Positions 1 through 64,000 of a stretch of DNA of 64,000 bases are shown here, piece by piece. A model generated the notes under the pieces. It was not told the origin of the DNA. It ran no database searches and was given only the letters and a program-made list of their open reading frames with translations. The DNA comes from Candidatus Tepidifontimicrobium thermophilum (lineage in GTDB: Bacteria > Sysuimicrobiota > Sysuimicrobiia > Sysuimicrobiales > Sysuimicrobiaceae), in assembly GCA_031459915.1 (NCBI GenBank), contig JAVKHO010000003.1, forward strand, positions 96,001 to 160,000, written 5' to 3'. Every line of letters begins with the position of its first letter. Positions within the stretch are counted from its first letter, which is position 1. The translations under genes were made by a program, and so were the position numbers.

Positions 1-381
1 CTGCTGGAAGAAAGCGCGGGCCTCGGGAGGTAGGCTGGCGAGCCGCTGGACAGACAGTTTGAGGAGCAGGCGGTGGCCCTCGATGAAGGGGGCGTCTTCG
101 GCGTGAGCGCAGACCTGTGCACCGCTTTCCGAGGCCACCTGGGGTGCGTTGCCGATGTGGTCCAGATCCTGGTGGGTCAGGACGAGCCAGCGGAGCTGGG
201 CGAGCTGGATGCCGTGCTCCGCGAGCAGCTGGCGAAGCGTGTCCACCTGGCCGGGCAGGCCCGTGTCCACCAACATGGGGCCCTGGGGATCCTGCAGGAG
301 CACCGGGTGGACCGTGACCCGCGTGGCCCGGAACGGCCCTTCGAACTGGAGGACGCGGACCACTTCCGGTAGCGGACTCAT
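1..381 (-). CDS. MBL-fold metallo-hydrolase (3' end outside window)
   Basis: Manually translated minus frame from ATG at 381 with RBS GGAGGAGG: MSPLPEVVRVLQFEG...MLVDTGLPG...LVLTHQDLDHIGNA (MBL DTG and HxDxDH-type motifs). Not in the ORF track because it runs off the edge. Confidence 0.85.
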   Translation of the reverse strand, partial: MSPLPEVVRVLQFEGPFRATRVTVHPVLLQDPQGPMLVDTGLPGQVDTLRQLLAEHGIQLAQLRWLVLTHQDLDHIGNAPQVASESGAQVCAHAEDAPFIEGHRLLLKLSVQRLASLPPEARAFFQQ

Positions 382-494
382 AGCCTCCTCCTCTACGCGG
401 ATGGCTGACCGCGGACATTCTACCGATGGAGCCCGGGGCGCCGGTAGCCTAGCAGGCAACCTGCCCGGTGGGGTCGAAGGGCACCCTCGTGCGG

Positions 495-1283
495 ATGGAG
501 ATCCACCCCCTCCAGGCGGTGGCCGAGCTGCGGGCGGTGGAGGGTCTGCAGCAGGCGGTCTGGGGCATGACCGACCGCGAGGTGGTCCCCTGCCACCAGC
601 TGCTGGCCGCGGTCCGGAACGGCGGCGTGGTGCTCGGAGCGTTCGCCGAAGGCCGGCTGGTGGGATTCTGCTACGCTTTCGTGGGCTGGCGGCAGGGCGA
701 GCGGGTCTTGCACTCCCACATGACCGCGGTCCTACCGGGCCTGCAGGACCGGGACGTGGGCTACCGGCTGAAGCTGGCGCAGCGGGAGTGGGCGCTGGCG
801 CAGGGCTACCGGCGCGTGGTGTGGACGTTCGACCCGTTGCAGAGCCGCAACGCCTACTTCAACCTGCACAAACTGGGAGCACGGGCGGAACGGTACGAGG
901 TCAACTACTACGGCGAGATGGACGACGAGCTGAACCGCGGCCTGCCCACGGACCGGCTGGAGGTGGACTGGTGGGTCAGCAGCGAACCCGTGGTGGCGCG
1001 GCTGGAGGGCCGCCGGGCGGCGCCGCGGCTGGAAGGTACCCGCGCAGTCCTGGAAGCGGAGGGTGACGCCCCAGGCCGCGTACACCGGCCGACGGGCGTC
1101 CTGCTTCGGCTGGAGGTGCCCGCGTCCGTCAGCGCCTTGCGGGAGCGCGACCCGCAGCTGGCCCTGGCGTGGAGGCTTGCGACTCGGCAGGCCTTCCTGC
1201 GGTGCTTCCGGGAGGGCTACGCGGCGGTGGACTTCGTCCGGGAGGGCGGAAGGGGGTTCTACGTGCTGGAGCGGTCCCGATGA
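495..1283 (+). CDS. GNAT N-acyltransferase (D-amino-acid N-succinyltransferase-like)
   Basis: LHSHMTAV...VGYRLKLAQREWA...WTFDPLQSRNAYFNLHKLG; coupled to the next gene by an ATGA overlap. Start could be 468-495. Confidence 0.85.
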   Translation: MEIHPLQAVAELRAVEGLQQAVWGMTDREVVPCHQLLAAVRNGGVVLGAFAEGRLVGFCYAFVGWRQGERVLHSHMTAVLPGLQDRDVGYRLKLAQREWALAQGYRRVVWTFDPLQSRNAYFNLHKLGARAERYEVNYYGEMDDELNRGLPTDRLEVDWWVSSEPVVARLEGRRAAPRLEGTRAVLEAEGDAPGRVHRPTGVLLRLEVPASVSALRERDPQLALAWRLATRQAFLRCFREGYAAVDFVREGGRGFYVLERSR

Positions 1284-2389
1284 GGGTGGAGGCCATCGAG
1301 CTGCGTGTCGTGGAGCTGCCGCTGCGCTTCCCTTTCGAGACCAGCTTCGGCCGGGAGGAGGTCAAGCGCGCGGTGCTCGTGTGCGCGCAGGCGGACGGCC
1401 TGCAGGGCTGGGGTGAAGCACCGGTGATGGCCGCGCCGCGGTACAACGAGGAGACGGTGGAGACCGCGTGGCACGTGCTGCGGGACTTCCTCGCGCCCGC
1501 AGTCCTGGGCTCCCAACTCACGCACCCCCGCGAGGTGCGGGAACGCCTGCGCTTCGTGCGGCGCCACCACATGGCCAAGGCGGGACTGGAGGCAGCGGTG
1601 TGGGACCTCTTCGCCCAGCGGGAGGGCCGCAGCCTCCGGGACTTGCTGGGGGGAGTGCGGGAGCGGGTGGAAGTGGGGGTGAGCCTGGGCATCGAGCCCA
1701 CGGTGTCTGAGCTCGTGCGGCGGGTGGAGGAGTTCGTCGGGCTGGGCTACCGGCGGGTGAAGGTGAAGATCCGGCCCGGCTGGGATGTGGGCGTGGTACG
1801 GGAGATCCGGCGCCAGTTCCCCGACCTCGCCCTGCAGGTGGACGCCAACTCCGCCTACGGCCTAGAGGATGCGCCGATCTTCGAGGCCCTAGACGAGTTC
1901 GGGCTGCTGTTGATCGAGCAGCCCCTCGGCGAGGACGACCTCGTGGACCACGCGAAACTGCAGGCCCGCCTGCGGACAGCCGTCTGCCTGGACGAGTCCA
2001 TCGTGCACCCCCACGACGCCCGGAAGGCCATCGAACTGGGCAGCTGTCGGGTCGTGAACATCAAGCCGGCACGACTGGGAGGTCTAGCCGCCGCGCTGGA
2101 CACCCACGACGTGTGTGCGTCGCACGGCATTCCCGTGTGGTGTGGGGGCATGCTGGAGACGGGGATCGGCCGGCTGGCGAACCTAGCCCTGGCCTCCCTG
2201 CCGAACTTCCGGCTGCCGGGGGACCTTTCCGCGTCGGACCGTTACTTTGAGGAGGACCTGATCGAACCGCCGGTGGTCCTGGAGCCGGACGGGACGGTGC
2301 GCGTGCCCGCAGAGGCCGGGATCGCGCCCCGGGTCCGGCGGGACCGGGTGGACCGGGTCACCGTCCGGAAGGAGTGGATCCGGGCGTAG
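1280..2389 (+). CDS. menC: o-succinylbenzoate synthase / N-succinylamino acid racemase (enolase superfamily)
   Basis: PFETSFG, KVKIRPGWD, QVDANSAY, IEQP, CLDESI, NIKPARLGG, WCGGMLETGIGR, PGDLSASDRYF. Confidence 0.9.
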   Translation: MRVEAIELRVVELPLRFPFETSFGREEVKRAVLVCAQADGLQGWGEAPVMAAPRYNEETVETAWHVLRDFLAPAVLGSQLTHPREVRERLRFVRRHHMAKAGLEAAVWDLFAQREGRSLRDLLGGVRERVEVGVSLGIEPTVSELVRRVEEFVGLGYRRVKVKIRPGWDVGVVREIRRQFPDLALQVDANSAYGLEDAPIFEALDEFGLLLIEQPLGEDDLVDHAKLQARLRTAVCLDESIVHPHDARKAIELGSCRVVNIKPARLGGLAAALDTHDVCASHGIPVWCGGMLETGIGRLANLALASLPNFRLPGDLSASDRYFEEDLIEPPVVLEPDGTVRVPAEAGIAPRVRRDRVDRVTVRKEWIRA

Positions 2390-2439
2390 GCCCCTGGGCC
2401 TGTAAGGGTCCAGGGACGCGGGCTGGGCTGTGCGGCCGG

Positions 2440-2529
2440 TGGCGGAGGGGGTGGGATTCGAACCCACGCGGGTGTTTCCACCCTAGCGGTTTTCAAGACC
2501 GCCCCGTTCAACCGCTCCGGCACCCCTCC
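2440..2529 (-). tRNA. tRNA-Ser(TGA)
   Basis: Minus strand GGAGGGGTGCCGGAGCGGTTGAACGGGGCGGTCTTGAAAACCGC...GGTTCGAATCCCACCCCCTCCGCCA: anticodon TGA, long variable arm, T-loop, encoded CCA; TACAAT -10 just upstream. Confidence 0.97.
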
Positions 2530-2781
2530 GTCCCAATTGTAGGGGACGCTTCTGCATCCAGGACTTTCACGAATGGGGCGGTGGCCTCCCCGGAGGGGGC
2601 GAGGCGTCGACAAGCTTTTTGGGGTTCGATGAGCTGAGAGCCACTCCTTCGGCCGCAGGGGACACAGCGGAGCGTGCCCCTCCAGCGGCTTGCACCGGCG
2701 CGTTTCCTCCGAGTCATGTCCTCGACCTCTCGGCGTGGCGGGCGAAGGGTGCCGTACCTGAGTGGCGACGGCACTGAGCGG

Positions 2782-3357
2782 CTAACCCAGGAGCTCGTCT
2801 GCCGAGAGCGGTAAGTCCGGGAAGGCGGAGGGGGAGAGAAGTTGGCCTCGGTTGACGGCGCGGGCGTCCCGGTAGCCGTCGGGGGAAGGGTCCTGGTACA
2901 CCTCGATGCGGTCGTGCTCCAGGTCGACGAGCCAGACTTCGGCGATGCTCCCGCGGGCGTAGAGGGGCAGCTTGACCTGGCGGTCGTAGTCTGCGGAGGT
3001 CTCGGCGACCTCGACCAGGAGTAGGACGTCCTCCGGGGTGGGGTGGGCGGTGGCGTAGAAGTCGGCCCGGGGCCGCAGGAGGGCCAGGTCAGGCTGAGGC
3101 TCCGCGAACTCACCCAGGCGGACGGGGTCCTGGACGCTCAGCACCACCCTCCTCGCAACTTGCAACGGAAGGAACCGGTCCAGCAGGCGCTTGACGGTGC
3201 CCGCGTGCCTGCTGCCGACGGGACTCATTTCTACCACCTCCCCGTCGATGAGCTCGACCCGGTCGTCCTCCCTGAGGATGCCGGCACGGGCGAGGAGGTG
3301 GTACTCCTCCACCGTGAACTTGCGCCGCACCACGTGTGGCTGGGCCACTTCCCTCAC
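2782..3357 (-). CDS. Uma2 family (DUF820, PD-(D/E)XK) endonuclease-like protein
   Basis: FTVEEYH...RVELIDGE, EPQPDL, LLVEVAETS..YDR.VKLPLYA, EVWLVDL. Confidence 0.9.
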   Translation of the reverse strand: MREVAQPHVVRRKFTVEEYHLLARAGILREDDRVELIDGEVVEMSPVGSRHAGTVKRLLDRFLPLQVARRVVLSVQDPVRLGEFAEPQPDLALLRPRADFYATAHPTPEDVLLLVEVAETSADYDRQVKLPLYARGSIAEVWLVDLEHDRIEVYQDPSPDGYRDARAVNRGQLLSPSAFPDLPLSADELLG

Positions 3358-3405
3358 CTCCCGCCGATTCTACAGGGTGCCTGAGACCCAGCGCCAGATG
3401 CCCAG

Positions 3406-4320
3406 TTACACCCGCAGCCGCGGGTCCAGGGCGTCCCGCAGGCCGTCCCCGAACAGGTTGAACCCCAACACCGTCAGCATGATGGCCAGGCCGGGGAACA
3501 CCAGGGTGTGCGGGGCCAGCTGGATGTGCTGGCGGGCGGTCGACAGCATGGCGCCCCACTCTGCAGTGGGCTGCTGGACGCCCAGCCCGAGGAATCCCAG
3601 GGCCGCGGCAGACAGGATGGCGCTCGCCACTTGGAGGGTGGTCTGGACGATGAGCACCGCGAGGGTGTTGGGGAGGATGTGGCGGAACACGATGCGCAGG
3701 CTCCCGGCGCCCAGAGCCCGGGCGGCATGCACGAACTCCTGCTCCTTCAGGGACAGCACCTGTCCGCGGACCAGGCGGGTGTACGTGGGGACGGACACGA
3801 TCCCCACGGCGATCATCACGTTCACCAGGCCCACCCCCAGGATGGTGACCAGCAGGATGGCCAGGACGGTACTCGGGAACGCTAGCAGGACGTCGATGGC
3901 CCGCTGTACTACCAAGTCGAACCAGCCGCCGAGGTACCCCGAGAGCAGCCCGAGGGGAACACCCAGGACCACGCCGATGGCCACCGCGATGGTGCCGATG
4001 ACCATGGAGAGCCGGGCGCCGTACAGGATCCGGCTCAGGAGGTCGCGGCCCAGCTCGTCGGTACCCAGCCAGTGTCGGCTGCTGGGCGGCTTGAGGCTGT
4101 TCTCCAGGTCCGAGGCGTAGGGGTCGTACGGGGCGATCCAGGGAGCCAGCACCCCGCAGGTGGCGAAGACCACGAGGACGCCCAGCCCCAGCATGGCGGA
4201 GCGGCTGCGGCGCAGCCGACGCCACACCAGCGCTCCGGTGGACACCACCCCCTGCACCCGCCCGACGGGCTCCACCGCCGCGGGCGCGACGACGGCAGAG
4301 GGGCGCGGGGCGTTACTCAT
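3406..4320 (-). CDS. peptide/nickel ABC transporter permease (DppC/OppC type)
   Basis: HWLGTDELGRD, EFVHAARALGA (EAA loop), LGFLGLG..P..EWGAM. Confidence 0.95.
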   Translation of the reverse strand: MSNAPRPSAVVAPAAVEPVGRVQGVVSTGALVWRRLRRSRSAMLGLGVLVVFATCGVLAPWIAPYDPYASDLENSLKPPSSRHWLGTDELGRDLLSRILYGARLSMVIGTIAVAIGVVLGVPLGLLSGYLGGWFDLVVQRAIDVLLAFPSTVLAILLVTILGVGLVNVMIAVGIVSVPTYTRLVRGQVLSLKEQEFVHAARALGAGSLRIVFRHILPNTLAVLIVQTTLQVASAILSAAALGFLGLGVQQPTAEWGAMLSTARQHIQLAPHTLVFPGLAIMLTVLGFNLFGDGLRDALDPRLRV

Positions 4321-5233
4321 AGCGGATCCGGGGGTCCAGCAGCCCGTACAGCAGGTCCACGGCCAGGTTCAGGGCCACGAAGGTGGCCGCGATGAGCAGG
4401 GTGGCACCCTGGATGATGGGGTAGTCGCGGGCCAGCACCGCGTCTACCAGCAGACGGCCGATGCCCGGCCACGCGAACACTGTCTCTGTGAGGACGGCCC
4501 CCGAAAGGAGGGTGCCCAGCTGGAGGCCGAGGACGGTCACCACAGGGATCAGGGCGTTCCGCAGGGCGTGGCGGTTGACCACCACCCGCTCCGCGAGGCC
4601 CTTGGCCCGGGCAGTACGGATATAGTCCTGGCCCAGCACCTCCAGCATACTGGAGCGGGTCATGCGGGCTACGATGGCCGCGGAGGCCGCGCCCAGGGTG
4701 ACAGAGGGCAGCAACAGGTGCCGCCAGGTTTCGTAGCCGAACGCGGGCAGCCACTGGAGCCGCACGGAGAAGACCAAGATCAGGTTGAGCCCGAGCCAGA
4801 ACACGGGCATGGACACGCCCACAAGGGCCACCAGCATCACCAGGGTATCCAGCCAAGAGAGGTGGCGGGTGGCGGCCAGAATCCCCGCCGGGACCCCGAT
4901 CAGGGAGGCCACCACTATGCTGGCCAGGGCGAGGCGGACGGTCCTCGGGAAGCGCTGGCCCAGCTCTTCCACCACGGGGGCGCCGTTGAACAGCGACCGA
5001 CCCAGGTCGCCCCGCACCACGTTGCGGAGGAAGTACAGGTACTGCACGGGCAAGGGCTGGTCCAGTCCCAGGGACTGTCGGATCTGGCGCACCACCTCCT
5101 CGGTGGCGGCCTGCCCTGCCATGATCTGGGCGGGGTCGCCGGGGATCAAGCGGATGGCGACGAACACCACCACCGACACTCCCAGGAGCACCGGGAGCGC
5201 CAGCAGCACACGCTTGAGCACGTAGCGCCACAC
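4313..5233 (-). CDS. peptide/nickel ABC transporter permease (DppB/OppB type)
   Basis: LIPGDP, GLDQPL..QY, DYIRTARAKGL, ETVFAWPGIG, DPRIRYE. Confidence 0.95.
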   Translation of the reverse strand: MWRYVLKRVLLALPVLLGVSVVVFVAIRLIPGDPAQIMAGQAATEEVVRQIRQSLGLDQPLPVQYLYFLRNVVRGDLGRSLFNGAPVVEELGQRFPRTVRLALASIVVASLIGVPAGILAATRHLSWLDTLVMLVALVGVSMPVFWLGLNLILVFSVRLQWLPAFGYETWRHLLLPSVTLGAASAAIVARMTRSSMLEVLGQDYIRTARAKGLAERVVVNRHALRNALIPVVTVLGLQLGTLLSGAVLTETVFAWPGIGRLLVDAVLARDYPIIQGATLLIAATFVALNLAVDLLYGLLDPRIRYE

Positions 5234-5265
5234 CGCGAATCACCCGTCCTATGGTACCGAATTGG

Positions 5266-5293
5266 AAAAAGGGGCCGGCACAGCCGGCCCCTT
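5266..5293 (-). terminator. intrinsic terminator / stabilising stem between substrate-binding gene and permeases
   Basis: Minus strand AAGGGGCCGGC-TGT-GCCGGCCCC followed by TTTTT. Confidence 0.75.
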
Positions 5294-5313
5294 CACTCGC
5301 GTGGGACAAACTT

Positions 5314-6903
5314 CTACCTGGCGAGCCAGGCGGTGTGGGCCAGGACCCGCTCCGTGGGGTGCACCACCAGCCCCTGGACCTCTCGCCGAAGCCCCGTTAC
5401 CTGGGACTCACTGTGGAGGAACAGCCACGGGGCGTCCCGCCAGATCAGTTCCATGGCCTGCTTGTAGGTGGCCGCGCGGCGCGCGGGGTCGGTGATGGCC
5501 CGGGCCTCCTCCAGGAGCTGGTCCACCTGCGGATTGCGGTAGAAGAACCGGTTGAACCCGGCGGGAGCCCACTGGCTGCTGTGGAACAGGCTGAACAGTC
5601 CGTAGTCGGCGTCCCCGGTGACCGTGCCCCAGCCCAGCATGAACATCTCCACGGGGGTACGGTCCACGGGCTGGTTGGTGAAGCTCAAGTACGCGGCCCA
5701 CTCCATGGTCTGCAGGCGCGCGTTGATCCCTGCCGCCCGCAGCTGTGCCTGCACCGCGGCGGCGACCGCGGCGTCCTGCACGTACCGGCCCGTGGGGTGC
5801 AGGAGGGTCACGTTCAGGCCTCCGCCGTGGCCCGCCTCCGCCAGCAGCCGCTTCGCGCGGTCTACGTCGTAGGGCCACCCTCCGGGCTGGATCGGAGCGT
5901 AGCCCACGATGCCGGGCGAGATGGGCGCGTCGGACACCCGGGCGGCCCCGCCCAGCACCGTCTGCACGATGGCCCGCTTGTTCACCGCGTAGTTGAAAGC
6001 CTGCCGGACCCGGGCGTCCGTGAAGGGTGGCTTCTGGTTGTTGAAGGCGATGTAGATGGTCCGGACGCTGCTGGTCCGGTCGATGCGCAGGGCACGGTTC
6101 AGGGCGAGTCGGGTGGTCTCCCGCGGCGGCACCCGCACCGCCACATGGATCTGGCCGCCCTCCAGGGCCAGGACCCGAGCCCCGTCGTCGGGGATGGCGC
6201 GGAACACCACCTGGTCCAGGAGGGGCTTGCGGGGACCCCAGTAGTCAGGGTTGCGCTCCAGCACGATGCGGTCCCCTCGGACCCACTCCCGGAACCGGAA
6301 GGGGCCGGTCCCTACGGGCTGGCGGCCGTACGGCTCCCCGGTGGGCGGTCGCATCCCACCCGCCCGCTGCACCGCGGTGGGACTGTGGATGGCGAGGAAG
6401 TCGTGGGTGAGGTGTGCGAGCAGCGGCACGAAGGGCCGGCGCAGGTTCAGGCGGACGGTGTACGCGTCCACCACGTCCACGCCGGTGACCTCCCCGAGGA
6501 GGATGGCACGGAAGGGTGCGCGATTCTCGGGGTTGAGGATGAAGTCGAAGTTCCACTTAACCGCGGCCGCGTCGAAAGGCGTGCCGTCGTGGAACCGGAT
6601 CCCGCGGCGCAGCCGGATGGTCATGCTGCGGCCGTCCGGGGACATCTGGGGCAGGCGTTCCGCCAGCAGGGGCTCGATCCGCCCCTCCGGGGTGAGCTGG
6701 TACAGGGTCTCCGCCACGTGGGAGATCACCTCCGCGTCCGGTGAAGCGGAGGCGTAGGGACTCAGGGTGACCGAGTCGACCCCCCGACCGATGATCAGGG
6801 TGCCGCCGGCCTGCGGGGCGGACGTGGCGGGGCCGCCGGCCGCGGGCAGACCCACAGCCACAGCTAGCACAGCCGCCACCGATACGAGCAGGAGGCTCCG
6901 CAC
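5314..6903 (-). CDS. ABC transporter substrate-binding protein, family 5 (GsiB/DppA-like)
   Basis: Signal peptide after GTG at 6903; FHDGTPFDAAAVK, PVGTGPF, VRQAFNYAVN, SBP_bac_5 architecture. Confidence 0.93.
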   Translation of the reverse strand: MRSLLLVSVAAVLAVAVGLPAAGGPATSAPQAGGTLIIGRGVDSVTLSPYASASPDAEVISHVAETLYQLTPEGRIEPLLAERLPQMSPDGRSMTIRLRRGIRFHDGTPFDAAAVKWNFDFILNPENRAPFRAILLGEVTGVDVVDAYTVRLNLRRPFVPLLAHLTHDFLAIHSPTAVQRAGGMRPPTGEPYGRQPVGTGPFRFREWVRGDRIVLERNPDYWGPRKPLLDQVVFRAIPDDGARVLALEGGQIHVAVRVPPRETTRLALNRALRIDRTSSVRTIYIAFNNQKPPFTDARVRQAFNYAVNKRAIVQTVLGGAARVSDAPISPGIVGYAPIQPGGWPYDVDRAKRLLAEAGHGGGLNVTLLHPTGRYVQDAAVAAAVQAQLRAAGINARLQTMEWAAYLSFTNQPVDRTPVEMFMLGWGTVTGDADYGLFSLFHSSQWAPAGFNRFFYRNPQVDQLLEEARAITDPARRAATYKQAMELIWRDAPWLFLHSESQVTGLRREVQGLVVHPTERVLAHTAWLAR

Positions 6904-6945
6904 CGACCATCCCCCCTTACTAGTGGATTCGCCAGCTCCGCTTTT

Positions 6946-6973
6946 ATTCAACATTGTTGAACAACCTTCCTTC
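6946..6973 (-). promoter_or_regulatory. sigmaH-like promoter overlapped by a perfect palindrome TTCAACA-T-TGTTGAA (candidate operator)
   Basis: Minus strand GAAGGAAGG-N12-GTTGAAT; the 15-bp inverted repeat is at 6947-6961 in an AT-rich island. Confidence 0.5.
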
Positions 6974-7037
6974 AGGTCGGATCGAATGCGCGTGCGCCCA
7001 CCGTGCCACCGGGTGACGGGTGGCGTAGAGTGGAGCC

Positions 7038-8009
7038 GTGGGTCTCTTGCAGGCACTGGTGGAGGAGGTCCGGCAGGTCGCCGGGGGGCAGCCCGTGGCT
7101 GTGGCCTTCAGCGGGGGGCTGGACAGCACCGTGGCTGCGGCCCTGTGCCGGGAGGCGCTGGGACCCGAGCGCGTGCTGTTGGTCACCGTGAACATGGGTC
7201 AGTACGCCTACCGCCGCGGTAACGAGATCGTCCTGGAGATGGCGGAGCGGCTCGGGCTGCCTCAGCGGTGCCTGCTGGGCCAGGCCCTGCAGGACCGGAT
7301 CATGGCCGGGGGGCCCGCGTGCAACCGGTGCACCCGGGACATCAAGCTGGGTCTGGTGAAGGCGGCAGCCCGTGGGCGCCTGGTGGTCACGGGCGCCAAC
7401 CGGTCAGACACCTGGGGCCAGATGGGGCTGAAGCTGTGCAACGGCTACTACGCCCCGCTGCTGGAACTGGACAAGCCCCAGATCCGGTGCCTGGCGCTGC
7501 AGCTGGGGATCGACCCGCCGCAGACCAAGATCGGCGAGAACCCCGGCCGCGAGGGGTGCAAGCTGAAGCACCTGCTCAAGCCCCTCGCCAACCCGGACTA
7601 CCACGGCCGCGCCGTGGCCCGTGCCAACGAGGCGGTGCTGGACGCGGTCCGGGACCTTGGCTTTCCCGCCCAGCTGGCCAACGTGAAGGTGATCGGCCCC
7701 CTGCGGCGCAACGTGGGGTTGGTGAACCTGTGGCCTCCGCCGCCGCCGGGTGTGGCACGGGAAGTGCTGCACCGGGTAGGGCAGGTTCCGGAGCTGGAGG
7801 AGGTGCACCTGGTGGACCGCCCGTTGCGCCTAGTGGCGAAGGCGAACCCCAGCATCCTGGGAGACCCCCACGCGCGGTACTGGCTGCAGCACGGCCGGAT
7901 GCAGCCGGACTTCGCGTACCCCATCGACGTGCGGTGGCTGCCTTCGTCTAACGACCGCTTGAGCACCTTCCACGTGGTGGCGTTCGAGTGGCTGGACGCC
8001 CCTGCTTGA
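7038..8009 (+). CDS. PP-loop (adenine nucleotide alpha hydrolase) protein, ExsB/LarE-like
   Basis: AFSGGLDS PP-loop; CNRC, TGANRSD and REGCKLKH motifs. Confidence 0.8.
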   Translation: MGLLQALVEEVRQVAGGQPVAVAFSGGLDSTVAAALCREALGPERVLLVTVNMGQYAYRRGNEIVLEMAERLGLPQRCLLGQALQDRIMAGGPACNRCTRDIKLGLVKAAARGRLVVTGANRSDTWGQMGLKLCNGYYAPLLELDKPQIRCLALQLGIDPPQTKIGENPGREGCKLKHLLKPLANPDYHGRAVARANEAVLDAVRDLGFPAQLANVKVIGPLRRNVGLVNLWPPPPPGVAREVLHRVGQVPELEEVHLVDRPLRLVAKANPSILGDPHARYWLQHGRMQPDFAYPIDVRWLPSSNDRLSTFHVVAFEWLDAPA

Positions 8010-9358
8010 ACGGCCTCCGCGGGCTCGAGGGGGTGGCCGCGGGGCTGGTGGTGGCGGTCTTGGTGGCCGCGTGCGGGCAGAGCGGGGTCGCCCCTGCCCC
8101 CAGCCCGAGTCCGGCGAGCTGCCAGGCGCTTGGGCGCGGAACGGTCTTCCAGCGCCCCAGCCAACGCGTGCCGCCGGCAGGTCAGCTCGTGGTGCGGCTG
8201 CGGCCGGGCGTGCCGGTAGAGCAAGCCGCGGACCTAGCTGGAGGAGTGGGCGCGGAGGTGGTCAAGGTACGTCGCCGGGCCCGGGCGCTGGTCGTGAGGC
8301 CGCGCGGCGGCGTGGGCTTGGTCCAGCTGTCGACCCAGCTTGCCGCGGACCCCAGGGTTGCGGGCGTCGAGCCCCACCTGCGGGTTCGGGCCTTGCAGCC
8401 CGCTCCAGACGACCCGCTGTACCCGGGACAGTGGGCGCTCGCGCAGGTCCGCGCACCGGACGCGTGGCAACTCACCGTGGGTGGCGGGGTGAAGGTCGCG
8501 GTGGTGGACACCGGTATCTCGCCCCACCCAGACGTCCCACGGCCGGCGGCAGGGTACGACTTCGTGGAGGACGACGCGGACCCCACCGACCGCGGAGATC
8601 CCAGCTTCGACTGCACCAGTCACGGGACGATGGTGGCCAGCGTCCTGGCAGCGCTTACGAACAACGGGCGGGGAATGGCGGGCGTGACGTGGGGAGGCGT
8701 GGAGCTCCTGGTGGCGCGGGTCCTGGACGAGCAGGGCAACGGTAGCCTCCTGGACGTGGAGGAGGCCTTGCGGTGGGCTGCGGAAAGAGGGGCGCGGGTG
8801 GCGAACCTCAGCCTGGGTACTCAAGAGCCAGTGGCCTGTCCGGACGGCCTGCGGGCCGCGGTGCGGGAGGTGGTCAGCCGGGGCGTGCTGGTGGTGGCGG
8901 CTGCGGGGAACAACGGACCCCAAGCAGGGACAGTGGTCTGCCCGGCCAACCTGACAGAGGTGGTCGCCGTGGCCGCCACGGGGCCGGATGGTGCCGTCGC
9001 GTGGTACTCCAGCCGCGGCAGCGAGGTGGACCTGGCGGCACCCGGGGGCAGCGCCCTCGGCTCCTGCGATGCGGACGTGCGCACCGCCAGCCCTTCCGCC
9101 TCCAACCCGGAGGACTACCCGTGCGCCGCGGGTACGTCCTTCGCGGCCCCTCACGTGAGCGGGACCGCGGCCCTGGTGCTGTCCCGGTGGCCTTCCCTGA
9201 CGCCCGATCAGGTGCGCGGGAAGCTGCAGCAGGCTGCGGAGGACATCGGGGAGCCTGGGCGCGATCGGGACAGCGGGTGCGGCCTCCTCCGGGCGGACCG
9301 GGCGGTGCGGGGAGAGTCCGCCCCGGCTCCCGCCTGCCCGTGGCCGTCAAACCAATAA
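7988..9358 (+). CDS. S8 subtilisin-family serine peptidase, probable lipoprotein
   Basis: Lipobox LVAAC; triad VAVVDTG / HGTMVA / GTSFAAP; AAAGN. Start may be TTG at 8006. Confidence 0.92.
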   Translation: MAGRPCLNGLRGLEGVAAGLVVAVLVAACGQSGVAPAPSPSPASCQALGRGTVFQRPSQRVPPAGQLVVRLRPGVPVEQAADLAGGVGAEVVKVRRRARALVVRPRGGVGLVQLSTQLAADPRVAGVEPHLRVRALQPAPDDPLYPGQWALAQVRAPDAWQLTVGGGVKVAVVDTGISPHPDVPRPAAGYDFVEDDADPTDRGDPSFDCTSHGTMVASVLAALTNNGRGMAGVTWGGVELLVARVLDEQGNGSLLDVEEALRWAAERGARVANLSLGTQEPVACPDGLRAAVREVVSRGVLVVAAAGNNGPQAGTVVCPANLTEVVAVAATGPDGAVAWYSSRGSEVDLAAPGGSALGSCDADVRTASPSASNPEDYPCAAGTSFAAPHVSGTAALVLSRWPSLTPDQVRGKLQQAAEDIGEPGRDRDSGCGLLRADRAVRGESAPAPACPWPSNQ

Positions 9359-9359
9359 C

Positions 9360-9388
9360 TTGACAGCGACCTCCGTGATGCCTAAAAA
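9360..9388 (+). promoter_or_regulatory. sigma70-type promoter upstream of hsp20 remnant
   Basis: TTGACA-N17-TAAAAA. Confidence 0.6.
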
Positions 9389-9414
9389 AGGCTCACGGGA
9401 GTTCTGAGAGTCCC

Positions 9415-9699
9415 TTGACACTCGGTCACGTCACCGACAACGTCCTCACCCCCCGCGGGGAGCGCAAGTTGGGCGTGGACGTGCCCCGGGACGGCTACCT
9501 GTTCAGCGAGGTGGCCTACGGGCGGTTCGAGGGGACCCTCACCCTGCCGCAGCCCCTGAAGACCGATCAGGTCTCCGCGCGCTACGAGCAGGGCGTCCTG
9601 GAGATCCGGATCCCCGTGGTGGAGAGCGCCCTGCCGCGGAAGGTCACCGTGGAGGTGGCCGGGTCCGGAGAGAAGATGCTGGCCAGCGCGGCGCGGTGA
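9415..9699 (+). pseudogene. Hsp20/alpha-crystallin protein, N-terminally truncated
   Basis: DNVLTPRGERK...SEVAYGRFEGTLTLP...VSARYEQGVLEIRIP...PRKVTV is the C-terminal half of Hsp20; no RBS and no N-terminal region. Terminator-like stem plus T-run at 9699-9720. Confidence 0.7.
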
Positions 9700-9794
9700 C
9701 CGGAGGGGTCCCGGTTTTTTGAAGGAGCCACCGGTGGGGGCGGCGAAGCGTCCAGCGACGGCGCGCCGCGCCGATCCCGAGGCGAGGGGTAGAC

Positions 9795-10160
9795 GTGAGT
9801 ACGGGGGCGAGTTCGGAGAACCGGCTACTGGCGGCCCTAAGCTATCCCATCTGGATTGTGGCCCTGGTCGTGGTGCTGACCGACCTGAAGCGGGACCCCT
9901 TCTTGCGGTACCACGGCTGGCAAGCTCTGTTCTGGGGGATTGCCTGGTTCGTGCTGTGGGTGGGACTCTCCGTGGTGGGGACGGTCCTGAGCTTCGTCCC
10001 CTTCCTGGGAGTTCTGTTTAGCTTCCTCGCCGGGACGCTGCTGTTCCTGGCTTGGGTGGTCCTGTCGGTCCTGTACGCGGTGCGGGCGTACCAGGGGCAG
10101 CGGTTCGAGATCCCCGTGGTGACGAACGCGGCCCGTAAGTACATGCTCGGCGAAGCCTAA
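9795..10160 (+). CDS. DUF4870/Tic20-like membrane protein
   Basis: ENRLLAALSY...FLRYHGWQAL...AVRAYQGQRFEIPVV; three hydrophobic helices. Confidence 0.75.
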   Translation: MSTGASSENRLLAALSYPIWIVALVVVLTDLKRDPFLRYHGWQALFWGIAWFVLWVGLSVVGTVLSFVPFLGVLFSFLAGTLLFLAWVVLSVLYAVRAYQGQRFEIPVVTNAARKYMLGEA

Positions 10161-10170
10161 CCCGCCGGAG

Positions 10171-11109
10171 GTGTCGGCGCACGTCCTGCTACCCGCAGGG
10201 TCGGAGCCCGAGGCCATCCCGGAGCTGCTGCGTTCCGCGGCGGTGCTTTGGGTGGACGTGCGGGGCCCCGAGGAGGCGGACGTGCGGCTCATGGCGGAGG
10301 TGTTCGGCTTCCACCCCCTGGCCATCGAGGACACCCGCAACCAGCGGCAGCGGCCGAAGGCTGAGGAGTACGACGGACACGTATTCCTGATCCTCAACCC
10401 CGTGCGTTGCGGAGTCGAAGGCGCGGAGTTCCGCGAGCTGGACGTGTTCGTGGGCTCCAACTACGTGGTGACCGTCCACCCGGGGGAAGACCCCGTGGTG
10501 GAGGAGGCCCGGCGCAGGTTGGACCGACATGCGCCGGCAACACCCGGACACGTGGTGCACGCCCTGCTGGACGTGGTAGTGGACGGGTACTTCCCCCTGC
10601 TGGACGCGGTCGGGGAGGCCCTGGACGAGCTGGAAGAGACGGTGCTGGCTCGTCCCGGCCCCGAGGCCCTGTCGTCGCTGATGCGTCTCAAGCGCACGCT
10701 GCTGGAGGCGCGGCGGGTGGTGGGCCCCCAGCGGGACGTGCTACACCTGCTCACGCGCGCAGACCTGCCTTACCTGTCCGCGGAGGAGCTGCGCTACCCC
10801 ATGCGCGACGTGTACGACCACCTGCTGCGCGTGACCGACATGCTGGACACCTACCGGGAGATCTTGACCGGGACGCTCGACGTGTACCTGTCCGCGGTGT
10901 CCAACCGGCTGAACCAGGTGGTGAACCGCCTCACCGCCCTCACCGTGGTGATCGGCGTGCTGGCGGTGGTCACGGGCTTCTACGGGATGAACTTCGAACG
11001 TACCTGGCCCCCCTTCGAGGCCGCGTGGGGTGTGCCCTTCGTCCTGGGGCTCATGGCGGGCGCTGTGGGGGCGCTCCTGTTAGGGTTCCGCCGGACAGGC
11101 TGGTTGTGA
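10171..11109 (+). CDS. corA: CorA family magnesium/cobalt transporter
   Basis: FGFHPLAIED, QRPKAEEY, YGMNF signature, two C-terminal TM helices. Confidence 0.93.
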   Translation: MSAHVLLPAGSEPEAIPELLRSAAVLWVDVRGPEEADVRLMAEVFGFHPLAIEDTRNQRQRPKAEEYDGHVFLILNPVRCGVEGAEFRELDVFVGSNYVVTVHPGEDPVVEEARRRLDRHAPATPGHVVHALLDVVVDGYFPLLDAVGEALDELEETVLARPGPEALSSLMRLKRTLLEARRVVGPQRDVLHLLTRADLPYLSAEELRYPMRDVYDHLLRVTDMLDTYREILTGTLDVYLSAVSNRLNQVVNRLTALTVVIGVLAVVTGFYGMNFERTWPPFEAAWGVPFVLGLMAGAVGALLLGFRRTGWL

Positions 11110-11140
11110 GCGGAGCGCCCGGACCTCAGGCGGAGGTGGT

Positions 11141-11461
11141 CTAGCGGCGCGGCGGCGGGGTGGCGGTGGGCTCGGGGACCAGGACCACCGCGATCTCGCC
11201 GGGGCGCACCAAGCCCAGCTCCTCCCGGGCCAGGCGCTCCACGTAGGCGGGGTCGTGCAGCCGGCGGATCTCCTCGCGCAGCCTGCGGTTCTCTTCCAGC
11301 AGGGCCTCCCGTTGGTGCTCGAGTTCCGCCAGCTGGCGGCTGAGGTGGTACAGGCGTAGCGCTGCCTGCCCGGAGGACAATGCGAACAGGCCGGCCGTGG
11401 CCACACCCAGGACCCACGCCAGCCGCCGCGGGTGAAGCAGTTTCGCTGCGTCGGTTGCCAC
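11141..11461 (-). CDS. ftsB: septum formation initiator FtsB/DivIC
   Basis: TM plus coiled coil plus YVERLAREELGLVRPGE; downstream of eno. Confidence 0.88.
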   Translation of the reverse strand: MATDAAKLLHPRRLAWVLGVATAGLFALSSGQAALRLYHLSRQLAELEHQREALLEENRRLREEIRRLHDPAYVERLAREELGLVRPGEIAVVLVPEPTATPPPRR

Positions 11462-11558
11462 GACTTCGCTCCGCGGGCGCTCTGCGGCGCCGGCGCGTTT
11501 GCTCAGGCCTTCGCGACGGCTGGGGGGATTTCCTCCCGGGGCCGTCCCACGGGCCCTG

Positions 11559-13816
<2,258 letters not shown>

Positions 13817-13898
13817 CTAGGCCACGGTATGCATCCCCGGCGCGCTTTCCAGGCAGCCTGCTCGGACCCGTCCGGTCAGGCCCTTCGGGAACACGCTC

Positions 13899-14678
13899 CT
13901 AGCCCGCGGCGTGTTTGGCTTCGCGCCACAGGTGCTCCAGCTCCGGCAGGGACAGCTGCTCGATGCGCTGCCCGCGCTCGGCGGCCAGCCGTTCCAGGGA
14001 GCGGAAGCGGCGGGTGAACTTCGCGCAGGCGTCCCGCAGGGCCTGCTCCGCGTCCACGCCCGCGAAGGCGGCCACCTTTGCCACGGTCATGAGAACGTCC
14101 CCCACCTCCTCCTGGACGGCGGCGGTGTCGCGAGAGGCCACCGCCTGGTCCAGCTCCGCCAGCTCCTCGTGCACCTTGTCCAGGGCGCTCCGGGGGTCGG
14201 GCCACTCGAACCCCGCCTGCGACGCGCGCTGGTACAGCTTCTGCGCCCGAATCAGGGCGGGCAGGGAGCTGGGCACCCCGTCCAGGGCGGAAGCGTCCAC
14301 CCCGCGCTCCGCGCGCTTCAAAGCCTCCCACCGTTCCTTCACTTTTTCAGGGGTGTCCACACCCTGCACGCCTCCGAACACGTGGGGGTGGCGCCGGACC
14401 AGCTTGTCGTGGATCGTGACTACCACGTCCTCGATGGTGAACTGACCGCGCTCAGAGGCGATCTGGGCGTGGAACACCACCTGCAGCAACAGGTCTCCCA
14501 GCTCCTCCCGGAGGCGGTCCGGGTCGTCCGCCTCGATGGCCTCCAGGACCTCGTACGCTTCCTCCAGAAGGTACGGGCGGAGGGACGCGTGGGTCTGCTG
14601 TCGGTCCCACGGGCATCCCCCCGGGCCCCGGAGGGTGGCCATGACCTGGACGAGGTCCTGAAAGGTCGGACGCCTCAC
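13899..14678 (-). CDS. mazG: nucleoside triphosphate pyrophosphohydrolase MazG
   Basis: GCPWDRQQTH, EEAYEV, EELGDLLLQVVFH, KLVRRHPHVF; GTG start overlaps the prsA stop. Confidence 0.95.
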   Translation of the reverse strand: MRRPTFQDLVQVMATLRGPGGCPWDRQQTHASLRPYLLEEAYEVLEAIEADDPDRLREELGDLLLQVVFHAQIASERGQFTIEDVVVTIHDKLVRRHPHVFGGVQGVDTPEKVKERWEALKRAERGVDASALDGVPSSLPALIRAQKLYQRASQAGFEWPDPRSALDKVHEELAELDQAVASRDTAAVQEEVGDVLMTVAKVAAFAGVDAEQALRDACAKFTRRFRSLERLAAERGQRIEQLSLPELEHLWREAKHAAG

Positions 14679-15619
14679 AGGTGCACCGCGATCTTCGCCC
14701 GCTGCCGCAGGTCCTTCAGCCAAGCTGCGAACGCCTCCCGTCGCTTGTTCTCCCGCAACAGCTCCACCACCTGCCGCCGGGCCGCCTCCCAAGTCGCCTT
14801 CCGAGCGGGCAGGCGCTGGGTCACCTGGACTACGTGGTAGCCGAAGGACGTCTGGACCGGCTCGCTGAGCTCTCCCGGCTTGAGGGAGAAGGCCGCCCGC
14901 TCGAACTCGGGGACGGTCTGACCGGGTGCCACCAGGCCCAGGTCGCCACCCTGGCTCCGGCTGCCCGGATCCAGGCTCAGCTCGCGGGCCAGCTTCTCGA
15001 AGGACTCGCCGGCCCGCAGACGCGCCAAAGCCACGCGCGCCTCCGCCTCCGTCTTCAGCAGGATGTGGCGGACCCGCACCCGCTCGGGCTCGTCGAAGGC
15101 AGCCCGGTGCGCATCGAAGTACGCGCGGGCCTCCTGCTCGGAAACCTCGGGCACCTGCATCTGGTCCAACAGCCGCCGCACGGTGAGCTCGAACCGGACC
15201 CGCTCGCGGAGCTCTGCCCGGGAGACCCCCTGCTGCTGGAGAGTCCGCTCGAACTCCTCCGCGGAGGGGAAGCTGGAGGCGATCTGCCGCAGCCGTTCCT
15301 CGACTTCCCCCTCTGGGGCGAGCCGCCCCGTCCGGCGCGCCTCTTGGAGGATCAAGGCTCGTTCGATGAGCTGGTCCAGGACGCTGCGGGCCACCTGTGC
15401 GCGCTGGCGCGCCGCGTCTGTCTTGGAGAAGTCCACGCCGAAGCGGGCGCCGATCTCGCGGACGTACCGGTCCACCTCCGCGGTGTAAATGGGCTCCCCG
15501 TTCACCGTGGCCGCCACCAGCGGCGCCCGCCGCGCCCAGCGGACCGCCACCAGCCCACCCGCCGCCACCGCAGCCACGGCAGCGACCGCTCCGACCAACC
15601 ACCAGCTTCGGTTCCTCAT
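14675..15619 (-). CDS. prsA: PrsA/SurA-type parvulin peptidyl-prolyl isomerase (foldase)
   Basis: VATVNGEPI-like N-terminus; RHILL, FEKLARELSLDPGS..GGDLG, EFERAAF, FGYHVV. Confidence 0.88.
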   Translation of the reverse strand: MRNRSWWLVGAVAAVAAVAAGGLVAVRWARRAPLVAATVNGEPIYTAEVDRYVREIGARFGVDFSKTDAARQRAQVARSVLDQLIERALILQEARRTGRLAPEGEVEERLRQIASSFPSAEEFERTLQQQGVSRAELRERVRFELTVRRLLDQMQVPEVSEQEARAYFDAHRAAFDEPERVRVRHILLKTEAEARVALARLRAGESFEKLARELSLDPGSRSQGGDLGLVAPGQTVPEFERAAFSLKPGELSEPVQTSFGYHVVQVTQRLPARKATWEAARRQVVELLRENKRREAFAAWLKDLRQRAKIAVHL

Positions 15620-15636
15620 GACCTAGCCCTCCCGAC

Positions 15637-18600
15637 CTACGCGGTCACCGGCTGCGGCCTCCTGTGCCGCAAAGCCGCCCAGCTGTCCAGCACGTCCCTC
15701 AACAGGTGGAGGACCCGGGCGTCGTCCGTGGTGTCTACGCACACCAGCAGGCCCTCGGGTACTCCCTGGACTCGGCCCCGGTACTCCAGTGCCAGCCACC
15801 GGATCTCCCGGGTCGGCACGCGGTCGCGGGCCCGCACCAGGACCCCGCGGCTCTCCCGTACCAGGGCGGAAATGCCCAGGCCGCGGGCCATCTCGCGCAG
15901 TGCGGCCACCTGCACCAGGTTCCGGGCGGGCTCCGGCAGGGGGCCGTACCGGTCCCGCAGCTCCTCCTCAACGGCTACCACCTCCTGCGGGCTACGGGCG
16001 GTAGCTAGCCTCCGGTACGCGGCCAGGCGCTCGCGCTCCTGCGGCACGTAGCTCTCCGGGAGGTAGGCGGACACCCGTAGTTCCACCACGGGATCCGGTG
16101 CTTCCTCCACGAACTCGCCCCGCAGCCGGCGGATGGCTTCATCGAGCAGCCGGGTGTAGAGGTCGAAGCCGACCGCGGCCATATGGCCGTGCTGTTCGGG
16201 CCCCAGGAGGTTACCGGCTCCGCGGATTTCCAGGTCCCGCATGGCCAGCCGGATCCCACTGCCCAGGGCCACGAACTCCCGCAGCGCCTCCAGCCGCGCC
16301 CTGGCTTCTTCTCCCAGCTGCGCGCCCCTGGGGTACAGGAGGTAGGCGTAGGCCTGCTGGTCCGCACGGCCTACCCGCCCGCGCAGCTGGTACAGCTGCG
16401 CCAGACCCAGGGTGTGGGCCTCCTCCACCAGGATGGTGTTCACCCGGGGGATGTCCAGCCCGATCTCCACGATGGTGGTGCACACCAGCACGTCGTAGCG
16501 GCCCGCCACGAAGTCCAGCATCACCCGCTCCAGCTGGGACTCGGGCATCTGGCCGTGGGCCACCGCCACCCGCGCCTCCGGCACCAGAGCCTGAACGCGC
16601 CGGGCGGCGCGCTCGATGGTGTTGACCCGGTTGTGCACCACGTACACCTGCCCTCCGCGCGCCAGTTCCCGGCGGATGGCCTCCTGCACCAAAGCCTCGC
16701 TCCACTCCGCCACCGTGGTGCGGATCGGCTGTCGGGCATCGGGGGGGGTCTCCATCAGGGACATGTCCCGAAGGCCCACCAGGGACATGTGGAGGGTCCG
16801 GGGAATCGGGGTGGCGGTCAGGGTGAGCACGTCCACCGAGGCGCGCAGCTGCTTGAGGCGCTCCTTGTGCAGTACCCCGAACCGCTGTTCCTCGTCGATG
16901 ATCACCAAGCCCAGGTCCTTGAAGCGCACGTCCTTCTGCAGGAGACGGTGCGTGCCGATCACCACGTCCACCGTGCCCGCGGCCAGGTCCTCCAGCACGC
17001 GCCGCACCTCCCGGGGCGAGCGGAAGCGACTCACCATCTCTACCCGCACGGGGAACGCCGCGAAGCGGGTCCGGAAGACCTGCCAGTGCTGCTGCGCCAG
17101 GAGGGTGGTGGGGACCAACACCGCCACCTGCTTGCCGTCCATCACCGCCTTGAAGGCGGCCCGGACCGCTACCTCGGTCTTCCCGTAGCCTACGTCCCCG
17201 GCCACCAGCCGGTCCATGGGCTTGGGCGACTCCATGTCCCGCTTCACATCCTCGATGGCCTTCCACTGGTCCGGGGTCTCCTCGAACTCGAAGGAGGCTT
17301 CCAGCTCCCGCTGCCAGGGGGTGTCTGGGGAGAAGGCGAAGCCACGGGCAGCCTGCCGGCGGGCGTACAGCTCCAGCAGCTCCCGCGCCACCTGCTCGGT
17401 GGCTTCCCGGACCCGGCGCTTCTCCCGCTCCCAGTCCGCGGTGCCCAGGCGGTGGATGCGCGGCGTGTGACCCTCGACGCCCACGTAGCGCTGGACTAGG
17501 TGGATCTGGTCCGTGGGCACGAACAGAGCGTCGCCCTCCGCATACTCCAGGTGCAGGTAGTCACGCTCCGCCCCCGCCACCGCCTTGCGGACCACCCCCC
17601 GGTACCGCCCGACCCCGTGGTGCACGTGTACCACCAGGTCGCCGGGCTCGAGCTCTGACCACGACCGGACGGCGGTCCCGTCCTTGGCTACCCGGAGCCG
17701 ACGCCGCCGGCGTTTCCACCCCAGCACCTCCGCGTCGGTGACCACCACCAGTTGCAGGTCCGGGACCCGGAAGCCCCGGGACAGACCACCGGGCACCGAC
17801 ACCGCGAGCCCGGCCGCGGGCGGGCTGTCGAGGCCGGGGCAAGGATCGACAGGGATCCCGTGGTCGGCCAGGATCTCGCTCAGCCGGCCCGCCTGGGCGC
17901 TGACCAGTACCACCCGCTGTCCGGAGCCCAGCCACCGCCGCACCTGGTCGGCCAGGAAGGCCGTCTGGCCCGCGAAGGCCTCCACCGGCTGTACGGGAAC
18001 CTCAAACCCCCGCCAGCCTTCCGGGGCTCCGTGGTAGGCGCTGACGGCCATCAGGCACCGTCTGTCTGCGGCGGCCAGCACGGCTTCCCACGGCACGTAC
18101 GCGGGCTTGGCCTGGTGCTGGCCCTCCGTTTCCCGCGCAGCCCGGTATACGGAACGGGCCTGCGCCTCCAGCTCCGCAGGCTCGTCCAGAACGACCAGAG
18201 TCTGCGGGGGGAACAGGTCCAGCAGAAGGGCATTCCCCTCCGGCTCGGACGCCAGGGGCAGCTCGGCACAGTCCGCCTTCGCTTCTGAGCGCTGCGTCTC
18301 TGGGTCGAACCGGCGGATGGAGTCCACCAAGTCGCCGAACCACTCCAGCCTCCACGGCCGGTCCGCGTCGGGCGGGAAGACGTCCACGATCCCGCCCCGG
18401 ACGGCGTACGTGCCGCGGGTCTGCACCAGGTCCACCCGATCGTAGCCTCCCTCCTGCAGGTAGCGGACGACGGCCTCCAGGGGGACCTCCTCTCCTACGC
18501 GAACCTGCTTTCGCACGGACCCCAGGGCGGACGCCGCTGGCACGGGACGGCAGGCGGTAGCCACCGGGGCCAGGATGACTACAGGTAGCCCGCTGGCCAG

Positions 18601-18948
18601 GTCGGCCAGAGCCCGCAGCCGTTCGCCCACCACCTCGGGGGCCGGGGGCAGGGGGTCGTGGGGCAAGACTTCCAACGGCGGCAAGTAGCGCAGGCGGTCC
18701 CGCAGGCCAGGCGCCAAGGCGGACAGGTCCTCTTGCAACGACTCCCCGGCGTCCCGGCCGGGCACAAGGATCAGGGCTGGCCGCGGAGGCCCCCACACCA
18801 GAAGATCCGCCAGGAGAAGGCTCTTCGCCCCCTGCGCGGGCACAAGGGCCCACGCGCGGGCGGGCGGCCGGGACATGACGTCCCGCAGCTCGTGCAGCCG
18901 CGGCCAGTTGCGGGTCAGCTGCAGCAGGCCTTCGAACGACAACGCCAC
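15637..18948 (-). CDS. mfd: transcription-repair coupling factor
   Basis: CarD-like RID domain (GDLVVHVHHGVGRY), GDVGYGKTEVA, DEEQRFG, QLYQLRGRVGR, DLEIRGAGNLLG, TRCF C-terminal domain. Confidence 0.98.
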   Translation of the reverse strand: MALSFEGLLQLTRNWPRLHELRDVMSRPPARAWALVPAQGAKSLLLADLLVWGPPRPALILVPGRDAGESLQEDLSALAPGLRDRLRYLPPLEVLPHDPLPPAPEVVGERLRALADLASGLPVVILAPVATACRPVPAASALGSVRKQVRVGEEVPLEAVVRYLQEGGYDRVDLVQTRGTYAVRGGIVDVFPPDADRPWRLEWFGDLVDSIRRFDPETQRSEAKADCAELPLASEPEGNALLLDLFPPQTLVVLDEPAELEAQARSVYRAARETEGQHQAKPAYVPWEAVLAAADRRCLMAVSAYHGAPEGWRGFEVPVQPVEAFAGQTAFLADQVRRWLGSGQRVVLVSAQAGRLSEILADHGIPVDPCPGLDSPPAAGLAVSVPGGLSRGFRVPDLQLVVVTDAEVLGWKRRRRRLRVAKDGTAVRSWSELEPGDLVVHVHHGVGRYRGVVRKAVAGAERDYLHLEYAEGDALFVPTDQIHLVQRYVGVEGHTPRIHRLGTADWEREKRRVREATEQVARELLELYARRQAARGFAFSPDTPWQRELEASFEFEETPDQWKAIEDVKRDMESPKPMDRLVAGDVGYGKTEVAVRAAFKAVMDGKQVAVLVPTTLLAQQHWQVFRTRFAAFPVRVEMVSRFRSPREVRRVLEDLAAGTVDVVIGTHRLLQKDVRFKDLGLVIIDEEQRFGVLHKERLKQLRASVDVLTLTATPIPRTLHMSLVGLRDMSLMETPPDARQPIRTTVAEWSEALVQEAIRRELARGGQVYVVHNRVNTIERAARRVQALVPEARVAVAHGQMPESQLERVMLDFVAGRYDVLVCTTIVEIGLDIPRVNTILVEEAHTLGLAQLYQLRGRVGRADQQAYAYLLYPRGAQLGEEARARLEALREFVALGSGIRLAMRDLEIRGAGNLLGPEQHGHMAAVGFDLYTRLLDEAIRRLRGEFVEEAPDPVVELRVSAYLPESYVPQERERLAAYRRLATARSPQEVVAVEEELRDRYGPLPEPARNLVQVAALREMARGLGISALVRESRGVLVRARDRVPTREIRWLALEYRGRVQGVPEGLLVCVDTTDDARVLHLLRDVLDSWAALRHRRPQPVTA

Positions 18949-19024
18949 TCCACCTAGACCTTCCGGCAGGAGACCGCCGCCATGGTAGCATGGAGCCCGC
19001 GGGACCGGCACGGGAGGGACAACG

Positions 19025-19432
19025 GTGGGCTACTGGATCCTGAAGAGCGAGCCGGACGAGTGGTCCTGGGAGGACCAGGTGCGCGCGGGGACGGACGTGT
19101 GGGATGGGGTCGTGAACCCGCAGGCGCTACGGAACCTGCGGGCCATGCGCCGGGGCGACCTGGCGCTTTTCTACCACACGGGGGACGAGCGGCGCGCGGT
19201 GGGCGTGGTGGAGGTGGTCCGGGAGGCGTACCCGGACCCCACGGACCCGTCGGGCAGGCGGGTGGTGGTGGACGTACGGGCGCTCCGGCCGTTGCCCCGG
19301 CCCGTGACCCTGGCGCAGATCAAGGCGGAACCCCGGTTGTCCCACCTGGCCCTGGTGCGGCAGCCCCGGCTGTCCGTCGTCCCGGTGGACGGGGAGGCCT
19401 GGCGGCTTCTGTTGCGGATGGGCGGTCTGTGA
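19025..19432 (+). CDS. EVE domain protein (PUA-like)
   Basis: YWILKSEPDEWSW, WDGV.N.QA..NL, FYHTG, RQPRLSVVPV. Confidence 0.9.
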   Translation: MGYWILKSEPDEWSWEDQVRAGTDVWDGVVNPQALRNLRAMRRGDLALFYHTGDERRAVGVVEVVREAYPDPTDPSGRRVVVDVRALRPLPRPVTLAQIKAEPRLSHLALVRQPRLSVVPVDGEAWRLLLRMGGL

Positions 19433-19469
19433 GGACGGGCCCGGGAGGGGACCTCCCGGGCCCGTCCTC
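19431..19469. terminator. perfect 18-bp stem-loop between convergent EVE and glnA genes
   Basis: GAGGACGGGCCCGGGAGG-GGA-CCTCCCGGGCCCGTCCTC. Confidence 0.75.
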
Positions 19470-19471
19470 CT

Positions 19472-20911
19472 TCAGATGTCGAAGTACAGGTAGAACTCGT
19501 ACGGGTGGGGGCGGATGTTCACCTCGTGGAGCTCCCGCTCCCGCTTGTACGCGATCCACGTGTCCAGAAGGTCCCGGGTGAACACGTCGCCCTCCAACAG
19601 GAACTCGCAGTCCGCCTCCAGCGCGTCCAGCACCGCGGCCAGCGAACCGGGCACGCTCTTCACCTTCGCCGCTTCCTCGGGCGGGAGCTCGTACGTGTTC
19701 ACGTCCAGGGGGCCGAAGGGAGAGGGGTCCAGCTTGCGGCGGACGCCGTCCAGGCCGGCCATGAGCATGGCGGCAAAGGCCAGGTACGGGTTGCAGCTGG
19801 GGTCCGGCGGCCGGAACTCGATGCGCTTGCTGGCTGCCGACTCCGCGCCGAAGTGGTACATGGGGATCCGGACGCAGGCGCTGCGGTTCCGCTTGCTGAA
19901 CGCCACGTTCACGGGTGCCTCGTAGTGGGGGACCAGCCGCTTGTAGGAGTTGGTGGTGGGGCTGGTGAGGCCCAGCAGGGCGTCCACGTGGGTGAGCAGG
20001 CCCGCCACGTAGTGGAGGGCGAGGGGGCTCAGCTCCGCGTAGCCCCCCTCCCCGTAGAACAGGTTCCGTCCGTCCTTCCACAGGCTCTGGTGGGTGTGCA
20101 TGCCGTTGCCGTTGTCCCCGAATAGAGGTTTCGGCATGAAGGTCACCGTGCAGCCGTGGCGGCGGGCCACGTTGCGCATGACGTACTTGTACACCATCAC
20201 CTTGTCGGCCATGCGGACCAGGGTATCCCGCTCCATGTCCACCTCCGCCTGGCCGGCGGTGGCCACCTCGTGGTGGTGCATCTCCACGGGGATCCCGATC
20301 TGCTCCAGGATCAGCGCCGCCTCGCTGCGGATGTCCTGGAAGGTGTCGCTGGGCGGCGCGGGGAAGTAACCCTCCTTGGGCCGGATCTTGTAGCCCAGGT
20401 TCTTGCCCTCCCCGTTGCCGCTGTTCCAGATCCCCTCCCGGCTGTCAATGCAGTACCCCGACCGGTGGGGGGTCACCTCGTACGTCACGTGGTCGAAGAT
20501 GAAGAACTCGATCTCCGGCCCCCAGAAGCTTGTGTCCGCGATCCCCGTCTCCTTCAGGTAGGCCTCCGCCTTACGGGCCACGTACCGGGGGTCGCGGGAG
20601 TACGGTGCCCGGGTCTCGGGGTCCACCACGTCGCAGATCATCACGAGGGTCGGAATTTCCAGGAAGGGGTCCACGAAGGCGGTGTTGGGGTCGGGCAGCA
20701 GGAGCATGTCGCTCTCCTGGATGGCCTGAAAGCCCCGGATGCTGCTCCCGTCGAACCCGATCCCCTTGGTGAAGGTGGACAGGTCCACCTGGGAGGCGGG
20801 GACCGAAGCGTGCTGCCACGTCCCCGGTAGGTCGGTGAACCGCAAGTCCACGATCTGGACCCCCTTCTCCTTGATCAGGGCCAGCACGTCGCTGGGCGTC
20901 CTGGGAACCAT
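19472..20911 (-). CDS. glnA: glutamine synthetase type I (GSI-beta-like; adenylylation-site Tyr retained)
   Basis: FDGSSIRGF, HHHEVATAGQ, FMPKPLFGDNGNGMH, RIEFRPPDPSCNPYL, NTYELP; RBS GGAGGT before ATG 20911. Confidence 0.98.
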   Translation of the reverse strand: MVPRTPSDVLALIKEKGVQIVDLRFTDLPGTWQHASVPASQVDLSTFTKGIGFDGSSIRGFQAIQESDMLLLPDPNTAFVDPFLEIPTLVMICDVVDPETRAPYSRDPRYVARKAEAYLKETGIADTSFWGPEIEFFIFDHVTYEVTPHRSGYCIDSREGIWNSGNGEGKNLGYKIRPKEGYFPAPPSDTFQDIRSEAALILEQIGIPVEMHHHEVATAGQAEVDMERDTLVRMADKVMVYKYVMRNVARRHGCTVTFMPKPLFGDNGNGMHTHQSLWKDGRNLFYGEGGYAELSPLALHYVAGLLTHVDALLGLTSPTTNSYKRLVPHYEAPVNVAFSKRNRSACVRIPMYHFGAESAASKRIEFRPPDPSCNPYLAFAAMLMAGLDGVRRKLDPSPFGPLDVNTYELPPEEAAKVKSVPGSLAAVLDALEADCEFLLEGDVFTRDLLDTWIAYKRERELHEVNIRPHPYEFYLYFDI

Positions 20912-20962
20912 CTGTTGCACCTCCCGTCCGGTCTTTTTTGCGCGAACGCCGAAGACTCGCGG

Positions 20963-21065
20963 AAACACAAAGACGCCCCGGCGCCGCAAGGGCGCGGGGC
21001 GTCGTGGCCCACGCAGTGCTATTCAGCTCGGCGTGTTTATACCACAGACGTGGGTGGGCCGTCAA
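20963..21065 (-). promoter_or_regulatory. glnA promoter and attenuator leader (ANTAR-like hairpin overlapping terminator)
   Basis: TTGACG-N18-TATAAA; GGGC-CACGAC-GCCC (20997-21010) overlaps the 5' arm of GACGCCCCG...CGGGGCGTC-TTTGTGTTT. Confidence 0.75.
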
Positions 21066-21169
21066 ACCTCCTCTTCGGCCCGCCCCGCCCGCCGCAGGAG
21101 ACGGCTGGGCAGCACCACCCACGCGCAGAACAACAGCACGAACGAACCGAGGGCGATCCACGCTTCCAC
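21062..21169 (-). CDS. small single-TM protein (35 aa) downstream of amtB
   Basis: RBS AAGGAGGT, GTG start, MEAWIALGSFVLLFCAWVVLPSRLLRRAGRAEEEV*; below the ORF-track length cutoff. Confidence 0.7.
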   Translation of the reverse strand: MEAWIALGSFVLLFCAWVVLPSRLLRRAGRAEEEV

Positions 21170-21212
21170 AGGTCTGACCTCCTTTCCGTCGGGCGTTTTC
21201 CGGTCTTCTGGG

Positions 21213-22583
21213 CTACGACCCGGCGCCCGCCAGCGCGGGCTCCAGGGCGTAGGCGGGCGTGCCGTGCTCGGGAATGTCCAGGCCCTGCAGCTCCTCCTCC
21301 CGGGAGGCCCGCAGGCCGATGGTGGCCCGGATGAGGGCGAACATCACGTAGCCGGTGGCGAGGGTCCAGAGGGTGACCGCCCCCATGCTGATGAGCTGGG
21401 CCACCAGCTGGCCGGTCTCGCCCACGATGAGGCCCCGCACGTTCCCGTACGTCCCGTCCGCGAAGATCCCCACGGCCAGCAGCCCCCACAGACCCCCTGC
21501 GGCGTGCACCGACACCGCGCCCACGGGGTCGTCCACCTTCAGGACCCGCTCCACGAAGCCCAGACTCCACATCATCACCAGTGCGGCCACCCCGCCGATG
21601 ACCACGGCGGCCCAGGTTGGGACGTACGCGCACGGCGCGGTGATGCCCACGAGGCCGGCGAGAGCCCCGTTGCAGGCCATGGCGATGTCGGCTTTGCCGG
21701 TGCGGGCCAGGGTCGCGTACAGGGCCACTACGCCACCCGCGGCACCCGCGAGGAAGGTGTTCACCGCCACCACGGAGATCCGCAGGTCGGTGGCGGCCAG
21801 GGTGCTGCCCGGGTTGAACCCGAACCAGCCGAAGAACAGGATGAAGGTCCCCGTGACCACGTAGGCCATGTTGTGACCCGGGATGGGGTTCGGCGTGCCG
21901 TCGGGATTGAACTTCCCGATGCGCGGGCCCACCATGGCGGCACCCACCAACCCCAGAAGCCCGCCCACCGCGTGGACCACGCCCGAGCCCGCGAAGTCCC
22001 GCGCCCCGACGCCGAAGGGGAGGTTCGCCAGCCACCCGCCGCCCCACACCCAATGGCCGTAGATGGGGTAAATCAGGGCGCTCACCAGGAAGCTGTAGGC
22101 CAGGTAGGCTTGGATCTTGGTGCGCTCCGCCATGGCCCCGGCCACGATGGTGGCCGCGGTGGCCGCGAACACCATCTGGAAGAACCAGTACAGGGCCGTG
22201 GTGACGTCGTAGGCGGCGCCGCTCAGGAAGAAGCCGGACAGACCGACCCACGGCGTCCCGTGCTCCAGGCCGCTGGCGAGCTTGCTGCCGCCGAACATGA
22301 GGGCAAACCCGAACGCCCAGTAGCTGAGGGCCGCGATACTGAAGTCCATGTAGCTCTTCGTCAGGTAATTGACGGTGTTCTTGGACCGGATCAACCCGGC
22401 GCCTAGCAGGGCGAAGCCCGCCTGCATGAAGAACACCAGGAAGGCCGCTACGAGGGTCCAGGTGAAGTTCACCGCGGAGTTGGGGTCCGCCTTGAAGGTG
22501 GTGGTCCCCGTGGGGTCTGCAGCCCACGCGGCGGGGGTACAGGCCAGCAGCAGGGCTGCGGCCAGGGTCCAGGCTCTCCGCAT
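21213..22583 (-). CDS. amtB: ammonium transporter
   Basis: Signal peptide; FMQAGFALL, DFAGSGVVH, WFGFNPGS, DDPVGAVSVH (twin His conserved). Confidence 0.97.
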   Translation of the reverse strand: MRRAWTLAAALLLACTPAAWAADPTGTTTFKADPNSAVNFTWTLVAAFLVFFMQAGFALLGAGLIRSKNTVNYLTKSYMDFSIAALSYWAFGFALMFGGSKLASGLEHGTPWVGLSGFFLSGAAYDVTTALYWFFQMVFAATAATIVAGAMAERTKIQAYLAYSFLVSALIYPIYGHWVWGGGWLANLPFGVGARDFAGSGVVHAVGGLLGLVGAAMVGPRIGKFNPDGTPNPIPGHNMAYVVTGTFILFFGWFGFNPGSTLAATDLRISVVAVNTFLAGAAGGVVALYATLARTGKADIAMACNGALAGLVGITAPCAYVPTWAAVVIGGVAALVMMWSLGFVERVLKVDDPVGAVSVHAAGGLWGLLAVGIFADGTYGNVRGLIVGETGQLVAQLISMGAVTLWTLATGYVMFALIRATIGLRASREEELQGLDIPEHGTPAYALEPALAGAGS

Positions 22584-22595
22584 CTGCTCCTCCCG

Positions 22596-22721
22596 AAAAG
22601 GCGAAGGACGCCCCGGAGGGCGTCCCGGCCCGAAGTTGCCGAAAAGCGAAGGCCGGGACGTCCGAAGTTGCGGGCGTCCCGGCCCTGCTCACAGCATAGC
22701 AGCGCGCCCCAAGGATGTCAA
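22596..22721 (-). promoter_or_regulatory. amtB promoter and tandem attenuator leader (two ANTAR-like hairpins)
   Basis: TTGACA-N17-TATGCT; GGGC-CGGGAC-GCCC at 22672-22685 and 22618-22631, each overlapping a GC stem followed by TTCGC(C)TTTTC. Confidence 0.75.
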
Positions 22722-23305
22722 CGGGTTTTCGGTTTCGGTTTGGGCGGCTGGGAGACGATCTCCTCGTGCACCAGCACCGCTTGCGCCACCTCCCGCATCG
22801 GGCGCCTCAGGTTCCGGCTGCGGCGCTGCAGCAGCCGGTACGCCTCCTCCTCACCGAGGCCCAGGCGCCGCATGAGCACGCCCTTCGCCCGCTCCACCAG
22901 CTTGCGGGTCTCCAGAGCCTCGCGGGCTTCCTGCAGGTCACGCCACCGGGCCCACGCCAGCTCCACCGCGGCCAGCAGCTCCGCCCCCACCACAGGCTTC
23001 ACCACGTAGCCGAAGCCGCCTGCCGCCGCAGCCGCTTCCAGGAGCCCGCGGTCGCCGAAGGCGGTCAGGAACACCACCGGCCGAGGAGACGTCTCCCGAA
23101 GGCGGCGGGCTACCTCGATGCCGTCGGGAGGGGGCATGCGTACGTCCAGAACCACCAGGTCGGGGTCGTGGGAGCGGACCAGCTCCAGGCACTCCTCCCC
23201 GTTGGCCGCTTCCCCCACTACCCGGTAGCCTGCGTCCTCCAGGATGGCCCGCACGCCCATGCGGACCACGGCCTCGTCTTCCGCGATCACGATCCGCTTG
23301 CTCAC
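22718..23305 (-). CDS. ANTAR-domain response regulator (REC + ANTAR; PdtaR/EutV-like), copy 1
   Basis: IAEDE, LDVRMP (phospho-Asp), YVVKP; ANTAR RKLVERAKGVLM...EEEAYRLLQRRS...PMREVAQA. Confidence 0.93.
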   Translation of the reverse strand: MSKRIVIAEDEAVVRMGVRAILEDAGYRVVGEAANGEECLELVRSHDPDLVVLDVRMPPPDGIEVARRLRETSPRPVVFLTAFGDRGLLEAAAAAGGFGYVVKPVVGAELLAAVELAWARWRDLQEAREALETRKLVERAKGVLMRRLGLGEEEAYRLLQRRSRNLRRPMREVAQAVLVHEEIVSQPPKPKPKTR

Positions 23306-23328
23306 CGCATCCCTCCTCTTGCGGGTTC

Positions 23329-23454
23329 AAAACAAAAGCGCCCCCGGCTTCGGGGGCGTCGTGGCCTCCGGAAAACGGCGACGCCGGCGGGTACCGCCGG
23401 CGTCGTGGCCTGGGATTTCGAAGTCAGGCTAGCGGCCCGTGGGGGCCCTGTCAA
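23329..23454 (-). promoter_or_regulatory. ANTAR regulator promoter and tandem attenuator leader
   Basis: TTGACA-N17-TAGCCT; AGGC-CACGAC-GCC at 23399-23411 and 23355-23367, overlapping GACGCCGGCGG/CCGCCGGCGTC and CGCCCCCG/CGGGGGCG-CTTTTGTTTT. Confidence 0.78.
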
Positions 23455-26400
23455 CGGGCGGGGCGCGCTGCAGAGGCCTCGCGTGCAGCGACCTGAGCGG
23501 GGACCTCCGCCGCGGAGCGGGGCCGCACGGCCCGGAACTGACCCATGGCCCGTAGCCACCGACGCAGGAGGGACTGGGCGCGGTGGCTGCCCGTGGCCTC
23601 GTGGTAGCGGACCAGCAGCGCCCGCAGCTCTTCCGCTTCCTCCTCCGCGAGCGGCCCGGTCTGGACGGAGTCGGTGTTGACCTGGCGGTCCAGCACCCCA
23701 GCCTCGTCCAGCACGTACGCGCGGCCGCCCGTCATGCCCGCTCCGAAGTTCCGGCCCACGGGGCCCAGCACCACTACCACGCCACCCGTCATGTACTCGC
23801 AGCAGTGGTCGCCGGCACCCTCCACCACCGCCACGGCACCGCTGTTGCGCACTGCGAAGCGCTCGCCGGCCCGGCCCGCGGCGAAGAACACCCCACCGGT
23901 AGCGCCGTACAGCACCGTGTTCCCCACGATGACGTGCTTCCAGCTCTCCCGGTGTAAAGGCGGCGGGGGAACGATGACGATCTCGCCCCCGGACATCCCC
24001 TTGCCCGCGTAATCATTGGCCTCACCCACCAACCGGAGGTGCATCCCCGGTACGCAGAACGCCCCGAAGCTCTGGCCCGCAGCGCCCTCGAAGGTGAGCC
24101 GCAGGGTACCCTCGGGAAGCCCGTCCTCGCCCCAGCGCTGGGCGATCTCGCCCGCCAGGGTGGCGCCCACGGTGCGGTCTCGGTTGGTGATGGGATGGTG
24201 TCCCTCTGCGGGCACCCCGTGCTCCACCGTTTGCCGGTACTGCTCTACCAGCAGCCGGTTCAGCCTGCCCTCCACGGACAGGGGGTCCGCAAAGCTCCCG
24301 CGGGTCTCGCCCTCCGCCGGTTGCAGGATCTCCGACAGGTCCAGCCGCTCCGCCCGGTACAGGGTGACGTCGTCCCGCACCCGGAGCAGGTCCACCCGGC
24401 CCACGATCTCGTCCAGGGACCTGGCCCCTAACTGCGCCAGTTGGCGCCGGACGTCCTCCGCGAGGGCACGGAAGTACGCTTCCACCCGCTCGGGCGTGCC
24501 CGGGAACTTGCCGCGCAGGTCTTCCCGCTGGGTGGCGATCCCCACGGGGCAGGTGTTGCTGTGGCACTGCCGGGCCATCACGCAGCCCAGGGCGACCAGG
24601 GCCGCGGTGCCGAACCCGAACTCGTCCGCGCCCAGCAAGGCCGCCAGCACCACGTCGCGCCCGACCTTGAACCCTCCGTCCACCCGCAGGCGCACGCGGC
24701 CGCGCAGCCCGTTGGCGCTCAGGGCCCGGCGAGCCTCGCTCAGCCCCACCTCCCAGGGCAGGCCCGCGTTCTTGATGGAGTCCAGAGGGGAAGCCCCCGT
24801 GCCGCCCTCGTGGCCGCTGATCTGCACCACGTCCGCGAACCCCTTCGCCACACCGGAGGCGATGGTGCCCACCCCTGTAGTGGCCACCAGCTTCACGGCC
24901 ACGTGCGCGGTGGGGTGCACCTGCTTGAGGTCGTAGATGAGCTGGGCCAGGTCCTCGATGCTGTAGATGTCATGGTGAGGCGGCGGGGAGATGAGGGTCG
25001 TGCCGGGCTGCGTCTTCCGCAGCCGGGCGATCTCCTCGGTGACCTTGTGTCCCAGCAGCTGCCCGCCCTCGCCGGGCTTGCTGCCCTGCGCCATTTTGAT
25101 CTCCAGCTCCACCGCCGACCGCAGGTACCCCGCGGTCACTCCGAACCGGCCCGAGGCGACCTGCTTGATGGTGGTGTTCGGCCAGTCCCCGTTGGGCCGG
25201 ACCTTCCGACGGGCGGGATCCTCACCGCCCTCGCCGCTGTTGCTGCGCATACCCAGTCGGTTGGCGGCGATGGCCAGGGTCTCGTGGGCTTCCCGGGAGA
25301 GGGCCCCGTGGGACATGGCGGAGATCACGAACCGGCGGAGGATGTTCTCCACCGGCTCCACCTCCTCCAGGGGCACCGGAGGTCCGGCGGGGCGGATCTC
25401 GAGGAGGTCCCGGAGGGCCTGTGGCGGTCTGGAGCCCACTAGCTGGGCCAGCTTCGGGTACTCCTCAGCGCCGTTGAGGCTCACGCGGTGGATGGCCTTC
25501 ACCACGTCGGGCTCGAACCCGTGCTGCTCGCCCCCGTGCCGGTACCGGTAGAAACCGACGTCGGGGACGGTGGCGGGCTCGCCGTCGAGGGCCCGTCGGT
25601 AGGCGGCGTGGCGCTCCAGGACGTCCCGTGCGAGAGCTGCCAGGTCTACGCCCGGAGCGTGGTTGGGAGTCCCCGGGAAGTAGCGCTCCACCAGCGCCCG
25701 GTCCAGTCCGATGGTCTCGAAGATCTGAGCCCCGCAGTACGCCTGCAGGGGCGCAATCCCCATCTTGGCCATGACCTTGAGCAGGCCGGCTTCCAGCGCT
25801 TTCTTGAGGTTCGCGGCCCCCTGGGGCGAAAGCTTCTGGGCGGTCTCCAGGGCGAGGTAGGGGTAGACCCCTTCGGCGCCGTAGCCTACCAGGCACGCCA
25901 CGTGGTGGACCTCCCGTGCCTCCCCGGTCTCCACCAGCAGGGCGGTGCTGAGCCGGAGGCCATGACGGATCAGGTGGTGGTGGACGGCTGCGGTGGCCAG
26001 CAGGGCAGGGATGGGCGCGCGCTCCCGGCTGAGGCCGCGGTCGGTAAGGACCAAGGCCGTACACCCCTCCCGCACGGCCTGCGCGGCCTGCTGGCACAGG
26101 CGGTCTAGCGCTTCCTGCAGGCCCTGCGGCCCCCGCGACGCCTCGAAGGTAGCGTCCAGGCGACAGGGCTTCAGGGGGACCTCCTCCAGCCAGTCCAGGT
26201 CCGGCAGCACCGGGCTTGCCAGCTCCACTAGGTCCGCGTGCTCGGGAGTTTCTTCCAGGAACGACCGGCGCGGCCCCAGACGCACTTCCAGGGACATGAC
26301 CACCCGCTCCCGCAGCGGGTCGATGGGGGGGTTGGTGACCTGGGCGAACCGCTGGCGGAAGAACTGGTACAACAGCCGGGGGTGGCTGGACAGGGCCGAA

Positions 26401-27857
26401 GGCGGCGTGTCGTCTCCCATGGAGCCCACCGCGTCCTTGCCGTCTGCGGCCATGGCCTGCAACACCCGCTGCAGGTCCTCCTTTGTGTAACCGAAGGCGA
26501 GGTGCAGAAGATGCAGGGACCCACCCGCGTGCGTCCGGGGCTGCGGCTTGGGGTCCACGCGCACCAGACGCTCCACCCACTTGGCGTACGGCTGGCGCGA
26601 GGCCAGTCGGTGGCGGATCTCGGGGTGGTGGAGAAGCTGGCGCGCCTCCAGGTCCACCACGACCATGTGGCCTGGCCCCAGCCGCCCGCGCTCAAGGACC
26701 CGCCCGGGAGCGATGGGCAGCACCCCTACCTCGGAGGCGGCCACCACCAGGCCGTCGCGGGTGACGGTGTAGCGGGCGGGACGCAGGCCGTTGCGATCCA
26801 GGGCCATGCCCACCGTGCGCCCGTCGAAGAAGGCCAGCGCCGCGGGGCCGTCCCACGGTTCGGCCAGGCACGCGTGGTACCGGTAGAATCCGCGCACGGA
26901 ACCATCGAGCTCCCACGCGCCCTCCCATGCCTCGGGGACCAGCATCCGCAGCGCGTGCGGCAGGTCCCGGCCACTGCGGCGCAGCAGCTCCAGCACGTTG
27001 TCCAGCATGGCGCTGTCGCTGCCGCCGTCCTGGATCACGGGGAGCAGCTCTTGCAACCGGTCCCCCCACAGGCTGCTGGACAGGGCGCCCTCCCGCGCCC
27101 GCATCCAGTTCACGTTGCCCAGCAGAGTGTTGATCTCGCCGTTGTGGGCCAGCAGGCGGAAGGGCTGCGCCAGCTGCCACGAGGGGTTGGTGTTGGTGCT
27201 GTAACGCTGGTGGAACACCGCGGCCCGGACCGCGAAGTCCGGGTCCTGCAGGTCCAGGTAGAAGCGCTCCAGCTGCGGAGCGGAAACCAGGGCCTTGTAC
27301 ACCACGGTGCGGGACGAAAGCGAGGGGACGTACAGGCCGAGGGGCGCTGCGCGTTTCTCTATGCGGCGCCGGACCAGGTACAGGTGCCGCTCCAGGGCCT
27401 CCGGGTCCAGATCAGGGGACGCGGTCAAAAGCGCCTGCTGGATGCGGGGCAGAGTGCGCAGCGCGTACTCGCCTAGGGCTTTGGGCTGCACGGGCGGGGT
27501 GCGCCATCCCAACAGGTGCAGGCCCGCGCGATGGAACTCCTCCTCGCACACCGCGCGGCAGGCCCGGTACACCTCCTCCTCCGCTGGGAAGAAGAAGACA
27601 CCGACCGCCAGAGGCCGCTCGTCGCCGCGGCAGCCCATCTCCCGCAGCACCCGGGCGAACAGCCCGTGCGGGATCTCCGTGAGCACCCCCGCCCCGTCCC
27701 CCGTGCGGCCGTCCGCAGCCTGCGCGCCCCGGTGGGCCAGGTTGCGGAGGGCTGTCAGCGCCGCCTGCAGCACGGCGTGGGACGGGGCCGCGTCCAGCCG
27801 CGCTACGAACCCCACCCCGCACGCGTCGCGCTCAGGAAACGCTGCCAGAGACGTCAC
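23451..27857 (-). CDS. gltB: glutamate synthase large subunit
   Basis: ERDACGVGF (N-terminal nucleophile Cys), HQRYSTNT, FAQVTNPPIDP, NSGEGGED, KQVASGRFGV, CVMARQCHSNTCPVG, GXGXG C-terminal repeats; GTG at 27857 after RBS GAGGAGG. Confidence 0.98.
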   Translation of the reverse strand: MTSLAAFPERDACGVGFVARLDAAPSHAVLQAALTALRNLAHRGAQAADGRTGDGAGVLTEIPHGLFARVLREMGCRGDERPLAVGVFFFPAEEEVYRACRAVCEEEFHRAGLHLLGWRTPPVQPKALGEYALRTLPRIQQALLTASPDLDPEALERHLYLVRRRIEKRAAPLGLYVPSLSSRTVVYKALVSAPQLERFYLDLQDPDFAVRAAVFHQRYSTNTNPSWQLAQPFRLLAHNGEINTLLGNVNWMRAREGALSSSLWGDRLQELLPVIQDGGSDSAMLDNVLELLRRSGRDLPHALRMLVPEAWEGAWELDGSVRGFYRYHACLAEPWDGPAALAFFDGRTVGMALDRNGLRPARYTVTRDGLVVAASEVGVLPIAPGRVLERGRLGPGHMVVVDLEARQLLHHPEIRHRLASRQPYAKWVERLVRVDPKPQPRTHAGGSLHLLHLAFGYTKEDLQRVLQAMAADGKDAVGSMGDDTPPSALSSHPRLLYQFFRQRFAQVTNPPIDPLRERVVMSLEVRLGPRRSFLEETPEHADLVELASPVLPDLDWLEEVPLKPCRLDATFEASRGPQGLQEALDRLCQQAAQAVREGCTALVLTDRGLSRERAPIPALLATAAVHHHLIRHGLRLSTALLVETGEAREVHHVACLVGYGAEGVYPYLALETAQKLSPQGAANLKKALEAGLLKVMAKMGIAPLQAYCGAQIFETIGLDRALVERYFPGTPNHAPGVDLAALARDVLERHAAYRRALDGEPATVPDVGFYRYRHGGEQHGFEPDVVKAIHRVSLNGAEEYPKLAQLVGSRPPQALRDLLEIRPAGPPVPLEEVEPVENILRRFVISAMSHGALSREAHETLAIAANRLGMRSNSGEGGEDPARRKVRPNGDWPNTTIKQVASGRFGVTAGYLRSAVELEIKMAQGSKPGEGGQLLGHKVTEEIARLRKTQPGTTLISPPPHHDIYSIEDLAQLIYDLKQVHPTAHVAVKLVATTGVGTIASGVAKGFADVVQISGHEGGTGASPLDSIKNAGLPWEVGLSEARRALSANGLRGRVRLRVDGGFKVGRDVVLAALLGADEFGFGTAALVALGCVMARQCHSNTCPVGIATQREDLRGKFPGTPERVEAYFRALAEDVRRQLAQLGARSLDEIVGRVDLLRVRDDVTLYRAERLDLSEILQPAEGETRGSFADPLSVEGRLNRLLVEQYRQTVEHGVPAEGHHPITNRDRTVGATLAGEIAQRWGEDGLPEGTLRLTFEGAAGQSFGAFCVPGMHLRLVGEANDYAGKGMSGGEIVIVPPPPLHRESWKHVIVGNTVLYGATGGVFFAAGRAGERFAVRNSGAVAVVEGAGDHCCEYMTGGVVVVLGPVGRNFGAGMTGGRAYVLDEAGVLDRQVNTDSVQTGPLAEEEAEELRALLVRYHEATGSHRAQSLLRRWLRAMGQFRAVRPRSAAEVPAQVAAREASAARPAR

Positions 27858-27895
27858 GGTCCCGGCTCCCTCCTCAGGAAATCGGAAGATAGCCC

Positions 27896-27941
27896 AAAGC
27901 CCGAGGGGGCCTCGGCTTGAGGAACCTCCCCCTCGGGCTTT
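27896..27941 (-). terminator. expression-platform hairpin of the ykkC-motif riboswitch
   Basis: AAAGCCCGAGGGGG ... CCCCCTCGGGCTTT; the 5' arm is the 3' end of the aptamer, so the two folds are mutually exclusive. Confidence 0.7.
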
Positions 27942-28034
27942 TGTCCCGACGGTGTAGCGAGTCCGGAAACCCGCCTGCGCCGCTCGGTCCAGGCCGGCCG
28001 GGGTTGGGCCGCGGAACCCTAGGCGCACTTCCTC
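27919..28034 (-). ncRNA. ykkC-motif riboswitch, probably subtype 2a (ppGpp-sensing), upstream of gltB
   Basis: GAGGAAGTGCGCCTAGGGTTCCGC...CTGGACCGAGCGGCGCA...ACACCGTCGGGACAAAAGCCCGAGGGGGAGGTTCCTC: ykkC core motifs plus the closing GAGGAA/TTCCTC helix; promoter TTGACA-N17-TATCTA at 28059-28087. Confidence 0.85.
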
Positions 28035-28236
28035 ACGAGAGCGATTTCGTTTCTTTGTTAGATAGCAGTGCAGGGTGGAGCTGTCAACGGGCTCGGCCGG
28101 GAAAAGGAGCAAGTTCTTCGGAAATTCTGTGACAGACAGCACGGGAAGGTCGCAATATTCGAACGTTCGTGAGCGCCACGTTCGGAGAAGTGCTGGGGGT
28201 CACTTCCCCCTGGTACAATGGTGGCAAAACCGGTAA

Positions 28237-28414
28237 GACCTTCGGGGCAGGGTGAGGGGGCCGCACGGTCCCCGATTCCCGACCGGCGGTAGGCGCCGGC
28301 CAGGGCCGGCGCGAGCCCGCGACCCGCGCACGGTCTGCGGCGCGGTGGACTCCGGTGGCGGCTCCTGGGGAGCCCAGTCCGGGGCCGACGGTACAGTCCG
28401 GATGGGAGGAGGTC
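28237..28414 (+). ncRNA. FMN riboswitch (RFN element)
   Basis: CTTCGGGGCAGGGTG...ATTCCCGACCGGCGGT...AGCCCGCGA...CCGGTG...CCGGGGCCGACGGTACAGTCCGGATGGGAGGAG, directly upstream of the rib operon; extended -10 TGGTACAAT at 28211-28219. Confidence 0.95.
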
Positions 28415-28560
28415 GCCAGACTACGCCGGGCGTGCCGGCGTCTCGCCGTGCCACAGGAGCGGTGGGAGGCCGTGGAAGCGCGTCCGGCGGCGGGTCCCGG
28501 ACGCAGGAGCCGGTGCCGGCTGACTTTCCCTTGGCGCCCGGAGGTCTTACCTCCGGGCGT

Positions 28561-29673
28561 ATGCGTTTACAGGACGTCTTCTGGATGCGGCGGGCGCTGC
28601 AGCTCGCTTGCCTGGGCCGGGGCCGCACCAGCCCCAACCCCACGGTGGGCGCGGTGGTGGTGCGGGACGGGGTGGAGGTGGGCTGCGGCTACCACCGCGC
28701 GGCGGGAGGGCCCCACGCGGAGGCGGAAGCTCTCGCGCGGGCGGGCGAACTGGCGCGCGGAGCCACCCTGTACGTGAACCTGGAACCCTGCGACCACCAC
28801 GGCCGGACCCCCCCGTGCACGGAAGCCGTCCTCGCAGCGGGTGTGCGCCGCTTGGTGGTGGCGATGGAAGATCCAGACCCGAGGGTACGGGGACGAGGAA
28901 TCCGGCGGCTGCGTGAGGCCGGGGTGGAGGTCGCGGTGGGCGTGCTCGAGGAGGAAGCCCGGCGCCTGAACGCCGCGTACGTAAAGCACCGGACCACCGG
29001 GCTCCCGTGGGTGACCTGCAAGTGGGCCATGTCCGTGGACGGCCGCATCGCCACCCGCACAGGCGCCTCACGGTGGATCACGGGGCCGCAGGCCCGGGAA
29101 TACGCACACCGCCTGCGGGACTACCACGACGCCGTCCTCGTGGGCTGCGGGACCGCGCTGCGCGACGACCCCGCCCTCACGTGCCGCCTCCCCGGCGGCC
29201 GTGACCCCCTGCGGGTCGTGGTGGACAGCGGGGCGCACCTGCCGCCGGAGGCCAGGATGCTGCGGGAGGGGAGTTCGCCGGTGGTGGTGGCGACCACCCC
29301 TCGCGCGGACCCCACCCGGGCCGAGCGGCTGAGGCGTGCAGGCGCGGAGGTGTGGGTATGCGAGCCGGATGCAGGCGGCGTGTCCCTGCGCGACCTGTTG
29401 CGCAGGCTCGCCCACCGTGGGGTGCTGAGCGTGCTCGCAGAGGGCGGCAGTGCCTTGCACGCCTCGCTGTTGCAGGCGGGCCTCGTGGACCGGCTGGTAG
29501 CCTTCGTGGCCCCGGTGGTGGTGGGAGGACGAGGAGCACCCGGGCCTGTCTCCGGGCAGGGCGTGTCGGAGCTCGTGCACGCCCTCCGGCTGGAGGAGGT
29601 GACGGTGCGCCGGTTCGGCCCGGACCTGTGCGTGGAAGGCGATGTGCGCGGCCGTCTAGCGGTGGAGGGTTGA
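28561..29673 (+). CDS. ribD: bifunctional riboflavin deaminase/reductase
   Basis: GRTSPNPTVGAVVV, HAE, LEPCDHHGRTPPC, KWAMSVDGRIA, SRWITG, EGG. Confidence 0.96.
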   Translation: MRLQDVFWMRRALQLACLGRGRTSPNPTVGAVVVRDGVEVGCGYHRAAGGPHAEAEALARAGELARGATLYVNLEPCDHHGRTPPCTEAVLAAGVRRLVVAMEDPDPRVRGRGIRRLREAGVEVAVGVLEEEARRLNAAYVKHRTTGLPWVTCKWAMSVDGRIATRTGASRWITGPQAREYAHRLRDYHDAVLVGCGTALRDDPALTCRLPGGRDPLRVVVDSGAHLPPEARMLREGSSPVVVATTPRADPTRAERLRRAGAEVWVCEPDAGGVSLRDLLRRLAHRGVLSVLAEGGSALHASLLQAGLVDRLVAFVAPVVVGGRGAPGPVSGQGVSELVHALRLEEVTVRRFGPDLCVEGDVRGRLAVEG

Positions 29674-30254
29674 GTGTTCACAGGGATCGTGGAGGAAGTC
29701 GGAAGGGTAGCGTGGCGACGGGGGAACCGCCTTCGGCTGGAAGCCCGGGGAGTGCTGCGCGGGCTGCGGCCGGGCGACAGCGTGGCGGTGGACGGGGTGT
29801 GCCTGACCGCGGCGTACGTGGACCGGTCCGGCTTTGAGGCCGACCTGGGCCCCGCGACCCTGAAGCGCACCACCCTGGGCCAGCGGAAAGCGGGGGATCC
29901 GGTGAACCTGGAACGTCCCGTGCGCTTGCCGCAGCGGCTGGGAGGACACCTGGTCCAGGGGCACGTGGACGCGGTGGGGCGGGTGAAGTGGGTACGGCCG
30001 GACGGGCAGGCGCGGTGGATGGAGGTGGCTGCACCGACCAGCGTCCTGCGGTACCTCGTGGAGCGAGGGTCCGTTGCGGTGGACGGTGTGAGCCTCACCG
30101 TGGCGGCCGTGACGTCCCGCAGCTTCCGCGTCTGCCTGATCCCGCAGACCCTGCAGCGCACCACCCTGGGCCTGCGCGGCCCGGGCGACCCGGTGAACCT
30201 GGAGGTGGACGTGCTGGCGAAATACGTGGAGCGGCTGCTGGGGGGGATCCGGCG

Positions 30255-30258
<4 letters not shown>
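29674..30258 (+). CDS. ribE: riboflavin synthase (alpha chain)
   Basis: MFTGIVEE, GVCLT, GGHLVQGHVD, VNLEVDVLAKYV. Confidence 0.96.
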
Positions 30259-31470
<1,212 letters not shown>

Positions 31471-31490
<20 letters not shown>

Positions 31491-31953
31491 GGGATCCCTG
31501 GACGGCCGTGGACTGCGGGTGGGCGTGGTGGCCAGCCGGTTCAACGAAGCCACCACGCGGTTGCTCGTGGAGGGAGCCCTGGACGGGCTCCGCCGGTGCG
31601 GGGTCGAGGAGGTGGACGTGGCTTGGGTCCCCGGGGCGTTCGAGATCCCTCTGGTGGCCGCCCGGCTAGCACGCTGCGGCCGCTACGACGCGGTGGTGTG
31701 CGTGGGCGCGGTGGTGCGCGGGCAGACTCCCCACTTCGAGTACGTAGCCGGCCACAGCGCGGCCGGCATCGCCCGGGCGGCGCTGGATAGCGGCGTTCCC
31801 GTGCTGTACGGGGTGGTGACCGCGGACGACCCGCAGCAGGCAGCCGAGCGGGCGGGCGGGAAGGCCGGGAACCGGGGCCGCGACGCAGCCCTGGCCGCGG
31901 TGGAGATGGCCACCCTCCTGCGCCAGCTCCGCGCCGAGGTGGAGGCGGGCTAG
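31471..31953 (+). CDS. ribH: 6,7-dimethyl-8-ribityllumazine synthase
   Basis: VVASRFN, WVPGAFEIP, GAVVRGQTPHFEYV, ERAGGKAGNRG. Confidence 0.97.
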
Positions 31954-32519
31954 CGGGAGGTCTCGCCGAGGATCTCCCGAGCCACCTCCCGCATGGGGCG
32001 GCGGGTGCGGCGCGCCTCCAGCTGGATGCGTCGGAAGGCTTCCTCTTCCGACAATCCCTCCCGCTGCATCAACAGCCCCTTGGCGCGCTCTACCAGCTTG
32101 CGGGTCTGCAGCTGCTCTTCTAGCTCCCCGATACGCTCGTCCTTGCGCCGCAGGTCCGCAAACCGCGCCAGCGCCACCTCGATGGCGGGCACGAGGTCCT
32201 CCTCCTTGATGGGCTTGACGAGGTAGGCGAGGACCCCGGCCTGCTGGGCCTGCTTGACCAGCTCCCGCTCGCTGTAGGCGGTCAGCAGCACCACCGGGGT
32301 GGGCCGCACCTCCTGGATCCGGGCTGCAGCCGCCAGCCCGTCCATTTCCGGCATCTTCACGTCCAGGAACACCAGGTCCGGCCGCAGGCGTTGCACCAGT
32401 TCCACCGCGCGCTTGCCGTCCGAGGCCTCGCCCACCACCCGGTAGCCGCGGTCCTCCAGCATGGCGCGCAGCCCCATGCGGATCAGGGCCTCGTCGTCCG
32501 CGATGACGATGCGCCTCAC
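31950..32519 (-). CDS. ANTAR-domain response regulator, copy 2 (cognate of the adjacent kinase)
   Basis: IADDE, LDVKMP, LTAYS, YLVKP; RKLVERAKGLLM...SEEEAFRRIQ...PMREVA; GTG start overlaps the kinase stop. Confidence 0.93.
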   Translation of the reverse strand: MRRIVIADDEALIRMGLRAMLEDRGYRVVGEASDGKRAVELVQRLRPDLVFLDVKMPEMDGLAAAARIQEVRPTPVVLLTAYSERELVKQAQQAGVLAYLVKPIKEEDLVPAIEVALARFADLRRKDERIGELEEQLQTRKLVERAKGLLMQREGLSEEEAFRRIQLEARRTRRPMREVAREILGETSR

Positions 32520-34159
32520 GCCCGAAGGACCTCCTTGGGGATGCGCACCGCGAAGCGGGCCCCCACGCCCCGCTGGGCCACCAGCTGTCCCCGCAGGTCT
32601 TCCTGCACCAGGGTACGGGCGATGCGCAGCCCCAGGTCGGAGGAGCGGGCGGGGTCGAACCCCTCGGGCAGACCCGCCCCGTCGTCCTCCACCTCCAGCA
32701 CCACGTGGGTGGGAGAGTCCAGCAGCCGCACCCACAGGTGGCCGCGGGTGCGGTCCCGAAACGCGTGCTCCAAGGCGTTCTGCACAAGCTCGGTGGCCAC
32801 CAGGGCGGCAGAAGTGGCCGGCTGGGAGGGGAAGTAGACGTCATCCCCCTGCACGGAGACCTCCAGCTGCAGGTCCGGCCGCCGCATGTTGGCGACCACC
32901 GCGTGGGTGAGGCGGTCCAGCACCTCCCGTAGGTTGACGGTCCGGAACCCCTCCAGGGAAAGGATCTCGTGCACCGCGGCGATCCCCAGTACCCGGTTGA
33001 TGGTCTCCGTGAGCACCTCGCGGCCGGAGGGCTCCCGGCCGTCCGCCAGCTGCAGGCGCAGGAGCATGGCGATGGTCTGCAGGTTGTTCTTGACCCGGTG
33101 GTGCATCTCCCGCACCACCGCGGACCTCATCACCAGGTTGGCGTTCTCGATGGCCAGGGCCGTCTGAGTGGCGAGGGTGGTGAGGAGGTTGACGTCGGCG
33201 GCGGAGAAGGCCGCGGGTCGTGCACGGTAGCAGTTCAGTACCCCGATCACCCGGTCCCGCACCCGCAGGGGCACGGACACCATCGACCGGAGGCCCTGCC
33301 GGCGCGCGAACTCGGGGTCGGAGAAGCGCGGCTCGGCCAGCAGGTCCACCACCACCTCCATCTCCCCGGTCGCGGCCACGCGGCCTGCGATCCCGGACCC
33401 CAGGGGGATGGGTGCCCGTTCCGTGTACGCCTCGCCTGCAGGGTGGGCCGCCGCAGGCCGCAGGACCCCCGCGGAGTCGTCCACCAGCAGCAGGGAGCAC
33501 AGCCGGGCCTCCAGCATGCGCGCGGCCATCTCCACGATCACCTGCAGCACCTGCTCCAGGTACAGGGGTGAGGTGAGGGTCTGGCTGAGTTCCGCCAGGG
33601 TGGACAGCTCCCGGATCTGGCGGCGCATGTGGTCGTGCAGGGTAGCCTTCTCGATCGCCCCGCCCGCCAGGTCCGCGATCATGCTCAGCAGCTCCACCTC
33701 GTCGTCGGTGAACTCGTGGGTGTTGCGGGTCTGCACGTTCATAGCCCCGAGGACCCGCCCGCCCACCACCAGGGGCACCGCCAGCAGGGACCGGAACCGG
33801 AGCTCCTCCGTCTCCGGCAGCAGCACGAAGCGGGGGTCGCTGGGGGCGTTGCTGCTCCACGCGGGCTGCTCGTGCAGGGCAGCCCAGCCCGTGAGGCCTT
33901 CGCCCAACCGCAGGCGGGCCCGGCCCACCGCTTCCGGGGCCAGCCCGGTGGTCGCCCGCAGGACCAGGTAGTCGCCCTGCGGGTCGAGCAGGTACAGGGA
34001 GCAGGAATCCATGCCCATGACCTCCGCGGTCTTGCGGGTGATGGTGGTCAGGGTGGTGTCCAGGTCGTGGGCCTGGCTGATGGTACGGCTAATCTCCCGC
34101 AGAGCGGAGATCTCCGCCGACTTGCGCTGGAGCAGGTGCTCGAGCTGCGCCCGGGTCAT
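32516..34159 (-). CDS. cytoplasmic sensor histidine kinase, 2x GAF + HisKA_2 + HATPase (PdtaS/EutW-like core)
   Basis: EMHHRVKNNLQ H-box, ELVQNALEHAF, VEDDGAG, LGLRI; two GAF domains; no TM segment. Confidence 0.92.
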   Translation of the reverse strand: MTRAQLEHLLQRKSAEISALREISRTISQAHDLDTTLTTITRKTAEVMGMDSCSLYLLDPQGDYLVLRATTGLAPEAVGRARLRLGEGLTGWAALHEQPAWSSNAPSDPRFVLLPETEELRFRSLLAVPLVVGGRVLGAMNVQTRNTHEFTDDEVELLSMIADLAGGAIEKATLHDHMRRQIRELSTLAELSQTLTSPLYLEQVLQVIVEMAARMLEARLCSLLLVDDSAGVLRPAAAHPAGEAYTERAPIPLGSGIAGRVAATGEMEVVVDLLAEPRFSDPEFARRQGLRSMVSVPLRVRDRVIGVLNCYRARPAAFSAADVNLLTTLATQTALAIENANLVMRSAVVREMHHRVKNNLQTIAMLLRLQLADGREPSGREVLTETINRVLGIAAVHEILSLEGFRTVNLREVLDRLTHAVVANMRRPDLQLEVSVQGDDVYFPSQPATSAALVATELVQNALEHAFRDRTRGHLWVRLLDSPTHVVLEVEDDGAGLPEGFDPARSSDLGLRIARTLVQEDLRGQLVAQRGVGARFAVRIPKEVLRA

Positions 34160-34191
34160 CTCCCACAGGGGATTGTACGTCCGCCGGGGGC

Positions 34192-34674
34192 CTAGACGCG
34201 GCCCCCCAGCCGCTTGCGCAGCGCCTGGGAAAGCGCCGCACGCAGCTCGGACTCGGGGGCGTTCCGCACGGAGCGCAGCTGCCGGAACGCTTCCTCCACC
34301 GCTTCGTCCACCACCGAGTCCAGCTCCGTGGGGGACCCCCAGTACGCCGGGGGGCGCTCCGCCGCCCAGCGGTCCAGGGCCGCGCTTAAGCTGGACACCT
34401 CTGCCGCGAGCTTCCTCAACTGCTCTGCCAAGGCCGTCTCAGGACTGCGGCCGGTCACCAGCCAGGCCACGTCGGCCCCGCAGGCCTGGGCGAAGGCCGC
34501 CAGCTGTTCCACGCTCGGCTGTCGCTGTCCGCTCTCCCAGCTGACCACGGTACCGGGGCGAACCCCTACGCGCGCCGCCAGCTCCTTCAGGGTGAGGTTG
34601 GCCGCTTTCCGGGCGCTCCTCAGCCGGGCGCCCAAAGCACGCCGGGACTCCGGGGATCCCCTCGTAAGTGCCAA
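34192..34674 (-). CDS. XRE-family helix-turn-helix transcriptional regulator
   Basis: LGARLRSARKAANLTLKELAARVGV..GTVVSWESGQRQP...VAWLVTG. Confidence 0.85.
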   Translation of the reverse strand: MALTRGSPESRRALGARLRSARKAANLTLKELAARVGVRPGTVVSWESGQRQPSVEQLAAFAQACGADVAWLVTGRSPETALAEQLRKLAAEVSSLSAALDRWAAERPPAYWGSPTELDSVVDEAVEEAFRQLRSVRNAPESELRAALSQALRKRLGGRV

Positions 34675-34804
34675 GGGCGTGCATCCTGCCGCGTGTCGTC
34701 GTCGGACAGGCCAAGTCTAGCCAAAAGCCGTGCGGAGGGAGGGACTGCGGATACGTACGAATCGTGCTAGAATAACTACGCTCAGGGGCATCCGGTGACA
34801 GACC

Positions 34805-35008
34805 GTGCTGAAGGAAGTTCCGCGGGATCACCTGACGTTCCACCTGCCGGAAGGCTACCGGCTGTTGGAGTCCGAGCACGTGGTAGCCTTGGTGGATCCA
34901 AACGGCCGTACGGTGTTCCTCGGCCCCGCCACCCGGACCACCCCGGAAGTCCTGCTGGCGGCCATCGCCAGGTCAGGGGACGACCCTGGGGGCCGAAGGG
35001 CACCCTGA
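34805..35008 (+). CDS. hypothetical small protein (67 aa)
   Basis: Plausible globular composition; extended -10 TGCTAGAAT upstream; divergent from the XRE gene. Confidence 0.5.
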   Translation: MLKEVPRDHLTFHLPEGYRLLESEHVVALVDPNGRTVFLGPATRTTPEVLLAAIARSGDDPGGRRAP

Positions 35009-35926
35009 GCGGGGGCGGACGTAGATCCAGTCCCCCACGGCGGCGGCTCCGGTCCCGTGGCGCGGGGTGGGCATGGGTGCCAGGGGAGTCCATCGGTCCG
35101 TGTGGGGGTCGTAGGCGTCGTTGTCGGCGAAGACGCCGCCGGTTTCCTCTCCGCCAAACACGTAGATGCGGCCTCGCAGTGTGGCCGCGGCCACACCGCT
35201 GCGGGCTCTCGGCAGGGGCGCCCGCTCCTCCCACCGGTCGCGGGCGGGGTCGTAGACGTGGTGGTTGGCCAGGTTGTTGGCGAAAGTGTTGAGGCGTCCA
35301 CCGATGGCGTGGATACGGCCCTGAAGGACCACCAGCCCCATGTGGTCGCGAGGGTCGGGAAGCGGCGCGCGCAAGCTCCAGCGGTCCGTGGCAGGGTCGT
35401 ACACCTCGTGGGTCCCGACACTCTGCTGGTCACGGCCGCCCACCACGTGCACCGCCCCCGCCAGCTCCACCGCGGAGGCGGCTCCCCGCGGCGCGGGTAG
35501 CGGTGCAACGCGGGTCCACCGGTCCTCCCGGACGTCGTAGGCGAAGCCGTCCGCTACTGGGCTGCGGTTCTGTTCCGTGAAGCCGCCGAACGCGTACAGG
35601 CGGCCTCGGGATCCGGCCACCGCCACGTGATTGAGCCCCCTGGGCAGGGGCGCGAGGTCACGCCACGAGTCGGTGGCAGGGTCGTACGCCTGGTTGTAGG
35701 GCTGATCCACGCGTCCGTGGGCGTAGCCCGCCACCACGTAGACCCTGCCTTCCACGACGGCCACGCTTACCTCCGTGCGGGGGAAGGGGAGAGGAGCCCT
35801 CCGCACCTACCGCCCCGCGGCTTCCGCAGGAGAGGCTGCAGTCGGCCCGGCGGGCAGCAGAACTGCGGACAGAGCAGCCCCCGCCGCCTGGATGAGAAAC
35901 TCTCGACGGGTAACCGGGCCTGCCAC
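34973..35926 (-). pseudogene. Tat-exported Kelch-repeat beta-propeller protein, interrupted
   Basis: GTG at 35926 gives MAGPVTRREFL (Tat motif); in-frame TAG at 35807-35809 where a Kelch Trp is expected; Kelch repeats (GG..Y..W..APLP); the last blade is cut short. Confidence 0.75.
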
Positions 35927-36187
35927 TTCTCCTGCCTGCGTCCAGCCGGTAAACAGCAGGAACATTCTCCGTTCGGTTCCGGGGTTCCTGGGACCGGGTT
36001 CGGGCAGGGACGCGGCCTTGACCGCACCCGGGTCCAGGCCTATGTTGGCTTAATAGTTGCTCCAGGTGGCTGGAGCAACAGCTGGACCCTCCGGCGCGTC
36101 TGCGGAGGGTGCTGTCACGCGGGCCACGGCTGGGCCTGCGGCTACCGCAAGCCAGCAGAGCGGTCCGCGGAACAGGAGGTGTGGTGT

Positions 36188-38338
36188 TTGCGTTTCCATC
36201 GGGAAAGCCTGACGAGGGCGACGATGGTGGTGGCCTCCGCGGCGGGCGCGGGGTACCTGGTGTGGCGGGTCGGGTGGACGCTGAACCCGGACGCGCGGGC
36301 GTTCTCGGTGCTGCTGTGGGCGGCGGAGGCGTTCGGGTGGCTGAGCGCGGTGCTGTTCTTCTTCACAGTCTGGAAGGTGGAGCACCCGGAACCTCCTCCG
36401 GCGCCCAGGGGGCTCCGGGTGGACGTCCTGGTGCCGACGAAGGGCGAGCCACTGTGGGTGCTGCGTCGGACGCTCCTGGCGGCGCAGCGCATCCGCTACC
36501 CACACCGGACCCTCGTGCTGGACGACGGGGACCGGCCCGAGGTCCGGGAGCTGGCCGCCGCCCTGGGGTGTGCATACCACGCCCGGCCGACGCACGAGCA
36601 CGCGAAGGCCGGGAACCTGAACTTCGGGCTCCGCCACAGCGACGCGGAGTTCGTGGCGGTGCTGGACGCGGATCACGTACCCATGCCGGAGTTCCTGGAC
36701 CGCCTGCTCGGCTACTTCCGAGACCCGCGGGTGGCGTTCGTGCAGACGCCTCAGGACTTCTACAACGTCGAGAGCTACCAGCACTGGGTCCAGCCGGACA
36801 CAGGCCGCGCCTGGCACGAGCAGGCGCTGTTCTTCCGGGTGATCCAGCCGGGCAAGAACCACTGGAACGCGGCCTTCTACTGCGGGTCGCCCGCGGTGTT
36901 GCGGCGGGCAGCCCTGGACGACGTGGGCGGGTTCGCCACGGAGACCGTCACGGAGGATCTCCACACGTCCATCCGCATGCACGGCCGCGGCTGGAAGTCC
37001 GTCTACCACTCGGAGGCCGTGGCGTACGGCCTGGCCCCGTCCACGGTGGCGCCGTACCGGACCCAGCGTCTGCGGTGGGGCCGCGGGGCCATGCAGGTGC
37101 TGCGGCTGGATAACCCCCTGTGGCGGCCGGGGCTCTCCCTCGCTCAGCGCCTAACGTACCTGGCTTCCATGATCACCTGGTTCGAGGGGTGGCAGAAGGC
37201 GGTCCTGTACCTGGCGCCTCCGGTATTCTTCGCCACCGGGCAGCTGCCGGTGCGGGCCGTGGACTGGGCCTTCCTCGTGGCGTTCGTCGCCTACCACACG
37301 CTCAGCAACCTGGCCTTCAAGCTGGCCAGCCGCGGTTACGGGATGGTGTTGCTGACCGAGCACTACAACATGGCCCGGTTCGCTACCTACATGCGGGCGA
37401 CCCTCAACCTGTTCACGGGCCGGGCTGCCTTCCACGTCACACCCAAGGGATCGGACAGGGGAGGTCCTCCCCTTGCCACGGTCCTGCCGCAGCTGGGCGT
37501 GCTCGTAGCGAACCTGCTGGCCTGTGCGGGGAGCGTGGCCCGAGGGCCCGCGGCGGGGGACCTGGTGACCGCCTACGTGGTCAACGCGGCCTGGGCCGCC
37601 TGGCACAGCTACCTTGCGGCCTGGGCCGTCGCGGTCGCGTACCGCAAGCGAGACCGCAGGGCGCTACAGCGCCTGCGGGCGTACCTGCCGGTTCGCGTGC
37701 GGTGGGACGGCGACCGGGAAGTCGTGGGGCTGTTGCGGGACGTGCACGAGGAGGGCGCGGGCGTGGAGCTCTCCGGTCACGAGCCCGTCCCTTCGTCGGG
37801 GGCCCTCGTCCGCCTGTCCTTGCCGTCCGGCTGGCCCCACGCGGAGCTGGTCCTGGAAGGCCGTGCGGTGGCCATGCGGCCGCGGGGCCGGAAGGTGGAG
37901 GTCGGGGTACGCCTGGTCACGCCTTCGCCGGAGGCCTCGGACACCCTCTTGAGCCTGGTGCTGTTCGGCGCGCAGCGCAGGCTCCTGGAACGAGCCGCCG
38001 GTCCGCTGGACCCCCTGGGTAGCCCACAGAACCGGCGGCGGACCTGGCGCCAGGTCGCCCCGACGCCCGTGCGGGTGGTGTGGCAGGACGCGGCGGTGTG
38101 GGGCCTGGTGGAAGACGTCTCCGCGGCCGGAGCGCGGCTGCTGGTCCCCGCGAGACCCGCGGAGGGTACGGAAGTGGTGGTGCTGGAAAGGGGCGAGGGA
38201 ACAGTCCTGTCGGGAGTCGTGGTCTGGAACAGGGCGGTGCCCTTCGGGGACGGCGAGGTGTTCTGGGTGGGTCTCCGCGGGGGGAGGGCGGTAGCTGCGG
38301 AGCCGGGTCACGAGGAGCCCGCAGGAACCCGCGCCTAA
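36188..38338 (+). CDS. cellulose synthase catalytic subunit-like GT2 glycosyltransferase with two PilZ domains
   Basis: DDGDR, HAKAGNLN, DADH, QTPQDFYN, FYCGS, TED, QRLRW; PilZ RxxxR and DxSxxG-like motifs twice; RBS AGGAGG plus TTG at 36188. Confidence 0.9.
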   Translation: MRFHRESLTRATMVVASAAGAGYLVWRVGWTLNPDARAFSVLLWAAEAFGWLSAVLFFFTVWKVEHPEPPPAPRGLRVDVLVPTKGEPLWVLRRTLLAAQRIRYPHRTLVLDDGDRPEVRELAAALGCAYHARPTHEHAKAGNLNFGLRHSDAEFVAVLDADHVPMPEFLDRLLGYFRDPRVAFVQTPQDFYNVESYQHWVQPDTGRAWHEQALFFRVIQPGKNHWNAAFYCGSPAVLRRAALDDVGGFATETVTEDLHTSIRMHGRGWKSVYHSEAVAYGLAPSTVAPYRTQRLRWGRGAMQVLRLDNPLWRPGLSLAQRLTYLASMITWFEGWQKAVLYLAPPVFFATGQLPVRAVDWAFLVAFVAYHTLSNLAFKLASRGYGMVLLTEHYNMARFATYMRATLNLFTGRAAFHVTPKGSDRGGPPLATVLPQLGVLVANLLACAGSVARGPAAGDLVTAYVVNAAWAAWHSYLAAWAVAVAYRKRDRRALQRLRAYLPVRVRWDGDREVVGLLRDVHEEGAGVELSGHEPVPSSGALVRLSLPSGWPHAELVLEGRAVAMRPRGRKVEVGVRLVTPSPEASDTLLSLVLFGAQRRLLERAAGPLDPLGSPQNRRRTWRQVAPTPVRVVWQDAAVWGLVEDVSAAGARLLVPARPAEGTEVVVLERGEGTVLSGVVVWNRAVPFGDGEVFWVGLRGGRAVAAEPGHEEPAGTRA

Positions 38339-38362
38339 CACCGCCCTTCCGGAAGTGCGGGG

Positions 38363-38920
38363 TTGGCAGACGTCCTGTTGATCTCCGGCCGCCCGGGGGT
38401 GGGCAAGACCACCCTCTTGAAGCGGCTGGCGCACCTTTTTCCCGGCCGCGCGGGCGGGTTTTACACGGAGGAGCTGCGGGAGGGCGGCCACCGGGCAGGG
38501 TTCGTGCTGGTCACGCTTAGCGGGCAGCGTGCGGTGTTCGCTCACGTGGATCTCCCGGCAAAGTGCCGGGTGGGCCGCTACGGCGTCCTCTTGGAGGTCC
38601 TGGAGGAGGTGGGGATCCCTGCGATGCGGGAGAGCGCGGTGCCGGGGCGGGCGGTCCTCGTGGACGAGGTGGGGAAGATGGAGCTGCTCAGCGCGACCTT
38701 TCGCGAGACCCTGGAGGAGGTGGCTTCAGGTCCCGCGCCTCTCGTGGCCACCATCCTGGCGGGCCCACACCCGTGGGCCGACAGGTTCCGCCGCCAGCCC
38801 CGGGTGACGGAGCTGGTGCTGACCCCAGCGAACCGGGACGAGGTCCTGGAGCAGGCACGCGCGTGGCTTGCGCGCCGCCTGCCTGACTGGCCTGGCGCGT
38901 TCGACAGGCTGGCCCGCTGA
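38363..38920 (+). CDS. THEP1-family nucleoside triphosphatase
   Basis: GRPGVGKTT, GFYTEELR, VGRYGV, VDEVGKME, NRD. Confidence 0.88.
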   Translation: MADVLLISGRPGVGKTTLLKRLAHLFPGRAGGFYTEELREGGHRAGFVLVTLSGQRAVFAHVDLPAKCRVGRYGVLLEVLEEVGIPAMRESAVPGRAVLVDEVGKMELLSATFRETLEEVASGPAPLVATILAGPHPWADRFRRQPRVTELVLTPANRDEVLEQARAWLARRLPDWPGAFDRLAR

Positions 38921-38949
38921 CTCCCGCGCGGGTTGAAAGCCCGGTCGGC

Positions 38950-39000
38950 TTGACGACGGCGAGGCCCCCTGGGTACAGTTCAGTTGAAAATGAGTTTCGA
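38950..39000 (+). promoter_or_regulatory. zur promoter with candidate Zur box over the start codon
   Basis: TTGACG-N18-TACAGT, then AT-rich near-palindrome TTGAAAATGAGTTTCGA (38984-39000). Confidence 0.6.
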
Positions 39001-39412
39001 TACATCCCCTGTGTTGCAGGCCTGGAGGAGCCGGGGCCGTCGTGTGACCGCGGCGCGTCGCGCGGTACTGGAGGGCCTTTGCCGGGCCGGCTGCGCCGCG
39101 GACGTACGCACCGTGTACCGACTGGCCAAGCGGGTGCACCCCAGGCTCGGGCTGGTGACGGTCTACCGGACGCTGGACCTGCTGGCCCGGGAGGGCTGGG
39201 TGCAGCGCTGGGAGGAGGGCGGCGTGGTCCGTTACGAGCTGGACCAGCCGCACCACCACCACCTGGTGTGCCTGGGATGTGGGCAAGTGCGGCGGTGGGA
39301 TCGGTGCCCGGTGCCCGTGGAAGCCGGTGCCACGGTGGGTGGGTTCCTGGTGACCGGGCACCGGCTGGAGCTGCTGGGGTACTGCCCGACGTGCAGGGAG
39401 GTGATGCGGTGA
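38990..39412 (+). CDS. zur: Fur-family repressor, probably Zur
   Basis: TVYRTLDLL, HHHHLVCLGCG, C-terminal CPTC; heads the znu operon. Confidence 0.85.
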   Translation: MSFDTSPVLQAWRSRGRRVTAARRAVLEGLCRAGCAADVRTVYRLAKRVHPRLGLVTVYRTLDLLAREGWVQRWEEGGVVRYELDQPHHHHLVCLGCGQVRRWDRCPVPVEAGATVGGFLVTGHRLELLGYCPTCREVMR

Positions 39413-40347
39413 TGCGGTGGGCCTTCGGGGTGGTCGCCCTCCTTGTGGCCGCCTGCGCGCCGCGGGCACCGGCTCCTTCGAAGCTCAGGGTGGTGGCCAG
39501 CTTCTACCCGCTCGCGGAGCTGGTACGGGAGGTGGGCGGGTCCCGGGTGGAGGTCAGGCAGCTGGTCCCCCCCGGCGCGGAGCCCCACGACTACGAGCCC
39601 ACACCGGGCGATGTGGCGAGGCTGCGGGAGGCGAGGGTGTTCGTTTACAACGGAGCCGGCTTCGAACCGTGGGTCGAGAAGCTGGCGGCGGAGCTGCCGC
39701 CCGACGCCGTGCGGGTGGAGGTCACCCGCGGCCTGCCCTTGGTGGAAGCACAGGGCGGAGAACCTGACCACGAGCACGGCGAAAGGAGAACCGGGCAGGA
39801 TCCCAAGGAGGATGCCAGGCGGCTCGACCCCCACGTGTGGCTAGATCCCGTGCTGGCCCAGGACATGGTGGACCACGTGGCCGACGGCCTGGCGCGGGCG
39901 GACGCGGAAGGAGGCCCGGAGTACCGGGAGCGGGCTGCGGCGCTGAAGCGGCGCCTGGAGGACCTGCACCACCGCTACGAGCGGGCCCTGGCCCGTTGCC
40001 GGACGAAGGTGGTGTTGACGTCCCACGCCGCCTTCGGTTACCTGGCCCGACGGTACGGGCTACGACTGGTCTCCGTGGCCGGCGTGAGTCCTGAGGCGGA
40101 GCCGTCCCCACGGCGCGTCCGCGAACTTGTGGCCCTCGCTCGCCGGGAAGGCGTGCGGGCGGTGTTCGCAGAATCCGCCGCAGGCGACCGAGCCGTGCGA
40201 GCCTTGGCGGGCGAGCTGGGGGTGCCCGTCCTCCGCCTGGATCCGTTGGAGCGGGGGCCGGAGGAAGCCGGGCGGCGCGGGACCTCGTACCTGTCAGTGA
40301 TGGAGAGAAATTTCGAAAATCTGGTCCAGGGCCTGGGCTGCCGGTAA
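39412..40347 (+). CDS. znuA: zinc ABC transporter substrate-binding lipoprotein
   Basis: Lipobox LVAAC; EPHDYEP, His-containing loop, DPHVWLDP, HAAFGYLA. Confidence 0.92.
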   Translation: MRWAFGVVALLVAACAPRAPAPSKLRVVASFYPLAELVREVGGSRVEVRQLVPPGAEPHDYEPTPGDVARLREARVFVYNGAGFEPWVEKLAAELPPDAVRVEVTRGLPLVEAQGGEPDHEHGERRTGQDPKEDARRLDPHVWLDPVLAQDMVDHVADGLARADAEGGPEYRERAAALKRRLEDLHHRYERALARCRTKVVLTSHAAFGYLARRYGLRLVSVAGVSPEAEPSPRRVRELVALARREGVRAVFAESAAGDRAVRALAGELGVPVLRLDPLERGPEEAGRRGTSYLSVMERNFENLVQGLGCR

Positions 40348-40358
40348 GGAGGTGTCCT

Positions 40359-40763
40359 GTGAAGGTGGCGTACCTGTTCGCGACGCCGCGCGCTGCCAGC
40401 TACAAACTCGGCCAGATGATCCTGCCGCAGCTGGAGGCGGGCACCCACGGGGCCCGGGTGGTGGCCATGTTCTTCTTCGACGACAACGTCTTCGCCCTGC
40501 GGCGGGGGGACCCGATCGGCGAGCGGCTCGCCCGGGTAGCCCGGGATCAGGGGATCGTTCTGATGGCGTGCGACACGTGTGCCCTGGAGAGGGGTCTGGC
40601 CCTTGGGGAACCGGTCTGGTGCGACCCCGCGAGGGCTGCGGGGCGGAGGGAGCCAGGGAGGTGTGAGCCGCACGGGACGGTGGACGGTGTCCAGGTGGGC
40701 TGCTTCCCGGATCTGTACCGAGTACTCCAGGTGGACCCGCCGGACCAGGTGGTCACGCTGTAG
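40359..40763 (+). CDS. DsrE-related (SaoD-like) protein
   Basis: ASYKLGQMILPQLE..HG..V.MFFFDDN, MACDTCALERG, VGCFPDLY; RBS AAGGAGGT. Confidence 0.75.
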   Translation: MKVAYLFATPRAASYKLGQMILPQLEAGTHGARVVAMFFFDDNVFALRRGDPIGERLARVARDQGIVLMACDTCALERGLALGEPVWCDPARAAGRREPGRCEPHGTVDGVQVGCFPDLYRVLQVDPPDQVVTL

Positions 40764-40799
40764 CGTCGGGCCAGGGGCAGCCCGGGAAGGGGTGGTGTC

Positions 40800-41564
40800 T
40801 TGTCCGGGAAAGACCTACCAGGAGTCGTAGCCGAACTCGAGCACGTGTGTGTGGACTTCGGTGGCGACCGCGTGCTGGACCAGGTGGACCTGCGCATCCA
40901 GCGGGGGGACTTCCTGGGTGTCATCGGCCCCAACGGGGCAGGCAAGACCACGCTGTTGCGGGTGCTGCTGGGTTTGGTCCGGCCCACCTGCGGGCACGTG
41001 CGCCTGTTCGGCCAGGAGCTGCGGCGGTTCCGCGACTGGCACCGGGTGGGTTACGTGCCGCAGAAGGCGGTGGCGTTCGAGACCCGCTTCCCCGCCACGG
41101 TGCTGGAGGTGGTGCTGAGCGGGCGGGCCGGCCGGGTGGGAGCCGGCCGGCGGTTCCGTCCGCACGACCGCGCGGCAGCGGAGGCAGCCCTGCGCACTAC
41201 GGGGCTGTGGGAGCTGCGGGACCGGCTCGTGGGCCGGCTTTCGGTCGGGCAGCAGCAGCGGGTGTTCATCGCCCGGGCGCTGGCCAACGAGCCGGAGCTG
41301 TTGCTCCTGGACGAGCCCACGGTGGGGGTGGATCCGGAGGGGGAGGAGCAATTCTACGAGCTGCTGCGCTACCTCAACCGGGAACGCGGGACGACCGTGG
41401 TCCTGGTGTCCCACGACGTGACCGCGGTGGCGCGCGAAGTTTCCCAGCTGGCGTGCCTGAACCGGACGTTGTTCTTCCACGGGCCGCCGGAGGAGGCCCT
41501 CCGGGCGGGGACGGTGGAGCGGCTGTACGGGGCCCGAAACCTCGTGGTGGCGCACCGGCACTGA
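40800..41564 (+). CDS. znuC: zinc ABC transporter ATP-binding protein
   Basis: GPNGAGKTT, GYVPQK, LSVGQQQRV, LDEPT, SHD. Confidence 0.92.
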   Translation: MSGKDLPGVVAELEHVCVDFGGDRVLDQVDLRIQRGDFLGVIGPNGAGKTTLLRVLLGLVRPTCGHVRLFGQELRRFRDWHRVGYVPQKAVAFETRFPATVLEVVLSGRAGRVGAGRRFRPHDRAAAEAALRTTGLWELRDRLVGRLSVGQQQRVFIARALANEPELLLLDEPTVGVDPEGEEQFYELLRYLNRERGTTVVLVSHDVTAVAREVSQLACLNRTLFFHGPPEEALRAGTVERLYGARNLVVAHRH

Positions 41565-41570
41565 AGTACC

Positions 41571-42371
41571 GTGGAGCTGTTTCAGTACGGGTTCATGCAA
41601 CGGGCGCTGGTAGCCGGCCTGCTGCTGGCCGTGACCGCGCCGGCGGTGGGCGTGTTCCTCGTGCTGCGGCGCATGAGCCCCATCGCGGACACCCTCGCCC
41701 ACGTGGCGCTGGCGGGTGTGGGTGCGGCGGTGCTGGTGGGGATGTCGCCCGCGGTGGGGGCCCTGGTGCTCACCGTGGTAGGGGCGCTGGGGGTGGAACG
41801 CCTGAGGGCTTCCGGCCAGTTGTTCGGGGAGGCCGCTCTGGCGCTGTTCCTAAGCGGGGGGCTGGCGGTGGCGGTGGTGCTGCTGAGCCTGGCCCGCGGG
41901 CTGAACGCGGACCTGCTGGGTTACCTGTTCGGGGCGGTCGCCGCGGTCACGCCTCAGGACCTGGTGTGGATGGCGGGGCTGGCGGTGGGGGTGTGCGGGA
42001 GCGTGGCGCTGTTCTACAAGGACCTGTTCGCCCTCACCTTCGACGAGGAGGCCGCACGGGTTCAGGGCGTGCCCACCGACGCCCTGAACGTGCTGCTCAC
42101 CGTGCTGGTGGCGGTGACGGTGGTGGTGGGCATGCAGGTGGTGGGGATCCTGCTCACCAGCGCCCTCCTGGTGGTCCCCGCCCTTACCGCGATGCGGATT
42201 GCGCGCAGCTTCCGCGGAACCCTGGCCCTGGCCGTGGCTGTGGCCGCGGTGGCGGTGCTGGCCGGCCTGGTGGCGAGCTTCTACCTGGACGTGGCACCGA
42301 GCGGGGCGGTGGTCCTGGCCAGCATCGCCCTGTTCGCGGGAGCCTCCTGGGGCCTGCGCGAGAGGCGGTGA
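41571..42371 (+). CDS. znuB: zinc ABC transporter permease
   Basis: FMQRAL, DTLAHVALAG, YLFG, FDEEAA, VVGILL; multiple TM helices. Confidence 0.92.
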   Translation: MELFQYGFMQRALVAGLLLAVTAPAVGVFLVLRRMSPIADTLAHVALAGVGAAVLVGMSPAVGALVLTVVGALGVERLRASGQLFGEAALALFLSGGLAVAVVLLSLARGLNADLLGYLFGAVAAVTPQDLVWMAGLAVGVCGSVALFYKDLFALTFDEEAARVQGVPTDALNVLLTVLVAVTVVVGMQVVGILLTSALLVVPALTAMRIARSFRGTLALAVAVAAVAVLAGLVASFYLDVAPSGAVVLASIALFAGASWGLRERR

Positions 42372-42916
42372 GGAACCCGGGCGAGGCGGGATGCCACGGC
42401 CCGCGGACGATCCACACCGCGGGCCACTCCACCCGCAGTCTCGGGGACTTCCTGGAGCTCCTGCGGGTGCACCGGATCCAGGTGGTGGTGGACGTCCGGC
42501 GTTGGCCCACGTCCCGCCGCTTCCCCCATTTCCGGAAGGACGAGCTGCAGCCCGCTCTCAGCGGGGAGGGGATCGACTACGTGTGGCGGGAGGAGCTCGG
42601 TGGCTTCCGTCGCCCCTCCGCGGGATCGCCCAACACGGGGTGGCGGGTGGCGGCCTTCCGCGCGTACGCGGACTTCATGCTGACCCCGGAGTTCGACCGG
42701 ATCCTGGGGGAGCTGCAGACGGTGGCGTCGCAAAAGAGGATGGTGCTCATGTGCGCGGAGGCCACGCCGTGGCGGTGCCACCGTCAGCTCCTGGCGGACG
42801 CCTTCCTGGTGCGCGGGTGGAACGTTCGGCACATCACCGACCGGGGTTGCTCCGCGCACCGCCTGACGCCGTTCGCCCGGGTGGAGGGGACCCGGATCGT
42901 GTACGCCGCGCCGTGA
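42368..42916 (+). CDS. DUF488 family protein
   Basis: TAGHSTR, VDVRRWPTSR, LGGFRR, FRAYADFM, MCAEATPWRCHR. Confidence 0.88.
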   Translation: MRNPGEAGCHGPRTIHTAGHSTRSLGDFLELLRVHRIQVVVDVRRWPTSRRFPHFRKDELQPALSGEGIDYVWREELGGFRRPSAGSPNTGWRVAAFRAYADFMLTPEFDRILGELQTVASQKRMVLMCAEATPWRCHRQLLADAFLVRGWNVRHITDRGCSAHRLTPFARVEGTRIVYAAP

Positions 42917-42957
42917 GTTCCCGCGGACCCGGAGACGGCATCCTGGACGGGGTGAAG

Positions 42958-44058
42958 TCATCCCCACACGCCCGGGATGCAGGTCCCGCAGTCCGGACAG
43001 GTGCCCCTGGTGCCCGTGAGGCGGTTCTGCAGGACGCGGAAGCCCCGCCGCTCGACCAACAGCGCCCCGCAGCCATGGCAGTACGTGTTCTCGTACCTTC
43101 CTACCTGGCCGGGGAGGTTCCCCACGTACACGTAGCGGAGTCCTTGTTCCTGCCCGATGTGGGCCGCGCGGAGCAGCGTCGCCGCGGGCGTGCTGGGAGT
43201 GTCCAGCATACGGTAGTCGCTGTGGAAGGCCGTGAGGTGCCAGGGGATGAAGGGGGACACTCCGGCGATGTAGGAAGCGGCGTCGCGGAGCTCGGCCTCT
43301 TCGTCGTTGAACCCCGGGACCACCAGGGTGACCACCTCCACCCAGAAGCCGCGGTCGTGGGCCCACCGCAGGGTGTCCAGGACGGTCTGCAGCCTGCCGC
43401 CCAGCTGTCGGTATCCCTTCTCCCGCATGGACTTCAGATCGACCTTGTACAGGTCCACGTACGGGCGGATGTAGTCCAGCACCTCTGGGGTGGCGTTGCC
43501 GTTGGACACGTAGCTTCCCACCAGCCCGTGCCGTCGGCCCTCGCGGAACAGGGCCACCGCCCACTCGCTGGTGATGAGGGGTTCGTTATACGTGCTGGTC
43601 AGCACGCGCGCGCCGGAGCGCAGAGCCAGCTGGACGAACTCCTCGGGGGTGATGGGGGTGAAGCCGGCCAGGCGTGTGGCCACCGGGTCCCGCAGGGTCT
43701 GGCTGATCTGCCAGTTCTGGCAGTAGGGGCACGCCAGGTCGCAGCCCAGCATCCCGAAGCTCAGGGCCCGGGCTCCCGGGTAGGCGTGGAAGAAGGGCTT
43801 CTTCTCGATGGGGTCCAGCTGCAGAGCGCCCACGTAGCCCCACGGAACGTACAGCCGGCCGCCCCGGTTGAACCGGACCCGGCAGATCCCCGACAGCCCT
43901 TCGAAGATCACGCACCGGTGACCGCAGGCAAAGCACTCCACCTTGTGGTCCTCCAGGCGGCGGTACAACTCCCCCTCCCGGGTCATCTCCTGCAGGACCC
44001 GGGCCAAGGGAGTCTGCTGGGCCTCCCGGACGCTCAGCCGCCGGAATTCCTCCGCCAC
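42958..44058 (-). CDS. amrS: AmmeMemoRadiSam-system radical SAM enzyme (PFL-activase-like)
   Basis: CFACGHRC, DPIEKKPFFH, GCDLACPYCQNWQISQ (CX3CX2C), TYNEP, YVYVGN, terminal CxxC pairs. Confidence 0.9.
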   Translation of the reverse strand: MAEEFRRLSVREAQQTPLARVLQEMTREGELYRRLEDHKVECFACGHRCVIFEGLSGICRVRFNRGGRLYVPWGYVGALQLDPIEKKPFFHAYPGARALSFGMLGCDLACPYCQNWQISQTLRDPVATRLAGFTPITPEEFVQLALRSGARVLTSTYNEPLITSEWAVALFREGRRHGLVGSYVSNGNATPEVLDYIRPYVDLYKVDLKSMREKGYRQLGGRLQTVLDTLRWAHDRGFWVEVVTLVVPGFNDEEAELRDAASYIAGVSPFIPWHLTAFHSDYRMLDTPSTPAATLLRAAHIGQEQGLRYVYVGNLPGQVGRYENTYCHGCGALLVERRGFRVLQNRLTGTRGTCPDCGTCIPGVWG

Positions 44059-44142
44059 CGTTCCCCCCGGACCGCACCCAAGCCCACTTTACCGCGCCTG
44101 CGCGCGAGAAGGCTGTGGGTCTTGAGCGCTCCGCTCGATGGG

Positions 44143-44763
44143 CTACGACCGGTTGGAGGCGCGCAGGCGCAGCTCCACCGTGACCCTGACCAGGTCCTCG
44201 GCTACGAAGAACAGAAAGCGCGGCACGGGCATGCCGTAGTCGGACATCCGGAGCTCGAACTCCGCCCTGCCCCGGAACCCGTCCGGCAAGGGGGTGACCT
44301 GTACCGGTGCGGAGACCTGGCGGGTCACGCCGCGGAGGGTGAGGCGGCCGTGGGCGATCGCCGGGAACGTACCGATGACCCGCGCGGCGTCCGTGGTCAC
44401 CATCCCCTGGAAGGTGAGGGTGGGGTACTGCTCGGTCAGGAGCTGGTCGCGGTGCATCTGGGCGTCCCGCAGGGCCAAGCCTGTGGTGACCGACCGCGCC
44501 GCCACGGTCAGCTCCAGGTCGGCCACGAAGCTCCGCTCGCCCGTCTGGCGCACCACCGCGGTCCCCTCGAACTGCTGCGCCCGGACCCGGAACCCGCCCA
44601 CGTTGTCCCGTACGAACAGCTCCACCCGGGAGTCCTCGGGGACCACCGCGAAGCGGCCGGTGGCGAGGAGCTGGGCATGCCCCGTGGCGGCGAGGGCGCT
44701 CAGCCACAGGGCCACAGCCGTGATCCCACCCAGAAGGCGTCCGGAGTTGTGATGGGCCGACAC
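44143..44763 (-). CDS. YceI-family lipid/polyisoprenoid-binding protein
   Basis: Signal peptide; SVTTGLALRDAQM, YPTLTF, GRLTLRGVTR, RMSDYG. Start uncertain. Confidence 0.82.
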   Translation of the reverse strand: MSAHHNSGRLLGGITAVALWLSALAATGHAQLLATGRFAVVPEDSRVELFVRDNVGGFRVRAQQFEGTAVVRQTGERSFVADLELTVAARSVTTGLALRDAQMHRDQLLTEQYPTLTFQGMVTTDAARVIGTFPAIAHGRLTLRGVTRQVSAPVQVTPLPDGFRGRAEFELRMSDYGMPVPRFLFFVAEDLVRVTVELRLRASNRS

Positions 44764-44866
44764 TCCCGCCCGGGTCCGCACAGCGAACAGCCTAGCAGCT
44801 CCCGTTGCCGCGCGCTACCCTGCTGACCGGCCGCAAGCGGCCGGTCCCGATTCGGTGGACGCGCGT

Positions 44867-47194
44867 CTAGCGGGCGACGGAGGCGACCCGGGCGGCTTTC
44901 TCCTCGCCCGGGGTTCCGCGCTTGCTCATCCACACCGCGAGCGCGACCACCCCCACTGCGCCCGCGCTCACCGCCACCTCCACGTACACCGGGAGGGGCC
45001 GAACCAGGATCGGCGCCACAAGCAGCGCGACCAGGTTCATCACCTTGATGATGGGGTTGAGGGCAGGCCCCGCGGTGTCCTTGAGCGGGTCCCCCACGGT
45101 GTCGCCCACCACCGCGGCTCGGTGCGCGTCTGTCCCCTTGCCCCCCAGGTAGCCGTCCTCCACCTTCTTCTTGGCGTTATCCCAGGCACCCCCGGTGTTG
45201 GCCATGAACACCGCCAGCAGCTGCGCGCTCAGGATGGCCCCGGCCAGGTAGCCGCCCAGGGCTGCCGCTCCAAGGGAGAAACCGACCAGCACGGTTGCGG
45301 CGATGGCCACCAGGGCCGGGGGCAGCAGCTCCCGCTGCGCGGCGGCGGTGACGATGTCCACGCACCGGGAGTAGTCAGGGCGGGCCCGGCCTTCCAGGAG
45401 GCCCGGGATCTCACGGAACTGCCGTCGGACCTCCTCTACGACCTGGAAGGCGGACCGGCCCACGGCCCGGATCAGGAACGCGGACACCAGGAAGGGCACG
45501 GCGCCCCCTACCAGCAGCCCCACAAACACTAGGGGCAAGTTCACCTGGATGCCCACGCCCTCCAAGGCCTGCAGCAACGCGTGGCCTCCCGAGGCCAGAG
45601 CCCGAGAGAGCTTCTGGGGGTCCGCGAACAGTTGGGCTTCGCCCAGGTAGGACCGGAACAGAGCGGTGGCGGCCACCACCGCGGTGGCGATGGCGAAGCC
45701 CTTCGTGAGGGCCTTGGTGGTGTTGCCCACCTGGTCCAGGCGCGCCACCACGCGCCCTGCCAGGCTGTCCGCGCGCTCCACCCCGGACATCTCGAAGATG
45801 CCGTTCGCGTTGTCCACGATGGGCCCGTAGGTGTCCTCCGCCAGGATGAAGCCCGTGGTGGTCAGCAGGCCCAGCCCCGCCAGGGCGATCCCGTAGGCGG
45901 ACAGGGCCGGATCCCCTCCGAAGATGGCGAAGGAGCCGAGGATGGTGGCGCCGATGGCCGTTACGGACCACACGCTGGACTCCATCCCCAACCCCATGCC
46001 GGTGAGCAGGAGGGTGGCCGAACCCGTCTTGCTCGAGTAAGCGATCTCCGTCACCGGCGGCCGGTCCGTGTGGGTGTAGTGGTCCGTGATCCGCTCGATC
46101 ACCACCGCGAGGAGGATGCCGGTGAAAGTAGCCAGGAAGTACCGGCCGTCCCCCAGGTACCACCAGGAAACGAGCCCGAACCCCACCGTGGCCAGAGCCG
46201 CCGCGGTCCAGAAACCCCGGCTGATGGGTTTCATGGGGTCGCCCAGGGCCTCGTCGGACCCCCGCACCACCCATGTGCCCACCACGGAGGCGAACACGCC
46301 CACCGCGCGGACCAGCAGGGGGAAGATGACCAGCTTGAGGGCGAAGGCCTGGGCGGCCCCTTCGTCGGGGAACCGCGCGCGAAAAGTGGGTTCCAGCAAG
46401 GTGGCAGCGCCCAGGATGATGGCGGCCACGAGGGTCACCTCGTACGACTCGAACACGTCCGCCGCCATGCCCGCGCAGTCGCCCACGTTGTCGCCCACGT
46501 TGTCCGCTATGACCGCGGCGTTCCGGGGGTCATCCTCCGGAATGCCGGCCTCCACCTTCCCCACCAGGTCCGCGCCCACGTCCGCGGCCTTGGTGTAGAT
46601 GCCTCCCCCGACCCGCATGAAAGCCGCCACCAGCGAGCCGCCGAAGCCGAAGCCCACCAGCACCCGCATGGCGTGCTCGCGGAAGAGCAGGAAGATGACC
46701 ACCGCGCCGAGCAGCCCCAGCCCCACGGTGAACATGCCCGACACCGTGCCCGCCTGGAACGCCACCTCCAGTGCCTCCTTGAAGGATCTGCGGGCCGCGT
46801 TGGCGACCCGCACGTTGCCCTGCACCGCGGACGTCATCCCCACGTACCCTGCTCCGTACGAGGCCAGGCAGCCCATCAGGAAGGCTGCCGCCACGCCCAC
46901 CGCGAGCTCCGGCTGGTCCCGGTACAGGGGCGCGTACAGGGCGTACAGGACCACGGCAAGCACGAGCACGAACCACGCCATGGTGCGCGCCTGGCGGGAG
47001 AGGTACGCGTGTGCGCCTTCCTGAATGGCCCGTGCCACCGCCACCATGACCTCAGGTCCCGGGTCCCTCGCGAGCACCCGGCGTCGCAGCATCCATCCGT
47101 AGGCGAGCGCGAGGAGCGCAGACCCCAGGACCAGCCAGAGGAGTACCGTCTCGCTGGTGGAGAACGCCGGCAGGACGACCTTGGCCTCCGACAT
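44867..47194 (-). CDS. hppA: membrane-integral ion-translocating pyrophosphatase, K+-independent type
   Basis: GGGIYTKAADVGADLVGKVEAGIPEDDPRN, DNVGDNVGD, GNTTKA, GGAWDNAKK, GDTVGDPLKD. Confidence 0.96.
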   Translation of the reverse strand: MSEAKVVLPAFSTSETVLLWLVLGSALLALAYGWMLRRRVLARDPGPEVMVAVARAIQEGAHAYLSRQARTMAWFVLVLAVVLYALYAPLYRDQPELAVGVAAAFLMGCLASYGAGYVGMTSAVQGNVRVANAARRSFKEALEVAFQAGTVSGMFTVGLGLLGAVVIFLLFREHAMRVLVGFGFGGSLVAAFMRVGGGIYTKAADVGADLVGKVEAGIPEDDPRNAAVIADNVGDNVGDCAGMAADVFESYEVTLVAAIILGAATLLEPTFRARFPDEGAAQAFALKLVIFPLLVRAVGVFASVVGTWVVRGSDEALGDPMKPISRGFWTAAALATVGFGLVSWWYLGDGRYFLATFTGILLAVVIERITDHYTHTDRPPVTEIAYSSKTGSATLLLTGMGLGMESSVWSVTAIGATILGSFAIFGGDPALSAYGIALAGLGLLTTTGFILAEDTYGPIVDNANGIFEMSGVERADSLAGRVVARLDQVGNTTKALTKGFAIATAVVAATALFRSYLGEAQLFADPQKLSRALASGGHALLQALEGVGIQVNLPLVFVGLLVGGAVPFLVSAFLIRAVGRSAFQVVEEVRRQFREIPGLLEGRARPDYSRCVDIVTAAAQRELLPPALVAIAATVLVGFSLGAAALGGYLAGAILSAQLLAVFMANTGGAWDNAKKKVEDGYLGGKGTDAHRAAVVGDTVGDPLKDTAGPALNPIIKVMNLVALLVAPILVRPLPVYVEVAVSAGAVGVVALAVWMSKRGTPGEEKAARVASVAR

Positions 47195-47296
47195 GCATCC
47201 TCCTCGAGCGCGTGCGCTTGTGGTAGAGGTCGGCCCTCTCTCCGGGCCCAAGTTGCTATCCTAGGCCAACCCGGACCGAACCGCCAGGGTCCCGGA

Positions 47297-47764
47297 CTAC
47301 GGGTCAGGCCCCTGCCGGAGCACCAGCAGTCGGGGGCAGCTTGGAGTGGACGCCGCCTCCACCCGCAGCGCGGCGCCGTCCCGCGCCACGGCGGAGAGGA
47401 CCAGTACCCGGCCCGCCGCGCGCAGCTCCTGGCCAGCGAGCCGGCTTACACGCAACACGAACTCGTCCAGGCGTCGCGGGGGCGTTGTGGTCTCGAACCA
47501 CCCCGCGCGCCGCACGAACCCGTCCGCGGGCATCCCCCAGCCTAGGGAGCGGAAGCGCATCCCTTCCAGCCATAGGCGGCCCTGGGCGTCCACCCGGTAA
47601 CGCTCCACCACCGGGCTGCGCTCAGCCGAGTGCACATAGTGCAGCTCGAACCGGCCGTCCGGAGCGAGACACAAGGACAGGCCCGGGGCTGTCCCGCAGG
47701 CGGCCAGGAGGGCGCCCAGGGCGAGGGTGAGGGGGCGGGCAGAGATCCCCGGGCGGCCGGTCAC
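47297..47764 (-). CDS. DUF1850 family protein
   Basis: FELHYVHSAERSPVVERY...FRSLGWGMP; possible lipobox LAAC. Confidence 0.7.
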   Translation of the reverse strand: MTGRPGISARPLTLALGALLAACGTAPGLSLCLAPDGRFELHYVHSAERSPVVERYRVDAQGRLWLEGMRFRSLGWGMPADGFVRRAGWFETTTPPRRLDEFVLRVSRLAGQELRAAGRVLVLSAVARDGAALRVEAASTPSCPRLLVLRQGPDP

Positions 47765-48237
47765 CGCGCGGCAGAAGGCAGCCTGGCGGCCCGCGGCCGG
47801 TACGACACCTGGGCACCCACGCCGATGCCGTGCCGGGCGAAGAAGCCCTGGTTGACCTCCAGGGCATACTGCGCCTCGTACCGCGAGAGGTAGATGGGGA
47901 TTTCGCCGCCGGGGGCCGGCGGGTTCATGTCCTGGATGTCCACGATGCGCCAGGCGCTGTCGATGAAGGCGATGGAGAGGGGGATCCACGTGTTCTTCAT
48001 CCAGAACGCGAGCCTCTGGGGCGAGTCGAACAGGAACAGCATGCCGGCGTACTCAGGAAGCCAGGTGCGGTGCATGAGGCCGCGGGCACGGGTGGCGACG
48101 GTGTCCGCGACCTCCACGTCCAGGGTGACCCGCCGCGGCCCGTCCACCAGGGTCACGGTGCCCCTCTTGAAGTCGGGCGCTGCGGCGGAGGAGGTCGCCC
48201 ACAGCAGCAGGGCTGCAACGAGGAGCACTGCCCGCAT
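47761..48237 (-). CDS. DUF192 family exported protein
   Basis: VEVADT..TRARGLM, GMLFLF, FWMKNT.IPLSIAFID, YALEVNQG. Confidence 0.88.
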   Translation of the reverse strand: MRAVLLVAALLLWATSSAAAPDFKRGTVTLVDGPRRVTLDVEVADTVATRARGLMHRTWLPEYAGMLFLFDSPQRLAFWMKNTWIPLSIAFIDSAWRIVDIQDMNPPAPGGEIPIYLSRYEAQYALEVNQGFFARHGIGVGAQVSYRPRAARLPSAAR

Positions 48238-48279
48238 CTTCCCTCCGAATCCGGAAGATCGCCCTTCCCAGGGAAGGGT

Positions 48280-49254
48280 CTAGCCCGATTGTACGCCGGG
48301 CTCCGGGAGCTCGGTGGGGACCGCTTCCAGCCGGAGCATCCGCGGTCCGCGCAGGACCCACAGCTCCATGGGCTGGCCTGGGGGATGCTGGCCAGTGGCC
48401 AGCTGGAGGTCCTCCGGGCCCCGCACCGCCCGGCCAGACGCGCGCACCACCACGTCGCCCGGGCGCAGGCCCGCACGGTCCGCGGCCGAGCCTGCCTCCA
48501 CGCGGACCACGCGAGCCGACCGCTCGGAGTCCAGCCGGTACTCCACGGCCAGGCGGCGCTCCACCCGGACGGGTTCGGCAGCCACACCCAGGTAGGCGCG
48601 GCGCACCCGGCCGTACTGGAGTAACTGACCGGCCACCCAGCGCGCCGTGTTGGCAGGGATGGCAAAGCACAGGCCCTGGGCCCCCGCGATGACCGCGGTG
48701 TTGATGCCCACCACCCGGCCCCAGGCGTCCGCCAGGGGTCCGCCGGAGTTCCCGGGGTTGAGGGCCGCGTCCGTCTGGATGACGTTGTCGATCAGCCGGC
48801 CGGTCTGGCTGTACAGGGTCCTGCCCAGGGCGCTGACCACGCCCGCGGTCACCGTGGCGGCGAACCCCAGAGGGTTCCCGATGGCCACCACCAGCTGGCC
48901 CACCCTCAGCCGGCTGGAGTCTCCCAGCTCCGCCGCGGGGAGACCTCCCTCAGGGATCCGCAGGAGCGCCAGGTCGGTGTGGGGATCTTCGCCGACCCGC
49001 ACAGCCGGCAGCGTACGTCCGTCGGACAGGCGCACCGCTAGGCGGGGCGCCGCCTGCACCACGTGGTGGTTGGTGAGGACGTACCCGTCGGGAGCCAGCA
49101 CCACACCGCTGGCCGCGCCGTGCAGCCTTCCAGAGCCAGCGGGTCCGGAAGCCACGCTCACCACCGCAGGGCCCACACGCTCCACGGCCCGGACCACCGC
49201 GTGGGAGTACGCGTCCAGCAGCTCTCCGTCGTCCGGTTGGGGGTTGGGATCCAT
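48280..49254 (-). CDS. HtrA/DegP-like S1C serine protease with PDZ domain, no signal peptide
   Basis: LTNHHVV, TDLALL, IGNPLG, IQTDAALNPGNSGGPL, C-terminal PDZ. Confidence 0.92.
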   Translation of the reverse strand: MDPNPQPDDGELLDAYSHAVVRAVERVGPAVVSVASGPAGSGRLHGAASGVVLAPDGYVLTNHHVVQAAPRLAVRLSDGRTLPAVRVGEDPHTDLALLRIPEGGLPAAELGDSSRLRVGQLVVAIGNPLGFAATVTAGVVSALGRTLYSQTGRLIDNVIQTDAALNPGNSGGPLADAWGRVVGINTAVIAGAQGLCFAIPANTARWVAGQLLQYGRVRRAYLGVAAEPVRVERRLAVEYRLDSERSARVVRVEAGSAADRAGLRPGDVVVRASGRAVRGPEDLQLATGQHPPGQPMELWVLRGPRMLRLEAVPTELPEPGVQSG

Positions 49255-49380
49255 GCCCGGCCAAACGTCCGGTGTACGCGAATCATTCCCGAGGAGCCGG
49301 GCGGGCAGCTGGCACGAAAACGCCAGCTCGGTTGCCGGGGACAGGGGAGGGCGGGGGCCGGGGGGCGAATACTGACGGGT

Positions 49381-50241
49381 ATGAGTGAGCTGCGGGAAGT
49401 TCAGGTCAGGGACAACGTATGGGTTTGGGGGTTCGACGGGGACGGACCGGCCGCTAGCTACGGCGCGAACTGCGTGGCCGTGGTGGCCGATGCTGGCGTG
49501 GTCCTCATCGACGCTCTGCTGTCGCCGGCGCACGCACGACGTGTGGAGGCGGCCCTGCGGCAGAGGACGGACCGGCCCGTACGACTGGTCGTGCTCACCC
49601 ACCACCACGCGGATCACACGTGGGGAGCGGTGCACTTCGTGCGGCAGGGCGCGCTGCTGGTCGCGCACCGGGCTTGCCGGGAGCGGATGGCCGCAGACCA
49701 CCCCGGCCAGCTGGCGGCCCGACGGGGCCAGTTGGAGGCCGCGGAACTGCTGTCGGAGGTGGTGCTCGTGCTGCCCTCCCTTACCTTCGACCAGGGGATC
49801 GGGGTCCACCTCGGCGTGGAGGTGGAGGTGTGGCACCCCGGACACGGCCACACGTCCGGGGACGCCTTCGTGTACCTCCCCGAGGCGGGCGTGGCCGTGT
49901 GCGGGGACCTGGTCTTCCACCGCTACCACTTCAACTACCAGGACGCGGATCTAGCCGGCGTACGCCGTGGCCTGGAGGCCTTGGGATCCCTCGACGCGGA
50001 CGTGTTCATTCCCGGACACGGACCCCCGGGAGGGACGGAGCTGCTACAGGCGCAGGCCGCTTACCACGACGCGGTGGAGGAAGTGGTCCGGCAGGGCCTC
50101 GCCGCGGGCAAGGGGGAGGCGGAGGTGACCACGGAGCTGCAGGCCCGGTTCCCGGGCTACGGGCTCACCTCCGCTCTGCCGGTCACCTACGCGCGGGTGC
50201 GGGAGTGGTTGCTCCGCCCGGCCCGGGGAGGCCGCGCATGA
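49381..50241 (+). CDS. MBL-fold metallo-hydrolase
   Basis: LTHHHADHTWG, GHTSGD, GDLVF, IPGHG. Confidence 0.9.
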   Translation: MSELREVQVRDNVWVWGFDGDGPAASYGANCVAVVADAGVVLIDALLSPAHARRVEAALRQRTDRPVRLVVLTHHHADHTWGAVHFVRQGALLVAHRACRERMAADHPGQLAARRGQLEAAELLSEVVLVLPSLTFDQGIGVHLGVEVEVWHPGHGHTSGDAFVYLPEAGVAVCGDLVFHRYHFNYQDADLAGVRRGLEALGSLDADVFIPGHGPPGGTELLQAQAAYHDAVEEVVRQGLAAGKGEAEVTTELQARFPGYGLTSALPVTYARVREWLLRPARGGRA

Positions 50242-51479
50242 GGCTGGTGTGTGACCTGCACCTGCACTCCCGGTACAGCCGCGCCACCAGCCGTGACATG
50301 GACGTGGAGAACATCAGCGTGTGGGCGCGGCGGAAGGGCATCCACGTGGTGGGGACCGGGGACTTCACCCACCCCGTGTGGCTGCGGGAGCTGCGCGCCA
50401 AGCTGGAGCCTGCCGAACCTGGCCTGTACCGATACGGGGAGACCCGGTTTGTGCTCACCGCGGAGGTCAGCAACGTGTACAGTCAGGACGGCCGGCTGCG
50501 GAAGATCCACAGCATCCTGCTGAGTCCGTCCTTCGAGGTGTGCGAGCGGATCGCCGCGGTCCTGGGGCGTTTCGGCAACCTGATGGCGGACGGCCGCCCG
50601 ACCCTGACGGTGTCCTGCGCCAAGCTGGTGGAGTACGTGATGGAGCTGTCGCCGGACTGCCTGGTGATCCCCGCCCACGCCTGGACCCCGTGGTTCTCCG
50701 TGTTCGGATCCCAGTCCGGCTTCGACGACCTGGAGAGCTGCTTCGGTGACCAGCTGCCCCACATCCGGGCCATCGAGACCGGGCTCAGCAGCGACCCACC
50801 CATGAACTGGCGATGCAGTTTTCTGGACCGCGTCACCCTGGTGTCCTTCAGCGACGCCCACTCCCCCTCCAAGTTGGGGAGGGAGGCCACCGTGCTGGAC
50901 TGCGACCGGTCCTACCCGGCCATCGTGGACGCGCTCCGGACCGGCCGCGTCGCGTATACCATCGAGTTCTTCCCCGAGGAGGGGAAGTACCACTACGACG
51001 GCCACCGGGCGTGCGGCGTCCGCTGGCCGCCCCGCGTGACCCGACAGCACGGGGGACGCTGCCCGCGCTGCGGCCGGCCGGTGACGGTGGGGGTCCTGCA
51101 CCGGGTGGAGTCCCTTGCGGACCGCGAGGAGGGGGTCCGGCCTCCCGGCCGGCCCGGCTACCGAAACCTGATCCCCCTGGACGAGATCCTGGCGGAGGCC
51201 ATGGGTCAGGGCGTGGGCACCGCCCGGGTCCGCGACGAGTACCTGAAGCTGGTGGCCCGGTTTGGGGATGAACTGCGGGTCCTGGAGGAGGTGCCGCTGG
51301 AGGAGCTGGAGCGGGCCACCCACGCCAAGGTGGCGGAGGGGATCCGCCGGATGCGGGAGGGACGGGTGTACATCGAGCCGGGGTACGACGGGGAGTTCGG
51401 ACGGATCCACCTGTTCGAGGACAGCCCGAAACAGGCACCGGCAGCCACGGCTGAGGGCGCCCAGATGAGCCTGTTCTGA
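50238..51479 (+). CDS. endonuclease Q family (PHP domain) protein
   Basis: DLHLHSRYSRATS, GTGDFTHP, PAHAWTPW, ETGLSSDP, SDAHS, GKYHYDGH, CPRCG, PGYDGEFG. Confidence 0.88.
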   Translation: MRLVCDLHLHSRYSRATSRDMDVENISVWARRKGIHVVGTGDFTHPVWLRELRAKLEPAEPGLYRYGETRFVLTAEVSNVYSQDGRLRKIHSILLSPSFEVCERIAAVLGRFGNLMADGRPTLTVSCAKLVEYVMELSPDCLVIPAHAWTPWFSVFGSQSGFDDLESCFGDQLPHIRAIETGLSSDPPMNWRCSFLDRVTLVSFSDAHSPSKLGREATVLDCDRSYPAIVDALRTGRVAYTIEFFPEEGKYHYDGHRACGVRWPPRVTRQHGGRCPRCGRPVTVGVLHRVESLADREEGVRPPGRPGYRNLIPLDEILAEAMGQGVGTARVRDEYLKLVARFGDELRVLEEVPLEELERATHAKVAEGIRRMREGRVYIEPGYDGEFGRIHLFEDSPKQAPAATAEGAQMSLF

Positions 51480-51484
51480 ACACG

Positions 51485-52672
51485 ATGGCCGCGCGCACTC
51501 CCACGGTGGTGCTGCGGCGCGGCCGAGACCGCCGGCTGCGCGCCGGTCACCTGTGGGTGTACGAGGGCGAGGTGGAAGAGGTCCGCGGCGACCCGGCGCC
51601 GGGCGAGGTGGTGGACGTACGGTCGTGGCGCAACGAGTTCCTCGGCCGGGGTACTTTCAGCCCGCAGTCTGCGATCCGGGTGCGTGTGCTCACGGATCGC
51701 GAGGAGCCGGTGGACGAGGCGTTCTTCGAGCGCCGGCTGCGGGAGGCGCTGCGGCTGAGGGAGCGGGTAGTCTCCGGGACCACGGCGTACCGGCTCGTGT
51801 ACGGGGAGGGGGACCTGCTCCCGGGCCTCGTGGTGGACCGGTACAACGACCTGCTGGTGATGCAGACCCTGGCCGTGGGCATGGACGTGCGGAAGGAGCT
51901 GCTGGCAGACCTCCTCCTGTCCCTCACAGGCTGCCGCGCCGTGTACCTGCGCAACGACCCCCACGCGCGGGAGCTGGAGGGCCTGCCGCGGCACCAGGGG
52001 TTCTTGCGGGGCGAGGCGGAGCTGCGTCAGGTGGTGCACGAGGGCCCCGCGCGGTTCGTGGTGGACGTTCAAGGGGGGCAGAAGACGGGCTGGTTCTGTG
52101 ACCAGCGGGAGAACCGGTTGAGTGTGGCCGGTCTCGCCCGCGGGGCGGAGGCGCTGGAGGTGTTCAGCTACACGGGCGCCTTCGGGGTGCACGCAGCCCT
52201 GGCGGGTGCCCGATCCGTCCTCGGGATCGAGGTGAGCGAGGAGATGGTCCGGCTGGCCCAGGAGAACGCCGGGCTGAACGGCGTGGGCGACCGCTGCGAG
52301 TACCGGGTGGCCAACGCCTTCGACGAGCTGCGGGCCCTCACCCGAGAGGGGCGGTCCTTCGACTGGGTGGTCCTCGACCCACCCGCTTTCGCACGCCGCA
52401 AGGACGCCGTCCCCCGGGCGCTGTCGGGCTACCGGGACATCAACGTGTGGGCCCTGAAGCTGCTTCGGCCCGGGGGCTTCCTGGTGACGTGCTCGTGCTC
52501 CTACCACGTCGACGACGCGAGCCTGTGGGGCGTGGTCCTGGACGCCGCCCGGGACGCGGGCCGGCGCCTGCGGCTGGTGGAGCACCGATCCCAGGCGCGG
52601 GACCACCCGGCGCTGGCCGCCATGCCGGAGACCCGGTACCTGAAGTGCTTCGTCCTGCAGGCCGTCTCCTAG
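51485..52672 (+). CDS. rlmI: RlmI-like 23S rRNA m5C methyltransferase (PUA + SAM domain)
   Basis: GHLWVY, EGDLLPGLVVD, GQKTGWFCDQR, FSYTGAF, LDPPAF, TCSCS, ETRYLK. Confidence 0.85.
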   Translation: MAARTPTVVLRRGRDRRLRAGHLWVYEGEVEEVRGDPAPGEVVDVRSWRNEFLGRGTFSPQSAIRVRVLTDREEPVDEAFFERRLREALRLRERVVSGTTAYRLVYGEGDLLPGLVVDRYNDLLVMQTLAVGMDVRKELLADLLLSLTGCRAVYLRNDPHARELEGLPRHQGFLRGEAELRQVVHEGPARFVVDVQGGQKTGWFCDQRENRLSVAGLARGAEALEVFSYTGAFGVHAALAGARSVLGIEVSEEMVRLAQENAGLNGVGDRCEYRVANAFDELRALTREGRSFDWVVLDPPAFARRKDAVPRALSGYRDINVWALKLLRPGGFLVTCSCSYHVDDASLWGVVLDAARDAGRRLRLVEHRSQARDHPALAAMPETRYLKCFVLQAVS

Positions 52673-52753
52673 GGCGTGGCGGTGGCGGGGGCGGGCCGGT
52701 AGAATAGAAGGGACCGACGTGGCGGTCCGGAGACCGAGGTTTCGCGGAGCGGC

Positions 52754-52788
52754 CGACGGGAGGGCGCAAGCCCCTCCCGTCGTTTTTT
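52754..52788 (+). terminator. intrinsic terminator immediately upstream of the next RBS
   Basis: CGACGGGAGGGC-GCAA-GCCCCTCCCGTCG-TTTTTT. Confidence 0.75.
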
Positions 52789-52807
52789 ACGGAGGAGGGG
52801 ACCAGCG

Positions 52808-54424
<1,617 letters not shown>

Positions 54425-54437
54425 GGGACGGGGCCCG

Positions 54438-55073
54438 GTGAGGGGGCTTTATATCGCCCTGGAGGGGCCGGAGGGCTCCGGGAAGACCACCCAGCTCCGG
54501 CGGCTGGCCGCCCGCCTCCGACAGATGGGGTGGGAGGTGGTGGAAGTCCGGGAACCCGGTAGCACCGGGCTGGGCGAGCAGGTCCGATCGCTCCTCGCGG
54601 ATCCCGCGCACGCCACCATGACGCCGGAGGCCGAGACGCTCCTGTTCGCCGCTGCCCGGGCCCAGTTGATCCGGGAAGTGGTCCGCCCGGCCCTGGACCG
54701 GGGTGCGGCGGTGCTGTCCGACCGCTGCGTGTACGCCTCCGTGGCGTACCAGGGGTATGGCCGCGGCCTGGGCGCGGAGGCGGTCTGGCAGGTGAACGAG
54801 CTGGCCACCGGGGGGCTGGTTCCCGACCTGGTGGTGCTGCTGGACCTGCCCGCAGAACTGGGCCTGGAGCGGGATACCGAGAAGGGCGCCTCCCGCCGCG
54901 ACCGGATCGGGCGGGAGGGGCTGGAGTTCCACCGCCGGGTGCGGGAAGGGTATCTGCGCTTGAGCCGAGAAGACCCGCGCATCCGCGTGGTCCGGGCGGA
55001 GGACGACCCCGACCGGGTGGCGGAGCGGGTGTGGGAGGCGGTGCGGCCGTTGCTGGAGCGGGCGGACGGATGA
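54438..55073 (+). CDS. tmk: thymidylate kinase
   Basis: EGPEGSGKTTQ, REPG, DR, SVAYQG, PDL. Confidence 0.96.
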   Translation: MRGLYIALEGPEGSGKTTQLRRLAARLRQMGWEVVEVREPGSTGLGEQVRSLLADPAHATMTPEAETLLFAAARAQLIREVVRPALDRGAAVLSDRCVYASVAYQGYGRGLGAEAVWQVNELATGGLVPDLVVLLDLPAELGLERDTEKGASRRDRIGREGLEFHRRVREGYLRLSREDPRIRVVRAEDDPDRVAERVWEAVRPLLERADG

Positions 55074-55399
55074 AGCTGGTGCTGGCCATCGTGCAGGAGA
55101 AAGACTCCGGGCGGCTGATGGACGCCCTCACGGAGTCCGGATTCCAGTCCACCCTGCTGGCCTCCACGGGCGGGTTCCTGCGGAGCGGCAACGCCACGGT
55201 CCTCATCGGCGTGGAGGACGCAGACGTGGAACGGGTCCTGGAGGTGGTGCGGCAGACCTGCCAGGTCCGGGAACAACTCATCAGCCCGATCCCGCCGGTG
55301 GCGGAACCTGTGGACGCCTACGCCGCGTACCCCGTGAGGGTCCAGGTGGGCGGCGCGGTGGTGTTCGTGCTGGGCGTGGACCGGGTGGAACGCATGTAG
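55070..55399 (+). CDS. darA: cyclic di-AMP receptor DarA/PstA (YaaQ, PII-like)
   Basis: MKLVLAIVQ.KD, LASTGGFLRSGNAT, VGGAVVFVL; tmk-yaaQ-holB synteny. Confidence 0.9.
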   Translation: MKLVLAIVQEKDSGRLMDALTESGFQSTLLASTGGFLRSGNATVLIGVEDADVERVLEVVRQTCQVREQLISPIPPVAEPVDAYAAYPVRVQVGGAVVFVLGVDRVERM

Positions 55400-55408
55400 G
55401 GGGACGGG

Positions 55409-56416
55409 GTGCGGTTCGCGGACGTTCTGGACCAGCACCACGCCATCGGGCTGTTGCGGTCGGCCCTGCGGAGCGGGCGCGTCCACCACGCCTACCTGTT
55501 CGCGGGGCCCGCAGGCACCGGGCGGTCGGAGACCGCCGCGGCCTTCGCGCAGGCGCTGCAGTGCGAGCGCTACCAGGAGGACAGCTGCGGGGTCTGTGAG
55601 CCCTGCCGTAAAGTCGCATCCGACGTGCACCCGGACGTGCGGTGGGTGCGCCCCCTGGAGGGCAAGACCACCATCGGCATCGACCAGGTCCGGGAGGTGC
55701 GGCGGGAGGCCGCGTACGGCCCCCACGAGGGGCGGTGGAAGACGTTCGTCTTCTGCCCCGCGGACGCCATGCTGGCAGAGGCACAGAACAGCCTCCTGAA
55801 GCTGTTGGAGGAGCCGCCCCAGCGAGTGGTGTTGGTGCTGGTGGTGGAGTCCGCGCAGGCGCTGCTGCCCACGGTGGTGTCCCGCTGCCAGTTGGTGCGG
55901 TTCAACCTGGTACCCATCAGCCAGATCGAGCACGCCCTCCGGGTGCAGTTCGGGGTCGACCCCGCCCGCGCACGGGTGCTGGCTGCCCTTTCGGCGGGGC
56001 GCGCCGCCCGCGCCGCCGCCTGGTCCAGGGATCCGGAGGCGCTGCGGGACCGGGACGCGGTGGTCGACAGCCTCGTGCGGGCCGAGCGGGAGGGACTTCT
56101 GGCAGCCCTGCAGGCGTGTGAGTTCCTCGCCCAGGACCGCTCACGGCTGCTGGACAGGCTGGAGGTGGCCGCCTTATGGTACCGGGACCTGGTGGTGTGG
56201 AAGGAGACCCGGGACCCCTCCCTGCTGGTCAACGTGGACCGTCGGGAGCAGGTGGAGGAACTCTCGGAGGCCCTGGATCCCCGCGCCCTTCGCCGCAGGC
56301 TGGACGCCCTCGAGGAAGCCCGCTGGGCCATCCGGCGGAACGTCAACCCGCGTCTGGCCCTGGAAGCCGCGTTCCTGCGGTTCGACGCCGGGGAGCCCGC
56401 GGTGGGCCGGACCTAG
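55409..56416 (+). CDS. holB: DNA polymerase III subunit delta'
   Basis: HAYLFAGPAGTG, CGVCEPC, HPDV, AQNSLLKLLEEPP, LPTVVSRCQ. Confidence 0.93.
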   Translation: MRFADVLDQHHAIGLLRSALRSGRVHHAYLFAGPAGTGRSETAAAFAQALQCERYQEDSCGVCEPCRKVASDVHPDVRWVRPLEGKTTIGIDQVREVRREAAYGPHEGRWKTFVFCPADAMLAEAQNSLLKLLEEPPQRVVLVLVVESAQALLPTVVSRCQLVRFNLVPISQIEHALRVQFGVDPARARVLAALSAGRAARAAAWSRDPEALRDRDAVVDSLVRAEREGLLAALQACEFLAQDRSRLLDRLEVAALWYRDLVVWKETRDPSLLVNVDRREQVEELSEALDPRALRRRLDALEEARWAIRRNVNPRLALEAAFLRFDAGEPAVGRT

Positions 56417-56466
56417 TTGCTGCGCGACTTTTAGTTGCTGCGCGACTTTTAGTTGCTGCGCGACTT
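56414..56466. repeat. tandem repeat, 3 x 18 bp (TAGTTGCTGCGCGACTTT)
   Basis: Exact copies at 56414 and 56432, and 17/18 at 56450; lies between convergent genes. Confidence 0.9.
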
Positions 56467-56487
56467 GACGTACAGTTGCGACACTGC

Positions 56488-56724
56488 TCAGCGCAGCACG
56501 CGGGGCAGCAACCACAGGAGCAGCAGGGCGATCCCCGCGGCCACCCACAGCCACGTCTGGAAGGGGCGCGGCCGGCCGGGGCGGCGCAGCCCCTCGGCAC
56601 AGGACCGGCACAGGTTGCCGCCCGCGCCGCGTACCACGCAGTCGTTGCAGATCGGCTTGCCGCACCGGTTGCAGTACTGCAGGGCGTCGCGGTCCGGGTG
56701 GTACGCACAGCGGATCGGACTCAC
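56488..56724 (-). CDS. B-box zinc-finger protein with C-terminal TM helix
   Basis: CAYHPDR...CNRCGKPICNDC...LCRSC, then a hydrophobic helix; GTG overlaps the nfo stop. Confidence 0.8.
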   Translation of the reverse strand: MSPIRCAYHPDRDALQYCNRCGKPICNDCVVRGAGGNLCRSCAEGLRRPGRPRPFQTWLWVAAGIALLLLWLLPRVLR

Positions 56725-57566
56725 CCGGGCGGCCCTCCCTCCCGCAGGCGCTTCAACCGCTCTAGGTTCGCCCGGTCCGGCCCCGTGCGGTCGAATCCCG
56801 GGGTCTCGATCACGCCGCTCAGGTGCTTCAGGCTGGGGTGGTGGATCCAGGCTCGGAATCCTTCCAGGCCGATGCGGCCCTCGCCGATGTTCTCGTGGCG
56901 GTCGATGCCGCTGGCCAGGTCCGAGCGGGAGTCGTTCAGATGCACCAGCTTCAGCCGGGCGAGGCCGACGCGTTCCCGGAATTCCGCCACCGTAGCGTCC
57001 ACGCCTTCCCTGGTGCGGAGGTCCCACCCCGCGGCGAACAGGTGGGCCGTGTCCAGGCAGACCCCCACCCGGGGGTGTCCGTGCAGGGCGTCCAGGACCA
57101 TGCGCAGCTCCTCAAAGGTCGCTCCCAGGGTACGACCCGCGCTACCCTCCAGCAAGATCCAGGCACGCTGCGAACCACCCAGTGCACGCTTCACCGCCCG
57201 GGCCACCCGGCCCACCGCGCGTCCCAGCGGCAGCCCGCGCTGGCTCCCCAGGTGGGTGACCACGCCCAGCCCTCCGGCTTCCTCCACGGTACGCAAGGCG
57301 TGAGCCAGGTGGCGCACCGACCGCTCGTACAGCTCGCCGTCGGCGGCGAGGTTGACCAGGTACGCCGCGTGCGCCACCAGGGGCCGGAGCCCGAACCTCC
57401 GACACCGCCGCCGCAACTCCGCCAGGTCCTCCGGTGGGTAGTGGACCTCCCGCCAACTGCGGGGGCTTCCTACGAAGATCTGCAGGCACTCACCGCCGAG
57501 GCGGGCCGCTCGGTCTGCGGCCTCGTAGATCCTGCCCCGGATGGACACGTGGGCCCCGAACCGCAC
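56721..57566 (-). CDS. nfo: endonuclease IV
   Basis: GAHVSI, HAAYLVNLA, HLGS, LLE, CLDTAHLFAAG, HLNDS, DRHENIGEG, IETP. Confidence 0.95.
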   Translation of the reverse strand: MRFGAHVSIRGRIYEAADRAARLGGECLQIFVGSPRSWREVHYPPEDLAELRRRCRRFGLRPLVAHAAYLVNLAADGELYERSVRHLAHALRTVEEAGGLGVVTHLGSQRGLPLGRAVGRVARAVKRALGGSQRAWILLEGSAGRTLGATFEELRMVLDALHGHPRVGVCLDTAHLFAAGWDLRTREGVDATVAEFRERVGLARLKLVHLNDSRSDLASGIDRHENIGEGRIGLEGFRAWIHHPSLKHLSGVIETPGFDRTGPDRANLERLKRLREGGPPG

Positions 57567-57607
57567 GGTGGTACTGTACTGGGTGGCCCGAGCGGTATCC
57601 TGGTGGC

Positions 57608-58495
57608 GTGTCGACGGCCGCACGCGGAGCGTTGGCGGACCTGGCCCTGCTGGCGGTGGCGGTGGTCTGGGGCACCACCTTCCCGCTGGCGAAGCGCATC
57701 CTGGAGGTCCTACCGCCCTTCTGGTACCTGACGGTGCGCTTCGCGGTGGCGTCCGGCGTCCTGCTGCCCGTGGCCCGGCGGCAGCTGGGACGGGCAGCAC
57801 GGCAGGACTGGGCTCGCAGCGCAGGGGTCGGTTTGGCCCTCACCGCAGGGTACGCGCTGCAGACCCTGGGCCTTCAGGGCTCAGGAGCCACGGACGCTGC
57901 GTTCCTCACGGGGCTGTTCGTGGTGCTGGTGCCCCTGCTGGGAGCGCTGTGGGGTCGCCGCCCTGGTCCCTGGGAGTGGGTGGGGGTCCTGGCGGGTACA
58001 GCCGGTCTCGCGCTCCTGACCGGAGGTCCGGCCGGTCTGGGGGGCCCGGAGCTTTTGCTGGTGGCCTGCGCGGGGTCCTTCGCGGTCCACATCCTGCTGC
58101 TGGACGCGGTGGCCCCGCGGCTTCCCGCAGCCTCCCTGGGCGGCGTGCAGATGCTGGTGGCCGCGGCGGGCTCAGCGGCCTTCGCGGCCACCGAGCCGGT
58201 TCCGGTGAACGTCCCGGGCGAGGTTTGGCTCGCGGTGGTGGGGATGGGGGTGCTGGCCGGCGCTGCGGCGTTCACCGTGCAGTCGTGGGCGCAACGGTTC
58301 ACCTCCCCCACCCATGTGGGTCTGGTGTTCACCGCGGAACCCTTGTCGGCCGCACTGCTGGCGCGGTGGTGGCTCGGCGAAACCTTGAGCCCATCGCAGT
58401 GGACGGGCGCCGGGCTTATCCTGGTCGGGATCGTGCTGGCACAGTTCCGCGCGGTCCCCGTGGGGACGGCGGTGCAGGGATCGGCGGGGCGCTAG
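57608..58495 (+). CDS. DMT/EamA family transporter
   Basis: VWGTTFP, LQTLGL, AFLTGLFVVLVP, QSWAQR, EPL; about 10 TM helices. Confidence 0.9.
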   Translation: MSTAARGALADLALLAVAVVWGTTFPLAKRILEVLPPFWYLTVRFAVASGVLLPVARRQLGRAARQDWARSAGVGLALTAGYALQTLGLQGSGATDAAFLTGLFVVLVPLLGALWGRRPGPWEWVGVLAGTAGLALLTGGPAGLGGPELLLVACAGSFAVHILLLDAVAPRLPAASLGGVQMLVAAAGSAAFAATEPVPVNVPGEVWLAVVGMGVLAGAAAFTVQSWAQRFTSPTHVGLVFTAEPLSAALLARWWLGETLSPSQWTGAGLILVGIVLAQFRAVPVGTAVQGSAGR

Positions 58496-58609
58496 CCCCT
58501 GTCCGGGGAGGCGCGGCCTGCGGGCCGGGATGGTCGGGGTTGCGGCGCGGCGGGGTCAGGTTTCACAGGAACCGAACAGGGTCGCAATCCCGAAAGGGGG
58601 CGGACTTCG

Positions 58610-59776
58610 ATGGCGCGCAAGCCTGGCTTCAACACCCTGGCGGCCCACGCGGGTGAACTGGCGGACCCCCACGGGGCGGTCTCGCCGCCCATCTACCAGA
58701 CCTCCACGTTCGCCTTCCCCACGGTGGAGGAGGGCGCCCGGCGGGCCGCCTCGTACTCGGAGGCCTTCTACACCCGTTGGGCCAACCCCACGGTACGGCT
58801 GGCGGAACAGCGCGTGGCCGCCCTGGAGGGAGCGGAGGCGTGTGTCCTGACCGCCTCAGGCATGGCCGCGGTGAGTGTGGCGGTGCTGTCCGTGGTGCGC
58901 GCCGGCGACCACGTGGTGTGCGCAGAGTGCGTGTACTCGGGCACCTTCGAGCTGTTCGGGAGGGTCCTGCCGCGCCTGGGGATCCAAACCACCTTCGTGG
59001 ACCCCACCGACCCCGAGAACTACGCGCGAGCCATGCGCCCCAACACGCGCTTGGTGTACGTGGAAACCCCCGCGAACCCGGTGCTCGCCATCACCGACAT
59101 CCGGGCCGTAGCGGAGCTGAGCCGGGCCGCGGGCGCGGTGTGCGTGGCGGACAACACCTTCGCGACCCCGTACAACACGCAGCCCCTCGCCCTGGGAGTG
59201 GACGTGGTGGTGCACAGCGCCACCAAGTACCTCGGCGGCCACCACCACCTGGTGCTGGGCGCGGTGGCCGGACCTGCGAGCTTTCTCCGAGGGTGGCGGG
59301 AGCAACTGCGGGTTTTCGGCGGTTGCGCGGACCCCTTCTCCGCGTGGCTGCTGCTCACAGGGATCCAGACGGTGGGCCTGCGGGTCGAGCGGCAGAACGC
59401 CACCGCGCGGGCGCTGGCAGAGTTCCTCCGTCGCCATCCCCGGGTCGAGCGGGTATACTACCCGGGTCTCGCGGACCATCCGGGGCACGACGTCGCGCGC
59501 CGCCAGATGCGGGGCTTCGGCGGCGTCCTGAGCTTCGAGGTGGCCGGGGGGCTGGAGGCTGGCCGCCGGGTGGTGGAGCGGTTGCGGTGGATGAAGCTGG
59601 CCGTGAGCCTGGGCGGCGTGCACTCCCTGGTCACCCACGCGGCCAGTACCACGCACGTGCATGTGCCGCGGGAGGAACGGCTGCGGGCGGGGATCTCGGA
59701 CGGCCTCATCCGGGTGGCGGTGGGCATCGAGGATCCGGAGGACCTGCTGGAGGACCTGGACCAGGCGCTGGCGTGA
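58610..59776 (+). CDS. PLP-dependent Cys/Met metabolism enzyme (methionine gamma-lyase / cystathionine gamma-synthase family)
   Basis: PIYQTSTF, YTRWANPT, SGMAA, ETPANP, DNTFATP, HSATKYLGGH, AVSLGG. Confidence 0.92.
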   Translation: MARKPGFNTLAAHAGELADPHGAVSPPIYQTSTFAFPTVEEGARRAASYSEAFYTRWANPTVRLAEQRVAALEGAEACVLTASGMAAVSVAVLSVVRAGDHVVCAECVYSGTFELFGRVLPRLGIQTTFVDPTDPENYARAMRPNTRLVYVETPANPVLAITDIRAVAELSRAAGAVCVADNTFATPYNTQPLALGVDVVVHSATKYLGGHHHLVLGAVAGPASFLRGWREQLRVFGGCADPFSAWLLLTGIQTVGLRVERQNATARALAEFLRRHPRVERVYYPGLADHPGHDVARRQMRGFGGVLSFEVAGGLEAGRRVVERLRWMKLAVSLGGVHSLVTHAASTTHVHVPREERLRAGISDGLIRVAVGIEDPEDLLEDLDQALA

Positions 59777-60258
59777 TGGACCGGAGGATAGCCCAGCTGC
59801 TGGCCCGCACGCGGGTCGTGGTGCACCAAGAGCCTTTGGTGTGGGTGAGCCTGCCGCCGACGGAGCGGGGCCGGCTGCAGCGCCGCGCGCACCGGTTCCA
59901 CTCGCCCTTCTGCCTCACCTTCGGGCCCCACGAGGTCTCCCTGGTGTGCCGGGAGGTGGAGTGGGACCAGGTGGGCAGAGGGTTGCGGGCGCGAGCGGTG
60001 CAGCGGGGCTACCGGATGATTACCCTGGACGTGGAGCTGGACCCGGACGTGGTGGGGTACCTGAGGGTGGTGACGGAGCGGCTGGCGCAGGCGGGAGTGT
60101 CGGTGTCCGTGGTCTCCACCTTCCACCGGGACCACCTCTTGGTCCGCGAGCAGGACGTGGCGCGGGCGCAGACGGCCCTGGAAGTCCTGGTCCAGGAGTG
60201 CGCGGGAATGGCCGCGCCGGAGGAGCCGTTGGCCTCCCCGGGAGGCAGCGGACGATGA
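59776..60258 (+). CDS. ACT-domain protein
   Basis: ITLDVELDPDVVGYL..VTERLAQAGVSV.VVSTFHRDHLLV (ACT_7-like). Confidence 0.75.
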   Translation: MDRRIAQLLARTRVVVHQEPLVWVSLPPTERGRLQRRAHRFHSPFCLTFGPHEVSLVCREVEWDQVGRGLRARAVQRGYRMITLDVELDPDVVGYLRVVTERLAQAGVSVSVVSTFHRDHLLVREQDVARAQTALEVLVQECAGMAAPEEPLASPGGSGR

Positions 60259-60704
60259 GCGCAGCGGACGGCGATTCCCTACTAGACCGCGGGTGGGTGG
60301 ACGAGGCCCGGGCCATCCTGCGGGCGGCGCGCAGGATCGCGGTGGTGGGGTTGTCAGACAAGCCCCACCGGCCCAGCTACGGCGTGGCGCGGTACCTGCG
60401 GGAACAGGGCTACGAGATCGTCCCCGTGAACCCCCACGTGCGGGAGACCCTGGGGCTGCGGAGCTACCCCTCCCTCCGGGACGTGCCCGGCCCCGTGGAC
60501 GTGGTGCAGGTCTTCCGGCGGTCGGAGTACGTGCCGGAGGTGGTGGAGGAAGCGGTGGCGGTGGGGGCGTGGGCGGTGTGGATGCAGGAGGGGGTGCGTC
60601 ACGAGGAGGCGGCACGCCGGGCCCGGCAGGCGGGGCTGCGCGTGGTGATGGACGCGTGTATGGCGGTGGTCCACCGGCTCCTGCGGGCTCGAGGAGAGCT
60701 GTAG
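60255..60704 (+). CDS. CoA-binding protein (YccU-like)
   Basis: IAVVGLSDKPHRPSYGV, PVNP, VDVVQVFRRS, WMQEG, MDAC. Confidence 0.9.
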   Translation: MSAADGDSLLDRGWVDEARAILRAARRIAVVGLSDKPHRPSYGVARYLREQGYEIVPVNPHVRETLGLRSYPSLRDVPGPVDVVQVFRRSEYVPEVVEEAVAVGAWAVWMQEGVRHEEAARRARQAGLRVVMDACMAVVHRLLRARGEL

Positions 60705-60744
60705 GACAGTCCACCGGTGGGGGCGCGGTCCAAGGGGGTGTGGG

Positions 60745-61917
60745 ATGGAGAACTACCGGTACCTCATCGTCGGGGGCGGCATGAGTGCCGACGCGGCCGT
60801 GCGGGGGATCCGGGAGCTGGACCCCGACGGGACCGTGGGGTTGGTGAGCGCGGAGCCGTACCCGCCGTACAACCGGCCGCCGCTGTCCAAGGGACTGTGG
60901 AAGGGGGCTCCCCTGGAACGGGTGTGGCGGCGGACGGAGGAACTCGGCGTGTCCCTGCACCTGGGGCGGACGGTGCAGGTCCTGGACCTGAGACACAAGC
61001 AGGTGACGGACGACACGGGGCAGGTGTACGGCTTCGAGCGTCTGCTCCTGGCCACGGGTGGAACGCCTCGGCGGCTGCCGCAGGACGGTCTCCTTTACTT
61101 CCGGACCCTGGACGATTACCAGCGCTTGCGGCAGCTGGCGGAGGAAGGGCGCCGCTTCCTCGTCATCGGAGGCGGATTCATCGGCTCGGAGATCACCGCG
61201 GCTCTGGTCCATGCGGGCAGGTCGGTGACCATGACGTTCCTGGAAGCGGGGGTCGGCGGCCGCCTGTTCCCCCGTGGTCTGTCCCTTTTCCTGAACGACT
61301 ACTACCGGGAGCGCGGTGTGGAGGTGCTCCCGGAGGAGAGCGTGGTGGCCGTGGAGCGGGTGGGGAGCCAGTTCCTGGTGCACCTGCAGTCCGGCCAGCG
61401 GGTCCAAGCAGACGCGGTGGTGGCGGGGCTGGGGATCCGGCCGAACACCGAGCTGGCTTCCTCCGCCGGGCTCCCCGTGGAGGACGGCATCGTGGTGGAT
61501 GAGTTCCTACGGGCTGGCCACCCCGACGTGTTCGCCGCGGGCGACGTGACGCGCTTCTTCAACCCGACCCTGGGGGTGCGTCTGCGGGTTGAGCACGAGG
61601 ACAACGCCAACGCCCAGGGCCGCACCGCGGGACGCAACATGGCGGGCGCCCAGGAGCCCTACACGCACCTGCCGTTTTTCTACTCCGACCTGTTCGACCT
61701 CGGGTACGAGGCGGTGGGCGAGCTGGACCCGCGCCTGGAGGTGGTGGAGGACTGGCAGGAGCCGTACCGCCAGGGAGTGGTGTACTACCTGGAGGGCGGG
61801 CGGGTGCGGGGCGTGTTGCTGTGGAACGTCTGGGGCCAAGTGGACGCCGCCCGTCAGCTCATCGGAGAGCCGGGCCCGCATGACGCCGGAAGCCTGCGGG
61901 GGCGGCTGCCTCAGTGA
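60745..61917 (+). CDS. NAD(P)/FAD-dependent oxidoreductase (ferredoxin reductase-like)
   Basis: IVGGG, PYNRPPLSK, LLATG, IGGGFIGSE, FAAGD, RVEH, PFFYSD. Confidence 0.9.
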   Translation: MENYRYLIVGGGMSADAAVRGIRELDPDGTVGLVSAEPYPPYNRPPLSKGLWKGAPLERVWRRTEELGVSLHLGRTVQVLDLRHKQVTDDTGQVYGFERLLLATGGTPRRLPQDGLLYFRTLDDYQRLRQLAEEGRRFLVIGGGFIGSEITAALVHAGRSVTMTFLEAGVGGRLFPRGLSLFLNDYYRERGVEVLPEESVVAVERVGSQFLVHLQSGQRVQADAVVAGLGIRPNTELASSAGLPVEDGIVVDEFLRAGHPDVFAAGDVTRFFNPTLGVRLRVEHEDNANAQGRTAGRNMAGAQEPYTHLPFFYSDLFDLGYEAVGELDPRLEVVEDWQEPYRQGVVYYLEGGRVRGVLLWNVWGQVDAARQLIGEPGPHDAGSLRGRLPQ

Positions 61918-62061
61918 TCCGGCGCCGGGTGGGCTGACGGGCCGACGCCGCGCACGGCCTGGAGGCCGTGCCTTGATCCGCGCCCGCCGAGGCGGGACCA
62001 TAGGGACGGCGGTGCGGCCGAGGGCGTCGCCGAACCGGACGGCCGCACGCGCGGCCAGTCC

Positions 62062-62751
62062 ATGGAGCCGTGGCGGGTCACGCGGAAGCGATTCAACTCG
62101 TTACCCGGTCACTGCCCGGTGACGTGGGCCCTGGTGCTCGCGAACGGGGTCACCTTTCTGGCGTCGTTTCTCGGAGTCCCCTTGCCCCTGTCGTTTCACC
62201 CGTACACCGTGGCGGCGCGGCCCTGGACCCTGCTCACGTACGCCCTCGACGGCAGCGGCTCGGTGGTCTCGCTGCTTCTGTCCGGCTACGTGCTGTGGCT
62301 GTTCGGCGGGAGCCTGGAGCGGGGGTGGCTGGGACGGGACTACCTGCGTTTCCTGGTGCTCACCACGGCGGCACCTGCGGTGGGGCTGTGGTTGGCGGAG
62401 GTATGGCTGGGCCGCGCGGCAGGCCTCTCCGGACTGTGGGTACCCGTGGCCGCCTGTGCGGTGGCGTGGTCGCTTTTGCACCCCGGGGAGCGGCTTTTGG
62501 TGTACTTCGCGATCCCCGTGGACGGGCGGTGGATTGGGATCCTCAGCGCCGTCCTGGTCTTCTTCTCCTTCCCGTTCCCCCTGGGTGCCTTTGCCCTGGC
62601 GGGCTGCGCGGTGGCGTGGGGGTACGCGTCCGGCGGGCGGTACAGGATGCAGCACGTCTCGGTGCGCGTCCCGAACCCCCTGGAGGCCTTCCGCCGGTGG
62701 CGGCGGAAACGCGAGTTCCTGAGGCTCATGCGGCGCAGCGGCCTCCACTGA
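62062..62751 (+). CDS. rhomboid-like membrane protein
   Basis: PWTLLTY, LWLFGGSLER.W, GLSG; catalytic His not evident. Confidence 0.65.
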   Translation: MEPWRVTRKRFNSLPGHCPVTWALVLANGVTFLASFLGVPLPLSFHPYTVAARPWTLLTYALDGSGSVVSLLLSGYVLWLFGGSLERGWLGRDYLRFLVLTTAAPAVGLWLAEVWLGRAAGLSGLWVPVAACAVAWSLLHPGERLLVYFAIPVDGRWIGILSAVLVFFSFPFPLGAFALAGCAVAWGYASGGRYRMQHVSVRVPNPLEAFRRWRRKREFLRLMRRSGLH

Positions 62752-62875
62752 ACCATATGAACCGCAGCGCTTCCCTGGGAAGCCGCCAGCGCTGGACTGC
62801 GGGGAACCTCCTTCACAGAGCGTTGACCGTCCAGGGCGAACCTGGAGGGAAAGCCGGGCGGGGAGGTCGGGCGTT

Positions 62876-63241
62876 ATGAAGAGCGGATGGGCCCCGACGT
62901 GGTACGGGCTGGCCCTCGCGCTGGCGGTCACGGCGACCGGCGCCGCGTGGGCCCACCACGGCTGGTCCTCGTACGACGAGGGCCGGCTGCTGACCCTGGC
63001 CGGGGCCGTGGAAGAGGCGCGTTTCGAGCACCCACACGTCACCGTGCGGGTGCGAGGGGACAACCGGGTGTGGCTGGTGATCCTGCCTCCTCCCACCCGG
63101 GCCGCGGCCGCGGGACTGTCGCCGGACCTGCTGGGGCCCGGGGTCAGGGTGTCCGTGGAGGGTTACCCGCACCGCAGGGACCCCGCGGAGGTGCGGGCGC
63201 TGCGGCTGGTGGTGGGGGACCGGGTCTTCAGACTGCGGTGA
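62876..63241 (+). CDS. DUF6152-like exported protein
   Basis: Signal peptide ending AWA-HHGWSSYD; PH motif; VEGYP. Confidence 0.7.
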   Translation: MKSGWAPTWYGLALALAVTATGAAWAHHGWSSYDEGRLLTLAGAVEEARFEHPHVTVRVRGDNRVWLVILPPPTRAAAAGLSPDLLGPGVRVSVEGYPHRRDPAEVRALRLVVGDRVFRLR

Positions 63242-63723
63242 ACCACGGCCCGGGTTGGGCGCTGGTGTTGGAGCGGTCGGGGCTGGCGGTCTGGATGCGC
63301 CAAGCCCTGTGGGCGTACCCTGCCGCCGAAGTCGGGCACCTGCTGGGTGTGGTACTGCTGGCGGGCTGCGCGGCGGCCCTGGATCTGCGGCTGTTGGGGC
63401 TGTCCCAGCACCTGTCGGTGCGGCAGCTGGCCGGGCACCTGCTGCCGTGGGCGTGGCGAGGGTTCGGCCTCGTGGTGGTGACGGGGGCGGCTATGTTCGC
63501 GGCCCACGCGTCGGACTGGTGGCACAACCCTGCCTTTCCAGTCAAGATGGGGTTGGTGGCAGCGGGTGGGGTGAACGTGTGGGCCTTCCACCGTGGTGTG
63601 TACCGGTGGGCGGCTTTCTGGGACCAGGGCCCGCCGCCGCGGGCCGCGCGGGTGGCAGGTGCGGTCTCCTTGGCGGTGTGGATGGCGGTGGTGGCGTGCG
63701 GTCGGTTGCTGGCGTACCTGTAA
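63238..63723 (+). CDS. DUF6644-like membrane protein
   Basis: YPAAEVGHLLG, DLRLLG, NPAFPVKM, GRLLAY; follows the DUF6152-like gene. Confidence 0.7.
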   Translation: MNHGPGWALVLERSGLAVWMRQALWAYPAAEVGHLLGVVLLAGCAAALDLRLLGLSQHLSVRQLAGHLLPWAWRGFGLVVVTGAAMFAAHASDWWHNPAFPVKMGLVAAGGVNVWAFHRGVYRWAAFWDQGPPPRAARVAGAVSLAVWMAVVACGRLLAYL

Positions 63724-64000
63724 GGCGCGCAGTCCTTCTCACAGTTGCAGCGGCGCTGGTGGCCGCATCCGCTGCGGCTTCCCAGACGTTCGCGGCTCAG
63801 GTCCTCTACGAGCGGGCGGCCCCTGCGGTCGCCCTCGTGCGGACCCTCCAGGAGGACCGGCAGGGGACCGGCAGCGCGTTCGCGATCTCCCGCGACGGCT
63901 GGGTCCTCACCGCGGCCCACGTGGTACGCCGCGCGGAGCGGATCTCCGCGGAGTTCGAGGTCGGGCGGAGAGTGCCCGCCCGACTGGTGGGCTACGACGC
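63696..64000 (+). CDS. exported trypsin-like serine protease (5' part only)
   Basis: Manual translation: signal peptide...PAVALV...GTGSAFAISRDGWVLTAAHVV...ARLVGYD; runs off the window end; start uncertain. Confidence 0.8.
   Translation, partial: MRSVAGVPVRRAVLLTVAAALVAASAAASQTFAAQVLYERAAPAVALVRTLQEDRQGTGSAFAISRDGWVLTAAHVVRRAERISAEFEVGRRVPARLVGYD

Follow-up and report, generated by a model that had tools for sequence, protein, structure and literature searches.

How does a bacterium control ammonium uptake and assimilation when PII, GlnD, GlnE and NrpR are not found in its genome (96% complete)? The window, a stretch of 64,000 nucleotides from an uncultured hot-spring bacterium, carries glnA, amtB, two REC-ANTAR genes and a 2xGAF-HisKA_2 kinase, and these gene calls are as originally predicted (Table 1). 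Both ANTAR regulators of the original prediction are present, but the genome holds a third REC-ANTAR (ANTAR3), which is accompanied on contig C31 by a HisKA_2 kinase of its own. Five copies of a hairpin motif of the form GGC-CNNGAC-GCC are located 5' of REC-ANTAR1, amtB and glnA, each overlapping a terminator-like stem. With a probability of about 70%, REC-ANTAR dimers land on this 12-nt motif once phosphorylated, and would block the terminators of glnA, amtB, the ANTAR gene and a second amtB–glnA operon when the GAF kinase, a putative sensor of nitrogen status, is active. The type of switch is known; as judged from sequence, most copies here appear to lack the second hairpin that has been thought obligatory.

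Table 1. Features of the nitrogen locus, in window coordinates
Feature	Position	Strand	Basis
Five hairpin motifs	20998-21009, 22619-22630, 22673-22684, 23355-23366, 23399-23410	minus	
glnA, type I glutamine synthetase, target	19472-20911	minus	Pfam; TIGR00653 above cut-off
glnA leader unit: motif 20998-21009 over terminator-like stem and U-run 20963-21003	20963-21009	minus	pattern, fold
glnA predicted sigma70 promoter, 18-nt spacer	21036-21065	minus	position same in relatives; below strict scan
Small ORF, 35 aa, conserved, one hydrophobic stretch, 3' of amtB	21062-21169	minus	homologues after amtB in relatives
amtB ammonium transporter, target	21213-22583	minus	Pfam PF00909
amtB leader unit 2: motif 22619-22630, terminator-like stem 22596-22625, adjoining Shine-Dalgarno	22596-22630	minus	pattern, fold
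amtB leader unit 1: motif 22673-22684, fully sequestered in terminator-like stem	22642-22684	minus	fold
amtB predicted sigma70 promoter, extended -10	22693-22721	minus	strict promoter scan
REC-ANTAR1, putative motif-controlled paralogue	22718-23305	minus	Pfam
ANTAR1 leader unit 2: motif 23355-23366, predicted terminator 23329-23358	23329-23366	minus	pattern, terminator prediction
ANTAR1 leader unit 1: motif 23399-23410 over terminator-like stem	23371-23410	minus	fold
ANTAR1 predicted sigma70 promoter	23426-23454	minus	genus-conserved position
gltB, glutamate synthase large subunit	23451-27857	minus	Pfam
ykkC/Guanidine-I-family aptamer 27927-28033 and overlapping terminator-like stem, 5' of gltB	27896-28033	minus	Rfam RF00442
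REC-ANTAR2, coupled to kinase; putative core antiterminator	31950-32519	minus	Pfam, alignments, genome distribution
Sensor kinase GAF1 (EI-Ntr/PtsP-like)-GAF2 (generic)-HisKA_2-HATPase	32516-34159	minus	Pfam, profile and structure comparisons
HTH_3 (XRE) gene, directly upstream of kinase	34192-34674	minus	Pfam

The pattern GGCCRSGACGCC, derived from the five window motifs themselves, has 6 matches in the window as compared to 0.58 expected, and none of 100 shuffles reaches 6. The sixth match (18748-18759) is inside an mfd-like ORF and has no terminator. All five motifs overlap stems that lead into U-rich stretches (fold z −2.2 to −4.4), and several of the U-tracts are interrupted or weak. Across the genome GGCCNNGACGCC has 53 matches; the single out-of-window match with promoter and terminator precedes amtB2-orf-flotillin-glnA2 on another contig and represents the sixth motif unit of the genome, 5' of the second amtB–glnA operon. 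In an alignment of 50 sequences the terminator helix is 91.1% paired, with two-sided changes in 9 of 13 pairs and a covariation of 0.435, which is not reached in 500 shuffles (slid controls ≤0.177). Loop positions 5 and 6 vary jointly with their terminator partners. The hexaloop stem has no two-sided changes, and its pairing is putative because the stem is invariant and had served to select the sequences; the hairpin is predicted to be weak, with −3.4 kcal/mol at 37 °C and close to 0 at 65 °C. The units share with the canonical target a putative hairpin (3 bp or more) that has a hexaloop and G at loop position 4 (G4) and is placed over the 5' arm of the terminator.

Two observations point to ANTAR proteins as readers of the motif: nitrogen genes are preceded by the motif together with a terminator stem that covaries, and genomes have or lack motif, ANTAR and kinase jointly. 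By analogy with EutV and GnfR, the terminator would by default sequester the motif's 3' half and halt transcription; binding of phosphorylated ANTAR to the 3-bp hairpin via G4 would let the polymerase pass. It is very improbable that the motif is instead a DNA operator or a terminator flank read by another protein, the terminators being constitutive dampers and the ANTARs co-inherited bystanders. In favour of this, GGC-N6-GCC can equally be read as an inverted repeat in DNA, its stem is invariant and it is often just past the predicted start; the genome also encodes two sigma54 factors and a pair of enhancer-binding proteins. Against it, the motif invariably has the sense orientation and is joined to the covarying terminator at the 5' arm, likewise in second units 40–60 nt further on. 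Its stem is the same as that of the tested GnfR RNA site, it is absent where ANTAR and kinase are absent, and none of the sigma54, GlnR/TnrA or NtcA box patterns (consensus patterns) was found in the five leaders checked.

Our survey of 94 genomes of Ca. Sysuimicrobiota supports the ANTAR reading. The motif is present in 71 of 81 ANTAR-bearing genomes (the other 10 gave no match) and in 0 of 13 ANTAR-less ones; these 13 are two genera and one genome and therefore count as about three events. The kinase is single-copy in 77 of the 94 genomes and was not found in the same 13. Where a genome has the motif and a single ANTAR, the ANTAR adjoins the kinase in 29 of 32 cases (hand count), and a REC-ANTAR is within the retrieved flank of 65 of 80 kinase loci. 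We infer that the core regulator is ANTAR2, the one linked to the kinase. The motif comes after kinase-ANTAR and before glnA or a glutamate-synthase-like gene in five records from Chloroflexota.

Each leader was originally predicted to have its own sigma70-like promoter. Pairs of −35/−10 elements are found 5' of all three, but amtB alone passes a strict scan (1 found, 0.7 expected), so that the promoters rest on their position being kept in relatives. The −35 of the glnA promoter overlaps the stop codon of the 35-aa ORF, and the motif of amtB unit 1 starts 8 nt past the −10 hexamer. RNA depth, which does not resolve transcript starts or ends, drops at 23410-23450 in three runs, a weak signal. 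ANTAR1 unit 1 is the first terminator-like element downstream of gltB, and the same units may also end read-through from gltB, ANTAR1 and amtB. Tandem units would act as two serial terminators giving a tighter off state, and the location of the ANTAR1 gene behind two units would create positive feedback.

Binding to paired hexaloops, as assumed in the original prediction, is not supported for most of these leaders. The upstream partner hairpin (P1) is at chance level in 49 first or only units (9 vs 8.8 expected) and in 17 second units (4 vs 3.6 expected); the exception is the glnA leaders of one family (f4), where a clear P1 is present in 7 of 9 as compared to 1.3 expected. Where a leader of the window has tandem motifs, a whole terminator lies between them and the spacing is 32 or 42 nt; they are therefore two single-hairpin units and not a dual-hexaloop pair. 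Less than 12 nt separate the predicted start from the motif in 11 of 45 first units, and in this genome the predicted promoter leaves a recruitment hairpin no room in three of four leaders. Apart from −1, no conserved position was found upstream of the motif. It appears from these comparisons that a single hairpin suffices for the switch in most leaders, a second one being present only in the glnA leaders of one family.

The ANTARs might act by another route, either through a cryptic upstream P1 hairpin or partly through translational Shine-Dalgarno occlusion as in mycobacteria, which we consider improbable. A cryptic P1 is suggested by the f4 leaders, by a loose NNNGAA word 12–16 nt upstream in glnA leaders of another family (f1) and by other upstream hairpins in some leaders, and the transcription starts are predictions; chance-level counts, the lack of upstream conservation and the short distances speak against it. 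As for translation, the fold predicted for the amtB leader pairs its U-runs with the Shine-Dalgarno site, but many units lie >90 nt from the start codon.

ANTAR1 and ANTAR2 are above the cut-off for both PF00072 and PF03861; receiver residues D10, D54 and K103 are invariant and T81 is nearly so. ANTAR1 keeps the phospho-acceptor Asp, with a coiled coil one heptad shorter. The alpha-1 helix is common to ANTAR1 and ANTAR2 and differs in ANTAR3, and the kinase, whose stop codon overlaps the start of ANTAR2, would phosphorylate this operon partner and also ANTAR1. ANTAR1 keeps equivalents of EutV R142, K143, K149 and Y164; in our mapping of the RNA contacts R, K and K are kept, Y164 is Tyr in ANTAR1 and Phe in ANTAR2, and both K147 and M172 are replaced by Arg. 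All six units found in this genome have C at loop position 1, as compared to A in the canonical dual-hexaloop target; the relatives' sequences were picked with C1, so their C1 count is not independent.

The kinase matches PF07568 (HisKA_2) and PF02518 (HATPase), and its H-box EMHHR.KN is conserved across 76 homologues. At E ≤ 1e-60 the family comprises at least 5137 proteins, and it extends to Chloroflexota and Armatimonadota; some database relatives are automatically labelled PdtaS. GAF1 scores 5e-23 and 2e-21 against PtsP GAF structures (PDE/cyclase-type GAFs at 4.5e-8 or worse), is 27% identical to E. coli PtsP in an ungapped alignment, has PRK11061 as its best NCBIfam model and ranks with models of the PtsP and NifA type, the other GAF families scoring far lower. 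Its top structural match is an uncharacterised Geobacter domain, and the Aquifex Nlh1 GAF also scores 9e-15. GAF2 is generic and without PtsP kinship; conservation is barely different (0.49 in GAF1 vs 0.44 in GAF2). No PtsP-like GAF was found elsewhere in this genome. In Proteobacteria the GAF is carried by a PTS enzyme I (EI-Ntr, PtsP), which is inhibited by glutamine via this domain (PMC4848567), whereas here the similar GAF1 is on a HisKA_2 kinase. By analogy, GAF1 may bind glutamine and/or 2-oxoglutarate, glutamine would inhibit the kinase and the PII/GlnD chain would be replaced; this is the most speculative step, with about even odds. Such a kinase would explain nitrogen sensing in bacteria without PII and GlnD.

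It is unlikely, although less so than the other alternatives, that antitermination is real and the kinase reads a non-nitrogen signal (redox, metals, NO or a cyclic nucleotide, signals reported for PdtaS) or is constitutive and controlled by expression, as proposed for GnfK, which is sensorless and transcriptionally controlled (PMC2995071). GAF folds bind many ligands, the identity of GAF1 to PtsP is low, GAF2 is generic and an XRE gene precedes the kinase. Nitrogen sensing is favoured by the ranking of GAF1, by targets that are nitrogen-scavenging genes and by the PII/GlnD chain that could supply the signal not being found.

Regarding the proposed independence of NtrBC and GlnR, PII, GlnD, GlnE and NrpR not being found agrees with it, but the genome has two sigma54 genes, and one of its two enhancer-binding proteins is of the REC type, below the NtrC cut-off. 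NtrBC-independence is likely. Within the predicted regulon range, gltB has a ykkC-type riboswitch in place of the ANTAR motif. Its aptamer scores 63.3 bits against a cut-off of 63 in RF00442, a class named Guanidine-I; a ykkC fold 5' of glutamate synthase or BCAA genes is typical of ppGpp riboswitches, and 15 of 105 known examples precede glutamate synthase genes (PMC6003355). By this gene association the aptamer is probably of the ppGpp subtype (ykkC subtype 2a).

The novelty of the circuit was overstated, since published work on Geobacter already describes antitermination of glnK/amtB and nif leaders through a kinase and a REC-ANTAR (PMC2995071), and ANTAR RNAs are widespread in front of nitrogen genes (PMC3369931). 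The closest system is GnfK/GnfR of Geobacter sulfurreducens (Ueki and Lovley 2010, PMC2995071), where a kinase-activated REC-ANTAR acts on GGC-hexaloop-GCC over an intrinsic terminator at nitrogen genes including glnK-amtB; phosphorylated GnfR binds CAGGCAANGGCGCC, with the identical GGC/GCC stem and G4. In contrast to the two-GAF kinase and sigma70-type-looking promoters here, GnfK has no sensor domain and is under an NtrBC-like GnfL/GnfM and RpoN cascade; the Geobacter loop begins with A and not C, and in its nifH leader (Fig. S4, our reading) an upstream G4-hexaloop hairpin stands about 12 nt before the site, whereas most leaders here have none (PMC2995071).

EutW/EutV of Enterococcus faecalis shares the REC-ANTAR architecture (1e-34 to 6wsh), the closing GC/GC pairs and G4. 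To our knowledge, no sensor-bearing kinase heading an ANTAR nitrogen regulon has been described. The EutV regulon also has P2 over the terminator and several terminators, but its targets serve ethanolamine use instead of ammonium assimilation, it requires both P1 and P2, spaced by 5–12 nt, and A1 in the loop, and Met172 is essential (PMC3369931; PMC8934654). Here we find one hairpin, C1 and Arg, which weighs against our main reading. The authors of the EutV structure raise the question of why a dimer that binds one hairpin should need two, and propose that sites with a single hexaloop function only where no transcribing polymerase sets a time limit (PMC8934654). Lone hexaloops on terminators, some without upstream RNA, and one family keeping the dual form on glnA offer a natural comparison for this question. 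PdtaR of mycobacteria (Rv1626, PDB 1s8n) is the closest solved relative of ANTAR1 (1e-42), and PdtaS is likewise a cytoplasmic GAF-bearing kinase with a REC-ANTAR partner, with a sensor region different from 2xGAF. Actinobacterial targets are dual stem-loops, mostly over ribosome-binding sites and rarely over terminators (10.1101/660928; PMC8164766). Regulons predicted in Desulfotomaculum and Pelobacter with a dual-hairpin A1/G4 model similarly place ammonium transporters, PII and glutamine/glutamate synthesis under multi-operon ANTAR control, with several RNAs per transcription unit; the supplements of that study include Geobacter and none of the five Chloroflexota genera looked for (PMC3369931).

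A wider reading is doubtful: a phylum-wide master nitrogen regulon without PII, GlnD and NtrBC, in which the kinase would read glutamine/2-oxoglutarate directly via its EI-Ntr-type GAF, ANTARs would antiterminate on a lone C-first hexaloop as early as two bases into the transcript without a recruitment hairpin, Met-to-Arg would be the matching specificity switch, and RNA-binding and RNA-binding-dead paralogues would give positive and negative feedback, respectively.

As predicted, motif matches concentrate 5' of nitrogen genes, both in this genome and among relatives; glnA has the motif upstream at 20 of 30 loci. A motif model trained on amtB, glnA and ANTAR leaders gives 119 matches, 48 of which are training rows. 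Among the 71 non-training matches, 26 lead to glnA/amtB/gltB/nirA operons, 11 to ANTAR-type regulators, 11 to a small ORF and 9 to unknown genes or contig ends; 6 are probably false and 3 have no retrieved context. Unit 1 of amtB in this genome escaped the model, which also matched a sufD coding region at E 1.3e-4. The 35-aa ORF 3' of amtB has no Pfam match. An amtB-PII pair is kept in seven relatives, which counts against the main reading. New targets in relatives include gltB (motif-led in 4 matches), nirA and amino-acid permeases, and the motif predicts nitrogen-regulated genes in this uncultured phylum, including two unannotated small proteins.

The original prediction placed glnA, amtB, two REC-ANTAR regulators and a GAF kinase in the window, and this gene content is borne out by profile matches; the regulators and the kinase belong to the REC-ANTAR and HisKA_2 families, respectively. 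There are five copies of the hexaloop motif GGC-CNNGAC-GCC: two before the paralogue ANTAR1, two before amtB and one before glnA. A pattern derived from these five matches the window 6 times as compared to 0.58 expected, the sixth match lying within a coding region. With its 3' half, each motif forms the lower part of a stable stem, and a U-rich run comes next (fold z -2.2 to -4.4), some of the U-runs being broken. A -35/-10-like promoter pair is found upstream of every leader, only one of them passing a strict scan, and the promoter spacing recurs across 45 first units of the source genome and its relatives. The Rfam search matched no family for the motif. We consider the kinase-ANTAR antitermination regulon real and well supported by comparative evidence, with a probability of roughly 0.7.

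In loci from 41 genomes, the motif core is present within 300 nt upstream of 24/28 amtB, 20/30 glnA and 16/30 REC-ANTAR loci. Two of the 16 REC-ANTAR cores are inside genes; the remaining 14 all belong to the ANTAR1 type (14/15) and none to the kinase-linked type. The terminator helix shows strong covariation: it is 91.1% paired with 102 two-sided changes, which is reached in 0/500 shuffles and is far above slid controls, figures that are inflated by relatedness and by hand selection of sequences. The 3-bp hexaloop stem shows zero covariation and its sequence is invariant. As this stem was also selected for, covariation says nothing on hexaloop pairing.

The covariance-model scan proposed originally was run on the genome and relatives with a model of the motif unit built from 50 sequences (R1). 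In the source genome it gives 7 matches at E<=1, namely the five true units, a sufD coding match and one at E 0.5, and misses amtB unit 1. The site C12:82655 and its orthologues were rejected as motif sites, being located within the sufD gene. At E<=0.01 there are 119 matches, 48 of which are training rows; the other 71 were sorted by hand. The motif precedes glnA, amtB, gltB or nirA operons in 26 of the 71, in agreement with the proposed regulon, many of them being near copies of known leaders. Unanticipated among these are gltB, four times, and nirA, once; in some relatives (L209, L217, L204 and L205) gltB stands behind the motif and not behind a ykkC-family element. Eleven matches precede ANTAR-type regulators and 11 a conserved short ORF of about 50 aa, which has no Pfam match and was not found in the source genome. 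Further targets are amino-acid permeases (2), LysE (1) and an ArsN1-family acetyltransferase (1), an enzyme that detoxifies a glutamine synthetase inhibitor. One match leads to a remnant of the amtB2 operon, 9 lead to unknown genes or to the ends of contigs, 6 are probably false and 3 are unassigned. In Chloroflexota, where terminators are longer, R1 recovered the known site in only 1/5 genomes and two other matches are not the motif; in 5 Armatimonadota genomes there was no full match.

Features of the window, the source genome (G000, contigs C) and loci in relatives or source genome (L)
Feature	Location	Strand	Remark
35-aa hydrophobic ORF	21062-21169	-	directly after amtB; conserved in many relatives
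REC-ANTAR1 (ANTAR1)	22718-23305
ykkC-family riboswitch, promoter and overlapping terminator	27896-28087	-	before gltB
Riboflavin operon ribD, ribE, ribBA, ribH	28252-31953	+	between gltB and kinase operon; by translation
REC-ANTAR2 (ANTAR2)	31950-32519		coupled to kinase
2xGAF-HisKA_2-HATPase kinase	32516-34159	-
XRE-family HTH gene	34192-34674	-
Operon amtB2, unknown membrane protein, flotillin, glnA2	L031 4157-9644 (G000:C7)		one motif unit upstream
401-aa ORF after amtB2	L031 5569-6774
Second HisKA_2 kinase and third REC-ANTAR (ANTAR3)	L032 6610-8513 (G000:C31)		kinase GAF-less, N-terminus unannotated; chiefly in the family of the source genome
Two sigma54 genes, both with an enhancer-binding protein gene nearby	G000:C9 37610-40434; G000:C1 29267-36203		one in flagellar cluster
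Motif before ArsN1-family acetyltransferase	L207 160-672		single relative
Motif before LysE exporter	L190 162-788		single relative
Motif before nirA-nitrite transporter operon	L210		single relative
Conserved ~50-aa ORF, core DP..LWVG.W.PE	L180-L184, L186, L188, L193-L195, L197		directly 3' of motif
Motif-controlled REC-ANTAR paralogues, families f2 and f4	L230-L234, L237		some divergent to amino-acid permease

There are 53 whole-genome matches to GGCCNNGACGCC. The only one outside the window with both promoter and terminator is C7:38116, and this unit heads a second amtB operon, which also contains a second type I glnA.

Motif, regulator and kinase occur together. Of the 94 genomes compared within the phylum, 81 have ANTAR, 77 have the kinase in a single copy and 71 carry the motif. 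In the 13 ANTAR-less genomes (8 of genus g7, 4 of genus g29 and one other), which represent about three independent losses, kinase and motif were likewise not found; amtB and this glnA type are also missing from the three g7 genomes checked. In named records, REC-ANTAR is present at 65/80 kinase loci, and in five Chloroflexota loci kinase, ANTAR and motif stand ahead of either glnA or a gene resembling glutamate synthase. There are 32 genomes that carry the motif and have only one ANTAR; by hand count it adjoins the kinase in 29 of them, which points to ANTAR2 as the core partner. In the tree, ANTAR1 is a clade of its own (99/97), found in four families. Helix alpha-1 of the receiver is the kinase-contact surface, and of its 14 residues ANTAR1 shares 10 with ANTAR2 and only 5 with ANTAR3. 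ANTAR3 with the second kinase is unlikely to be the regulator of the motif, because its alpha-1 helix differs and it is missing from most motif-bearing genomes. The f2 and f4 paralogues keep an ANTAR2-type alpha-1 and are devoid of the RK..E.AKG helix residues and of the G4-stacking aromatic (G4, fourth loop nucleotide). Judging from these residues, they could possibly be phosphate sinks or provide dominant-negative feedback.

According to PMC3369931 and PMC8934654, EutV requires two hexaloops spaced 5-12 nt. The RNA described here departs from the canonical dual-hexaloop target in two defining features. The paired binding originally assumed is not supported: the two motifs of a tandem are separated by 32 and 42 nt and by a full terminator, which rules out the two motifs of one leader as the pair, and the upstream recruitment hairpin (P1; 3 bp, hexaloop, G4, <=15 nt from motif) is mostly at chance. 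After leaving out L020, L030 and the second match of L083 (within genes or without terminator) and duplicates, P1 is present in 9/49 first or only units outside family f4 glnA leaders vs 8.8 expected, and in 4/17 second units vs 3.6 expected. The f4 glnA leaders have it in 7/9 vs 1.3 expected, a dual form which speaks for the motif being an ANTAR site. In f1, glnA leaders may have a degenerate P1. Upstream of the motif only position -1 is conserved. The predicted start is <12 nt from the motif in 11/45 first units, among them those of ANTAR1, amtB and amtB2 in the source genome. A second hexaloop downstream, in the terminator loop, is present in one unit only and thus not general. The first loop base is C, not A. 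The position of EutV Met172 is Arg in most Sysuimicrobiota and in the examined Chloroflexota regulators and Met in five Armatimonadota regulators, and one Armatimonadota locus (L129) has an A-first loop; a pairing of C with Arg and A with Met is suggestive only.

Antitermination is known from Clostridium glnA-nitR. The circuit proposed here would work like GnfK/GnfR of Geobacter. The tested GnfR site CAGGCAANGGCGCC, whose stem and G4 are identical to the motif here, overlaps terminators of nif and glnK-amtB operons (PMC2995071). On our own reading of its supplement, a G4 hexaloop lies upstream in the nifH leader of Geobacter, which is therefore not a clear precedent for a lone hairpin. Many ANTAR RNAs upstream of nitrogen genes are already published (PMC3369931). 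In the literature covered, mostly open-access, we came across no account of such a circuit for this lineage and nothing joining ANTAR, Chloroflexi and glnA; 'ANTAR', 'glutamine' and 'ammonium' are absent from the available portion of PMC11604079 on Sysuimicrobiota. The same paper describes Ca. Sysuimicrobiota as a phylum without pure culture. Among named organisms, the kinase is closest to that of Bacterium HR32 (94%), then to those of Ca. Thermofontivivens and Ca. Fervidifonticultor (62-64%). In the tree Ca. Thermofontivivens is filed under Ca. Sysuimicrobiota, and on the strength of this closeness we take that phylum as the lineage.

Regarding the signal, the first sensor domain, GAF1, has its best matches to solved structures with an uncharacterised Geobacter domain (5e-25), the PtsP GAFs (5e-23, 2e-21) and Nlh1 (9e-15), other GAF structures being at 4.5e-8 or worse. 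PtsP is its best NCBIfam model, and the alignment to E. coli PtsP is gap-free with 27% identity; GAF2 is a generic GAF. EI-Ntr is inhibited by glutamine via its GAF (PMC4848567). The window is 96001-160000 of contig C23 in the source genome (2.6 Mb, 71% GC, 96% complete), and searches of this genome for PII, GlnD, GlnE and NrpR gave no match. A strong PII match is present in 9/41 genomes, adjoining a divergent amtB in 7. Control by NtrC is unlikely, as the best match of the REC-type enhancer-binding protein is AtoC-like, with an NtrC score below the cut-off, and the other belongs to the flagellar cluster. Among MerR-type regulators there is no GlnR/TnrA: the five MerR proteins match metal-sensor or HspR/CarH-like models or none. 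The PtsP kinship together with these results makes direct metabolite sensing by the kinase plausible, with about even odds that glutamine/2-oxoglutarate is sensed.

Between 23450 and 23410, coverage drops from about 61 to 5 in one assembled metatranscriptome and from 61 to 0 in a second of the same study, at very low RNA depth and in contigs that are incapable of showing transcript ends. Eleven raw reads of single orientation from another study drop there likewise. The drop is compatible with termination of gltB transcripts at unit 1 of the ANTAR1 leader. Metatranscriptome reads at very low depth showed no pile-ups of starts or ends, and sets X4, X5 and X3 gave 9, 0 and 1 records, too few for a test.

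The ykkC-family element before gltB likely senses ppGpp. For the riboflavin operon there was no FMN riboswitch match at the Rfam gathering score. The 35-aa ORF after amtB has no Pfam match, and its segment also begins the 401-aa ORF after amtB2; one may speculate that, with no PII found in this genome, it is a candidate partner of Amt. The XRE-family gene lies 32 nt upstream of the kinase, and co-transcription is possible.
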